DNA of 64,000 nucleotides, taken from the NCBI GenBank assembly GCA_030390025.1, contig CM059431.1, positions 145,888,001 to 145,952,000 of the forward strand. The letters run 5' to 3'. Numbering within the stretch: position 1 is the first letter of the stretch; the number at the start of each line of letters is the position of its first letter. Shown here piece by piece: positions 1-64,000 of the stretch. The notes beneath the pieces are model-generated. The model searched no databases. It was not told where the DNA came from and worked only from the letters and a program-made list of their open reading frames with translations. A program made the translations under genes and the position numbers. The DNA is from Squalus acanthias. Lineage: Eukaryota.

Positions 1-148
1 GACACAGTGAGGTAATCAGTGGAACACGGAGAGTGAGAGTGTGAGGTACACAGTGTGTTCAATTACTGGAACACAGAGAGTCATAGTGTGAGGGACACAG
101 TTTGTAAAATTACTGGAAGAGGGAAAGTGAGAATGTGAGAGACACAGT
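1..148 (+). repeat. 47-bp satellite, diverged edge monomers (array continues beyond window start)
   Basis: About 3 degenerate copies of the AATTACTGGAACACGGAGAGTGAGAGTGTGAGGGACACAGAGTGTAC unit. Confidence 0.9.
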
Positions 149-857
149 GGGCTGGATTTTGATACTGGGGCGGGTTGGGGTCGTGTTATCCACCCGACTG
201 TTATTGGATGTGGGAGATTGATGCAATTTTCACCTATTGGGCAATTGAGTTCCAGCATGTGGGAACCCATGAACCAATTAGTGGTTTCAGTCTGAAAGTC
301 GCCTCTGATGATGTCATCATTGCTGCTGCATTGAAGGTCAGAGACTGCCTGGCCTTTGCTGTGAGAGGACCTGGATGCAAAATGAGCAGCAGAGAGAGAG
401 AGAGAGAGAGAGAATTTTACATACAGGTCCTCTCCCAGCAAAGGCCAGGCAGTCTCTGAAGACTTTCAATGCAGCAGCATCAGAGGCGACTTTCAGACCT
501 AGTACTACTACCTTCACATCTCCGTTGTAATAGTAGCTGATAGTGAGCTATCCAAATGTGTTCCCACCAGGTTTCACAATCGTGGTTCAGAACAGGCGTG
601 CTTCATGCAGATCAAGGGTTAAAATCACAAAGGCCTTTCAAAATGGCATTATAGAGTCAATTTAGTGCTTGTTAAGGGCCTTAACAGCCTATCCCGCCTC
701 TTAAAGGCGGGATGGAGTCGGGGCCAGCAGACATGATTTAATGAAAATTCCGTGGAGGCGGGATGGAGGCGGACTTGTGCCTGCAGGCCAGTTTTCGCAA
801 TATTAACCCCCCACAAGCCTCCAAACCGGCCTCCACGGGTCAATGAAAATCCAGCCC
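149..857. mobile_element. Non-autonomous PIF/Harbinger-type MITE, copy 1 (709 bp)
   Basis: Perfect 12-bp terminal inverted repeats (TIRs) GGGCTGGATTTT (149-160) / AAAATCCAGCCC (846-857); 3-bp TSD AGT (146-148, 858-860); no credible ORF; removing it restores a satellite monomer. G-started short TIRs with a 3-bp TSD are typical of Harbinger. Confidence 0.88.
290..498. repeat. Long internal inverted repeat of MITE 1 centred on (AG)11
   Basis: Arm 290-383 (GTCTGAAAGTCGCCTCTGATG...GGACCTGGATGCAAAAT) is the imperfect reverse complement of arm 414-498 (ATTTTACATACAGGTCC...CATCAGAGGCGACTTTCAGAC); (AG)11 at 391-412. Confidence 0.9.
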
Positions 858-1048
858 AGTGTGTTCAATTACTAGAACAGGGAGAGTGAGAGTGTGAGGG
901 ACACAGTGTGTAGAATTACTGGAACACGAAGACTGAGAGTGTGAGGGAAACAGAGTGTATAATTACTGGAACATGGAGACTGAGAGTGTGAGGGACACAG
1001 AGTGTATAATTACTGGAACACGGAGAGTGAGAGTGTGAGGGAAACAGT
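858..1048 (+). repeat. 47-bp satellite (~4 monomers between the MITEs)
   Basis: Tandem copies of the 47-bp unit. Confidence 0.92.
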
Positions 1049-1835
1049 GGGCTGGATTTTGAATGACCCATGGAGTCGGGTTTGGAGGCGTGTGGGGGGT
1101 TAAATTTGCGGGGTCGGGGTTTCCGACCCCATCCCGACTCCACGCAATTTTGACAAAATCAGTCGCGGGGTTCCCGACTCTGTCCCGCCTCCAAGAGGCG
1201 GGAGAGGCCATTAAAGCCCTTAACAAGCTCGAAATTGGCTCTGTAATGCCATTTTGAAACGTTTTAGCTAGTTTAACCCTTTTCTGACGTGAAGTACGCC
1301 TGATGTGAAACACTCCAGTGAAACCTGGCGGGAGCACAAGTGGACAGCTGACTATCGGCTGCAGGTCCACTATTACAACGGAGATATGATGAAGGTAGTA
1401 GTAGTATTAGGTCTGAAAGTCGCCTCTGATGCTGCTGCATTGAATGTCTTCAGAGACTGCCTAGGAGGACTTGGTTGCAAAAAAAAGTATCTGTCTCTCT
1501 GTCTCTCTGTCTCTCTCTCTCTCTCTGTCTCTCTCTCTCTCTGTCTCTCTCTCTCTCACACATTTTTGCATCCAGGTCCACTCACATCAAAAGCAAGCCA
1601 GGCAGGTCCTCTCTCATCAACAGTATCTGAGACTAGGCAGTCAGCAATGATGACATCATCAGAGGCGACTTTCAGACTGAAAACACTAATTAGTTCATGG
1701 GTTCCCACATGCTCTAACTCAATAGCCCAATTAAGTGAAAATTGCATCAGGCATCCACATTAATCAGGAGTCGGGGGGGAAACACGAAATACGGATTACA
1801 CGACCCCAACCCGACCCCAAGACAAAATCCAGCCC
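1049..1835. mobile_element. Non-autonomous PIF/Harbinger-type MITE, copy 2 (787 bp), inverted relative to copy 1
   Basis: TIRs GGGCTGGATTTT (1049-1060) / AAAATCCAGCCC (1824-1835); TSD AGT (1046-1048, 1836-1838). Its left end matches the reverse complement of the right end of copy 1 and vice versa, with many substitutions. Same internal fold-back (1411-1677) around a (TC)n tract (~1489-1556). Confidence 0.88.
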
Positions 1836-3248
1836 AGTGTGTTCAATTACTGGAAAACGGAGACTGGGAGTGGGTGTGTGAGAGACACAGTGTGTTAAAT
1901 TACTGGAACACGGAGAGTGAGAGTGTGAGGGACACAGAGTGTGCAATTACTGGAACAAGAAGAGTGAGAGTGTGAGGGACACAGTGTGTTCAATTACTGG
2001 AACACGGAGAGTGAGAGTGTGAGGGACACAGTGTGTTCAATTACTGGAACACGGAGTGTGAGAGTGTGAGGAACACAGTGTGTGTAATTACTGAAACAAG
2101 TAAAGTGATAGTGTGAGGGACACAGAGTGTACAATGACTGGAACACGGAGATTGAGAGTATGTGGGAGACAGGCTGTACAATTACTGAAACATGGAGAGT
2201 GAGAGTGCGAGGGACACAGTGTGTTAAATTACTGGAACACGGAGAGTGAGAGTGTGAGGGACAGGGTGTGCAAAAATTACTGGGACACGGAGAGTGTCAG
2301 GGACAGAGAGTGTGCAATTACTGGAACATGGAGAGTGAGAGTGTGTGGGACACAGTGTGTACAATTACTTGAACACGGAGAGTGAGAGTGTGAGGGACAC
2401 AGTGTGTAGAATTACTGGAACACGGAGAATGAGAGTGTGAGGGACACAGTGTTTGTAAAATTACTGGAACACGGAGAGTGAGAGTGTGAGGGACACAGAG
2501 TGTCCAATTACTGGAACACGGAGAGTGAGAGTGTGAGGGACACAAAGTGTACAATTACAGTAACACGGAGAGTGAGAGTGTGAGGGACACAGAGTGTAGA
2601 AATACTGGAACACGGAGAGTGAGAGTGTGAGGGACACAGAGAGTACAATTGCTGGAACACAGAGAGTGAGAGTGTGAGGGACACAGAGCGTAAAATTACT
2701 GGAACACGGAGAGTGAGAGTGTGAGGGACAGGGTGTGCAAAAATTACTGGGACACGGAGAGTGTCAGGGACAGAGAGTGTGCAATTACTGGAACATGGAG
2801 AGTGAGAGTGTGTGGGACACAGTGTGTACAATTACTTGAACACGGAGAGTGAGAGTGTGAGGGACACAGTGTGTAGAATTACTGGAACACGGAGAATGAG
2901 AGTGTGAGGGACACAGTGTTTGTAAAATTACTGGAACACGGAGAGTGAGAGTGTGAGGGACACAGAGTGTCCAATTACTGGAACACGGAGAGTGAGAGTG
3001 TGAGGGACACAAAGTGTACAATTACAGTAACACGGAGAGTGAGAGTGTGAGGGACACAGAGTGTAGAAATACTGGAACACGGAGAGTGAGAGTGTGAGGG
3101 ACACAGAGAGTACAATTGCTGGAACACAGAGAGTGAGAGTGTGAGGGACACAGAGCGTAAAATTACTGGAACATGGAGAGTGAGAGTGCGAGGGACACAG
3201 AGTGTGCAATTACTGGAACACGGAGAGTAAGAGTGTGAGGGACACAGA
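1836..3248 (+). repeat. 47-bp satellite including a 467-bp (10-monomer) tandem duplication at ~2226-3173
   Basis: Tandem monomers; the rare variant ACAGGGTGTGCAAAAATTAC recurs at 2261 and 2728 (offset 467). Confidence 0.92.
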
Positions 3249-3563
3249 GGGGTAAAAATTCACTTGGTTGCGCCTCCCGTTAGCGCCTTAAGAGGGCGCT
3301 AATGGGGCGTTTAGCCGCTAACGCCCGGGCACAGCGATGTTTGCGCCGCTCGAGAACTTAACTTGAGATTGTGCGGCGGCGCTAAAACTTACCGCTGCGA
3401 CCACCTGCGCGCGCAGATTGTGACTTCATTCCATGGTGCAACGCCCTTGGGGCCCCCCGGTGTGGAAATTGAGTGGCGCCCCCTGCCTTACCGCCTGGCG
3501 CTTCCAACGACCCGAAGACTGGAACTCTATCAATCGGTGTGGGGCTGGGGTGGGGGGGGGCGC

Positions 3564-3571
3564 TATTTAAA
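3564..3571 (+). promoter_or_regulatory. Possible TATA-like element upstream of the transposase
   Basis: TATTTAAA ~200 bp before the ATG at 3762, preceded by G-rich boxes; motif match only. Confidence 0.35.
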
Positions 3572-3761
3572 GGGAGCCTCTTCCTGTCTTTTTCTGTGGT
3601 CGACATTTATGCACCACTCGTTCTGAGAGCGAGAGAGAGATTCGGAGAGAGAGAGAGACTTCTACATTGACTCAACGCTTTGTGAGGTAGTTTTGCCTAT
3701 TCATCCTAACTTTGTTGCTACTTTAGTTGCTGTACCTCATTACTTTTCTGGCAAAGAGAAT

Positions 3762-4922
3762 ATGGGGGCTGCAATGATTGGGGGCGTCGTCCTGCTCCAG
3801 CTGAATCGGAGGATACCAAGACGCAGACAGAGAGTGGCAATGATGGCCAGACGGAGGAGGGCCATCAGGCGCATGTACAGGAGAGCTTACCCTCCCAGGG
3901 TATATCGTGAACAGCTCTCCTAAATCCATATGTCCGAGGAGCTGTGTTTGCAAAGGCTGCGATTCAGCAAGGAGGTGGTCACTGAGCTCTGCCACCTGCT
4001 GCAGCCAGATCTGCAGCCTCAGCTGAGGTCCAGGACGTCTCTGTCGGTGGCAGTGAAGGTCACAGTAGCTTTGAACTTCTACGCCACTGGCTCATTCCAA
4101 GCTCCTGTTGGGGACCTCGCCAATATCTCCCAGTTTGCGGTGCATCGCTGCATCCGGCAGGTCACCAATGCCCTCTTCAGAAGGAGATGAGACTTCATCT
4201 CTTTCCCTATGACCCCAGACAAGCAGCGTGACCGTGCTCTGGGCTTTGCGAGGGTAGCGGGCTTCCCCATGGTGCAGGGCGCCATTGACTGCACGCATGT
4301 GGCTTTGCGTGCTCCGCGAGAGAATGCAGAGGAATTCAGGAACAGAAAGGGGTTCCATTCCTTGAATGTGCAGTTGGTCTGTGACCACAGACAGGTGATA
4401 CTCGCTGTCAATGCCCACTATCCGGGCAGCTGCCACGATGCTTTCATCCTGCACCAGACTACTGTGGCAGAAGTTTTCGAGGCACCGCATCAGCCAGTTG
4501 GTTGGCTTCTGGGGGACAAGGGGTACGCATTGAGCACCTGGCTGATGACACCGCTCCGTATGCCAAACACCCCTGCTGAGCTGCGGTACAATGAAAGCCA
4601 TCAAGCAACCAGGAACATTATTGAGCGCACAATCGGCGTGCTGAAACAACGGTTCCACTGTCTGGACCATTCCGGAGGAGCCCTGCAGTACTCGCCTGAG
4701 CAAGTTTCGAACTTCGTAGTCGTGTGCTGCATGTTGCACAACATGGCAATCCTCAGGACCCAGCCAATGCCACCAGGCCTTGTAGCACCACCAGAGGAGG
4801 AGGAGGAAGAGGAGGAAGAGGACGAGGACGATGATCATCAGCAGCACCAAGGCAGGAGGGCGGCCCACAATGGTCAAACTGCAAGGGCCGTCCGTCAACG
4901 ACTAATAGCAAGCCGCTTCTAG
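3762..4922 (+). pseudogene. Harbinger transposase (HARBI1-family DDE nuclease), ~386 codons, two in-frame stops
   Basis: ORFs 3693-3923, 3930-4190 and 4209-4922 share one frame and are separated only by TAA (3921-3923) and TGA (4188-4190). Motifs: LRFSKE...L, ALNFYATGSFQ, GAIDCTHV, RNRKGFHSLNVQLVCD, YPGSCHDAFIL, LLGDKGY, RNIIERTIGVLKQRF, CCMLHN; acidic tail. Confidence 0.93.
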
Positions 4923-5033
4923 GGCCCCTGCCATTGCTACAAACATTAATCAACCCAGCACGCAACCCCTAAGCCGGCCAAGGCACCAATAATTCCAACC
5001 ACCAGCCATGTATATTTTGAATACAGAAACTTA

Positions 5034-5039
5034 TTTATT
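5034..5039 (-). terminator. Candidate polyadenylation signal for the Myb/SANT gene
   Basis: TTTATT on the + strand (AATAAA on -), ~180 nt past the stop at 5217. Confidence 0.55.
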
Positions 5040-5083
5040 TTACAAACTCTGTGTGTGTCAATTCCTCATGACAAACTCATAGA

Positions 5084-5089
5084 AATAAA
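5084..5089 (+). terminator. Candidate polyadenylation signal for the transposase (a second one at 5184-5189)
   Basis: AATAAA ~160 nt past the stop at 4922. Confidence 0.55.
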
Positions 5090-5216
5090 CACAAAAAAAC
5101 AGTCAATAACATAACTGGTTCTCACAACCTGGAGATAATGTCCAAAACACTAAACAAAAGTTGGACCATGAACCTCGGCCTTTAATAAAAAAATGACCAG
5201 CATTTTGTCACACCTC

Positions 5217-7154
5217 CTACTTTTTGCCCTTCGAGGGTGATCTCCTTCCCTTACGCACTTCCCCCCTTCTAACCCTACTGCTCCTCCGTAATGGGACCTC
5301 AGTGGCTGCAGCAAGGCTGGTGGAAGGCTGCTGCTCGTCAGACCCTGACACTGCAGATGCCCCTGAAGGACGGCCTCGACCACTTCTGGGCCTGGAGGGC
5401 CCTGCTGCAGACTGCACCAACTCTGCATGGGCGGCAGCAGTCTGTCCTACAGGCGGTGGCAAGTGCAGTGGAGAAGTGACAGTGTTGGCAGCAGGAATGC
5501 TGTTATCGTGAGAGAGGCCAGCAACTCCCTGCTCGCCCGACACACTGGCACTCCCACGGGGCAGCACTTCAGCATCCGGAGCAATCTGCCGGAGAACAGA
5601 TTGCTGGCCTGCTGCGGTGCGGTGACAGCCCCGGGGACATGTGCACGAACCATCGAGGTTGGCAGCAGTCTGTGCTCGCGTGGCCTCCATCTGAGTCTGT
5701 ATGAGAGCAATCAGAGGTGGGATCACGGCAGCCAGTGACTGAATTGCAGCACTAAGCGTTAGTGTGGCATCCGCCTGTGCTACAGCGAAGTGCTCCACAC
5801 TCCTTGCCAGTGACTCAATGCATTCGGGCACCCTTCCCACTGCACCCATGAGCTCAGTGTGCATGCCCACCGCCTGGGTGTTCATTTCTGCAATCAGCCG
5901 CTCCTCCTCTGCGTCCATTGCAGTAGGAGTGTCTGGCATACTCTCCCTCTGGGGAGAAGGCCCCCGTTCTTCCCTACCCCCCCCCCCCCCCATGGCATTG
6001 CTGCAGCCCGCTGGGTCCTGGAGCTTCACCATCATCAGCCCCTTCCCCCCTGCTCCCCTCCGGGGAAGGCGTGTTCCCAGTGTGGGCATGGGCTTCCTCG
6101 GGAGAGGGTGGCACTGATGCTCTGGCTTCCTCTTCCTCCTCAGCTGCAGCATCACTCCCAGTGGCAGCTTCAGGGCCCGTCTCCTCAGCTGGTGAATCAC
6201 CATCTGAAAGCAGGGAGGTACAAGAGTGGCTTTAGCGTGAGGACAGGGTGGCAGTAAGGGAGGAATAAGTGCAGCGAGTTAGCAAGTTGGATTGAAAGTG
6301 TCAAAGGCTGGTGTTGTGAGGGACAAGTGGAAGGACAGAGGACAAAAAGGTGATGACCTTACCATTGCTGTCCACAACGGGGTCGGCGTCTCCAGTGGCG
6401 ACGGGACCGATCACCCGGCTTGCCACAATCCTGTGGACGCGCTCCTCCAGAACGCTGAGGGGTTGCAGCTGAAGCCGCCCTCCACCTGTCCGTTGCTGCT
6501 GTCTCCTATTATGAGCCAGCTTGGCCTGCAAGAAAAAGGACAGCATCTGAGTAAATATACAGCCATGGTCTTGCCTGATGTGCCTCCCATAGGTGAATAG
6601 CCCTTACAATATACAGCCATGGTCTTGCCTGATGTGCCTCCCATAGGTGAATAGCCCTTACAATGTACAGCCATGGTCTTGCCTGATGTGCCTCCCATAG
6701 GTGAATAGCCCTTACAATATACAGCCATGGTCTTGCCTGATGTACCTCCCATAGGTGAATAGCCCTTACTGTATGCAAAGTGTGGAATGTGCGTGTGTGT
6801 TTGATGAAAGGGCCATAGGTGTTGGATGAGTGTTGTGCATTGGGGTTTTAAGACCCTCTGGCCATAGAGTGAGGTTGAGATGGAGGGATGGAGAGGTATT
6901 GAGAAAAAGCCACTCACCCTGACGACCCGAGTGAGGTTGTTGAACTTTTTGCGGCATTGAGTATGGATCCTGGGCACCATGCTCCTGGAGGAGACGCTCT
7001 GAGCCACCTCCCTCCACACTCTTCTGAACTCGCGTGGCAAAGGCCTCCTGCCACTCTCAGGGAACAGCATACATCGTCTGCGCTCCACTGCATCAACCAG
7101 AGCATCCAAGGCCCGCTCGGTGAAGCGATGAGCGCGTTCTCTCACCCTCTCCAT
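5217..7154 (-). pseudogene. Harbinger ORF2 Myb/SANT (trihelix)-like DNA-binding protein; exons 7154-6918, 6525-6363, 6203-5217; frameshift at a G15 run
   Basis: Exon 1 encodes RFTERALDALVDAV...RRVWREVAQSV...RIHTQCRKKFNNL (Myb/SANT-like). Donor GTGAGT at 6917; acceptor TTCTTGCAG before 6525; exon 2 AKLAHNRRQQQRTGGG; donor GTAAGG at 6362 (phase 1); acceptor CTTTCAG before 6203. The spliced frame gives an acidic linker (DGDSPAEETGPEAA...EEEEE) and hits TAG right after the G15 run (5991-5977). Removing one G joins it to the open frame ending at 5217 (~460 aa). Confidence 0.82.
6554..6769. repeat. 54-bp minisatellite, 4 near-identical copies, in intron 1 of the Myb/SANT gene
   Basis: AGCCATGG recurs at 6561, 6615, 6669 and 6723; unit AATATACAGCCATGGTCTTGCCTGATGTGCCTCCCATAGGTGAATAGCCCTTAC. 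Confidence 0.95.
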
Positions 7155-7514
7155 GCTTGGCAGCAAAATGGATTACAGGTCTCTCCAGGCTGAGATTCAA
7201 GGCTGCAATGAGCAGGGTGTGGCTGGGGAGCAAGTGCCCCCCCCCCCCGCTTTAAGAAGTGTCCGGCGCCAGTGTGTCTGTGTTCCCTCGCTAACTGGCA
7301 ACAGCTGCGCTGCACTCGCGCGCTGAATTAGCGCCTCACTCCTTGGCCTTTGCACCTTAAGAGAGGTGTGCAGCGCCTGCTTTAGCGCTCCACTCACCTC
7401 CCGGGGCGGTAAAAGTGAAGTTTCCTGTCAGTACCGATAATTAGCGAAAGGCGCTAATATTTGCGTCCGGACGATATTTGCGCCCCAAATGGGGCGCGAC
7501 CTAATTTCTACCCC

Positions 7515-10500
7515 AGAGTGTACAATTACTAGAATACAGAGAGTGAGAGTGTGAGGGACACAGAGTGTCTAATTACTGGAACATAGAGAGTGAGAGTGCG
7601 AGGGACACAGAGTGTACAATTGCTGGAACACGGAGAGTAAGAGCGTGAGGGACACAGAGTGTTCAATTACTGGAACACGGAGAGTGAGAGTGTGAGGGAC
7701 ACAGAGTGTACAATTACTGGAACACGGAGTGTGAGAGTGTGAGGAACACAGTGTGTGTAATTACTGAAACAAGTAAAGTGATAGTGTGAGGGACACAGAG
7801 TGTACAAATACTGGAACACGGAGATTGAGAGTGTGAGGGTCACAGTGTGTACAATTACTGGAAAACGGAAAGTGAGTGTGTGAGGGAAACAGAGTGTATA
7901 ATTACTGGATCACGGAGAGTGAGAGTGCGAGGGACACAGAGTGTACAATTACTGGAACACGGAGAGTTAGAGTGTGAGGGACACAGAGTACAATTGCTGG
8001 AACACAGAGAGTGAGAGTGTGAGGGACACAGAGTGTAAGATTGCTGGAACACGGAGAGTGAGAGTGTGAGGGACACAGAGTGTACAATTACTGGAACACG
8101 GAGAGTGAGAGTCTGAGGGACACAGAGTGTACAATTACTGGAACACGGAGAGTGAGAGTGTGAGGGACACAGTGTGTGGAATTACTGGAACACGGAGAGT
8201 GAGAGTGTGAGGGACACAGAATGTACAATTACTGAAACACGGAGAGTGAGAGTGTCAGGGACAGAGAGTGTGCGATTACTGGAACACGGAGAGTGAGAGT
8301 GTGAGGGCCACAGAGAGTACAATTACTGGAACACGGAGAGTGAGAGTGTGAGGGACACAGAGTGTACAATTACTGGAACACGGAGAGTGAGAGTGTGAGG
8401 GACACAGTGTGTAACAATTAGTGGAACACGGCGAGTGAGAGTGTGAGGGACACAGTATGTCCATTTACTGGAACACGGAGAGTGAGAGTGTCAGGGACAC
8501 CGTGTGTACAATTACTGGAACACGGAGAGTGAGAGTGCGAGGGACACAGTTAGTGTAAAATTACAGGAACACGGAGAGTTATAGTGTGAGGTACACAAAG
8601 AGTACAATTACTGGAACACGGAGAGTGAGAGTGTGAAGGATACAGAATGTACAATTACTGGAATACGGTGAGTGAGAGTGAGAGGGACACAGAATGTACA
8701 ATTACTGGAACACGGAGAGTGAGAGTGTGAGGGACACAGAGTGTACAATTACTGGAACACAGAGAGTGAGAGTGTGAGGGACACAGAGTGTACAATTACT
8801 GGAACACGGAGAGTGAGAGTGTGAGGGACACCGTATGTACAATTACTGGAACACGGAGAGTGAGAGTGTGAGGGACACAGAATGTACAATTACTGGAACA
8901 TGGAGAGTGAGAGTGCGAGGGACACAGTGCGTTAAATTACTGGAACACGGAGAGTGAGAGTGTGAGGGACACAGTTTGTGCAATTACTGGAACACGGAGA
9001 GTTTCAGGGACAGAGAGTGTGCAATTACTGGAACATGGAGAATGAGAGTGTGAGGGACACAGAGTGTGAAATTACTGGAACAAGGAGAGTGAGAGTGTGA
9101 GGGACACAGAGTGTTCAATTACTGGAACACGGAGAGTGAGAGTGTGAGGGACACTGTGAAATTACTGGAACACGGAGAGTGAGAGTGTGAGGGACACAGT
9201 GTGTGGAATTACTGGATCACGGAGAGTGAGAGTGTGAGGAACACAGAGTGTTAATTATTGGATCAGGGAGAGGAGAGTGTGAGGGACACAGAGTGTTCAA
9301 TTACTGGATCACGGAGAGTGAGAGTGTGAGGGACACAGTGTGTGGAATTACTGGATCACGGAGAGTGAGAGTGTGAGGGAAACAGAGGGTGTAATTACAG
9401 GATTACGGAGAGTGAGAGTGCGAGGGAAACAGAGTGTGAAATTACTGGAACATGGAGAGTGAGAGTGTGAGGGACACAGAGTGTTCAATTACTGGAACAC
9501 GGAGAGTGAGAGTGTGAGGGACACTGTGAAATTACTGGAACACGGAGAGTGAGAGTGTGAGGGACACAGTGTGTGGAATTACTGGAACACGGAGAGTGAG
9601 AGTGTGAGGAACACAGAGTGTTAATTACTGGAACACGGAGAGTGAGAGTGTGAGGGACACAGAGTGTACAATTACTGGAACATAGAGAGTGAGAGTGCGA
9701 GGGACACAGAGTGTACAATTGCTGGAACACGGAGAGTAAGAGCGTGAGGGACACAGAGTGTTCAATTACTGGAACACGGAGAGTGAGAGTGTGAGGGACA
9801 CAGAGTGTACAATTACTGGAACACGGAGTGTGAGAGTGTGAGGAACACAGTGTGTGTAATTACTGAAACAAGTAAAGTGATAGTGTGAGGGACACAGAGT
9901 GTACAAATACTGGAACACGGAGATTGAGAGTGTGAGGGTCACAGTGTGTACAATTACTGGAAAACGGAAAGTGAGTGTGTGAGGGAAACAGAGTGTATAA
10001 TTACTGGATCACGGAGAGTGAGAGTGCGAGGGACACAGAGTATACAATTACTGGAACACGGAGAGTTAGAGTGTGAGGGACACAGAGTACAATTGCTGGA
10101 ACACAGAGAGTGAGAGTGTGAGGGACACAGAGTGTAAGATTGCTGGAACACGGAGAGTGAGAGTGTGAGGGACACAGAGTGTACAATTACTGGAACACGG
10201 AGAGTGAGAGTCTGAGGGACACAGAGTGTACAATTACTGGAACACGGAGAGTGAGAGTGTGAGGGACACAGTGTGTGGAATTACTGGAACACGGAGAGTG
10301 AGAGTGTGAGGGACACAGAATGTACAATTACTGAAACACGGAGAGTGAGAGTGTCAGGGACAGAGAGTGTGCGATTACTGGAACACGGAGAGTGAGAGTG
10401 TGAGGGCCACAGAGAGTACAATTACTGGAACACGGAGAGTGAGAGTGTGAGGGACACAGAGTGTACAATTACTGGAACACGGAGAGTGAGAGTGTGAGGG

Positions 10501-13500
10501 CCACAGTGTGTAACAATTAGTGGAACACGGCGAGTGAGAGTGTGAGGGACACAGTATGTCCATTTACTGGAACACGGAGAGTGAGAGTGTCAGGGACACC
10601 GTGTGTACAATTACTGGAACACGGAGAGTGAGAGTGCGAGGGACACAGTTAGTGTAAAATTACAGGAACACGGAGAGTTATAGTGTGAGGTACACAAAGA
10701 GTACAATTACTGGAACACGGAGAGTGAGAGTGTGAAGGACACAGAATGTACAATTACTGGAATACGGTGAGTGAGAGTGAGAGGGACACAGAATGTACAA
10801 TTACTGGAACACGGAGAGTGAGAGTGTGAGGGACACAGAGTGTACAATTACTGGAACACGGAGAGTGAGAGTGTGAGGGACACAGAGTGTACAATTACTG
10901 GAACACGGAGAGTGAGAGTGTGAGGGACACCGTATGTACAATTACTGGAACACGGAGAGTGAGAGTGTGAGGGACACAGAATGTACAATTACTGGAACAT
11001 GGAGAGTGAGAGTGCGAGGGACACAGTGCGTTAAATTACTGGAACACAGAGAGTGAGAGTGTGAGGGACACAGTTTGTGCAATTACTGGAACACGGAGAG
11101 TGTCAGGGACAGAGAGTGTGCAATTACTGGAACATGGAGAATGAGAGTGTGAGGGACACAGAGTGTGAAATTACTGGAACAAGGAGAGTGAGAGTGTGAG
11201 GGACACAGAGTGTTCAATTACTGGAACACGGAGAGTGAGAGTGTGAGGGACACTGTGAAATTACTGGAACACGGAGAGTGAGAGTGTGAGGGACACAGTG
11301 TGTGGAATTACTGGATCACGGAGAGTGAGAGTGTGAGGAACACAGAGTGTTAATTATTGGATCAGGGAGAGGAGAGTGTGAGGGACACAGAGTGTTCAAT
11401 TACTGGATCACGGAGAGTGAGAGTGTGAGGGACACAGTGTGTGGAATTACTGGATCACGGAGAGTGAGAGTGTGAGGGAAACAGAGTGTGTAATTACAGG
11501 ATTACGGAGAGTGAGAGTGCGAGGGAAACAGAGTGTGAAATTACTGGAACAAGGAGAGTGAGAGTGTGAGGGACACAGAGTGTTCAATTACTGGAACACG
11601 GAGAGTGAGAGTGTGAGGGACACTGTGAAATTACTGGAACACGGAGAGTGAGAGTGTGAGGGACACAGTGTGTGGAATTACTGGAACACGGAGAGTGAGA
11701 GTGTGAGGAACACAGAGTGTTAATTATTGGATCACGGAGAGTGAGAGTGTGAGGGACACAGAGTGTTCAATTACTGGATCACTGAGAGTGAGAGTGTGAG
11801 GGAAACAGTGTGTGGAATTACTGGAACACGGAGAGTGAGAGTATGAGGGAAACAGAGTGTATAATTACTGGATCACGGAGAGTGAGAGTGCGAGGGACAC
11901 AGAGTGTACAATTACTGGAACACGGAGAGTTAGAGTGTGAGGGACACAGAGTACAATTGCTGGAACACAGAGATTGAAAGTGTGAGGGACACAGAGTGTA
12001 CAATTACTGGAACATGGAGAGTGAGAGTGCGAGGGACACAGAGTGTAAAATTGCTGGAACACGGAGAGTGAGAGTGTGAGGGACACAGTGTGTGGAATTA
12101 CTGGATCACGGAGAGTGAGAGTGTGAGGGAAACAGAGGGTGTAATTACAGGATTACGGAGAGTGAGAGTGCGAGGGAAACAGAGTGTGAAATTACTGGAA
12201 CATGGAGAGTGAGAGTGTGAGGGACACAGAGTGTTCAATTACTGGAACACGGAGAGTGAGAGTGTGAGGGACACTGTGAAATTACTGGAACACGGAGAGT
12301 GAGAGTGTGAGGGACACAGTGTGTGGAATTACTGGAACACGGAGAGTGAGAGTGTGAGGAACACAGAGTGTTAATTATTGGATCACGGAGAGTGAGAGTG
12401 TCAGGGACAGAGAGTGTGCGACTACTGGAACACGGAGAGTGAGAGTGTGAGGGCCACAGAGAGTACAATTACTGGAACACGGAGAGTGAGAGTGTGAGGG
12501 ACACAGAGTGTACAATTACTGGAACACGGAGAGTGAGAGTGTGAGGGACACAGTGTGTAACAATTAGTGGAACACGGCGAGTGAGAGTGTGAGGGACACA
12601 GTATGTCCATTTACTGGAACACGGAGAGTGAGAGTGTCAGGGACACCGTGTGTACAATTACTGGAACACGGAGAGTGAGAGTGCGAGGGACACAGTTAGT
12701 GTAAAATTACAGGAACACGGAGAGTTATAGTGTGAGGTACACATAGAGTACAATTACTGGAACACGGAGAGTGAGAGTGTGAAGGACACAGAATGTACAA
12801 TTACTGGAATACGGAGAGTGATAGTGAGAGGGACACAGAATGTACAATTACTGGAACACGGAGAGTGAGAGTGTGAGGGACACAGAGTGTACAATTACTG
12901 GAACACGGAGAGTGAGAGTGTGAGGGACACAGAGTGTACAATTACTGGAACACGGAGAGTGAGAGTGTGAGGGACACCGTATGTACAATTACTGGAATAC
13001 AGAGAGTGAGAGTGTGAGGGACACAGAGTGTCTAATTACTGGAACATAGAGAGTGAGAGTGCGAGGGACACAGAGTGTACAATTGCTGGAACACGGAGAG
13101 TAAGAGCGTGAGGGACACAGAGTGTTCAATTACTGGAACACGGAGAGTGAGAGTGTGAGGGACACAGAGTGTACAATTACTGGAACACGGAGTGTGAGAG
13201 TGTGAGGAACACAGTGTGTGTAATTACTGAAACAAGTAAAGTGATAGTGTGAGGGACACAGAGTGTACAAATACTGGAACACGGAGATTGAGAGTGTGAG
13301 GGTCACAGTGTGTACAATTACTGGAAAACGGAAAGTGAGTGTGTGAGGGAAACAGAGTGTATAATTACTGGATCACGGAGAGTGAGAGTGCGAGGGACAC
13401 AGAGTGTACAATTACTGGAACACGGAGAGTTAGAGTGTGAGGGACACAGAGTACAATTGCTGGAACACAGAGAGTGAGAGTGTGAGGGACACAGAGTGTA

Positions 13501-16500
13501 AGATTGCTGGAACACGGAGAGTGAGAGTGTGAGGGACACAGAGTGTACAATTACTGGAACACGGAGAGTGAGAGTCTGAGGGACACAGAGTGTACAATTA
13601 CTGGAACACGGAGAGTGAGAGTGTGAGGGACACAGTGTGTGGAATTACTGGAACACGGAGAGTGAGAGTGTGAGGGACACAGAATGTACAATTACTGAAA
13701 CACGGAGAGTGAGAGTGTCAGGGACAGAGAGTGTGCGATTACTGGAACACGGAGAGTGAGAGTGTGAGGGCCACAGAGAGTACAATTACTGGAACACGGA
13801 GAGTGAGAGTGTGAGGGACACAGAGTGTACAATTACTGGAACACGGAGAGTGAGAGTGTGAGGGACACAGTGTGTAACAATTAGTGGAACACGGCGAGTG
13901 AGAGTGTGAGGGACACAGTATGTCCATTTACTGGAACACGGAGAGTGAGAGTGTCAGGGACACCGTGTGTACAATTACTGGAACACGGAGAGTGAGAGTG
14001 CGAGGGACACAGTTAGTGTAAAATTACAGGAACACGGAGAGTTATAGTGTGAGGTACACAAAGAGTACAATTACTGGAACACGGAGAGTGAGAGTGTGAA
14101 GGACACAGAATGTACAATTACTGGAATACGGTGAGTGAGAGTGAGAGGGACACAGAATGTACAATTACTGGAACACGGAGAGTGAGAGTGTGAGGGACAC
14201 AGAGTGTACAATTACTGGAACACGGAGAGTGAGAGTGTGAGGGACACAGAGTGTACAATTACTGGAACACGGAGAGTGAGAGTGTGAGGGACACCGTATG
14301 TACAATTACTGGAACACGGAGAGTGAGAGTGTGAGGGACACAGAATGTACAATTACTGGAACATGGAGAGTGAGAGTGCGAGGGACACAGTGCGTTAAAT
14401 TACTGGAACACAGAGAGTGAGAGTGTGAGGGACACAGTTTGTGCAATTACTGGAACACGGAGAGTGTCAGGGCCAGAGAGTGTGCAATTACTGGAACATG
14501 GAGAATGAGAGTGTGAGGGACACAGAGTGTGAAATTACTGGAACAAGGAGAGTGAGAGTGTGAGGGACACAGAGTGTTCAATTACTGGAACACGGAGAGT
14601 GAGAGTGTGAGGGACACTGTGAAATTACTGGAACACGGAGAGTGAGAGTGTGAGGGACACAGTGTGTGGAATTACTGGATCACGGAGAGTGAGAGTGTGA
14701 GGAACACAGAGTGTTAATTATTGGATCAGGGAGAGGAGAGTGTGAGGGACACAGAGTGTTCAATTACTGGATCACGGAGAGTGAGAGTGTGAGGGACACA
14801 GTGTGTGGAATTACTGGATCACGGAGAGTGAGAGTGTGAGGGAAACAGAGTGTGTAATTACAGGATTACGGAGAGTGAGAGTGCGAGGGAAACAGAGTGT
14901 GAAATTACTGGAACAAGGAGAGTGAGAGTGTGAGGGACACAGAGTGTTCAATTACTGGAACACGGAGAGTGAGAGTGTGAGGGACACTGTGAAATTACTG
15001 GAACACGGAGAGTGAGAGTGTGAGGGACACAGTGTGTGGAATTACTGGAACACGGAGAGTGAGAGTGTGAGGAACACAGAGTGTTAATTATTGGATCACG
15101 GAGAGTGAGAGTGTGAGGGACACAGAGTGTTCAATTACTGGATCACTGAGAGTGAGAGTGTGAGGGAAACAGTGTGTGGAATTACTGGATCACGGAGAGT
15201 GAGAGTGCGAGGGACACAGAGTGTACAATTACTGGAACACGGAGAGTTAGAGTGTGAGGGACACAGAGTACAATTGCTGGAACACAGAGATTGAAAGTGT
15301 GAGGGACACAGAGTGTACAATTACTGGAACATGGAGAGTGAGAGTGCGAGGGACACAGAGTGTAAAATTGCTGGAACACGGAGAGTGAGAGTGTGAGGGA
15401 CATAGAGTGTACAATTACTGGAACACGGAGAGTGAGAGTCTCAGGGACACAGAGTGTACAATTACTGGAACACGGAGAGTGAGAGTGTGAGGGACACAGT
15501 GTGTGGAATTACTGGAACACGGAGAGTGAGAGTGTGAGGGACACAGAATGTACAATTACTGGAACACGGAGAGTGAGAGTGTCAGGGACAGAGAGTGTGC
15601 AATTACTGCAACACGGAGAGTGAGTGTGTGAGGGCCACAGAGAGTACAATTACTGGAACACGGAGAGTGAGAGTGTGAGGGACACAGAGTGTACAATTAC
15701 TGGAACACGGAGAGTGAGAGTGTGAGGGACACAGTGTGTAACAATTACTGGAACACGGCGAGTGAGAGTGTGAGGGACACAGTATGTCCAATTACTGGAA
15801 CACGGAGAGTGAGAGTGTCAGGGACACAGTGTGTGCAATTACTGGAACACGGAGAGTGAGAGTGTCAGGGACACAGTGTGTGCAATTACTGGAACACGGA
15901 GAGTGTCAGGGACACAATGTGTACAATTACTGGAACACGGAGAGTGAGAGTGTCAGGGACACCGTGTGTACAATTACTGGAACATGGAGAGTGAGAGTGC
16001 GAGGGACACAGTTAGTGTAAAATTACTGGAACACGGAGAGTTATAGTGTGAGGTACACATAGAGTACAATTACTGGAACACGGAGAGTGAGAGTGTGAGG
16101 GACACAGAGTGTTCAATTACTGGAACATGGAGAGTGAGAGTGTGATGGACAGAGAGTGTGTAATTACTGGAACATGGAGAGTGAGAGTGTGAGGGACACA
16201 GAGTGTGAAATTACTGGAACAAGGAGAGTGAGAGTGTGAGGGACACAGAGTGTTCAAATACTGGAACACGGAGAGTGAGAGTGTGAGGGACACAGAGTGT
16301 TCAATTACTGGATCACGGAGAGTGAGAATGTGAGGGACACAGTGTGTGGAATTACTGGATCACGGAGAGTGAGAGTGCTTGGGACACAGAGTACAATTGC
16401 TGCAACACAGAGAGTGAAAGTGTGAGGGACACAGAGTGTACAAATACTGGAACATGGAGAGTGAGAGTGCGAGGGACACAGAGTGTACAATTGCAGGAAC

Positions 16501-19500
16501 ACGGAGAGTGAGAGTGTAAGGGACACAAAGTGTACAATTACTGGAACACGGAGAGTGAGAGTGTGAGTGACACAGAGTGTACAATTAATGGAACACGGAG
16601 AGTGAGAGTGTGAGGGACACAGTGTGTGGAATTACTGGAACAAGGAGGATGAGAGTGTGAGGGACACAGAGTGTACAAATACTGGAACATGGAGAGTGAG
16701 AGTGCGAGGGACACAGAGTGTTCAATTGCTGCAACACGGAGAGTGAGTGTGTGAGGGCCACAGAGAGTACAATTACTGGAACACGGAGAGTGAGAGTGTG
16801 AGGGACACAGAGTGTACAATTACTGGAACACGGAGAGTGAGAGTGTGAGGGACACAGTGTGTAACAATTACTGGAACACGGCGAGTGAGAGTGTGAGGGA
16901 CACAGTATGTCCAATTACTGGAACACGGAGAGTGAGAGTGTCAGGGACACAGTGTGTGCAATTACTGGAACACGGAGAGTGAGAGTGTCAGGGACACAGT
17001 GTGCGCAATTACTGGAACACGGAGAGTGTCAGGGACACAATGTGTACAATTACTGGAACACGGAGAGTGAGAGTGTCAGGGACACCGTGTGTACAATTAC
17101 TGGAACATGGAGATTGAGAGTGCGAGGGACACAGTTAGTGTAAAATTACTGGAACACGGAGAGTTATAGTGTGAGGTACACATAGAGTACAATTACTGGA
17201 ACACGGAGAGTGAGAGTGTGAGGGACACAGAGTGTTCAATTACTGGAACATGGAGAGTGAGAGTGTGATGGACAGAGAGTGTGCAATTACTGGAACATGG
17301 AGAGTGAGAGTGTGAGGGACACAGAGTGTGAAATTACTGGAACAAGGAGAGTGAGAGTGTGAGGGACACAGAGTGTTCAAATACTGGAACACGGAGAGTG
17401 AGAGTGTGAGGGACACAGAGTGTTCAATTACTGGATCACGGAGAGTGAGAATGTGAGGGACACAGTGTGTGGAATTACTGGATCACGGAGAGTGAGAGTG
17501 CTTGGGACACAGAGTACAATTGCTGCAACACAGAGAGTGAAAGTGTGAGGGACACAGTGTGTGGAATTACTGGAACAAGGAGAGTGAGAGTGTGAGGGAC
17601 ACAGAGTGTACAATTACTGGAACACGGAGAGTGAGAGTGTCAGGGACAGAGAGTGTGCAATTACCGCAACACGGAGAGTGAGAGTGTGAGGGCCACAGAG
17701 TGTACAATTACTGGAACACGGAGAGTGTCAGGGACACAGAGTGTGCAATTACTGGAACACGGAGAGTGTCAGGGACACAATGTGTACAATTACTGGAACA
17801 CGGAGAGTGAGAGTGTGAGGGACACAGAGTACAATTGCTGGAACACGGAGAGTGAGAGTGTGAGGGACACAGAGTGTACAATTACTGGAACATGGAGAGT
17901 GAGAGTGCGAGGGACACAGTGTGTACAATTGCTGGAACACGGAGAGTGAGAGTGTGAGGGACACAGAGTGTACAATTACTGGAACACGGAGAGTGAGAGT
18001 GTGAGGGACACAGAGTGTACAATTAATGGAACACGGAGAGTGAGAGTGTGAGGGACACAGTGTGTGGAATTACTGGAACAAGGAGAGTGAGAGTGTGAGG
18101 AACACAGAGTGTACAATTACTGGAACACGGAGAGTGAGAGTGTCAGGGACAGAGAGTGTGCAATTACTGGAACACGGAGAGTGAGTGTGTGAGGGCCACA
18201 GAGTGTACAATTACTGGAACACGGAGAGTGAGAGTGTGAGGGAGACAGAGTGTTTAATTACTGGAACACGGAAAGTGAGAGTATGAGGGAAACAGAGTGT
18301 ATAATTACTGGATCAAGGAGAGTGAGAGTCTAAGGGACACAGAGTGTACAATTACTGGAACACGGAGAGTGAGAGTGTGAGGGACACAGTGTGTGGAATT
18401 ACTGGAACACGGAGAGTGAGAGTGTGAGGGACACAGAATGTACAATTACTGAAACACGGAGAGTGAGAGTGTCAGGGACAGAGAGTGTGCGATTACTGGA
18501 ACACGGAGAGTGAGAGTGTGAGGGCCACAGAGAGTACAATTACTGGAACACGGAGAGTGAGAGTGTGAGGGACACAGAGTGTACAATTACTGGAACACGG
18601 AGAGTGAGAGTGTCAGGGACACAGTGTGTAACAATTAGTGGAACACGGCGAGTGAGAGTGTGAGGGACACAGTATGTCCATTTACTGGAACACGGAGAGT
18701 GAGAGTGTCAGGGACACCGTGTGTACAATTACTGGAACACGGAGAGTGAGAGTGCGAGGGACACAGTTAGTGTAAAATTACAGGAACACGGAGAGTTATA
18801 GTGTGAGGTACACAAAGAGTACAATTACTGGAACACGGAGAGTGAGAGTGTGAAGGACACAGAATGTACAATTACTGGAATACGGTGAGTGAGAGTGAGA
18901 GGGACACAGAATGTACAATTACTGGAACACGGAGAGTGAGAGTGTGAGGGACACAGAGTGTACAATTACTGGAACACGGAGAGTGAGAGTGTGAGGGACA
19001 CAGAGTGTACAATTACTGGAACACGGAGAGTGAGAGTGTGAGGGACACCGTATGTACAATTACTGGAACACGGAGAGTGAGAGTGTGAGGGACACAGAAT
19101 GTACAATTACTGGAACATGGAGAGTGAGAGTGCGAGGGACACAGTGCGTTAAATTACTGGAACACAGAGAGTGAGAGTGTGAGGGACACAGTTTGTGCAA
19201 TTACTGGAACACGGAGAGTGTCAGGGACAGAGAGTGTGCAATTACTGGAACATGGAGAATGAGAGTGTGAGGGACACAGAGTGTGAAATTACTGGAACAA
19301 GGAGAGTGAGAGTGTGAGGGACACAGAGTGTTCAATTACTGGAACACGGAGAGTGAGAGTGTGAGGGACACTGTGAAATTACTGGAACACGGAGAGTGAG
19401 AGTGTGAGGGACACAGTGTGTGGAATTACTGGATCACGGAGAGTGAGAGTGTGAGGAACACAGAGTGTTAATTATTGGATCAGGGAGAGGAGAGTGTGAG

Positions 19501-22500
19501 GGACACAGAGTGTTCAATTACTGGATCACGGAGAGTGAGAGTGTGAGGGACACAGTGTGTGGAATTACTGGATCACGGAGAGTGAGAGTGTGAGGGAAAC
19601 AGAGTGTGTAATTACAGGATTACGGAGAGTGAGAGTGCGAGGGAAACAGAGTGTGAAATTACTGGAACAAGGAGAGTGAGAGTGTGAGGGACACAGAGTG
19701 TTCAATTACTGGAACACGGAGAGTGAGAGTGTGAGGGACACTGTGAAATTACTGGAACACGGAGAGTGAGAGTGTGAGGGACACAGTGTGTGGAATTACT
19801 GGAACACGGAGAGTGAGAGTGTGAGGAACACAGAGTGTTAATTATTGGATCACGGAGAGTGAGAGTGTGAGGGACACAGAGTGTTCAATTACTGGATCAC
19901 TGAGAGTGAGAGTGTGAGGGAAACAGTGTGTGGAATTACTGGATCACGGAGAGTGAGAGTGCGAGGGACACAGAGTGTACAATTACTGGAACACTGAGAG
20001 TTAGAGTGTGAGGGACACAGAGTACAATTGCTGGAACACAGAGATTGAAAGTGTGAGGGACACAGAGTGTACAATTACTGGAACATGGAGAGTGAGAGTG
20101 CGAGGGACACAGAGTGTAAAATTGCTGGAACACGGAGAGTGAGAGTGTGAGGGACATAGAGTGTACAATTACTGGAACACGGAGAGTGAGAGTCTCAGGG
20201 ACACAGAGTGTACAATTACTGGAACACGGAGAGTGAGAGTGTGAGGGACACAGTGTGTGGAATTACTGGAACACGGAGAGTGAGAGTGTGAGGGACACAG
20301 AATGTACAATTACTGGAACACGGAGAGTGAGAGTGTCAGGGACAGAGAGTGTGCAATTACTGCAACACGGAGAGTGAGTGTGTGAGGGCCACAGAGAGTA
20401 CAATTACTGGAACACGGAGAGTGAGAGTGTGAGGGACACAGAGTGTACAATTACTGGAACACGGAGAGTGAGAGTGTGAGGGACACAGTGTGTAACAATT
20501 ACTGGAACACGGCGAGTGAGAGTGTGAGGGACACAGTATGTCCAATTACTGGAACACGGAGAGTGAGAGTGTCAGGGACACAGTGTGTGCAATTACTGGA
20601 ACACGGAGAGTGAGAGTGTCAGGGACACAGTGTGTGCAATTACTGGAACACGGAGAGTGTCAGGGACACAATGTGTACAATTACTGGAACACGGAGAGTG
20701 AGAGTGTCAGGGACACCGTGTGTACAATTACTGGAACATGGAGAGTGAGAGTGCGAGGGACACAGTTAGTGTAAAATTACTGGAACACGGAGAGTTATAG
20801 TGTGAGGTACACATAGAGTACAATTACTGGAACACGGAGAGTGAGAGTGTGAGGGACACAGAGTGTTCAATTACTGGAACATGGAGAGTGAGAGTGTGAT
20901 GGACAGAGAGTGTGTAATTACTGGAACATGGAGAGTGAGAGTGTGAGGGACACAGAGTGTGAAATTACTGGAACAAGGAGAGTGAGAGTGTGAGGGACAC
21001 AGAGTGTTCAAATACTGGAACACGGAGAGTGAGAGTGTGAGGGACACAGAGTGTTCAATTACTGGATCACGGAGAGTGAGAATGTGAGGGACACAGTGTG
21101 TGGAATTACTGGATCACGGAGAGTGAGAGTGCTTGGGACACAGAGTACAATTGCTGCAACACAGAGAGTGAAAGTGTGAGGGACACAGAGTGTACAAATA
21201 CTGGAACATGGAGAGTGAGAGTGCGAGGGACACAGAGTGTACAATTGCAGGAACACGGAGAGTGAGAGTGTAAGGGACACAAAGTGTACAATTACTGGAA
21301 CACGGAGAGTGAGAGTGTGAGTGACACAGAGTGTACAATTAATGGAACACGGAGAGTGAGAGTGTGAGGGACACAGTGTGTGGAATTACTGGAACAAGGA
21401 GGATGAGAGTGTGAGGGACACAGAGTGTACAAATACTGGAACATGGAGAGTGAGAGTGCGAGGGACACAGAGTGTTCAATTGCTGCAACACGGAGAGTGA
21501 GTGTGTGAGGGCCACAGAGAGTACAATTACTGGAACACGGAGAGTGAGAGTGTGAGGGACACAGAGTGTACAATTACTGGAACACGGAGAGTGAGAGTGT
21601 GAGGGACACAGTGTGTAACAATTACTGGAACACGGCGAGTGAGAGTGTGAGGGACACAGTATGTCCAATTACTGGAACACGGAGAGTGAGAGTGTCAGGG
21701 ACACAGTGTGTGCAATTACTGGAACACGGAGAGTGAGAGTGTCAGGGACACAGTGTGCGCAATTACTGGAACACGGAGAGTGTCAGGGACACAATGTGTA
21801 CAATTACTGGAACACGGCGAGTGAGAGTGTGAGGGACACAGTATGTCCAATTACTGGAACATGGAGAGTGAGAGTGTCAGGGACACCGTGTGTACAATTA
21901 CTGGAACATGGAGAGTGAGAGTGCGAGGGACACAGTTAGTGTAAAATTACTGGAACACGGAGAGTTATAGTGTGAGGTACACATAGAGTACAATTACTGG
22001 AACACGGAGAGTGAGAGTGTGAGGGACACAGAGTGTTCAATTACTGGAACATGGAGAGTGAGAGTGTGATGGACAGAGAGTGTGCAATTACTGGAACATG
22101 GAGAGTGAGAGTGTGAGGGACACAGAGTGTGAAATTACTGGAACAAGGAGAGTGAGAGTGTGAGAGACACAGAGTGTTCAAATACTGGAACACGGAGAGT
22201 GAGAGTGTGAGGGACACAGAGTGTTCAATTACTGGATCACGGAGAGTGAGAATGTGAGGGACACAGTGTGTGGAATTACTGGATCACGGAGAGTGAGAGT
22301 GCTTGGGACACAGAGTACAATTGCTGCAACACAGAGAGTGAAAGTGTGAGGGACACAGTGTGTGGAATTACTGGAACAAGGAGAGTGAGAGTGTGAGGGA
22401 CACAGAGTGTACAATTACTGGAACACGGAGAGTGAGAGTGTCAGGGACAGAGAGTGTGCAATTACTGCAACACGGAGAGTGAGAGTGTGAGGGCCACAGA

Positions 22501-25500
22501 GTGTACAATTACTGGAACACGGAGAGTGTCAGGGACACAGAGTGTGCAATTACTGGAACACGGAGAGTGTCAGGGACACAATGTGTACAATTACTGGAAC
22601 ACGGAGAGTGAGAGTGTGAGGGACACAGAGTACAATTGCTGGAACACGGAGAGTGAGAGTGTGAGGGACACAGAGTGTACAATTACTGGAACATGGAGAG
22701 TGAGAGTGCGAGGGACACAGTGTGTACAATTGCTGGAACACGGAGAGTGAGAGTGTGAGGGACACAGAGTGTACAATTACTGGAACACGGAGAGTGAGAG
22801 TGTGAGGGACACAGAGTGTACAATTAATGGAACACGGAGAGTGAGAGTGTGAGGGACACAGTGTGTGGAATTACTGGAACAAGGAGAGTGAGAGTGTGAG
22901 GAACACAGAGTGTACAATTACTGGAACACGGAGAGTGAGTGTGTGAGGGCCACAGAGTGTACAATTACTGGAACACGGAGAGTGAGAGTGTGAGGGAGAC
23001 AGAGTGTTTAATTACTGGAACACGGAAAGTGAGAGTATGAGGGAAACAGAGTGTATAATTACTGGATCACGGAGAGTGAGAGTCTAAGGGACACAGAGTG
23101 TACAATTACTGGAACACGGAGAGTGAGAGTGTGAGGGACACAGTGTGTGGAATTACTGGAACACGGAGAGTGAGAGTGTGAGGGACACAGAATGTACAAT
23201 TACTGAAACACAGAGAGTGAGAGTGTCAGGGACAGAGAGTGTGCGATTACTGGAACACGGAGAGTGAGAGTGTGAGGGCCACAGAGAGTACAATTACTGG
23301 AACACGGAGAGTGAGAGTGTGAGGGACACAGAGTGTACAATTACTGGAACACGGAGAGTGAGAGTGTGAGGGACACAGTGTGTAACAATTAGTGGAACAC
23401 GGCGAGTGAGAGTGTGAGGGACACAGTATGTCCAATTACTGGAACACGGAGAGTGAGAGTGTCAGGGACACCGTGTGTACAATTACTGGAACACGGAGAG
23501 TGAGAGTGCGAGGGACACAGTTAGTGTAAAATTACAGGAACACGGAGAGTTATAGTGTGAGGTACACATAGAGTACAATTACTGGAACACGGAGAGTGAG
23601 AGTGTGAAGGACACAGAATGTACAATTACTGGAATACGGAGAGTGAGAGTGAGAGGGACACAGAGTGTACAATTACTGGAACACGGAGAGTGAGAGTGTG
23701 AGGGACACAGAGTGTACAATTACTGGAACACGGAGAGTGAGAGTGTGAGGGACACCATATGTACAATTACTGGAACATGGAGAGTGAGAGTGTGAGGGAC
23801 ACAGAATGTACAATTACTGGAACATGGAGAGTGAGAGTGCGAGGGACACAGTGCGTTAAATTACTGGAACACGGAGAGTGAGAGTGTGAGGGACACAGTT
23901 TGTGCAATTACTGGAACACGGAGAGTGTCAGGGACAGAGAGTGTGCAATTACTGGAACATGGAGAATGAGAGTGTGAGGGACACAGAGTGTGAAATTACT
24001 GGAACAAGGAGAGTGAGAGTGTGAGGGACACAGAGTGTTCAATTACTGGAACACGGAGAGTGAGAGTGTGAGGGACACTGTGAAATTACTGGAACACGGA
24101 GAGTGAGAGTGTGAGGGACACAGTGTGTGGAATTACTGGATCACGGAGAGTGAGAGTGTGAGGAACACAGAGTGTTAATTATTGGATCAGGGAGAGGAGA
24201 GTGTGAGGGACACAGAGTGTTCAATTACTGGATCACGGAGAGTGAGAGTGTGAGGGACACAGTGTGCGGAATTACTGGATCACGGAGAGTGAGAGTGTGC
24301 GGGAAACAGAGTGTATAATTACAGGATTACGGAGAGTGAGAGTGCGAGGGAAACAGAGTGTGAAATTACTGGAACAAGGAGAGTGAGAGTGTGAGGGACA
24401 CAGAGTGTTCAATTACTGGAACACGGAGAGTGAGAGTGTGAGGGACACTGTGAAATTACTGGAACACGGAGAGTGAGAGTGTGAGGGACACAGTGTGTGG
24501 AATTACTGGAACACGGAGAGTGAGAGTGTGAGGAACACAGAGTGTTAATTATTGGATCACGGAGAGTGAGAGTGTGAGGGACACAGAGTGTTCAATTACT
24601 GGATCACTGAGAGTGAGAGTGTGAGGGAAACAGTGTGTGGAATTACTGGAACACGGAGAGTGAGAGTATGAGGGAAACAGAGTGTATAATTACTGGATCA
24701 CGGAGAGTGAGAGTGCGAGGGACACAGAGTGTACAATTACTGGAACACGGAGAGTTAGAGTGTGAGGGACACAGAGTATAATTGCTGGAACACAGAGATT
24801 GAAAGTGTGAGGGACACAGAGTGTACAATTACTGGAACATGGAGAGTGAGAGTGCGAGGGACACAGAGTGTAAAATTGCTGGAACACGGAGAGTGAGAGT
24901 GTGAGGGACATAGAGTGTACAATTACTGGAACACGGAGAGTGAGAGTCTCAGGGACACAGAGTGTACAATTACTGGAACACGGAGAGTGAGAGTGTGAGG
25001 GACACAGTGTGTGGAATTACTGGAACACGGAGAGTGAGAGTGTGAGGGACACAGAATGTACAATTACTGGAACACGGAGAGTGAGAGTGTCAGGGACAGA
25101 GAGTGTGCAATTACTGCAACACGGAGAGTGAGTGTGTGAGGGCCACAGAGAGTACAATTACTGGAACACGGAGAGTGAGAGTGTTAGGGACACAGAGTGT
25201 ACAATTACTGGAACACGGAGAGTGAGAGTGTGAGGGACACAGTGTGTAACAATTACTGGAACACGGCGAGTGAGAGTGTGAGGGACACAGTATGTCCAAT
25301 TACTGGAACACGGAGAGTGAGAGTGTCAGGGACACAGTGTGTGCAATTACTGGAACACGGAGAGTGAGAGTGTCAGGGACACAGTGTGTGCAATTACTGG
25401 AACACGGAGAGTGTCAGGGACACAATGTGTACAATTACTGGAACACGGAGAGTGAGAGTGTCAGGGACACCGTGTGTACAATTACTGGAACATGGAGAGT

Positions 25501-28500
25501 GAGAGTGCGAGGGACACAGTTAGTGTAAAATTACTGGAACACGGAGAGTTATAGTGTGAGGTACACATAGAGTACAATTACTGGAACACGGAGAGTGAGA
25601 GTGTGAGGGACACAGAGTGTTCAATTACTGGAACATGGAGAGTGAGAGTGTGAAGGACAGAGAGTGTGCAATTACTGGAACATGGAGAGTGAGAGTGTGA
25701 GGGACACCGTATGTACAATTACTGGAACATGGAGAGTGAGAGTGTGAGGGACACAGAATGTACAATTACTGGAACATGGAGAGTGAGAGTGCGAGGGACA
25801 CAGTGCGTTAAATTACTGGAACACGGAGAGTGAGAGTGTGAGGGACACAGTTTGTGCAATTACTGGAACACGGAGAGTGTCAGGGACAGAGAGTGTGCAA
25901 TTACTGGAACATGGAGAATGAGAGTGTGAGGGACACAGAGTGTGAAATTACTGGAACAAGGAGAGTGAGAGTGTGAGGGACACAGAGTGTTCAATTACTG
26001 GAACACGGAGAGTGAGAGTGTGAGGGACACTGTGAAATTACTGGAACACCGAGAGTGAGAGTGTGAGGGACACAGTGTGTGGAATTACTGGATCACGGAG
26101 AGTGAGAGTGTGAGGAACACAGAGTGTTAATTATTGGATCAGGGAGAGGAGAGTGTGAGGGACACAGAGTGTTCAATTACTGGATCACGGAGAGTGAGAG
26201 TGTGAGGGACACAGTGTGCGGAATTACTGGATCACGGAGAGTGAGAGTGTGAGGGAAACAGAGTGTATAATTACAGGATTACGGAGAGTGAGAATGCGAG
26301 GGAAACAGAGTGTGAAATTACTGGAACAAGGAGAGTGAGAGTGTGAGGGACACAGAGTGTTCAATTACTGGAACACGGAGAGTGAGAGTGTGAGGGACAC
26401 TGTGAAATTACTGGAACACGGAGAGTGAGAGTGTGAGGGACACAGTGTGTGGAATTACTGGAACACGGAGAGTGAGAGTGTGAGGAACACAGAGTGTTAA
26501 TTATTGGATCACGGAGAGTGAGAGTGTGAGGGACACAGAGTGTTCAATTACTGGATCACTGTGAGTGAGAGTGTGAGGGAAACAGTGTGTGGAATTACTG
26601 GAACACGGAGAGTGAGAGTATGAGGGAAACAGAGTGTATAATTACTGGATCACGGAGAGTGAGAGTGCGAGGGACACAGAGTGTACAATTACTGGAACAC
26701 GGAGAGTTAGAGTGTGAGGGACACAGAGTATAATTGCTGGAACACAGAGATTGAAAGTGTGAGGGACACAGAGTGTACAATTACTGGAACATGGAGAGTG
26801 AGAGTGCGAGGGACACAGAGTGTAAAATTGCTGGAACACGGAGAGTGAGAGTGTGAGGGACACAGAGTGTACAATTACTGGAACACGGAGAGTGAGAGTC
26901 TCAGGGACACAGAGTGTACAATTACTGGAACACGGAGAGTGAGAGTGTGAGGGACACAGTGTGTGGAATTACTGGAACACGGAGAGTGAGAGTGTGAGGG
27001 ACACAGAATGTACAATTACTGGAACACGGAGAGTGAGAGTGTCAGGGACAGAGAGTGTGCAATTACTGCAACACGGAGAGTGAGTGTGTGAGGGCCACAG
27101 AGAGTACAATTACTGGAACACGGAGAGTGAGAGTGTGAGGGACACAGAGTGTACAATTACTGGAACACGGAGAGTGAGAGTGTGAGGGACACAGTGTGTA
27201 ACAATTACTGGAACACGGCGAGTGAGAGTGTGAGGGACACAGTATGTCCAATTACTGGAACACGGAGAGTGAGAGTGTCAGGGACACAGTGTGTGCAATT
27301 ACTGGAACACGGAGAGTGAGAGTGTCAGGGACACAGTGTGTGCAATTACTGGAACACGGAGAGTGTCAGGGACACAATGTGTACAATTACTGGAACACGG
27401 AGAGTGAGAGTGTCAGGGACACCGTGTGTACAATTACCAGAACATGGAGAGTGAGAGTGCGAGGGACACAGTTAGTGTAAAATTACTGGAACACGGAGAG
27501 TTATAGTGTGAGGTACACATAGAGTACAATTACTGGAACACGGAGAGTGAGAGTGTGAGGGACACAGAGTGTTCAATTACTGGAACATGGAGAGTGAGAG
27601 TGTGAAGGACAGAGAGTGTGCAATTACTGGAACATGGAGAGTGAGAGTGTGAGGGACACAGAGTGTGAAATTACTGGAACAAGGAGAGTGAGAGTGTGAG
27701 GGACACAGAGTGTTCAAATACTGGAACACGGAGAGTGAGAGTGTGAGGGACACTGTGAAATTACTGGAACACGGAAATTGAGAGTGTGAGGGACACAGTG
27801 TGTGGAATTACTGGAACACGGAGAGTGAGAGCGTGAGGGACACAGAGTGTTCAATTACTGGATCACGGAGAGTGAGAATGTGAGGGACACAGTGTGTGGA
27901 ATTACTGGATCACGGAGAGTGAGAGTGCTTGGGACACAGAGTACAATTGCTGGAACACAGAGAGTGAGAGTGTGAGGTACACAGAGTGTACAAATACTGG
28001 AACATGGAGAGTGAGAGTGCGAGGGACACAGAGTGTACAATTGCTGGAACACGGAGAGTGAGAGTGTAAGGGACACAGAGTGTACAATTACTGGAACACG
28101 GAGAGTGAGAGTGTGAGGGACACAGAGTGTACAATTAATGGAACACGGAGAGTGAGAGTGTGAGGGACACAGTGTGTGGAATTACTGGAACACGGAGAGT
28201 GAGAGTGTGAGGAACACAGAGTGTTAATTATTGGATCACGGAGAGTGAGAGTGTGAGGGACACAGAGTGTTCAATTACTGGATCACTGAGAGTGAGAGTG
28301 TGAGGGAAACAGTGTGTGGAATTACTGGAACACGGAGAGTGAGAGTATGAGGGAAACAGAGTGTATAATTACTGGATCACGGAGAGTGAGAGTGCGAGGG
28401 ACACAGAGTGTACAATTACTGGAACACGGAGAGTTAGAGTGTGAGGGACACAGAGTATAATTGCTGGAACACAGAGATTGAAAGTGTGAGGGACACAGAG

Positions 28501-31500
28501 TGTAAAATTACTGGAACATGGAGAGTGAGAGTGCGAGGGACACAGAGTGTAAAATTGCTGGAACACGGAGAGTGAGAGTGTGAGGGACATAGAGTGTACA
28601 ATTACTGGAACACGGAGAGTGAGAGTCTCAGGGACACAGAGTGTACAATTACTGGAACACGGAGAGTGAGAGTGTGAGGGACACAGTGTGTGGAATTACT
28701 GGAACACGGAGAGTGAGAGTGTGAGGGACACAGAATGTACAATTACTGGAACACGGAGAGTGAGAGTGTCAGGGACAGAGAGTGTGCAATTACTGCAACA
28801 CGGAGAGTGAGTGTGTGAGGGCCACAGAGAGTACAATTACTGGAACACGGAGAGTGAGAGTGTTAGGGACACAGAGTGTACAATTACTGGAACACGGAGA
28901 GTGAGAGTGTGAGGGACACAGTGTGTAACAATTACTGGAACACGGCGAGTGAGAGTGTGAGGGACACAGTATGTCCAATTACTGGAACACGGAGAGTGAG
29001 AGTGTCAGGGACACAGTGTGTGCAATTACTGGAACACGGAGAGTGAGAGTGTCAGGGACACAGTGTGTGCAATTACTGGAACACGGAGAGTGTCAGGGAC
29101 ACAATGTCTACAATTACTGGAACACGGAGAGTGAGAGTGTCAGGGACACCGTGTGTACAATTACTGGAACATGGAGAGTGAGAGTGCGAGGGACACAGTT
29201 AGTGTAAAATTACTGGAACACGGAGAGTTATAGTGTGAGGTACACATAGAGTACAATTACTGGAACACGGAGAGTGAGAGTGTGAGGGACACAGAGTGTT
29301 CAATTACTGGAACATGGAGAGTGAGAGTGTGAAGGACAGAGAGTGTGCAATTACTGGAACATGGAGAGTGAGAGTGTGAGGGACACCGTATGTACAATTA
29401 CTGGAACATGGAGAGTGAGAGTGTGAGGGACACAGAATGTACAATTACTGGAACATGGAGAGTGAGAGTGCGAGGGACACAGTGCGTTAAATTACTGGAA
29501 CACGGAGAGTGAGAGTGTGAGGGACACAGTTTGTGCAATTACTGGAACACGGAGAGTGTCAGGGACAGAGAGTGTGCAATTACTGGAACATGGAGAATGA
29601 GAGTGTGAGGGACACAGAGTGTGAAATTACTGGAACAAGGAGAGTGAGAGTGTGAGGGACACAGAGTGTTCAATTACTGGAACACGGAGAGTGAGAGTGT
29701 GAGGGACACTGTGAAATTACTGGAACACCGAGAGTGAGAGTGTGAGGGACACAGAGTGTTCAATTACTGGATCACTGAGAGTGAGAGTGTGAGGGAAACA
29801 GTGTGTGGAATTACTGGAACACGGAGAGTGAGAGTATGAGGGAAACAGAGTGTATAATTACTGGATCACGGAGAGTGAGAGTGCGAGGGACACAGAGTGT
29901 ACAATTACTGGAACACGGAGAGTTAGAGTGTGAGGGACACAGAGTATAATTGCTGGAACACAGAGATTGAAAGTGTGAGGGACACAGAGTGTACAATTAC
30001 TGGAACATGGAGAGTGAGAGTGCGAGGGACACAGAGTGTAAAATTGCTGGAACACGGAGAGTGAGAGTGTGAGGGACATAGAGTGTACAATTACTGGAAC
30101 ACGGAGAGTGAGAGTCTCAGGGACACAGAGTGTACAATTACTGGAACACGGAGAGTGAGAGTGTGAGGGACACAGTGTGTGGAATTACTGGAACACGAAG
30201 AGTGAGAGTGTGAGGGACACAGAATGTACAATTACTGGAACACGGAGAGTGAGAGTGTCAGGGACAGAGAGTGTGCAATTACTGCAACACGGAGTGTGAG
30301 TGTGTGAGGGCCACAGAGAGTACAATTACTGGAACACGGAGAGTGAGAGTGTTAGGGACACAGAGTGTACAATTACTGGAACACGGAGAGTGAGAGTGTG
30401 AGGGACACAGTGTGTAACAATTACTGGAACACGGCGAGTGAGAGTGTGAGGGACACAGTATGTCCAATTACTGGAACACGGAGAGTGAGAGTGTCAGGGA
30501 CACAGTGTGTGCAATTACTGGAACACGGAGAGTGAGAGTGTCAGGGACACAGTGTGTGCAATTACTGGAACACGGAGAGTGTCAGGGACACAATGTGGAC
30601 AATTACTGGAACACGGAGAGTGAGAGTGTCAGGGACACCGTGTGTACAATTACTGGAACATGGAGAGTGAGAGTGCGAGGGACACAGTTAGTGTAAAATT
30701 ACTGGAACACGGAGAGTTATAGTGTGAGGTACACATAGAGTACAATTACTGGAACACGGAGAGTGAGAGTGTGAGGGACACAGAGTGTTCAATTACTGTA
30801 ACATGGAGAGTGAGAGTGTGAAGGACAGAGAGTGTGCAATTACTGGAACATGGAGAGTGAGAGTGTGAGGGACACCGTATGTACAATTACTGGAACATGG
30901 AGAGTGAGAGTGTGAGGGACACAGAATGTACAATTACTGGAACATGGAGAGTGAGAGTGCGAGGGACACAGTGCGTTAAATTACTGGAACACGGAGAGTG
31001 AGAGTGTGAGGGACACAGTTTGTGCAATTACTGGAACACGGAGAGTGTCAGGGACAGAGAGTGTGCAATTACTGGAACATGGAGAATGAGAGTGTGAGGG
31101 ACACAGAGTGTGAAATTACTGGAACAAGGAGAGTGAGAGTGTGAGGGACACAGAGTGTTCAATTACTGGAACACGGAGAGTGAGAGTGTGAGGGACACTG
31201 TGAAATTACTGGAACACCGAGAGTGAGAGTGTGAGGGACACAGTGTGTGGAATTACTGGATCACGGAGAGTGAGAGTGTGAGGAACACAGAGTGTTAATT
31301 ATTGGATCAGGGAGAGGAGAGTGTGAGGGACACAGAGTGTTCAATTACTGGATCACGGAGAGTGAGAGTGTGAGGGACACAGTGTGCGGAATTACTGGAT
31401 CACGGAGAGTGAGAGTGTGAGGGAAACAGAGTGTATAATTACAGGATTACGGAGAGTGAGAGTGCGAGGGAAACAGAGTGTGAAATTACTGGAACAAGGA

Positions 31501-34500
31501 GAGTGAGAGTGTGAGGGACACAGAGTGTTCAATTACTGGAACACGGAGAGTGAGAGTGCGAGGGACACTGTGAAATTACTGGAACACGGAGAGTGAGAGT
31601 GTGAGGGACACAGTGTGTGGAATTACTGGAACACGGAGAGTGAGAGTGTGAGGAACACAGAGTGTTAATTATTGGATCACGGAGAGTGAGAGTGTGAGGG
31701 ACACAGAGTGTTCAATTACTGGATCACTGAGAGTGAGAGTGTGAGGGAAACAGTGTGTGGAATTACTGGAACACGGAGAGTGAGAGTATGAGGGAAACAG
31801 AGTGTATAATTACTGGATCACGGAGAGTGAGAGTGCGAGGGACACAGAGTGTACAATTACTGGAACACGGAGAGTTAGAGTGTGAGGGACACAGAGTATA
31901 ATTGCTGGAACACAGAGATTGAAAGTGTGAGGGACACAGAGTGTACAATTACTGGAACATGGAGAGTGAGAGTGCGAGGGACACAGAGTGTAAAATTGCT
32001 GGAACACGGAGAGTGAGAGTGTGAGGGACATAGAGTGTACAATTACTGGAACACGGAGAGTGAGAGTCTCAGGGACACAGAGTGTACAATTACTGGAACA
32101 CGGAGAGTGAGAGTGTGAGGGACACAGTGTGTGGAATTACTGGAACACGGAGAGTGAGAGTGTGAGGGACACAGAATGTACAATTACTGGAACACGGAGA
32201 GTGAGAGTGTCAGGGACAGAGAGTGTGCAATTACTGCAACACGGAGAGTGAGTGTGTGAGGGCCACAGAGAGTACAATTACTGGAACACGGAGAGTGAGA
32301 GTGTGAGGGACACAGAGTGTACAATTACTGGAACACGGAGAGTGAGAGTGTGAGGGACACAGTGTGTAACAATTACTGGAACACGGCGAGTGAGAGTGTG
32401 AGGGACACAGTATGTCCAATTACTGGAACACGGAGAGTGAGAGTGTCAGGGACACAGTGTGTGCAATTACTGGAACACGGAGAGTGAGAGTGTCAGGGAC
32501 ACAGTGTGTGCAATTACTGGAACACGGAGAGTGTCAGGGACACAATGTGTACAATTACTGGAACACGGAGAGTGAGAGTGTCAGGGACACCGTGTGTACA
32601 ATTACCAGAACATGGAGAGTGAGAGTGCGAGGGACACAGTTAGTGTAAAATTACTGGAACACGGAGAGTTATAGTGTGAGGTACACATAGAGTACAATTA
32701 CTGGAACACGGAGAGTGAGAGTGTGAGGGACACAGAGTGTTCAATTACTGGAACATGGAGAGTGAGAGTGTGAAGGACAGAGAGTGTGCAATTACTGGAA
32801 CATGGAGAGTGAGAGTGTGAGGGACACAGAGTGTGAAATTACTGGAACAAGGAGAGTGAGAGTGTGAGGGACACAGAGTGTTCAAATACTGGAACACGGA
32901 GAGTGAGAGTGTGAGGGACACTGTGAAATTACTGGAACACGGAAATTGAGAGTGTGAGGGACACAGTGTGTGGAATTACTGGAACACGGAGAGTGAGAGC
33001 GTGAGGGACACAGAGTGTTCAATTACTGGATCACGGAGAGTGAGAATGTGAGGGACACAGTGTGTGGAATTACTGGATCACGGAGAGTGAGAGTGCTTGG
33101 GACACAGAGTACAATTGCTGGAACACAGAGAGTGAGAGTGTGAGGTACACAGAGTGTACAAATACTGGAACATGGAGAGTGAGAGTGCGAGGGACACAGA
33201 GTGTACAATTGCTGGAACACGGAGAGTGAGAGTGTAAGGGACACAGAGTGTACAATTACTGGAACACGGAGAGTGAGAGTGTGAGGGACACAGAGTGTAC
33301 AATTAATGGAACACGGAGAGTGAGAGTGTGAGGGACACAGTGTGTGGAATTACTGGAACAAGGAGGATGAGAGTGTGAGGGACACAGAGTGTACAAATAC
33401 TGGAACATGGAGAGTGAGAGTGTGAGGGACACAGAGTGTACAATTGCTGGAACACGGAGAGTGAGAGTGTGAGGGACACAGAGTGTACAATTACTGGAAC
33501 ACGGAGAGTGAGAGTGTGAGGGACACAGAGTGTACAATTACTGGAACACGGAGAGTGAGAGTGTGAGGGACACAGTGTGTGGAATTACTGGAACAAGGAG
33601 AGTGAGAGTGTGAGGGACACAGAGTGTTCAATTACTGGAACACGGAGAGTGAGAGTGTCAGGGACAGAGAGTTTGCAATTACTGCAACACGGAGAGTGAG
33701 AGTGTGAGGGCCATAGAGTGTACAATTACTGGAACACGGAGAGTGTCAGGGACACAGAGTGTGCAATTACTGGAACACGGAGAGTGTCAGGGACACAATG
33801 TGTACAATTACTGGAACACGGAGAGTGAGAGTGTGAGGGACACAGAGTACAATTGCTGGAACACGGAGAGTCAGAGTGTCAGGGACAGAGAGTGTGCAAT
33901 TACTGGAACACGGAGAGTGAGTGTGTGAGGGACACAGAGTGTACAATTACTGGAACACGGAGAGTGAGAGTGTGAGGGACACAGTGTGTAACAATTACTG
34001 GAACATGGAGAGTGAGAGTGTCAGGGACACAGTGTGTGAAATTACTGGAACACGGAGAGTGTCAGGGACACCGTGTGTACAATTACTGGAACACGGAGAG
34101 TGAGAGTGCGAGGGACACAGTTAGTGTAAAATTACTGGAACACGGAGAGTTATAGTGTGAGGTACACATAGAGTACAATTACTGGAACATGGAGAGTGAG
34201 TGTGTGAGGGACACAGAATGTACAATTATTGGATCACGGAGAGTGAGAGTGTGAGGGACACAGAGTGTACAATTACTGGAACACGGAGAGTGAGAGTGTG
34301 AGGGACACCGTATGTACAATTACTGGAACACGGAGAGTGAGAGTATGAGGGACACAGAATGTACAATTACTGGAACATGGAGAGTGAGAGTGCGAGGGAC
34401 ACAGAGCGTTAAATTACTGGAACACGGAGAGTGAGAGTGTGAGGGACACAGTGTGTGCAATTACTGGAACACGGAGAGTGTCAGGGACAGAGAGTGTGCA

Positions 34501-37500
34501 ATTACTGAAACATTGAGAGTGAGAGTGTGAAGGACAGAGAGTGTGCAATTACTGGAACATGGAGAGTGAGAGTGTGAGGGACACAGAGTGTGAAATTACT
34601 GGAACAAGGAGAGTGAGAGTGTGAGGGACACAGAGTGTTCAAATACTGGAACACGGAGAGTGAGAGTGTGAGGGACACTGTGAAATTACTGGAACACGGA
34701 AATTGAGAGTGTGAGGGACACAGTGTGTGGAATTACTGGAACACGGAGAGTGAGAGTGTGAGGGACACAGAGTGTTCAATTACTGGATCACGGAGAGTGA
34801 GAATGTGAGGGACACAGTGTGTGGAATTACTGGATCACGGAGAGTGAGAGTGCTTGGGACACAGAGTACAATTGCTGGAACACAGAGAGTGAGAGTGTGA
34901 GGTACACAGAGTGTACAAATACTGGAACATGGAGAGTGAGAGTTCGAGGGACACAGAGTGTACAATTGCTGGAACACGGAGAGTGAGAGTGTAAGGGACA
35001 CAGAGTGTACAATTACTGGAACACGGAGAGTGAGAGTGTGAGGGACACAGAGTGTACAATTAATGGAACACGGAGAGTGAGAGTGTGAGGGACACAGTGT
35101 GTGGAATTACTGGAACAAGGAGGATGAGAGTGTGAGGGACACAGAGTGTACAAATACTGGAACATGGAGAGTGAGAGTGCGAGGGACACAGAGTGTACAA
35201 TTGCTGGAACACGGAGAGTGAGAGTGTGAGGGACACAGAGTGTACAATTACTGGAACACGGAGAGTGAGAGTGTGAGGGACACAGAGTGTACAATTACTG
35301 GAACACGGAGAGTGAGAGTGTGAGGGACACAGTGTGTGGAATTACTGGAACAAGGAGAGTGAGAGTGTGAGGGACACAGAGTGTTCAATTACTGGAACAC
35401 GGAGAGTGAGAGTGTCAGGGACAGAGAGTGTGCAATTACTGCAACACGGAGAGTGAGAGTGTGAGGGCCATAGAGTGTACAATTACTGGAACACGGAGAG
35501 TGTCAGGGACACAGAGTGTGCAATTACTGGAACACGGAGAGTGTCAGGGACACAATGTGTACAATTACTGGAACACGGAGAGTGAGAGTGTGAGGGACAC
35601 AGAGTACAATTGCTGGAACACGGAGAGTGAGAGTGTGAGGGACACAAAGTGTACAATTAATGGAACACGGAGAGTGAGAGTGTGAGGGACACAGTGTGTG
35701 GAATTACTGGAACAAGGAGAGTGAGAGTGTGAGGAACACAGAGTGTACAATTACTGGAACACGGAGAGTGAGAGTGTCAGGGACAGAGAGTGTGCAATTA
35801 CTGGAACACGGAGAGTGAGTGTGTGAGGGACACAGAGTGTACAATTACTGGAACACGGAGAGTGAGAGTGTGAGGGACACAGTGTGTAACAATTACTGGA
35901 ACATGGAGAGTGAGAGTGTCAGGGACACAGTGTGTGAAATTACTGGAACACGGAGAGTGTCAGGGACACCGTGTGTACAATTACTGGAACACGGAGAGTG
36001 AGAGTGCGAGGGACACAGTTAGTGTAAAATTACTGGAACACGGAGAGTTATAGTGTGAGGTACACATAGAATACAATTACTGGAACATGGAGAGTGAGTG
36101 TGTGAGGGACACAGAATGTACAATTATTGGATCACGGAGAGTGAGAGTGTGAGGGACACAGAGTGTACAATTACTGGAACACGGAGAGTGAGAGTGTGAG
36201 GGACACCGTATGTACAATTACTGGAACACGGAGAGTGAGAGTATGAGGGATACAGAATGTACAATTACTGGAACATGGAGAGTGAGAGTGCGAGGGACAC
36301 AGTGCGTTAAATTACTGGAACACGGAGAGTGAGAGTGTGAGGGACACAGTGTGTGCAATTACTGGAACACGGAGAGTGTCAGGGACAGAGAGTGTGCAAT
36401 TACTGGAACATTGAGAGTGAGAGTGTGAGGGACACAGAGTGTGAAATTACTGGAACATTGAGAGTGAGAGTGTGAGGGACAGAGAGTGTGCAATTACTGG
36501 AACAAGGAGAGTGAGAGTGTGAGGGACACAGAGTGTTCAATTACTGGAACACGGAGAGTGAGAGTGTGAGGGACACTGTGAAATTATTGGAACACGGAGA
36601 GTGAGAGTGTGAGGGACACAGTGTGTGGAATTACTGGAACACGGAGAGTGAGAGTGTGAGGAACACAATGTGTTCAATTACTGGATCACGGAGAGTGAGA
36701 GTGTGAGGGACACAGTGTGTGAATTACTGGAACACGGAGAGTGAGAGTGTGAGGGAAACAGAGTGTATAATTACTGGATTATGGAGAGTGAGCGTGCGAG
36801 GGACACAGAGTGTACAATTAATGGAACACGGAGAGTGAGAGTGTGAGGGACACAGAGTACAATTGCTGGAACACGGAGAGTGAGAGTGTGAGGGACACAG
36901 AGTGTACAATTACCGGAACATGGAGAGTGAGAGTGCGAGGGACACAGAGTGTACAATTGCTGGAACACGGAGAGTGAGAGTGTGAGGGACACAGAGTGTA
37001 CAATTACTGGAACACGGAGAGTGAGTGTGTGAGGGCCACAGAGTGTACAATTACTGGAACACGGAGAGTGAGTGTGTGAGGGACACAGAGTGTACAATTA
37101 CTGGAACACAGAGAGTGAGAGTGTGAGGGACACAGAGTGTACAATTACTGGAACACGGAGAGTGCGAGTGTGAGGGACACAGTGTGTAACAATTAGTGGA
37201 ACACGGAGAGTGAGAGTGTGAGGGACACCGTATATACAATTACTGGAACACGGAGAGTGAGAGTGTGAGGGACACAGTATGTCCAATTACTGGAACACGG
37301 AGAGTGAGAGTGTGAGGGACACAGTATGTCCAATTACTGGAACACGGAGAGTGAGAGTGTCAGGGACACAGTGTGTGCAATTACTGGAACACGGAGAGTG
37401 TCAGGGACACAATGTGTACAATTACTGGAACAAGGAGAGTGAGAGTGTCAGGGACACCGTGTGTACAATTACTGGAACACGGAGAGTGAGAGTGCGAGGG

Positions 37501-40500
37501 ACACAGAGTGTACAATTACTGGAACACGGAGAGTGAGAGTGTCAGGGACAGAGAGTGTGCAATTACTGGAACACGGAGAGTGAGTGTGTGAAGGACACAG
37601 AGTGTACAATTACTGGAACACGGAGAGTGAGAGTGTGAGGGACACAGAGTGTACAATTACTGGAACACGGAGAGTGAGAGTGTGAGGGACACTGTGAAAT
37701 TATTGGAACACGGAGAGTGAGAGTGTGAGGGACACAGTGTGTGGAATTACTGGAACACGGAGAGTGAGAGTGTGAGGAACACAATGTGTTCAATTACTGG
37801 ATCACGGAGAGTGAGAGTGTGAGGGACACAGTGTGTGAATTACTGGAACATGGCGAGTGAGAGTGTGAGGGAAACAGAGTGTATAATTACTGGATTACGG
37901 AGAGTGAGCATGCGAGGGACACAGAGTGTACAATTACTGGAACATGGAGAGTGAGAGTGTGAGGGACACAGAGTACAATTGCTGGAACACGGAGAGTGAG
38001 AGTGTGAGGGACACATTGTGTGGAATTACTGGAACAAGGAGAGTGAGAGTGTGAGGAACACAGAGTGTACAATTACTGGAACACGGAGAGTGAGAGTGTC
38101 AGGGACAGAGAGTGTGCAATTACTGGAACACGGAGAGTGAGAGTGTGAGGGACACAGAGTGTTCAATTACTGGAACACGGAGAGTGAGAGTGTGAGGGAC
38201 ACTGTGAAATTATTGGAACACGGAGAGTGAGAGTGTGAGGGACACAGTGTGTGGAATTACTGGAACACGGAGAGTGAGAGTGTGAGGAACACAATGTGTT
38301 CAATTACTGGATCACGGAGAGTGAGAGTGTGAGGGACACAGTTTGTGAATTACTGGAACACGGAGAGTGAGAGTGTGAGGGAAACAGAGTGTATAATTAC
38401 TGGATTACGGAGAGTGAGCGTGCGAGGGACACAGAGTGTACAATTACTGGAACACGGAGAGTGAGAGTGTGAGGGACACAGAGTACAATTGCTGGAACAC
38501 GGAGAGTGAGAGTGTGAGGGACACAGAGTGTACAATTACTGGAAAATGGAGAGTGAGAGTGCGAGGGACACAGAGTGTACAATTGCTGCAACACGGAGAG
38601 TGAGAGTGTGAGGGACACAGAGTGTACAATTACTGGAACACGGAGAGTGAGTGTGTGAGGGCCACAGAGTGTACAATTACTGGAACACGGAGAGTGAGTG
38701 TGTGAGGGACACAGAGTATACAATTACTGGAACACAGAGAGTGAGAGTGTGAGGGACACAGAGTGTACAATTACTGGAACACGGAGAGTGCGAGTGTGAG
38801 GGACACAGTGTGTCCAATTACTGGAACACAGAGAGTGAGAGTGTGAGGGACACAGTATGTCCAATTACTGGAACACGGAGAGTGAGAGTGTCAGGGACAC
38901 AGTGTGTGCAATTACTGGAACACGGAGAGTGTCAGGGACACAATGTGTACAATTACTGGAACAAGGAGAGTGAGAGTGTCAGGGACACCGTGTGTACAAT
39001 TACTGGAACACGGAGAGTGAGAGTGCGAGGGACACAGAGTGTACAATTACTGGAACACGGAGAGTGAGAGTGTCAGGGACAGAGAGTGTGCAATTACTGG
39101 AACACGGAGAGTGAGTGTGTGAGGGACACAGAGTGTACAATTACTGGAACACGGAGAGTGAGAGTGTGAGGGACACAGTGTGTGAATTACTGGAACACGG
39201 AGAGTGAGAGTGTGAGGGAAACAGAGTGTATAATTACTGGATTACGGAGAGTGAGCATGCGAGGGACACAGAGTGTACAATTACTGGAACATGGAGAGTG
39301 AGAGTGTGAGGGACACAGAGTACAATTGCTGGAACACGGAGAGTGAGAGTGTGAGGGACACAGAGTGTACAATTACTGGAACATGGAGAGTGAGAGTGCG
39401 AGGGACACAGAGTGTACCATTGCTGGAACACGGAGAGTGAGAGTGTGAGGGACACAGAGTGTACAATTACTGGAACACGGAGAGTGAGAGTGTGAGGGAC
39501 ACAGAGTGTACAATTACTGGAACACGGAGAGTGAGAGTGTGAGGGACACAGAGAGTACAATTACTGGAACACGGAGAGTGCGAGTGTGAGGGACACAGTG
39601 TGTAACAATTACTGGAACACGGAGAGTGAGAGTGTGAGGGACACAGTGTGTAACAATTACTGGAACACGGAGAGTGAGAGTGTGAGGGACACAGTATGTC
39701 CAATTACTGGAACACGGAGAGTGAGAGTGTCAGGGACACAGTGTGTGCAATTACTGGAACACGGAGAATGTCAGGGACACAATGTGTACAATTACTGGAA
39801 CAAGGAGAGTGAGAGTGTCAGGGACACCGTGTGTACAATTACTGGATCATGGAGAGTGAGAGTGCGAGGGACACAGAGTGTACAATTACTGGAACACGGA
39901 GAGTGAGAGTGTCAGGGACAGAGAGTGTGCAATTACTGGAACACGGAGAGTGAGAGTGTGAGGGACACAGAATGTACAATTACTGGAACACGGAGAGTGA
40001 GAGTGTGAGGGAAACAGAATGTTCAATTACTGGAACAAGGAGAGTGAGAGTGTGAGGGACACAGTGAAATTACTGGAACACGGACAGTGAGAGTGTGAGG
40101 GACACAGTGTGTGGAATTACTGGAACACGGAGAGTGAGAGTGTGAGGAACACAGAGTGTTAATTATTGGATCACGGAGAGTGAGATTGTGAGGGACACAG
40201 AGTGTTCAATTACTGGATCACGGAGAGTGTCAGGGACAGAGAGTGTGAAATTACTGGAACAAGGAGAGTGAGAGTGTGAGGGACACAGTGAAATTACTGG
40301 AACACGGACAGTGAGAGTGTGAGGGACACAGTGTGTGGAATTACTGGAACACGGAGAGTGAGAGTGTGAGGGACACAGAGTGTTCAATTACTGGATCACG
40401 GAGAGTGAGAGTGTGAGGGACACATTGTGTGAATTACTGGAACACGGAGAGTGAGAGTGTGAGGGAAACAGAGTGTATAATTACTGGATTACGGAGAGTG

Positions 40501-43500
40501 AGCATGCGAGGGACACAGAGTGTACAATTACTGGAACACGGAGAGTGAGAGTGTGAGGGACACAGAGTACAATTGCTGGAACACGGAGAGTGAGAGTGTG
40601 AGGGACACAGAGTGTACAATTACTGGAACATGGAGAGTGAGAGTGTGAGGAACAGAGAGTGTACAATTGCTGGAACACGGAGAGTGTGAGGGACACAGAG
40701 TGTACAATTACTGGAACACGGAGAGTGAGAGTGTGAGGGACACAGTGTGTACAATTACTGGAACACGGAGAGTGAGAGTGTGAGGGACACAGTATGTCCA
40801 ATTACTGGAACACGGAGAGTGAGAGTGTCAGGGACACAGTGTGTGCAATTACTGGAACACGGAGAGTGTCAGGGACACAATGTGTACAATTACTGGAACA
40901 AGGAGAGTGAGAGTGTCAGGGACACCGTGGGTACAATTACTGGAACACGGAGAGTGAGAGTGCGAGGGACACAGAGTGTACAATTACAGGAACACGGAGA
41001 GTGAGAGTGTCAGGGACAGAGAGTGTGCAATTACTGGAACACGGAGAGTGAGTGTGTGAGGGACACAGAGTGTACAATTACTGGAACACGGAGAGTGAGA
41101 GTGTGAGGGACACTGTGAAATTATTGGAACACGGAGAGTGAGAGTGTGAGGGACACAGTGTGTGGAATTACTGGAACACGGAGAGTGAGAGTGTGAGGAA
41201 CACAATGTGTTCAATTACTGGATCACGGAGAGTGAGAGTGTGAGGGACACAGTGTGTGAATTACTGGAACACGGAGAGTGAGAGTGTGAGGGAAACAGAG
41301 TGTATAATTACTGGATTACGGAGAGTGAGCATGCGAGGGACACAGAGTGTACAATTACTGGAACATGGAGAGTGAGAGTGTGAGGGACACAGAGTACAAT
41401 TGCTGGAACACGGAGAGTGAGAGTGTGAGGGACACATTGTGTGGAATTACTGGAACAAGGAGAGTGAGAGTGTGAGGAACACAGAGTGTACAATTACTGG
41501 AACACGGAGAGTGAGAGTGTGAGGGACACTGTGAAATTATTGGAACACGGAGAGTGAGAGTGTGAGGGACACAGTGTGTGGAATTACTGGAACACGGAGA
41601 GTGAGAGTGTGAGGAACACAATGTGTTCAATTACTGGATCACGGAGAGTGAGAGTGTGAGGGACACAGTTTGTGAATTACTGGAACACGGAGAGTGAGAG
41701 TGTGAGGGAAACAGAGTGTATAATTACTGGATTACGGAGAGTGAGCGTGCGAGGGACACAGAGTGTACAATTACTGGAACACGGAGAGTGAGAGTGTGAG
41801 GGACACAGAGTACAATTGCTGGAACACGGAGAGTGAGAGTGTGAGGGACACAGAGTGTACAATTACTGGAAAATGGAGAGTGAGAGTGCGAGGGACACAG
41901 AGTGTACAATTGCTGCAACACGGAGAGTGAGAGTGTGAGGGACACAGAGTGTACAATTACTGGAACACGGAGAGTGAGTGTGTGAGGGCCACAGAGTGTA
42001 CAATTACTGGAACACGGAGAGTGAGTGTGTGAGGGACACAGAGTATACAATTACTGGAACACAGAGAGTGAGAGTGTGAGGGACACAGAGTGTACAATTA
42101 CTGGAACACGGAGAGTGCGAGTGTGAGGGACACAGTGTGTCCAATTACTGGAACACAGAGAGTGAGAGTGTGAGGGACACAGTATGTCCAATTACTGGAA
42201 CACGGAGAGTGAGAGTGTCAGGGACACAGTGTGTGCAATTACTGGAACACGGAGAGTGTCAGGGACACAATGTGTACAATTACTGGAACAAGGAGAGTGA
42301 GAGTGTCAGGGACACCGTGTGTACAATTACTGGAACACGGAGAGTGAGAGTGCGAGGGACACAGAGTGTACAATTACTGGAACACGGAGAGTGAGAGTGT
42401 CAGGGACAGAGAGTGTGCAATTACTGGAACACGGAGAGTGAGTGTGTGAGGGACACAGAGTGTACAATTACTGGAACACGGAGAGTGAGAGTGTGAGGGA
42501 CACAGTGTGTGAATTACTGGAACACGGAGAGTGAGAGTGTGAGGGAAACAGAGTGTATAATTACTGGATTACGGAGAGTGAGCATGCGAGGGACACAGAG
42601 TGTACAATTACTGGAACATGGAGAGTGAGAGTGTGAGGGACACAGAGTACAATTGCTGGAACACGGAGAGTGAGAGTGTGAGGGACACAGAGTGTACAAT
42701 TACTGGAACATGGAGAGTGAGAGTGCGAGGGACACAGAGTGTACCATTGCTGGAACACGGAGAGTGAGAGTGTGAGGGACACAGAGTGTACAATTACTGG
42801 AACACGGAGAGTGAGAGTGTGAGGGACACAGAGTGTACAATTACTGGAACACGGAGAGTGAGAGTGTGAGGGACACAGAGAGTACAATTACTGGAACACG
42901 GAGAGTGCGAGTGTGAGGGACACAGTGTGTAACAATTACTGGAACACGGAGAGTGAGAGTGTGAGGGACACAGTGTGTAACAATTACTGGAACACGGAGA
43001 GTGAGAGTGTGAGGGACACAGTATGTCCAATTACTGGAACACGGAGAGTGAGAGTGTCAGGGACACAGTGTGTGCAATTACTGGAACACGGAGAATGTCA
43101 GGGACACAATGTGTACAATTACTGGAACAAGGAGAGTGAGAGTGTCAGGGACACCGTGTGTACAATTACTGGATCACGGAGAGTGAGAGTGCGAGGGACA
43201 CAGAGTGTACAATTACTGGAACACGGAGAGTGAGAGTGTCAGGGACAGAGAGTGTGCAATTACTGGAACACGGAGAGTGAGAGTGTGAGGGACACAGAAT
43301 GTACAATTACTGGAACACGGAGAGTGAGAGTGTGAGGGAAACAGAATGTTCAATTACTGGAACAAGGAGAGTGAGAGTGTGAGGGACACAGTGAAATTAC
43401 TGGAACACGGACAGTGAGAGTGTGAGGGACACAGTGTGTGGAATTACTGGAACACGGAGAGTGAGAGTGTGAGGAACACAGAGTGTTAATTATTGGATCA

Positions 43501-46500
43501 CGGAGAGTGAGATTGTGAGGGACACAGAGTGTTCAATTACTGGATCACGGAGAGTGTCAGGGACAGAGAGTGTGAAATTACTGGAACAAGGAGAGTGAGA
43601 GTGTGAGGGACACAGTGAAATTACTGGAACACGGACAGTGAGAGTGTGAGGGACACAGTGTGTGGAATTACTGGAACACGGAGAGTGAGAGTGTGAGGGA
43701 CACAGAGTGTTCAATTACTGGATCACGGAGAGTGAGAGTGTGAGGGACACATTGTGTGAATTACTGGAACACGGAGAGTGAGAGTGTGAGGGAAACAGAG
43801 TGTATAATTACTGGATTACGGAGAGTGAGCATGCGAGGGACACAGAGTGTACAATTACTGGAACACGGAGAGTGAGAGTGTGAGGGACACAGAGTACAAT
43901 TGCTGGAACACGGAGAGTGAGAGTGTGAGGGACACAGAGTGTACAATTACTGGAACATGGAGAGTGAGAGTGTGAGGAACAGAGAGTGTACAATTGCTGG
44001 AACACGGAGAGTGTGAGGGACACAGAGTGTACAATTACTGGAACACGGAGAGTGAGAGTGTGAGGGACACAGTGTGTACAATTACTGGAACACGGAGAGT
44101 GAGAGTGTGAGGGACACAGTATGTCCAATTACTGGAACACGGAGAGTGAGAGTGTCAGGGACACAGTGTGTGCAATTACTGGAACACGGAGAGTGTCAGG
44201 GACACAATGTGTACAATTACTGGAACAAGGAGAGTGAGAGTGTCAGGGACACCGTGGGTACAATTACTGGAACACGGAGAGTGAGAGTGCGAGGGACACA
44301 GAGTGTACAATTACAGGAACACGGAGAGTGAGAGTGTCAGGGACAGAGAGTGTGCAATTACTGGAACACGGAGAGTGAGTGTGTGAGGGACACAGAGTGT
44401 ACAATTACTGGAACACGGAGAGTGAGAGTGTGAGGGACACTGTGAAATTATTGGAACACGGAGAGTGAGAGTGTGAGGGACACAGTGTGTGGAATTACTG
44501 GAACACGGAGAGTGAGAGTGTGAGGAACACAATGTGTTCAATTACTGGATCACGGAGAGTGAGAGTGTGAGGGACACAGTGTGTGAATTACTGGAACACG
44601 GAGAGTGAGAGTGTGAGGGAAACAGAGTGTATAATTACTGGATTACGGAGAGTGAGCATGCGAGGGACACAGAGTGTACAATTACTGGAACATGGAGAGT
44701 GAGAGTGTGAGGGACACAGAGTACAATTGCTGGAACACGGAGAGTGAGAGTGTGAGGGACACAGAGTGTACAATTACTGGAACATGGAGAGTGAGAGTGC
44801 GAGGGACACAGAGTGTACCATTGCTGGAACACGGAGAGTGAGAGTGTGAGGGACACAGAGTGTACAATTACTGGAACACGGAGAGTGAGAGTGTGAGGGA
44901 CACAGAGTGTACAATTACTGGAACACGGAGAGTGAGAGTGTGAGGGACACAGAGTGTACAATTACTGGAACACGGAGAGTGCGAGTGTGAGGGACACAGT
45001 GTGTAACAATTACTGGAACACGGAGAGTGAGAGTGTGAGGGACACAGTGTGTAACAATTACTGGAACACGGAGAGTGAGAGTGTGAGGGACACAGTATGT
45101 CCAATTACTGGAACACGGAGAGTGAGAGTGTCAGGGACACAGTGTGTGCAATTACTGGAACACGGAGAGTGTCAGGGACACAATGTGTACAATTACTGGA
45201 ACAAGGAGAGTGAGAGTGTCAGGGACACCGTGTGTACAATTACTGGATCACGGAGAGTGAGAGTGTCAGGGACAGAGAGTGTGCAATTACTGGAACACGG
45301 AGAGTGAGAGTGTGAGGGACACAGAATGTACAATTACTGGAACACGGAGAGTGAGAGTGTGAGGGAAACAGAATGTTCAATTACTGGAACAAGGAGAGTG
45401 AGAGTGTGAGGGACACAGTGAAATTACTGGAACACGGACAGTGAGAGTGTGAGGGACACAGTGTGTGGAATCACTGGAACACGGAGAGTGAGAGTGTGAG
45501 GAACACAGAGTGTTAATTATTGGATCACGGAGAGTGAGAGTGTGAGGGACACAGAGTGTTCAATTACTGGATCACGGAGAGTGTCAGGGACAGAGATTGT
45601 GAAATTACTGGAACAAGGAGAGTGAGAATGTGAGGGACACAGTGAAATTACTGGAACACGGAGAGTGAGAGTGTGAGGGACACAGTGTGTGGAATTACTG
45701 GAACACGGAGAGTGAGAGTGTGAGGAACACAGAGTGTTAATTATTGGATCACGGAGAGTGAGAGTGTGAGGGACACAGAGTGTTCAATTACTGGATCACG
45801 GAGAGTGAGAGTGTGAGGGACACATTGTGTGAATTACTGGAACACGGAGAGTGAGAGTGTGAGGGAAACAGAGTGTATAATTACTGGATTACGGAGAGTG
45901 AGCATGCGAGGGACACAGAGTGTACAATTACTGGAACACGGAGAGTGAGAGTGTGAGGGACACAGAGTACAATTGCTGGAACACGGAGAGTGAAAGTGTG
46001 AGGGACACAGAGTGTACAATTACTGGAACATGGAGAGTGAGAGTGTGAGGAACAGAGAGTGTACAATTGCTGGAACACGGAGAGTGAGAGTGTGAGGGAC
46101 ACAGAGTGTACAATTACTGGAACACGGTGAGTGAGAGTGTGAGGGACACAGAGTGTACAATTACTGGAACACGGAGAGTGAGAGTGTGAGGGACACAGTG
46201 TGTACAATTACTGGAACACGGAGAGTGAGAGTGTGAGGGACACAGTATGTCCAATTACTGGAACACGGAGAGTGAGAGTGTCAGGGACACAGTGTGTGCA
46301 ATTACTGGAACACGGAGAGTGAGAGTGTCAGGGACACCGTGTGTACAATTACTGGAACACGGAGAGTGAGAGTGCGAGGGACACAGAGTGTACAATTACT
46401 GGAACACGGAGAGTGAGAGTGTCAGGGACAGAGAGTGTGCAATTACTGGAACACGGAGAGTGAGAGTGCGAGGGACACAGAATGTTTAATTACTGGAACA

Positions 46501-49500
46501 CGGAGTGTGTGAGGGACACAGAGTGTTCAATTACTGGAACACGGAGAGTGAGAGTGTCAGGGACACAGAGTACAATTGCTGGAACACGGAGAGTGAGAGT
46601 GTGAGGGACACAGAGTGTACAATTACTGGAACATGGAGAGTGAGAGTGTGAGGAACAGAGAGTGTACAATTGCTGGAACACGGAGAGTGAGAGTGTGAGG
46701 GACACAGAGTGTACAATTACTGGAACACGGAGAGTGAGAGTGTGAGGGACACAGAGTGTACAATTACTGGAACACGGAGAGTGAGAGTGTGAGGGACACA
46801 GTGTGTACAATTACTGGAACACGGAGAGTGAGAGTGTGAGGGACACAATGTGTGGAATTACTGGAACACGGAGAGTGAGAGTGTGAGGGACACAGAGTGT
46901 AAAATTACTGGAACACGGAGAGTGAGAGTGTCAGGGACAGAGATTGTGCAATTACTGGAAAACGGAGAGTGAGTGTGTGAGGGACACAGAGTGTACAATT
47001 ACTGGAACACGGAGAGTGAGAGTGTGAGGGACACAGAGTGTACAATTACTGGAACACGGAGAGTGAGAGTGTCAGGGACACAGTATGTCCAATTACTGGA
47101 ACACGGAGAGTGAGAGTGTGAGGAACACAATGTGTTCAATTACTGGATCACGGAGAGTGAGAGTGTGAGGGACACAGTGTGTGAATTACTGGAACACGGA
47201 GAGTGAGAGTGTGAGGGAAACAGAGTGGATAATTACTGGATTACGGAGAGTGAGCATGCGAGGGACACAGAGTGTACAATTACTGGAACATGGAGAGTGA
47301 GAGTGTGAGGGACACAGAGTACAATTGCTGGAACACGGAGAGTGAGAGTGTGAGGGACACAGAGTGTACAATTACTGGAACATGGAGAGTGAGAGTGCGA
47401 GGGACACAGAGTGTACCATTGCTGGAACACGGAGAGTGAGAGTGTGAGGGACACAGAGTGTACAATTACTGGAACACGGAGAGTGAGAGTGTGAGGGACA
47501 CAGTGTGTACAATTACTGGAACACGGAGAGTGAGAGTGTGAGGGACACAATGTGTGGAATTACTGGAACACGGAGAGTGAGAGTGTGAGGGACACAGAGT
47601 GTAAAATTACTGGAACACGGAGAGTGAGAGTGTCAGGGACAGAGATTGTGCAATTACTGGAAAACGGAGAGTGAGTGTGTGAGGGACACAGAGTGTACAA
47701 TTACTGGAACACGGAGAGTGAGAGTGTGAGGGACACAGAGTGTACAATTACTGGAACACGGAGAGTGAGAGTGTGAGGGACACAGAGTGTACAATTACTG
47801 GAACACGGAGAGTGAGAGTGTGAGGGACACAGTATGTCCAATTACTGGAACACGGAGAGTGAGAGTGTGAGGAACACAATGTGTTCAATTACTGGATCAC
47901 GGAGAGTGAGAGTGTGAGGGACACAGTGTGTGAATTACTGGAACACGGAGAGTGAGAGTGTGAGGGAAACAGAGTGTATAATTACTGGATTACGGAGAGT
48001 GAGCATGCGAGGGACACAGAGTGTACAATTACTGGAACATGGAGAGTGAGAGTGTGAGTGACACAGAGTACAATTGCTGGAACACGGAGAGTGAGAGTGT
48101 GAGGGACACAGAGTGTACAATTACTGGAACATGGAGAGTGAGAGTGCGAGGGACACAGAGTGTACCATTGCTGGAACACGGAGAGTGAGAGTGTGAGGGA
48201 CACAGAGTGTACAATTACTGGAACACGGAGAGTGAGAGTGTGAGGGACACAGAGTGTACAATTACTGGAACACGGAGAGTGAGAGTGTGAGGGACACAGA
48301 GTGTACAATTACTGGAACACGGAGAGTGCGAGTGTGAGGGACACAGTGTGTAACAATTACTGGAACACGGAGAGTGAGAGTGTGAGGGTCACAGTGTGTA
48401 ACAATTACTGGAACACGGAGAGTGAGAGTGTGAGGGACACAGTATGTCCAATTACTGGAACACGGAGAGTGAGAGTGTCAGGGACACAGTGTGTGCAATT
48501 ACTGGAACACGGAGAATGTCAGGGACACAATGTGTACAATTACTGGAACAAGGAGAGTGAGAGTGTCAGGGACACCGTGTGTACAATTACTGGATCACGG
48601 AGAGTGAGAGTGCGAGGGACACAGAGTGTACAATTACTGGAACACGGAGAGTGAGAGTGTCAGGGACAGAGAGTGTGCAATTACTGGAACACGGAGAGTG
48701 TGAGTGTGAGGGACACAGAATGTACAATTACTGGAACACGGAGAGTGAGAGTGTGAGGGAAACAGAATGTTCAATTACTGGAACAAGGAGAGTGAGAGTG
48801 TGAGGGACACAGTGAAATTACTGGAACACGGACAGTGAGAGTGTGAGGGACACAGTGTGTGGAATTACTGGAACACGGAGAGTGAGAGTGTGAGGAACAC
48901 AGAGTGTTAATTATTGGATCACGGAGAGTGAGAGTGTGAGGGACACAGAGTGTTCAATTACTGGATCACGGAGAGTGTCAGGGACAGAGAGTGTGAAATT
49001 ACTGGAACAAGGAGAGTGAGAGTGTGAGGGACACAGTGAAATTACTGGAACACGGACAGTGAGAGTGTGAGGGACACAGTGTGTGGAATTACTGGAACAC
49101 GGAGAGTGAGAGTGTGAGGAACACAGAGTGTTAATTATTGGATCACGGAGAGTGAGAGTGTGAGGGACACAGAGTGTTCAATTACTGGAACACGGAGAGT
49201 GAGAGTGTGAGGGACACAGAGTACAATTGCTGGAACACGGAGAGTGAGAGTGTGAGGGACACAGAGTGCACAATTACTGGAACATGGAGAGTGAGAGTGC
49301 GAGGGACACAGAGTGTACAATTGCTGGAACACGGAGAGTGAGAGTGTGAGGGACACAGAGTGTACAATTACTGGAACACGGAGAGTGAGTGTGTGAGGGC
49401 CACAGAGTGTACAATTACTGGAACACGGAGAGTGAGTGTGTGAGGGACACAGAGTGTACCATTACTGGAACACAGAGAGTGAGAGTGTGAGGGACACAGA

Positions 49501-52500
49501 GTGTACAATTACTGGAACACGGAGAGTGCGAGTGTGAGGGACACAGTGTGTGACAATTACTGGAACACGGAGAGTGAGAGTGTGAGGGACACCGTATATA
49601 CAATTACTGGAACACGGAGAGTGAGAGTGTGAGGGACACAGTATGTCCAATTACTGGAACACGGAGAGTGAGAGTGTGAGGGACACAGTATGTCCAATTA
49701 CTGGAACACGGAGAGTGAGAGTGTCAGGGACACAGTGTGTGCAATTACTGGAACACGGAGAGTGTCAGGGACACAATGTGTACAATTACTGGAACAAGGA
49801 GAGTGAGAGTGTCAGGGACACCGTGTGTACAACTACTGGAACACGGAGAGTGAGAGTGCGAGGGACACAGAGTGTACAATTACTGGAACACGGAGAGTGA
49901 GAGTGTCAGGGACAGAGAGTGTGCAATTACTGGAACACGGAGAGTGAGTGTGTGAGGGACACAGAGTGTACAATTACTGGAACACGGAGAGTGAGAGTGT
50001 GAGGGACACTGTGAAATTATTGGAACACGGAGAGTGAGAGTGTCAGGGACACAGTGTGTGGAATTACTGGAACACGGAGAGTGAGAGTGTGAGGAACACA
50101 ATGTGTTCAATTACTGGATCACGGAGAGTGAGAGTGTGAGGGACACAGTGTGTGAAATTACTGGAACACGGAGAGTGAGAGTGTGAGGGAAACAGAGTGT
50201 ATAATTACTGGATTACGGAGAGTGAGAGAGCGAGGGACACAGAGTGTACAATTACTGAAACACGGAGAGTGAGAGTGTGAGGGACACAGAGTACAATTGC
50301 TGGAACACGGAGAGTGAGAGTGTGAGGGACACAGAGTGTACAATTACTGGAACATGGAGAGCGAGAGTGCGAGGGACACAGAGTGTACCATTGCTGGAAC
50401 ACGGAGAGTGAGAGTGTGAGGGACACAGAGTGTACAATTACTGGAACACGGAGAGTGAGAGTGTGAGGGACACAGAGTGTACAATTACTGGAACACGGAG
50501 AGTGAGAGTGTGAGGGACACAGAGTGTACAATTACTGGAACACGGAGAGTGCGAGTGTGAGGGACACAGTGTGTAACAATTACTGGAACACGGAGAGTGA
50601 GAGTGTGAGGGACACAGTGTGTAACAATTACTGGAACACGGAGAGTGAGAGTGTGAGGGACACAGTATGTCCAATTACTGGAACACGGAGAGTGAGAGTG
50701 TCAGGGACACAGTGTGTGCAATTACTGGAACACGGAGAGTGTCAGGGACACAATGTGTACAATTACTGGAACAAGGAGAGTGAGAGTGTCAGGGACACCG
50801 TGTGTACAATTACTGGATCACGGAGAGTGAGAGTGCGAGGGACACAGAGTGTACAATTACTGGAACACGGAGAGTGAGAGTGTCAGGGACAGAGAGTGTG
50901 CAATTACTGGAACACGGAGAGTGAGAGTGTGAGGGACACAGAATGTACAATTACTGGAACACGGAGAGTGAGAGTGTGAGGGAAACAGAATGTTCAATTA
51001 CTGGAACAAGGAGAGTGAGAGTGTGAGGGACACAGTGAAATTACTGGAACACGGACAGTGAGAGTGTGAGGGACACAGTGTGTGGAATTACTGGAACACG
51101 GAGAGTGAGAGTGTGAGGAACACAGAGTGTTAATTATTGGATCACGGAGAGTGAGAGTGTGAGGGACACAGAGTGTTCAATTACTGGATCACGGAGAGTG
51201 TCAGGGACAGAGATTGTGAAATTACTGGAACAAGGAGAGTGAGAGTGTGAGGGACACAGTGAAATTACTGGAACACAGAGAGTGAGAGTGTGAGGGACAC
51301 AGTGTGTGGAATTACTGGAACACGGAGAGTGAGAGTGTGAGGAACACAGAGTGTTAATTATTGGATCACGGAGAGTGAGAGTGTGAGGGACACAGAGTGT
51401 TCAATTACTGGATCACGGAGAGTGAGAGTGTGAGGGACACATTGTGTGAATTACTGGAACACGGAGAGTGAGAGTGTGAGGGAAACAGAGTGTATAATTA
51501 CTGGATTACGGAGAGTGAGCATGCGAGGGACACAGAGTGTACAATTACTGGAACACGGAGATTGAGAGTGTGAGGGACACAGAGTACAATTGCTGGAACA
51601 CGGAGAGTGAGAGTGTGAGGGACACAGAGTGTACAATTACTGGAACATGGAGAGTGAGAGTGTGAGGAACAGAGAGTGTACAATTGCTGGAACACGGAGA
51701 GTGAGAGTGTGAGGGACACAGAGTGTACAATTACTGGAACACGGAGAGTGAGAGTGTGAGGGACACAGAGTGTACAATTACTGGAACACGGAGAGTGAGA
51801 GTGTGAGGGACACAGTGTGTACAATTACTGGAACACGGAGAGTGAGAGTGTGAGGGACACAATGTGTGGAATTACTGGAACACGGAGAGTGAGAGTGTGA
51901 GGGACACAGAGTGTAAAATTACTGGAACACGGAGAGTGAGAGTGTCAGGGACAGAGATTGTGCAATTACTGGAAAACGGAGAGTGAGTGTGTGAGGGACA
52001 CAGAGTGTACAATTACTGGAACACGGAGAGTGAGAGTGTGAGGGACACAGAGTGTACAATTACTGGAACACGGAGAGTGAGAGTGTGAGGGACACAGAGT
52101 GTACAATTACTGGAACACGGAGAGTGAGAGTGTGAGGGACACAGTATGTCCAATTACTGGAACACGGAGAGTGAGAGTGTGAGGGACACAGTGTGTAACA
52201 ATTACTTGAACACGGAGAGTGAGAGTGTGAGGGACACAGTATGTCCAATTACTGGAACACGGAGAGTGAGAGTGTCAGGGACACAGTGTGTGCAATTACT
52301 GGAACACGGAGAGTGAGAGTGTCAGGGACACCGTGTGTACAATTACTGGAACACGGAGAGTGAGAGTGCGAGGGACACAGAGTGTACAATTACTGGAACA
52401 CGGAGAGTGAGAGTGTCAGGGACAGAGAGTGTGCAATTACTGGAACACGGAGAGTGAGAGTGCGAGGGACACAGAATGTTTAATTACTGGAACACGGAGT

Positions 52501-53992
52501 GTGTGAGGGACACAGAGTGTTCAATTACTGGAACACGGAGAGTGAGAGTGTCAGGGACACAGAGTACAATTGCTGGAACACGGAGAGTGAGAGTGTGAGG
52601 GACACAGAGTGTACAATTACTGGAACATGGAGAGTGAGAGTGTGAGGAACAGAGAGTGTACAATTGCTGGAACACGGAGAGTGAGAGTGTGAGGGACACA
52701 GAGTGTACAATTACTGGAACACGGAGAGTGAGAGTGTGAGGGACACAGAGTGTACAATTACTGGAACACGGAGAGTGAGAGTGTGAGGGACACAGTGTGT
52801 ACAATTACTGGAACACGGAGAGTGAGAGTGTGAGGGACACAATGTGTGGAATTACTGGAACACGGAGAGTGAGAGTGTGAGGGACACAGAGTGTAAAATT
52901 ACTGGAACACGGAGAGTGAGAGTGTCAGGGACAGAGATTGTGCAATTACTGGAAAACGGAGAGTGAGTGTGTGAGGGACACAGAGTGTACAATTACTGGA
53001 ACACGGAGAGTGAGAGTGTGAGGGACACAGAGTGTACAATTACTGGAACACGGAGAGTGAGAGTGTGAGGGACACAGAGTGTACAATTACTGGAACACGG
53101 AGAGTGAGAGTGTGAGGGACACAGTATGTCCAATTACTGGAACACGGAGAGTGAGAGTGTGAGGGACACAGTGTGTAACAATTACTGGAACACGGAGAGT
53201 GAGAGTGTGAGGGACACAGTATGTCCAATTACTGGAACACGGAGAGTGAGAGTGTCAGGGACACAGTGTGTGCAATTACTGGAACACGGAGAGTGAGAGT
53301 GTCAGGGACACCGTGTGTACAATTACTGGAACACGGAGAGTGAGAGTGCGAGGGACACAGAGTGTACAATTACTGGAACACGGAGAGTGAGAGTGTCAGG
53401 GACAGAGAGTGTGCAATTACTGGAACACGGAGAGTGAGAGTGCGAGGGACACAGAATGTTTAATTACTGGAACACGGAGTGTGTGAGGGACACAGAGTGT
53501 TCAATTACTGGAACACGGAGAGTGAGAGTGTCAGGGACACAGTGGTAACAATTACTGGAACACGGAGAGTGAGAGTGTCAGGGACACAGTGGTAACAATT
53601 ACTGGAACAAGGAGAGTGAGAGTGTGAGGGACACAGAGTGTTAAAATTACTGGAACACGGAGAGTCTGAGGGACACAGAGTGTACAATTACTGGAACACG
53701 GAGAGTGAGAGTGTGAGGGACACAGTGTGTGCAATTACTGGAACACGGAGAATGTCAGGGACACAGAGTGTGCAATTACTGGAACAGGGAGAGTGTCAGG
53801 GACACAGAGTGTGCAATTACTGGAGCACGGAGAGTGAGAGTGTGAGGGACACAATGTGTACAATTACTGGAACACGGAGAGTGTCAGGGACACAGTGTGT
53901 ACAATTACTGGAACACGGAGAGTGTCAGCGACACAATGTGTACAATTACTGGAACACGGAGAGTGTCAGCGACACAATGTGTACAATTACTG
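7515..53992 (+). repeat. Main 47-bp satellite array (~46.5 kb, roughly 1000 monomers) with kb-scale higher-order duplications
   Basis: Uninterrupted head-to-tail monomers in one orientation, with length variants such as 41 bp (GAGAGT lost) and 45 bp; 33/47 purines on +; ends abruptly at ...GTACAATTACTG|ATCTG. Confidence 0.98.
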
Positions 53993-54002
53993 ATCTGTCA
54001 GG

Positions 54003-54174
54003 TTCCAGGAACTTGCGAATTTTTCTCCATGTTCTGCTTCCCGAATTGTGTTCCGCCCATTAGGTTTTGGCACAATTCTGGGTGGAGTCAGCTCCCCCAT
54101 TCTGGCGGTGCTCTGTTGGATGCTGACCAAGAATTGCAATGTGCTGAGTCATCAGCGGGAAAGTGAGTATAAGA
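54003..54174 (+). promoter_or_regulatory. Putative compact promoter of the crystallin-domain gene
   Basis: TTCCAGGAA (STAT/GAS consensus TTCN3GAA, 54003-54011), TGCTGAGTCAT (AP-1/NF-E2-MARE, 54142-54152), TATAAGA (54168-54174); motif matches only. Confidence 0.5.
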
Positions 54175-54260
54175 CCACGCGTGAACCAGGAAACCACTGA
54201 ATGATTTTACTGGCATTGAACTCACTGAAATCTGACGCAGCGACCAAAGCAACAGTCAGG

Positions 54261-54803
54261 ATGGCCACAAACGAAATGATTGTCCTGTTCGAGGAAACCG
54301 AACTGAAAGGCGAAAAGGAGCAATTCAGGAACAGTGTTCCTGACCTTGCGACTCAGATGTTCTGTGGTCGTGCTCGCTCCCTGAAGGTGGAAGGCAAACA
54401 TTGGGTTGCATACAAGGAACCAGACTACAAAGGAGAGTTCGTGGTTTATGGAGACGGGAACCACGACTGTCTCGGCACCATGGATAAAGCGATTCGATCT
54501 TTGCGCCTGGTGACTGAAGATTTACAAAACCCAAACATCGTTCTGCACCAACACGTTAATTATGACGGTGCGAGTCGTGACATCGACTCCGAAGTCAAAA
54601 ATGTGAAGTATGCTGGGTTCGAGCATCTGGTTTCCTCCCATAAGGTGAAGCAAGGTGTCTGGATTCTGTACGAAGATGTCGATTTCAAAGGGAGACGCGT
54701 CATCACCTTTCAAGGTGACAAATGGCCAGACTACCGCACACATCACTTGAACGACAAGATATCTTCACTGCGACCCTTACTGAGTTCTGATAAAATTGTG
54801 TGA
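54261..54803 (+). CDS. Beta/gamma-crystallin domain protein, epidermal differentiation-specific protein (EDSP/EP37)-like, 180 aa (200 aa from the ATG at 54201)
   Basis: Intact single-exon ORF with four Greek-key motifs: IVLFEETELKG...RSLKVEGKHWVAYKEPDYKG...RSLRLVTEDLQNPNIVLHQHVNYDG...VSSHKVKQGVWILYEDVDFKG...NDKISSLRP. The linker SLRLVTEDLQNP and the SSHKV..GVW segment are recognised as EDSP-like. The ATG at 54261 has the better Kozak context (AGGATGG). Confidence 0.88.
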   Translation: MATNEMIVLFEETELKGEKEQFRNSVPDLATQMFCGRARSLKVEGKHWVAYKEPDYKGEFVVYGDGNHDCLGTMDKAIRSLRLVTEDLQNPNIVLHQHVNYDGASRDIDSEVKNVKYAGFEHLVSSHKVKQGVWILYEDVDFKGRRVITFQGDKWPDYRTHHLNDKISSLRPLLSSDKIV

Positions 54804-55068
54804 AAACTCAGTTTGCGAAGAGTTTGAGCGGATCCAGCGCAGGCTGATCTGCTGCCCGCCCTCTGCTGATTGACTGTCCTTCCTTTACTAAACCCACGGT
54901 CTGTAGGAGAGAGAATCTGCATCGAACATCTTTCACTGAATCCTCAACCAGCTCCCCCTCTGCAAACTGCTTCCAAATTGTTGTAACCCTGTAACGCTGC
55001 TGATTGCTGTTCCTCGGTGTAGATTGAGTCTGTAACTTTGCTTGGCTCTATCAGTTCATAACCAATCT

Positions 55069-55074
55069 AATAAA
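55069..55074 (+). terminator. Polyadenylation signal of the crystallin-domain gene
   Basis: AATAAA ~265 nt after the stop, followed by T/GT-rich sequence. Confidence 0.7.
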
Positions 55075-55142
55075 ATTACAATGCTGCAAACTCATTGCCA
55101 ATGTTTCCGTTTGGCTCATTTCTCCAATTCTCTGAAATCTAG

Positions 55143-55270
55143 TGTCTAGAAATTGGTCTCGGGCGGTGGCGCGGAACGGGCGGTATCGGCCCGGCCGCCC
55201 AGTGAACGCAGCGCCCGATATTTAACTGCAATAAGTGTAATGGAACTAAATATCAGGCGCTGCGCATAAT
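55143..55270. mobile_element. Degenerate Harbinger-like MITE remnant with an internal hairpin
   Basis: TGTCTAGAAATTGGTC resembles the right TIR of the large element (GGGGTAGAAATTAGGTC); CpG-rich; 18-bp inverted repeat 55207-55224 / 55247-55264 (17/18 match). No second TIR or TSD found. Confidence 0.45.
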
Positions 55271-55550
55271 CTACACGGATATGTTTGAAAGTGTGCGTTT
55301 AGATTGATGAGGTGTCGCAGTATATCTTAAATAACAAGGTAGGGGTGAGGGTCAGAGAGCGAGAATGGAATGACTAGGAACCTTGTGAACCTGACCCTCC
55401 CAGCTGTTCCACCACATTCCCGAGGCAGTGCACCGACAGACTGATCCTCCTGAATTTATCCCGGTTATACACTTGCGTGCCTCTCAGTGCGTGTGTCTAA
55501 ACACTGTTAAAGAAACTGCGTCCCACCGATCCGAGCAGAGGTGTGTTACG

Positions 55551-55768
55551 GGGCTGTTTTCACCGGTGCACAGCAGGCTGAGAGGAGATTTAATCGAGGT
55601 TTTTTTTTGCTGGATGAAGGTTAGTGTTTGAGCACGGAAAGAGAATGCGTCGCAACAGGGCGAGGTTGACGCCGAGAATACCGCAACTTTAAAGGACTGA
55701 GTAAATATAAATATTTGTAACAAAGCAAGATACAGGGCAATGGGGAGAGAGCGGGGCAGTGGGATTAG
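55551..55768 (+). mobile_element. Decayed CR1-type LINE 3' fragment (ORF2 C-terminus)
   Basis: Translates to GLFSPVHSRLRGDLIEVF (CR1 motif GLFSLExRRLRGDLIEV), then VDAENTATLK (cf. VEADSIxTFK), ending IQGNGERAGQWD* (TAG 55766-55768); internally deleted and frameshifted. Confidence 0.7.
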
Positions 55769-58700
55769 TTTGGGATTGATACAGGGCTATGGGGAGAGAG
55801 CGGGGCAGTGGGATTAGTTTGGGATTGATACAGGGCAATGGGGAGAGAGCGGGGCAGTGGGATTAGTTTGGGATTGATACAGGGCAATGGGGAGAGAGCG
55901 GGGCAGTGGGATTAGTTTGGGATTGATACAGGGCAATGGGGAGAGAGCGGGGCAGTGGTATTAGTTTGGGATTGTTACAGGGCTATGCAGAGAGAGCGGG
56001 GCAGTGGGATTAGTTTGGGATTGATACATGGGTATGGATGAGAGTGGGAGTGGGATTAGTTTGGGATTGATAAATGGCTATGGGTGGAAAGCGGGGCAGT
56101 TGTATTAGTTTTGGATTGATACAGGACTATGGGGAGAGAGCGGGGCTGTGGGATTAGTTTGGGATTGATACAGGGGGATGTGGAGAGCGGGGAGCAGTGG
56201 AATTAGTTTGGGATTGATACAGGGCGATGTGAAGAGAGCGGAGCAGTGGGATTAGTTTGGGATTGATACAGGGCTATGGGGAGAGAGCGGGGCAGTGGGA
56301 TTAGTTTGGGATTGATACAGGGCGATGGGGAGAGAGCAGGGCAGTGGGATTAGTTTCGGATTGATACAGGGCGATGGCGAGAGAGCGGGGCAGTGGGAAT
56401 AGTTTGGGATTGATACAGTGTTATGGGGAGAGAGCGGAGCAGTGGGATTAGTTTGGGATTGATACAGGGCGATGGGGAGAGAGCGGGGTAGTGGGATTAG
56501 TTTGGTATTGATACAGGGATATGGGGAGTGAGCAGGTCAGTGGGATCGATTTGGGTTAGAAACATGATTATGGTGAGAGAGCAGATTCGTGGGATTAGTT
56601 TGGGGATTGATAAAGGGCGATGGGGAGAGAGTGGAGCCGTGGGATTAGTTTGGGATTGATACAGGGCTATGTGGAGAGACTGAGGCAGTGTGATTAGGTT
56701 GGGATTGATACAGGGCTATGGGGAGAGAGCAAGGCATAGATGGTCAGTTTGTGATTGATACAGGCGCTATGGGAGTAGAGCGGTGCAGTGAAATAAGCTT
56801 GGGATTGATACAGGGCTATAGGGAGGGAGCGAGGGAGTGGGGTTAGTTTATGATTGATACTTGGCTAAGGGGTGTGAGCAGGACAGTGGGATTGGTTTGG
56901 GATTGATACAGGGCTATGAGGAGAGAGTGAGGCAGTGGTGTTAGTTTGTGATTGATACAGGACTATGGGGTGTGAGCAGGTCAGTGGGATTGGTTTGGGA
57001 TTGATACAGGGCTATGTGGAGAGAGTGAGGCAGTGGTGTTAGTTTGGCATTGATACAGGGCTATGGGGAGGGAGCGAGGCAGTGGGAGTGGTTTGGGATT
57101 TATACTGGTCTAGGGGACAGAGCGGGGCTTTGAAATTAGCTTGGGATTGATACAGGGCTATGGGGAGAGAGCGGGGCAGTGGGATTAGTTTGGGATTGAT
57201 ACAGGGCTATGGGAAGAGAGCGGTGCATTGGAATAAGCTTGAGATTGATACAGCGCTATGGGGAGAGAACAGAGCAGTGGGATTAGCACTGGATTGACAG
57301 AAAGCTATGGGGAGACAGCGGGGCAATGGGATTAGTTTGGGATTGATATAGGGCTATGGCGAGATAGTGGGGCAGTAGGATTAGTTGGGGATTAATACCG
57401 GGATATGGGGGAGAGCAGGGCAGTGGGATTAGGTTGGGATTGATACAGGGCTATGGAGACAGAACGGGCAGTGGGATTAATTTGGAATTGATACAGTGCT
57501 ATGGGGAGAGAGTGAGGCAGTGGGATCAGTTTGGGATGGATACTGGGCTATGGGTAGAGAGCAAGGCAGTGTAATTAGTTTGGGATTGTTACAGGGCTAT
57601 GGGGAGGGAGCGAGGCAGTGGGAGTAGTTTGGGGTTGATACAGGCTATGGGAGGGAGCGGGGCAGTGGGATTATCCTGGGATTGTTACAGGGCTATGGGA
57701 AGAGAGTGGTGCCGCGGAATTAGCTTGAGATTGATACAGGGTTATGGGAGAGCAGCGCAGTGGGATTACTTTGGGATTGATACAGGGCTATTGGGAGAGA
57801 GCGGGGCAATGGGATTAGTTTTGTATTGATACAGGGCTATGGGGAGAGAGCAGGTCAATGTGATAAGTTTGGGATTGATACTGGTCTATGGGGAGAGAGT
57901 GGAGCCATGGGATTATTTTGGGATTGATAGAAGGCTATGTGGAGAGAGTGAGGCAGTGGGATTAGTTTGGCATTGATACAGGGCTATGTGCAGAGAGTGA
58001 GGCAGTGGGATTAGTTTAGGATGGATACTGGTCTATGGGTAGAGACCAAGGCAGCGTAATTAGTTTGGGATTGATACAGGTTTATGGGGAGAGAGCGAGG
58101 CATTGAGGTCAGTTTGGGATTGATATAGGGCTATGGGGAGGGAGCGAGGCAGTGCGAGTAGTTGGATTAGGCTATGGGGGGAGCGAGCAGTGCATATTAC
58201 CGGGCTATGGGAAGAGAGCGGTGCAGTGGAATTAGCTTGGGATTGATACAGGACTATGCGGAGAGAGCGGTGCATTGGAATTAGTTTGGGATTGATACAG
58301 GGCTATGAAGAGAGAGCAGGGCAATGGGATTAGTTTTGTATTGATACAGGGCTATGGGGAGAGAGCAGGGTAGTGGGATCAGTTTTGTATTGATACAGGG
58401 TTATGGGGAGAGCGGGGCAGTGGGATTAGTTTGGGATTTATACAGGACTATTGGGGGAAAGCGGGGCAGTAGGATTAGTTTGGGATTGATACAGGACTAT
58501 GGGGGGAGAGCGGGGCAGTAGAATTAGTTTGGGATTGATACAGGACTATGGTGGGAGAGCGGGGCAGTGGGATTAGTTTGTGAATAATACAGGGCTATGG
58601 GGAGAGAGGGGCAGTGGGATTAGTTTGTGAATAAAACAGAGCTATGGGGAGAGAGTAGGTCAATGGGATTAGTTTGGGATTGATACAGGGCTATGGGGAG

Positions 58701-61700
58701 AGCGGAGTAGTGGGATTAATTTGGGATTCATACAGGACTATGGGGTGAGAGTGGGGCAGACGGATTAGTTTGGGATTGATACAGGTCTATGGGGAGAGAG
58801 CGGGGTAGTGGTATTAGTTTTCGGATTGATGCAGGTTATGGGGTGAGAGCGGAGCTGTGTGATTAGTTTGGGATTGATGCAGGGCTGTGGGGGAGAGCGG
58901 GGCAGTGGGATTAATTTGGAATTGTTACAGGGCTATGTAGAGAGAATGGGGCAGTGGAATTATTTTGAGATTGATACAGGGCTATGGGGAAAGCGGGGCT
59001 GTGGGATTAGTTTGGGATTGATACAAGGCCAAGGGGAGTGAGCAGGACAGTGGGATTAGTTTGGGATTGATAGAGGCCGATGGGGAGAGAGCAGGGCAGT
59101 GGGATTAATCTGGTGTTTGCTACAGGGCTATTGGGGAGGGCGGGGGGAGCGAACCAGTGGGGTTAGTTTGCAATTGATACAGGGCTATGGGGAGGGAGCG
59201 AGGCCGTGGGAGTATTTTGGGATTGATACAGGTCTAGGGGACAGAGCGGGGCTTTGGAATTAGCTTGGGATTGATAAAGGGCTGTGGGGAAAGCGGGGCA
59301 GTGGGATTAGTTTGAGATTGATACAGGGCTATGGGAAGAGAGTGGTGCAGTGGAATAAGCTTGGAATTGATACAGGTTTATGGGGAGAGAACAGAGCAGT
59401 GGGATTAGCACTGGATTGACAGAAAGCTATGGGGAGAGAGCGGGGCAATGGGATTTGTTTCGAATTGATACACGGCTATTGGGAGAGAGTGGATCAGTAG
59501 GATTAGTTTGGGATTAATAACGGGATATGGGGGGAGAGCAGGGCAGTGGGATTAGGTGGAGATTGACACAGGGCTATGCGGACATAGAGGGCAGTGGGAT
59601 TAATTTGGGATTGATACAGGGCTATGGGGAGAGAACGGGGCAGTGGGATTAGTTTGGGATTGATACAGGGCTATGGGGAGAGAGCGGGGCAGTGGGGTAA
59701 GTTTGGGATTGATGCAGGGCTATCGAGAGAAAGCAGGGCAGTGGGATTAGTTTAGAATTGATACATGACTATGGGGAGAGTGAGGCAGTGGGAATAGTTT
59801 GGGATTTATACAGGGCTAAGGGGAGTGAGCAGGACAGTGGGATTAGATTGGGATTGATACAGGGCTATGGGGAGAGTGCGGGACATTGGGAGCAGTTTTT
59901 AATTGATACAGGGCAATGCAGAGGGAGCGGGGCAGTGGGAGAAGTTTGGGATAGATACAGGGCGATGGGGTGAGAGCGGAGCCATGGGATTAGTTTGGGA
60001 TTGATACAGGGCAATGTGGAGAGAGTGAGGCATTGGGATTAGTTTGGGATTGATACAGAGCTATGGGGAGAGAGCAGGTCAGTGTGCTAAGTTTGGGATT
60101 GATACAGGTCTATGGGGAGACAGTGGGGCTGTTGGTTTAGTACTGGATTAATAGAGGGTTATGGGGAGAGAGTGAGGCAGTGGGATTAGTTTGGGATTGT
60201 TCCAGGGATATGGGGAGTGAGCAGGTCAGTGGGATCAAGTTGAGATAGAAACAAGGCTATGGGGAGAGAGCAGATTTGTGGGATAAATTTGGGATTGATA
60301 CAGGGCGATGTGGAGAGAGTGAGGCAGTGGGATTAGTTTGGGATTGATACAGGTCTATGGGGAGAGAGCGGGGCAGTGAGATTAGTTTGGCATTGATACA
60401 GGGCTATGGGGAGACAGTGGGGCTGTTGGTTTAGTACTGGATTAATAGAGGGTTATGGGGAGAGAGTGAGGCAGTGGGATTAGTTTGGGATTGTTCCAGG
60501 GATATGGGGAGTGAGCAGGTCAGTGGGATTAAGTTGAGATAGAAACAAGGCTATGGGGAGAGAGCAGGTTTGTGGGATAAATTTGGGATTGATACAGGGC
60601 GATGTGGAGAGAGTGAGGCAGTGGGATTAGTTTGGGATTGATACAGGATTATGGGGAGAGAGCAGGGCAGTGCGATTAGTTTGTGAATGATACAGGGCTA
60701 TTGGTAGAGAGCAAGGCAGTGTAATTAAGTTGGGATCGATACTGGACTATGGGGAGAGAGCGGGGCAGTGGGACTATTTGGGATTGATACAGGATTATGG
60801 GGAGAGAGCGGGGCAGTGGGATTAGCACTGGATTGACATAAAGCTATGTGGAAAGAGCGGGGCAATGGGATTTGTTTGGAATTGATACACGGCTATTGGG
60901 AGAGAGTGGGGCAGTAGGATTAGTTTGGGATTAATACCGGGATATGGGGGGAGAGCAGGGCAGTGGGATTAGGTGGGGATTGACACAGGGCTATGGGGAC
61001 AGAGTGGGCAGTGGGATTAATTTGGGATTGATACAGGGCTATGGGGAGAGAACGGGGCAGTAGGATTAGTTTGGGATTAATACCGGGATATGGGGGGAGA
61101 GCAGGGCAGTGGGATTAGGTGGGGATTGACACAGGGCTATGGGGACAGAGTGGGCAGTGGGATTAATTTGGGATTGATACAGGGCTATGGGGAGAGAACG
61201 GGGCAGTGGGATTAGTTTGGGATTGATACAGGGCTATGGGGAGAGAGCGGGGCAGTGGCGTTAGTTTGGGATTGATGCAGGGCTATCGAGAGAGAGCAGG
61301 GCAGTGGGATTAGTTTAGAATTGATACAGGACTATGGGGAGAGTGAGGCAGTGGGAATAGTTTGGGATTTATACAGGGCTAAGGGGAGTGAGCAGGACAG
61401 TGGGATTAGATTGGGATTGATACAGGGCTATGGGGAGAGTGCGGGACATTGGGAGCAGTTTTTAATTGATACAGGCCAAAGTAGAGAGAGAGGGGCAATG
61501 GGAGAAGTTTGGGATAGATACAGGGCGATGGGGAGAGAGCGGAGCCGTGGGATTAGTTTGGGATTGATACAGGGCAATGTGGAGAGAGTGAGGCAGTGGG
61601 ATTAGTTTGGGATTGATACAGGTCTATGGGGAGAGAGCGGAGCAGTGGGATTAGTTTGGCGTTGATACAGAGCTATGGGGAGAGAGCAGGGCAGTGGGAT

Positions 61701-64000
61701 TAGTTTGGGATTGATACAGGGCTATGGGTAGAGAGCAAGGCAGTGTAATTAAGTTGGCATTGATACTGGACTATGGGGAGAGAGCGGGGCAGTGGGAATA
61801 GTTTGGGATTGATACAGGGCTATGGGGACAGAGCGGGCAGTGGGATTAATTTGGAATTGATACAGTGCTATGGGGAGAGAGTGAGGCAGTGGGATCAGTT
61901 TGGGATGGATACTGGGCTATGGGTAGAGAGCAAGGCAGTGTAATTAGTTCGGGATTGATACAAGGCTATGGGGAGAGAGCGAGGCATTGAGGTCAGTTTG
62001 TGATTGATATAGGGTTATGGGGAGGGAGCGAGGCAGTTGGAGTAGTTTGGGGTTGATACAGGGTTACGGGGAGAGCGGGGCAGTGGGATTAGTTTTGTAT
62101 TGATACAGGGCTATGGGGAGCGAGCGGGACAGTGGGATTAGTTTGGGATTGATACAGGGTTATGGTGGGAGCGGGGCAGTGGAATTAGCTTGGGATTGAT
62201 ACAGGGCTATGAGGAGAGAGCGGGGCAAAGGGATTAGTTTTGTATTGATACAGGGCTATGGGGAGAGAGCAGGGTAGTGGGATCAGTTTTGTATTGATAC
62301 AGGGTTATGGGGAGAGCGGGGCAGTGGGATTAGTTTGGGATTTATACAGGGCTATTGGGGGAAAGCGGGGCAGTAGGATTAGTTTGGGATTGATACAGGA
62401 CTATGGGGGGAGAGCGGGGCAGTAGAAGTAGTTTGGGATTGATACAGGACTATGGGGGGAGAGCGGGCCAGTTGAATTAGTTTGGGATTGATACAGGACT
62501 ATGGGGGGAGAGCGGGGCAGTGGGATTAGTTTGTGAATAATACAGGGCTATGGGGAGAGAGAGGGGCAGTGGGATTAGTTTGTGAATAATACAGAGCTAT
62601 GGGGAGAGACTAGGTCAGTGGGATTAGTTTGGGATTGATACAGGGCTATGGGGAGAGAGCGGAGTAGTGAGATTAGGTTGGGGTTGATACAGGGCTATGG
62701 GGGAGAGCGGGGCAGTGGGATTAATTTGGAATTGTTACAGGTCTATGTAGAGAGAATGGGGCAGTGCAATTATTTTGAGATTGATACAGGGCTATGGGGA
62801 AAGAGTGAGGCAGTGGGATCAGTTTGGGATGGATACTGGGTTATGGGGAGAGAGCAGGGCAGTGGGATTACTTTGGGATTGATACAGGGCTATTGGGAGA
62901 GAGCGGGGCAATGGGATTAGTTTTGTATTGATACAGGGCTATGGGGAGAGAGCAGGTCAGTGTGATAAGTTTGGGATTGATACAGGGCTATGGGGAGAGA
63001 GTGGAGCCGTGGGATTATTTTGGGATTGATAGAAGGCTATATGGAGAGAGTGAGGCAGTGGGATTAGTTTGGCATTGATACAGGGCTATGTGGAGAGAGT
63101 GAGGCAGTGGGATTAGTTTAGGATGGATACTGATCTACGGGTAGAGACCAAGGCAGTGTAATTAGTTTGGGATTGATACAGGGCTATGGGGAGGGAGCGA
63201 GGCAGTGGGAGTAGTTTGGGATTGATACAGGGTTATGGGCAGAGCGGGAGAGTGGGATTAGATTGGGATTGATACCGGGCTATGGGAAGAGAGCGGTGCA
63301 GTGGAATTAGCTTGGGATTGATACAGGACTATGGGGAGAGAGCGGTGCATTGGAATTAGTTTGGGATTGATACAGGGCTATGAGGAGAGAGCGGGGCAAT
63401 GGGATTAGTTTTGTATTGATACAGGGCTATGGGGAGAGAGCAGGGTAGTGGGATCAGTTTTGTATTGATACAGGGTTATGGGGAGAGCGGGGCAGTGGGA
63501 TTAGTTTGGGATTTATACAGGGCTATTGGGGGAAAGCGGGGCAGTAGGATTAGTTTGGGATTGATACAGGACTATGGGGGGAGAGCGGGGCAGTAGAATT
63601 AGTTTGGGATTGATACAGGACTATGGGGGGAGAGCGGGCCAGTTGAATTAGTTTGGGATTGATACAGGACTATGGGGGGAGAGCGGGGCAGTGGGATTAG
63701 TTTGTGAATAATACAGGGCTATGGGGAGAGAGAGGGGCAGTGGGATTAGTTTGTGAATAATACAGGGCTATGGGGAGAGAGAGGGGCAGTGGGATTAGTT
63801 TGTGATTATACAGAGCTATGGGGAGAGAGTAGGTCAGTGGGATTAGTTTGGGATTGATGCAGGGCTATGGGGGAGAGCGGGGCAGTGGGATTAATTTGGA
63901 ATTGTTACAGGGCTATGTAGAGAGAATGGGGCAGTGGAATTATTTTGAGATTGATACAGGGCTATCGGGATAGCGGGGCTGTGGGATTAGCTTGGGATTG
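55729..64000 (+). repeat. 49-bp G-rich satellite (~170 monomers, continues past window end)
   Basis: Consensus GATACAGGGCTATGGGGAGAGAGCGGGGCAGTGGGATTAGTTTGGGATT; period 49 (55729, 55778, ...); more diverged than the 47-bp array. Confidence 0.97.

What the first reader, a model, noticed from the sequence alone, without database searches (positions are those of the whole stretch)
146..7517. Three independent Harbinger insertions at the identical register of a satellite monomer: candidate satellite-targeting transposon system
Seen: the reconstructed empty sites are GAGACAC-AGT-GTGTTCA, GGGAAAC-AGT-GTGTTCA and GGGACAC-AGA-GTGTACA. In each case the duplicated triplet is the same AGW position of the 47-mer, at the centre of a dyad ACAC-NNN-GTGT. 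The events are independent: the two MITEs are diverged and oppositely oriented, each has its own TSD, and the third element has different TIRs. With uniform insertion over 47 positions the chance is (1/47)^2, about 5e-4. Known: Harbinger elements make 3-bp TSDs, and zebrafish Harbinger3_DR prefers an extended palindromic target (AAACAC-CWG-GTCTTT-like). Inference: the satellite is effectively a ~1000-copy array of the preferred target, acting as a landing pad, safe haven or decoy sink for Harbingers. The non-palindromic AGT/AGA TSD differs from the classical TAA/TTA or CWG.
Basis: partly seen in the sequence, partly recalled or inferred. Interest (0 to 1): 0.85.

Follow-up and report, generated by a model that had tools for sequence, protein, structure and literature searches.

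The report
Harbinger transposons hitting one satellite site
Three Harbinger-type transposons did land at the same spot of a 47-base repeat unit, but that spot matches the short palindromic target these transposons prefer across the whole genome, so this is ordinary target choice rather than a satellite-seeking system.

Summary
Two ~0.7-0.8 kb MITEs (149-857 and 1049-1835) and one 4.27-kb two-gene Harbinger (3249-7514) each sit between 3-bp duplications (AGT, AGT, AGA). All three are at the same register of the 47-bp monomer, inside (G/A)A(C/A)AC-AGW-GTGT(T/A).

The three events are independent. The MITEs are 84% identical and inverted relative to each other, and the third element has a different TIR.

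Across the genome, 5,874 of 13,821 MITE-type ends and 5,727 of 14,768 Harbinger-type ends carry A-S-W-C just before the 3-bp duplication, against about 1.6% expected. This is the extended palindromic target already described for PIF/Harbinger elements.

A matrix built from copies on another contig puts 75% of the predicted insertion weight in the array on the observed register. Three of three there therefore has a probability of about 0.4, not 5e-4.

The satellite is essentially one ~98-kb locus. Its only interruptions are these three elements and a 99.4-100% identical duplicate of the block ~30 kb upstream. It holds 978 of the 22,453 ACAC-AGW-GTGT sites in the genome, and 2 of the 584 MITE ends flanked by ACAC-AGW.

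I found no evidence of dedicated satellite targeting, or of a decoy or sink role. Interest is low.

The parts
20..148 (+). 47-bp satellite monomers to the left of M1. 146-148 is the AGT target-site duplication, preceded by the arm GACAC.
149..857 (.). M1, a 709-bp Tourist-like MITE with TIR GGGCTGGATTTT / AAAATCCAGCCC. The AGT is repeated at 858-860.
   Evidence: The 14-mer TIR has 18,032 matches in the genome.
861..1048 (+). Four satellite monomers between the MITEs. 1046-1048 is AGT, preceded by the arm GAAAC.
1049..1835 (.). M2, a 787-bp MITE of the same family, inverted relative to M1 and 84% identical to it. The AGT is repeated at 1836-1838.
1839..3248 (+). Satellite with a 467-bp higher-order period. 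3246-3248 is the AGA duplication, preceded by the arm GACAC.
3249..7514 (+). H3, a 4,266-bp PIF/Harbinger element with TIR GGGGTAAAAATT / AATTTCTACCCC. The AGA is repeated at 7515-7517.
   Evidence: At least 150 copies in the genome have a 98-99% identical transposase domain.
3762..4922 (+). Transposase reading frame of H3. It is interrupted by in-frame stops at 3921-3923 (TAA) and 4188-4190 (TGA). The DDE_Tnp_4 domain lies in 4191-4919.
6930..7157 (-). First exon of the second Harbinger gene, carrying the Myb/SANT-like DNA-binding domain. An open stretch further downstream on the minus strand (5217-6278) has no Pfam match.
7518..53992 (+). Uninterrupted main array of the 47-bp satellite, about 1,000 monomers. 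It has no further insertion of 40 bp or more.

Best explanation
Two unrelated-TIR families of PIF/Harbinger transposons inserted independently into a local 47-bp satellite. One is a high-copy MITE family. The other is a young family that encodes its own transposase and Myb-like protein.

Like other members of the superfamily, their transposition machinery prefers a short two-fold symmetric target, R-A-(C/G)-(A/T)-C, then 3 bp, then G-(A/T)-(C/G)-T-Y. It cuts with a 3-bp stagger, which produces the 3-bp duplication. Each monomer carries exactly one strong match, GACAC-AGW-GTGT(A/T)C, so any insertion into the array is expected at that register.

The coincidence of register is therefore ordinary sequence preference acting on a tandem repeat. 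It is not a mechanism that recognises the satellite.

Shown: the anatomy, the independence of the events, the genome-wide target logo, the register prediction, and the single-locus nature of the satellite. Inferred: that the preference lies in the transposase or ORF1 complex, as published for relatives, and the expected insertion numbers.
For: 1. Genome-wide logo from copies outside the satellite. I tallied by eye the first 100 listed flanks for each family, all on contig C1.
- MITE family: A at -7 in 90, C or G at -6 in 77, A or T at -5 in 86, C at -4 in 77 and T in 17. The duplicated triplet is A/T-rich.
- H3 family: A at -7 in 85, C at -4 in 65 and T in 21.

2. Machine checks of the tallies.
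- A-S-W-C at -7..-4 occurs in 5,874 of 13,821 MITE-type ends.
- It occurs in 5,727 of 14,768 H3-type ends.
- The expectation from base composition is about 1.6% (my arithmetic from the background).
- For 22 full-length H3-family copies read by script, A at -7 is 18/22 and C at -4 is 14/22.

3. Register prediction. With these matrices the observed register takes 73-81% of the weight on the consensus monomer and 75% on the real 46-kb array for both families. That gives 0.75^3 = 0.42 for all three.

4. The same arm plus triplet is common elsewhere. 584 MITE ends in the genome are flanked by ACAC-AGW, and 2 of them are in the satellite. Rows such as AGACAC-AGT, AAACAC-AGA and TGCATTAAGACAC-AGA appear.

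5. Both families repeatedly hit the same position of other dispersed repeats, for example TGCTGTATAACTC-TAT and ATAGAGTC-ATA. L007 shows both flanks.

6. A different GT-rich array on C10 carries a MITE in GAGAC-AGW-GTGTG.

7. Literature (passages read). An extended insertion preference of 9-15 bp is described as a feature of all characterised PIF/Harbinger elements (PMC2836001). Harbinger3_DR integrates into AAACACCWGGTCTTT (PMC3016246), and both arms of that sequence fit A-S-W-C.
Against: The matrices rest on 100 hand-tallied flanks per family. They assume that positions are independent and that the two arms are independent.

Some flanks recur because the targets are themselves repeats, or because copies were duplicated after insertion. 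This inflates parts of the logo.

The central G of AGT/AGA is a minority choice. It is 19.8% S for the MITE family and 8.9% for the H3 family, and up to a tenth of the H3 figure may be chance matches, since the backward control gave 131 against 1,314.

The three events lie within 7.4 kb of a ~77-kb non-duplicated array. Sequence preference does not explain this. My estimate for such clustering under even placement is about 0.03.

Against a plain uniform-per-base expectation of about 0.4 insertions, three is an excess. The array is therefore probably a real local hot target, though for the ordinary reason.
Confidence: 0.87

Rival explanations
1. Dedicated satellite targeting. The Harbinger proteins recognise the satellite as such, through extra sequence, tandem arrangement or chromatin. 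The array would then serve as a landing pad, safe haven or decoy sink.
For: Three of three insertions fall at one register. The array has about 140 times the genomic density of core-motif sites. Three events exceed a uniform-per-base expectation of about 0.4 (my arithmetic).
Against: The satellite is essentially one ~98-kb locus.

Genome-wide junction searches found satellite-context junctions only for the six C7 elements. One search gave 2 of 5 rows, one search gave 4 of 59 and one search gave 2 of 26.

Only 2 of 584 ACAC-AGW-flanked MITE ends are in the array, while the array holds 978 of the 22,453 ACAC-AGW-GTGT sites.

The motif-weighted expectation is about 6 MITE and about 1 H3-family insertions, against 2 and 1 observed (my arithmetic). 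That is not an excess.
Confidence: 0.04
2. The insertions are not independent. M1 and M2 descend from one insertion copied by unequal exchange within the array, with one copy flipped by recombination between its TIRs. That would leave only two events.
For: The array does copy its insertions. The whole M1-M2-H3 block recurs ~30 kb upstream. M1 and M2 have the same TIR and the same AGT duplication.
Against: M1 and M2 are only 84% identical, with 111 gap columns. Proven duplicates are 100% (M1), 99.4% (M2) and 99.46% (H3) identical.

Their left arms differ, GACAC against GAAAC.

Even with two events, the register match would still need target preference to explain it.
Confidence: 0.03
3. Pure chance, with insertion uniform over the monomer.
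For: None beyond the small number of events (three).
Against: The chance under this null is 4.5e-4. The families show a 25-27-fold excess of A-S-W-C at their ends across the genome.
Confidence: 0.01

Closest known systems
Harbinger3_DR of zebrafish (reconstructed; Sinzelle et al. 2008, cited through PMC3016246 and PMC2836001; the original paper is not held)
   Same: It has two genes, a DDE transposase and a Myb-like ORF1, and makes a 3-bp duplication. It has a strong extended palindromic target, AAACAC-CWG-GTCTTT. Both arms of that target (ACAC, and GTCT read as AGAC) fit the A-S-W-C arms found here.
   Different: The central triplet here is A/T-rich (T-W-A or W-W-W) rather than CWG. The TIRs differ. 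The preference here comes from genomic copies, not from de novo insertions.
Maize PIF and rice mPing/Ping/Pong (Tourist-like MITEs)
   Same: High-copy MITEs mobilised in trans, with 3-bp A/T-rich duplications. The 9-bp preference is the duplication plus 3 bp on each side (PMC2836001, passages read). The published maize consensus, as I recall it, has C-W-C and G-W-G arms, which would match positions -6..-4 here. A search for that string found no held paper.
   Different: These are plant elements. The preference here extends to at least -7/-8, with A at -7 in 85-90%.
Truly repeat-specific transposons, such as R2 in 28S rDNA, Pokey in rDNA and Dada in small-RNA genes (named from my own knowledge; no paper read here)
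   Same: Recurrent insertion at one position of a tandemly repeated unit.
   Different: In those families most or all copies sit in the target repeat. Here 6 elements out of many thousands do, and the same short motif is used everywhere else.

Membership tests
PIF/Harbinger superfamily (element H3) | DDE transposase of the DDE_Tnp_4 / PIF type | tested here: met
   PF13359 E = 7.4e-39, profile positions 1-158 of 158. This copy has two in-frame stops.
PIF/Harbinger superfamily (element H3) | Second gene with a Myb/SANT-like DNA-binding domain | tested here: met
   PF13873 E = 1.8e-7 and PF13837 E = 3.2e-6, on the opposite strand at 6930-7157.
PIF/Harbinger superfamily (H3 and the MITEs) | 3-bp target-site duplication and short TIRs | tested here: met
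   AGT, AGT and AGA in the window. Of 11 loci examined elsewhere, 7 held a MITE TIR pair, and 6 of those 7 have identical 3-bp flanks.
PIF/Harbinger superfamily (H3 and the MITEs) | Target preference extending beyond the 3-bp duplication | tested here: met
   A-S-W-C occurs in 42.5% and 38.8% of ends, against about 1.6% expected.
Tourist-like MITE mobilised by a Harbinger (M1, M2) | An autonomous partner with matching TIRs | not tested
   H3's TIR shares only GGG-T--A--TT with the MITE TIR. No coding element with GGGCTGGATTTT ends was looked for.
Repeat-specific (satellite-targeting) transposon | Most copies lie in the target repeat | tested here: not met
   Only the six C7 elements are in satellite context, out of 18,032 MITE-type and 14,768 or more H3-type ends.
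Repeat-specific (satellite-targeting) transposon | Per-site occupancy higher in the repeat than at identical sites elsewhere | tested here: inconclusive
   2 of 584 ACAC-AGW ends (0.3%) lie in the array, while 978 of 22,453 full sites (4.4%) do. This points to no excess.

The most novel reading that the evidence does not exclude
Beyond the per-site motif, tandem arrays of the palindromic target might be favoured. This could happen through cooperative or sliding capture by the transposase-ORF1 complex. Such satellites would then act as real local sinks for a young, possibly still active vertebrate-type Harbinger family, and insertions would be co-amplified with the array by segmental duplication. 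The present counts do not require this, and they lean against it.
Probability: 0.05. Interest if true: 0.55.

Novelty: new member of a known kind. Interest (0 to 1): 0.15.

Why it matters
The main value is as a caution. Identical insertion registers in a tandem repeat look very improbable under a uniform null, but they are expected when a transposon has an extended target motif and the repeat unit carries one good match.

The case also gives a usable target logo for two abundant Harbinger-type families in this genome. It also shows that a satellite can have a predicted per-base insertion propensity 33-fold (MITE family) and 6-fold (H3 family) above ordinary DNA. It does not reveal a new targeting mechanism.

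Tried and rejected
Searching for other satellite-embedded copies at other registers.
- Direct scan of the whole array, 124 kb read, for interruptions of 40 bp or more. It found only the three elements and their upstream duplicates.
- Genome-wide junction patterns with 0-30 nt gaps. No further satellite junctions appeared; the other rows are chance anchor matches or other repeats. For the MITE family, registers 12-16 of 47 were not covered outside the scanned locus. For the H3 family, 16 registers were not covered outside it.

Earlier notes of this scan returned nothing.

The original Harbinger3_DR paper is not held. The maize PIF consensus string is in no held paper.

A BLAST comparison of the upstream and window halves first listed only one long match. 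H3 and its duplicate were then aligned directly.

I did not use structure prediction, protein database searches, sequencing-run tools or complex prediction, because none bears on the question.
Full report
WHAT IS THERE

The window is C7:145888001-145952000 of a 3.7-Gb genome. It opens inside a 47-bp satellite, whose consensus from 508 monomers is ATTACTGGAACACGGAGAGTGAGAGTGTGAGGGACACAGAGTGTACA. Three elements interrupt the satellite.

- M1 (149-857) and M2 (1049-1835) share the terminal inverted repeat GGGCTGGATTTT. Each is flanked by AGT on both sides.
- H3 (3249-7514) ends in GGGGTAAAAATT / AATTTCTACCCC and is flanked by AGA.
- The reconstructed empty sites are GACAC-AGT-GTGTT, GAAAC-AGT-GTGTT and GACAC-AGA-GTGTA. 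All three use the same AGW of the monomer.

H3 is a PIF/Harbinger element.
- Its plus-strand frame matches DDE_Tnp_4 (E = 7.4e-39).
- A minus-strand exon matches Myb/SANT-like domains (E = 1.8e-7).
- Its transposase frame carries two in-frame stops, at 3921-3923 and 4188-4190.

INDEPENDENCE

M1 and the reverse complement of M2 are 84% identical, with 111 gap columns. They are oppositely oriented and their left arms differ.

The array does copy its insertions. A scan of 124 kb (the window plus 60 kb upstream) found the satellite running from about C7:145844266 to 145941993. Its only interruptions of 40 bp or more are M1, M2 and H3, plus a second M1-M2-H3 block about 30 kb upstream.

That upstream block is a segmental duplicate.
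- 16.7 kb aligns at 99.36%.
- M1 is 100% identical to its copy and M2 is 99.4%.
- H3 is 99.46% identical to its copy.
- The satellite downstream of H3 is only 87-91% alike.

The array therefore records three independent events, each later copied once.

IS IT MORE THAN CHANCE, AND WHY

The proper null is the families' own target preference.

The 14-mer MITE TIR occurs 18,032 times in the genome. The H3-type TIR pattern occurs 14,768 times with the anchor I used. I tallied by eye the first 100 listed flanks for each family, all on contig C1 and far from the satellite.

- MITE family: -8 is G or A in 78; -7 is A in 90; -6 is C in 44 and G in 33; -5 is A in 52 and T in 34; -4 is C in 77 and T in 17. 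The triplet is A/T in 81, 81 and 91.
- H3 family: -7 is A in 85; -4 is C in 65 and T in 21. The triplet is close to T-W-A.

Machine checks agree with the tallies.
- A-S-W-C at -7..-4 is found in 5,874 of 13,821 MITE-type ends (42.5%).
- It is found in 5,727 of 14,768 H3-type ends (38.8%).
- The expectation from base composition is about 1.6%.
- One search returned 30 loci. I set aside the two C7 copies, leaving 28. Six of those showed no TIR in the stretch held and were dropped. The remaining 22 full-length H3-family copies, read by script, give A at -7 in 18 and C at -4 in 14.

The target is thus R-A-S-W-C, NNN, G-W-S-T-Y. This is the extended palindromic preference described for the superfamily, "9 bp in plants and 15 bp in vertebrates" (PMC2836001, passages read). 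Harbinger3_DR uses AAACACCWGGTCTTT (PMC3016246, passage read), and its arms fit the same A-S-W-C.

PREDICTION FOR THE SATELLITE

I scored all 47 registers with these matrices, using two arms and the triplet read from both sides.
- On the consensus monomer, GACAC-AGW-GTGTA takes 81% (MITE) and 59-73% (H3 family) of the weight.
- On the real 46-kb array it takes 75% for both families.
- The other exact core match in the monomer, ACAC-GGA-GAGT, is penalised by its G/C-rich triplet.

Three of three at the top register therefore has a probability of about 0.42.

Mean likelihood ratio per position is 0.96-0.98 in 44.7 kb of ordinary DNA. In the array it is 31.5 for the MITE family and 5.8 for the H3 family. 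The array is a predicted hot target, because it is dense in ordinary good sites: 25.3 core-motif sites per kb against 0.18 per kb.

IS THE SATELLITE SPECIALLY TARGETED

The evidence is against it.

- A 28-letter satellite word occurs 546 times in the genome, and 486 of those are in the 124 kb I read. The satellite is essentially one locus.
- Genome-wide searches for TIR-to-satellite junctions at other registers found satellite context only for the six C7 elements. One search gave 2 of 5 rows, one search gave 4 of 59 and one search gave 2 of 26.
- The arm-plus-triplet ACAC-AGW flanks 584 MITE ends across the genome, and 2 of those are in the array.
- The full empty site ACAC-AGW-GTGT occurs 22,453 times, and 978 of those are in the array. 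The array thus holds 4.4% of identical sites but 0.3% of the matching junctions.
- My rough expectation assumes about 9,000 MITE and about 9,800 H3-family copies, about 77 kb of non-duplicated array, and the likelihood ratios above. It gives about 6 MITE and about 1 H3-family insertions, against 2 and 1 observed. A uniform-per-base model would give about 0.4 in all.

The data fit motif-driven insertion with no extra satellite effect. These expectations are my own arithmetic. They assume the array had its present size while the families were active.

THE UNUSUAL TRIPLET

AGT and AGA are not classical TWA, but they are a normal minority.
- The middle base is G or C in 2,738 of 13,821 MITE-type ends (19.8%).
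- It is G or C in 1,314 of 14,768 H3-type ends (8.9%). The backward control gave 131, so about a tenth of these may be chance.
- Rows such as AGACAC-AGT, AAACAC-AGA and TGCATTAAGACAC-AGA occur outside the satellite.

SUPPORTING PARALLELS

Both families hit the same position of other dispersed repeats again and again, for example TGCTGTATAACTC-TAT, ATAGAGTC-ATA and TGCATTAAGACAC-AAA. Locus L007 shows TAGAGTC-ATA | element | ATA-GAGTCAT. A different GT-rich array on C10 hosts a MITE in GAGAC-AGW-GTGTG. Recurrent same-register insertion into repeats is therefore routine in this genome.

WHAT REMAINS OPEN

- All three events lie within 7.4 kb near the proximal part of the array. Sequence preference does not explain this clustering. 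It may mean that the long uninterrupted part expanded later (inference).
- Two-sided occupancy could not be measured, because further loci could not be fetched.
- The MITEs' autonomous partner was not sought.

VERDICT

The proposed satellite-targeting system reduces to the known extended target preference of PIF/Harbinger elements. Interest is low.

Noticed in passing
Genome-wide; loci L042-L069: The H3 family is young and abundant. All 150 scored matches to its transposase domain are 98-100% identical at the protein level, and two of them are the window's own copy and its C7 duplicate. Many sit in open frames of 410-451 codons, out of 96,481 first-look candidates. The family may still be active; the window copy itself has two in-frame stops.
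   Followed up: partly
Upstream of the window, C7:145844255-145865212, against window -13975 to 7514: A segmental duplication of about 21 kb at the proximal edge of the array carries all three transposons (99.4-100% identical copies). The satellite downstream of H3 is only 87-91% alike.
   Followed up: yes
Listings: Several identical 13-16-nt flanks recur for both TIR families, for example TGCTGTATAACTC-TAT, ATAGAGTC-ATA, TGCATTAAGACAC-AAA and CAAGCCTAAAGGC-TCT. Other dispersed repeats therefore appear to be recurrent targets at fixed positions. Alternatively, composite units were copied after insertion.
   Followed up: partly
Listing: About a dozen MITE right ends are followed by a variable triplet and then G(T/C)CTCTGGATTACTAG, which looks like the terminus of another repeat family. 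The junction of that repeat with its own flank may recreate a Harbinger target.
   Followed up: no
L011 (G000:C10:51953524-51956575): A degenerate GT-rich tandem array of GTGTGAGACA-like units hosts a MITE in GAGAC-AGT | element | AGA-GTGTG. The two flanking triplets differ by one base.
   Followed up: partly
window 6554-6769: Four copies of a 54-bp tandem repeat (98% matches) lie inside H3. They sit between the Myb-like first exon and the downstream open stretch, presumably in an intron.
   Followed up: no
window 1868-3228: Here the 47-bp satellite is organised in a 467-bp higher-order unit (2.9 copies, 93% matches).
   Followed up: no
window 53993-55728 and 55729-64000: The 47-bp array ends at about 53992. 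About 1.7 kb of unique sequence follows, and then a different 49-bp satellite (170 copies, 78% matches) runs to the end of the window.
   Followed up: no
window 390-420 and 1490-1557: Both MITEs carry an internal (GA)n / (TCTC)n microsatellite, flanked by inverted internal segments. The family's interior therefore looks like a long hairpin.
   Followed up: no

What the first reader, a model, noticed from the sequence alone, without database searches (positions are those of the whole stretch)
55551..64000. A satellite apparently born in place from the last codons of a CR1 LINE
Seen: a decayed CR1 ORF2 C-terminus (RLRGDLIEVF...VDAENTATLK) leads collinearly, on the same strand, into the first 49-bp monomer. 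Each monomer reads IQGYGERAGQWD* plus ~10 nt. Known (from recollection of the family, not a search): fish CR1 ORF2 often ends with a motif like QGYGERAGEWD*. Inference: the stop-codon region of this LINE copy was tandemly amplified more than 170 times, leaving the parent stump attached.
Basis: partly seen in the sequence, partly recalled or inferred. Interest (0 to 1): 0.7.

Follow-up and report, generated by a model that had tools for sequence, protein, structure and literature searches.

The report
CR1-derived 49-bp shark satellite array
A long run of 49-base repeats, each a copy of the last codons and stop signal of a jumping gene, starts exactly where that gene's decayed remains end, but the same repeat is very abundant in this shark-type genome and its relatives, so this is one outgrowth of a known kind of transposon-derived satellite and probably not its birthplace.

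Summary
The array is real: 170 full 49-bp units from 55729 to the window end, on average 88.6% like their consensus. Public contigs show a dispersed parent that carries one unit, continues upstream in register with the window's stump (16 of 20 bases) and downstream into a non-satellite tail. So the unit is the stop-codon region of a dispersed LINE-like element. The CR1 label is recalled, not tested against a library. 'Born in place' is only partly supported. The stump is an old single-copy insertion shared by three organisms, and the array expanded here by block duplications. But summed contig depth on the unit is 4e4-4e5 times the flank in all three. Units 1-5 are the freshest in the array, beside an 18%-decayed stump. 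Best model (0.5): a CR1 lineage carried a short tandem of this unit, which alters neither ORF2 nor the 3' end, and seeded arrays that grew locally. Rivals are invasion by existing satellite and repeated local birth. Transposon-derived satellites are known, including CR1-derived ones in chicken.

The parts
55297..55540 (.). Single-copy flank upstream of the stump; present in organisms A, E and G
   Evidence: Flat baseline depth (18, 66, 49-157, about 260-520 in runs X1, X3, X19, X21) and orthologous contigs (tables 2 and 8)
55551..55728 (+). Decayed 3' end of a LINE-like ORF (CR1 ORF2 by recalled motif): no upstream part of the element seen, three stops, one frame change near 55697-55706, probably an internal deletion near 55605-55625 (inferred)
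   Evidence: Translations. Multi-copy contigs pile on 55540-55620 and 55702-55728, while the bins 55648-55674 stay at single-copy depth in all four runs. Orthologous contigs in E and G differ by 6.1-8.4%
55707..55728 (+). Stump bases directly before unit 1, collinear with the dispersed parent
   Evidence: 16 of 20 bases (55707-55726) match the consensus of 89 upstream loose ends in run X1, without a gap (chance)
55729..55777 (+). Unit 1: last base of a codon, 12 codons, TAG stop at 55766-55768, and 9 bases of 3' UTR
   Evidence: The parent continues behind 55778 into a non-satellite tail in 156 (X1) and 122 (X3) contigs
55729..55973 (+). Units 1-5: the freshest block of the array (mean 1.0 difference from consensus; 4 of 5 share one T>A change)
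   Evidence: Array mean 5.65 differences; the lowest of the 161 other 5-unit blocks is 2.4
55784..55812 (+). Canonical four-tract G-quadruplex motif, shown for unit 2 (identical to the consensus)
   Evidence: Regex and G4Hunter mean 1.24 for the consensus; kept in 41 of 170 units, including units 1-4. Folding not tested
55729..64000 (+). 49-bp satellite array, 170 full units, open at the window end, with irregular multi-unit block duplications
   Evidence: e.g. units 134-141 = 158-165 at 0.25 differences per unit; 83-89 = 115-121; 42-48 = 147-153; 50-60 = 154-164

Best explanation
The 49-bp unit is a piece of a dispersed LINE (CR1 by recalled motif): the last 12 codons of ORF2, the stop codon and 9 bases of 3' UTR (shown, except for the family name). 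It forms an old, very abundant satellite family shared by at least three organisms (shown roughly). I infer that the duplication arose once, in a retrotransposing CR1 lineage. Because the first copy keeps the stop codon and the rest of the 3' UTR follows the last copy, a short tandem changes neither the protein nor the 3' end needed for copying. Such carrier copies inserted at many sites, this one included, and their short tandems grew into long arrays by unequal exchange and block duplication (local growth shown; carrier step inferred). A G-quadruplex motif in the unit may help destabilise it (inferred). The stump then decayed as single-copy DNA while the units kept turning over. The array grew here but the unit was not invented here.
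For: Parent on both sides of one unit: 89 upstream and 156 downstream loose ends in X1, 122 downstream in X3, and 26 and 27 similar downstream ends in X19 and X21. The same consensus appears in all four runs, with summed depth 139,490, 340,210, 415,639 and 42,916 times the flank. The stump's flank is single-copy, so this locus is not a segmental duplicate. The breakpoint has only 1 base of exact microhomology in organism A (by eye), which makes repeated independent births of one unit less likely. X21 record 24 is a 377-base contig that matches 55707-55797 (one unit plus 20 bases of the next) with 11 differences in 91. A parent tail there would cost 13 differences on its own, and 286 further upstream bases do not fit this locus, so it looks like a second body-to-tandem junction. 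Unchecked note e1-7790172 reports a 14-kb array of a 49-bp CR1-derived unit inside another CR1 fragment 48 Mb away. Block duplications are evident. Precedent: nine of 11 Lathyrus satellites grew from short arrays carried in Ogre 3' UTRs (PMC7004042, abstract and passages).
Against: No intact or young element with a short tandem was seen. Only 32 of 98,379 laid pieces were shown, and I could not read their sequences. Record 24 is one contig at depth 23, about a sixth of one haplotype in that run, so it may come from other DNA. The fresh units 1-5 beside an 18%-decayed stump (Fisher P 0.03; P 0.0007 for at most 1 difference if aged alike) need later rewriting of the edge under this model, and fit invasion at least as well. 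The far end of the array and any 3' UTR there are outside the window (0 matches inside). Summed depth is not a copy number, as the tool warns.
Confidence: 0.5

Rival explanations
1. Invasion: the satellite already existed elsewhere, and an array fragment (by ectopic recombination, gene conversion or circular DNA) recombined into the single native 49-bp segment of this old CR1 copy. That gives the same in-register junction without any carrier element.
For: There is a sharp step in divergence at 55729 (4 of 22 against 1 of 49, P 0.03), and units 1-5 are the freshest block. A huge donor pool exists in all three organisms.
Against: Orthologous contigs in A, E and G all stop 29-34 bases into unit 1 (55758, 55762, 55757). 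This implies a near-consensus unit already stood here before the split, so any invasion is old and the fresh edge still needs later turnover. A decayed 49-bp target is a poor recombination substrate (general knowledge).
Confidence: 0.22
2. Repeated local birth: the stop-codon region of this CR1 family is fragile (G-quadruplex plus short microhomology), so several inserted copies, this one included, duplicated the same 49 bases independently.
For: The junction is in register. The consensus holds a G-quadruplex motif: 41 motifs in the array against a shuffled mean of 14.2, maximum 23 of 100 shuffles. G4-forming minisatellites are unstable in yeast (PMC2673046, abstract). An unchecked note reports a similar parent-attached array from an L2 element in this genome (e1-7857509).
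Against: The 49-base consensus is the same in all four runs although exact microhomology is only 1 base in A (possibly 3 in E and G, from low-agreement consensuses). 6.8% of 2000 shuffles of the consensus also hold the motif, so it is only mildly special. If this decayed copy had founded the array late, the consensus should carry its private damage, yet the consensus reading frame is intact.
Confidence: 0.18
3. Unique birthplace: this very copy founded the whole family, and all other arrays spread from here.
For: The stump looks older (about 18% from the parent over 22 bases) than the array's diversification (10.5% to consensus) and than the A versus E/G split (6-8% pairwise), so the order of events allows it.
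Against: There is evidence of other body-to-array junctions (record 24; unchecked note e1-7790172). The prior is low that one window holds the founder of so abundant a family. No gradient of older units near the stump was found (Spearman rho -0.10, P 0.19).
Confidence: 0.05
4. Coincidence or mis-assembly: an unrelated satellite happens to abut a LINE fragment, or the junction is an assembly artefact.
For: No single contig spans from the flank beyond unit 1. The CR1 name is not confirmed by any library search.
Against: Independent contigs in three organisms join the stump to the first 29-34 bases of unit 1, and parent contigs continue on both sides in register.
Confidence: 0.03

Closest known systems
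Chicken HinfI (SCR1) repeat and chicken Cen2/3/4/7/11 satellites (seen only as passages and table rows in reviews PMC9659126 and PMC6947457; originals not seen)
   Same: Satellite sequence derived from CR1; for HinfI it is the same region, partial ORF2 plus 3' UTR.
   Different: By the cited title, the CR1 element is embedded in the HinfI repeat. Here the whole 49-bp unit is element sequence, and the parent's upstream part stands in register in front of the array.
Common cetacean satellite from the L1 3' end (review passage in PMC9659126; original not seen)
   Same: Abundant satellite from the 3' part of a LINE, shared across related species.
   Different: Different LINE clade; the passage gives no in-register stump.
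Ogre-borne tandem repeats: PisTR-A of pea and nine Lathyrus sativus satellites (PMC7004042, abstract and passages; PMC9659126 passage)
   Same: Short tandems just downstream of a retrotransposon's coding region are carried to many sites and occasionally expand into long arrays. This is the mechanism I favour.
   Different: Those are plant LTR elements with hypervariable non-coding tandems. Here the element is a vertebrate non-LTR one, the unit includes the last codons and the stop, and the carrier step is not shown.
Human G-rich minisatellite CEB1 (PMC2673046, abstract)
   Same: Short G-rich unit with a G-quadruplex motif that could drive array instability.
   Different: G4 folding and instability were shown there; here only the motif is present.

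Membership tests
CR1-clade LINE (parent element) | Reverse transcriptase domain that groups with CR1 | not testable with these tools
   The stump covers only the end of the ORF. No Dfam/Repbase was on hand, and the parent contigs' sequences were not returned.
CR1-clade LINE (parent element) | APE endonuclease and ORF1 | not testable with these tools
   Not in the window; no genome held.
CR1-clade LINE (parent element) | ORF2 C-terminal sequence similar to known CR1 proteins | tested here: inconclusive
   0 hits among 3 candidates; 2 hits among 1.84 billion representatives, both unrelated repeat proteins; motif absent from searched paper text and one supplement. The likeness to CR1 is recalled.
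CR1-clade LINE (parent element) | Dispersed multicopy element with an ORF ending in a stop and a shared downstream tail | tested here: met
   89 upstream and 156/122 downstream loose ends with one consensus each, median 235 and 249/108 bases. CR1-group elements make up 22-34% of elasmobranch genomes (PMC13343379 passage), and the window is elasmobranch-like.
CR1-clade LINE (parent element) | 3' terminal stem-loop and short tandem tail | not testable with these tools
   Loose ends give 30 letters only; the far end of the array is outside the window.
Transposon-derived satellite DNA | Long head-to-tail array of a fixed unit | tested here: met
   170 units of 49 bp over 8.27 kb, open-ended.
Transposon-derived satellite DNA | Unit homologous to part of a dispersed element | tested here: met
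   Parent contigs hold one unit flanked by non-satellite sequence on both sides.
Transposon-derived satellite DNA | High genomic abundance | tested here: met
   8,743-41,386 contigs laid per run; summed depth 4e4-4e5 times the flank. A rough measure, not a copy number.
Transposon-derived satellite DNA | Turnover by block duplication or higher-order structure | tested here: met
   23 duplicated blocks of 3-11 units listed; 101 of 170 units fall into 35 clusters of near-identical units.
Transposon-derived satellite DNA | Heterochromatic or centromeric location | not testable with these tools
   No chromosome position or chromatin data.
Ogre-type carrier (short tandems inside mobile copies that later expand) | Short arrays at a fixed position and orientation inside many dispersed copies | tested here: inconclusive
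   One low-depth contig among the 32 pieces shown (record 24) and one unchecked note.
Ogre-type carrier (short tandems inside mobile copies that later expand) | Relatives that hold element-borne short arrays but no long satellite | not tested

The most novel reading that the evidence does not exclude
A vertebrate CR1 lineage stayed mobile while carrying a 'silent' tandem duplication of its own stop-codon region. Each new insertion planted a G-quadruplex-prone seed that could expand, so one of the most abundant satellites of this shark group is a set of separately planted arrays, each still bracketed by its ORF2 stump and 3' UTR. The stumps would then date each array independently, which makes rates of satellite growth and homogenisation measurable.
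Probability: 0.35. Interest if true: 0.6.

Novelty: new member of a known kind. Interest (0 to 1): 0.35.

Why it matters
The origin of most satellites is erased. Here the parent element, the exact breakpoint and an orthologous single-copy stump in three organisms are all readable. If many arrays keep such stumps, they give an internal clock for how satellites spread and homogenise, and a vertebrate LINE counterpart of the Ogre carrier mechanism known from legumes. As it stands, it is a well-preserved further example of a known process.

Tried and rejected
No whole genome is held, so other loci could not be read. Protein searches with the read-through stump gave no CR1 protein: 0 of 3 candidates, and 2 hits among 1.84 billion representatives, both repetitive and unrelated, so rejected. 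The antisense satellite peptide gave 0 of 6 candidates. DNA patterns for the unit and for the parent's tail gave 0 matches in metagenome and viral contigs, and the tail gave 0 matches in the window at up to 3 mismatches. Rfam over 53900-57000 gave one match below threshold (CPEB3 ribozyme, E 0.2), rejected as chance. A two-unit DNA strand has no notable hairpin (z 0.88). There is no gradient of divergence away from the stump. No RNA holder was listed. I laid 4 of the 21 listed runs; the small shares of the others are not used as evidence. My first placement of the frame change near 55725 was wrong; one search shows no gap from 55707 onward. X1 record 6 (18 differences in 91) equals by my count what a parent with an exact consensus unit plus tail would give. 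This is only suggestive, because a diverged tandem fits too. Paper searches and two supplement searches found no description of this 49-bp unit. The library lacks most subscription journals, Repbase and Dfam. The consensus sequences of PMC13343379 are on Zenodo, and the supplements of bioRxiv 10.1101/2025.06.08.657570 (curated elasmobranch repeats) were not seen; either may already hold the parent or the unit. Searches of earlier findings by sequence, by look-alike and nearby gave nothing.
Full report
Setting. The window is almost all tandem repeat: a 47-bp array at 7514-53965 (999.7 copies) and a 49-bp array at 55729-64000 (170.0 copies). Between them lies a 200-codon beta/gamma-crystallin ORF (Pfam Crystall, E 1.5e-30). 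All 10 of its listed relatives are from cartilaginous fishes, 9 from sharks and rays, at 41-58% identity. So this is an elasmobranch-type genome. No whole genome is held.

The array. A cyclic alignment gives 170 full units and one base. Units differ from the consensus by 5.65 positions on average and from each other by 9.9 of 49. The consensus equals unit 2 (55778-55826). It reads IQGYGERAGQWD*, then 9 bases, then the G that starts the next unit. Only 4 of the 169 units 2-170 encode this exactly, and unit 1 has N for Y. The start is sharp. The array has grown by irregular block duplication: units 134-141 recur as 158-165 with 0.25 differences per unit, and 22 other blocks of 3-11 units are listed. 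CpG sites differ in 27.9% of units, other G sites in 13.4%, and A and T sites in about 8%; shared descent inflates these counts. The far end is outside the window.

The stump. RLRGDLIEVF (55575-55604) and VDAENTATLK (55665-55694) are in one frame, with TGA stops at 55629 and 55698. The monomer peptide is in another frame, with a TAA at 55718. That these motifs are typical of CR1 ORF2 ends is recalled. I also recall that intact proteins have some 35-40 more residues between them, which would mean an internal deletion near 55605-55625. Neither was tested. Protein searches did not confirm the family.

The parent exists. I laid contigs of four public runs (organism A twice, E, G; 4 of 21 listed) on 55000-55797 at 80% likeness. 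Behind 55778, 156 contigs of X1 and 122 of X3 leave the array into one non-satellite consensus; X19 and X21 show a similar end behind 55773 (26 and 27 contigs). Before 55727, 89 contigs of X1 (median 235 loose bases, agreement 0.56) share a consensus that continues the monomer's reading frame. It matches the window's 55707-55726 at 16 of 20 bases with no gap (P 4e-7 to 5e-5). So a dispersed element holds this unit once, between coding sequence and a tail, and the stump is its upstream part.

The satellite is a large shared family. The runs gave 8,743, 41,386, 16,234 and 29,998 laid contigs. Summed depth on the unit is 139,490, 340,210, 415,639 and 42,916 times the single-copy flank. The tool warns that this is no copy number, so I use it only as an order of magnitude. 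The upstream loose ends at 55729 give the array's own consensus in all four runs, apart from one base in X19.

The locus is old and single-copy. Contigs from E and G cover the flank and stump at 6.1-8.4% difference. In A, E and G the contigs stop at 55758, 55762 and 55757, 29-34 bases into unit 1. I infer that a near-consensus unit, and probably an array, follows in all three, because a lone segment aged like the stump would have unique words and the contigs would run on. The relative order is: stump about 18% from its parent (4 of 22 bases, a small sample), units 10.5% from their consensus, species 6-8% apart pairwise.

What argues against 'born here'. Units 1-5 average 1.0 difference from consensus, below all 161 other five-unit blocks (lowest 2.4), and four of them share one change. 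Against the adjacent stump this is a step (4 of 22 versus 1 of 49, P 0.03). Unit 1 is therefore not the original aged element sequence; the edge was rewritten or brought in. X21 record 24 joins parent-like upstream sequence from another place to one unit plus 20 bases of the next (11 differences in 91, where a parent tail would cost 13). It is a single contig of low depth. I could check its abundance claim (one search agrees) but not its locus.

Mechanism. The duplicated segment begins inside the ORF and ends in the tail. The first copy keeps the stop, and the rest of the tail follows the last copy, so a short tandem should leave the element mobile (inference). With only 1 base of exact microhomology at the breakpoint in A, one origin followed by transport is simpler than many identical births. 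I give the carrier model 0.5, invasion of an old copy by existing satellite 0.22, repeated local birth 0.18, unique birthplace 0.05 and artefact 0.03. The unit carries a canonical G-quadruplex motif (41 of 170 units; 41 motifs against a shuffled mean of 14.2; but 6.8% of shuffled consensus units have one too). By analogy with CEB1 (PMC2673046, abstract) it may favour expansion; this is untested.

Comparison with what is known. Reviews list CR1-derived chicken satellites (HinfI/SCR1 from partial ORF2 plus 3' UTR; Cen2, 3, 4, 7, 11) and the L1-derived cetacean satellite (PMC9659126, PMC6947457; passages and tables). Satellites that grow from short arrays carried inside Ogre elements are described in PMC7004042 (abstract and passages). 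PMC3747384 names the shark HE1/HER1 pair (table passage); I could not compare sequences. Passages of five shark or CR1 papers (PMC13343379, PMC11406177, PMC10620051, PMC13100897, bioRxiv 10.1101/2025.06.08.657570) and two supplement searches did not show this unit, nor did motif and topic searches (listings only). Repbase, Dfam and most subscription papers were out of reach, so this is weak evidence of novelty.

Verdict. The feature is real, and its derivation from the end of a dispersed LINE-like ORF is well supported. It grew locally but is probably not the family's birthplace. It is a new member of a known kind; interest 0.35, rising to about 0.6 if the carrier mechanism is shown across loci.

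Noticed in passing
window 54201-54803 (+): Intronless, uninterrupted beta/gamma-crystallin ORF (200 aa from the first ATG; a later ATG at 54264 would give a length closer to its 171-177 aa relatives), most like shark 'epidermal differentiation-specific protein-like' genes. AATAAA near 55070. It sits on a 1.8-kb island between two satellite arrays.
   Followed up: partly
window 7514-53965, also 20-149, 857-1049, 1868-3249: A 47-bp satellite of about 1000 units, 88% adjacent matches, strongly G- and A-skewed like the 49-bp array and on the same strand, with no G-quadruplex motif. Origin not examined.
   Followed up: no
window 149-857, 1049-1835 and 3249-7514: Three Harbinger-type insertions at the same position of the 47-bp unit. 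Two non-autonomous elements share terminal inverted repeats and have AGT target duplications (opposite orientations, by eye). A 4.3-kb element with an AGA duplication carries a DDE_Tnp_4 ORF (+) and a Myb/SANT ORF (-). The transposase region has a stop at 3921-3923. Similar to unchecked note e1-7790025.
   Followed up: partly
window 6554-6769: Four near-identical 54-bp copies (98%) inside the Harbinger element, apparently within the Myb/SANT gene: a young tandem riding in a transposon.
   Followed up: no
window 55135-55270: A short dispersed repeat between the crystallin gene and the stump, with summed depth up to several hundred times the flank in all four runs and 162-164 loose ends at 55146 in organism A.
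   Followed up: no
window units 32, 76, 105 (57247, 59369, 60786) and 91, 97 (60101, 60395): Units in which three or four adjacent bases just behind the stop codon change together, which may reflect exchange with another subfamily of the parent or the satellite.
   Followed up: no
window 2228-3228: A 467-bp (ten-unit) higher-order duplication in the 47-bp satellite (TRF period 467, 93% matches).
   Followed up: no
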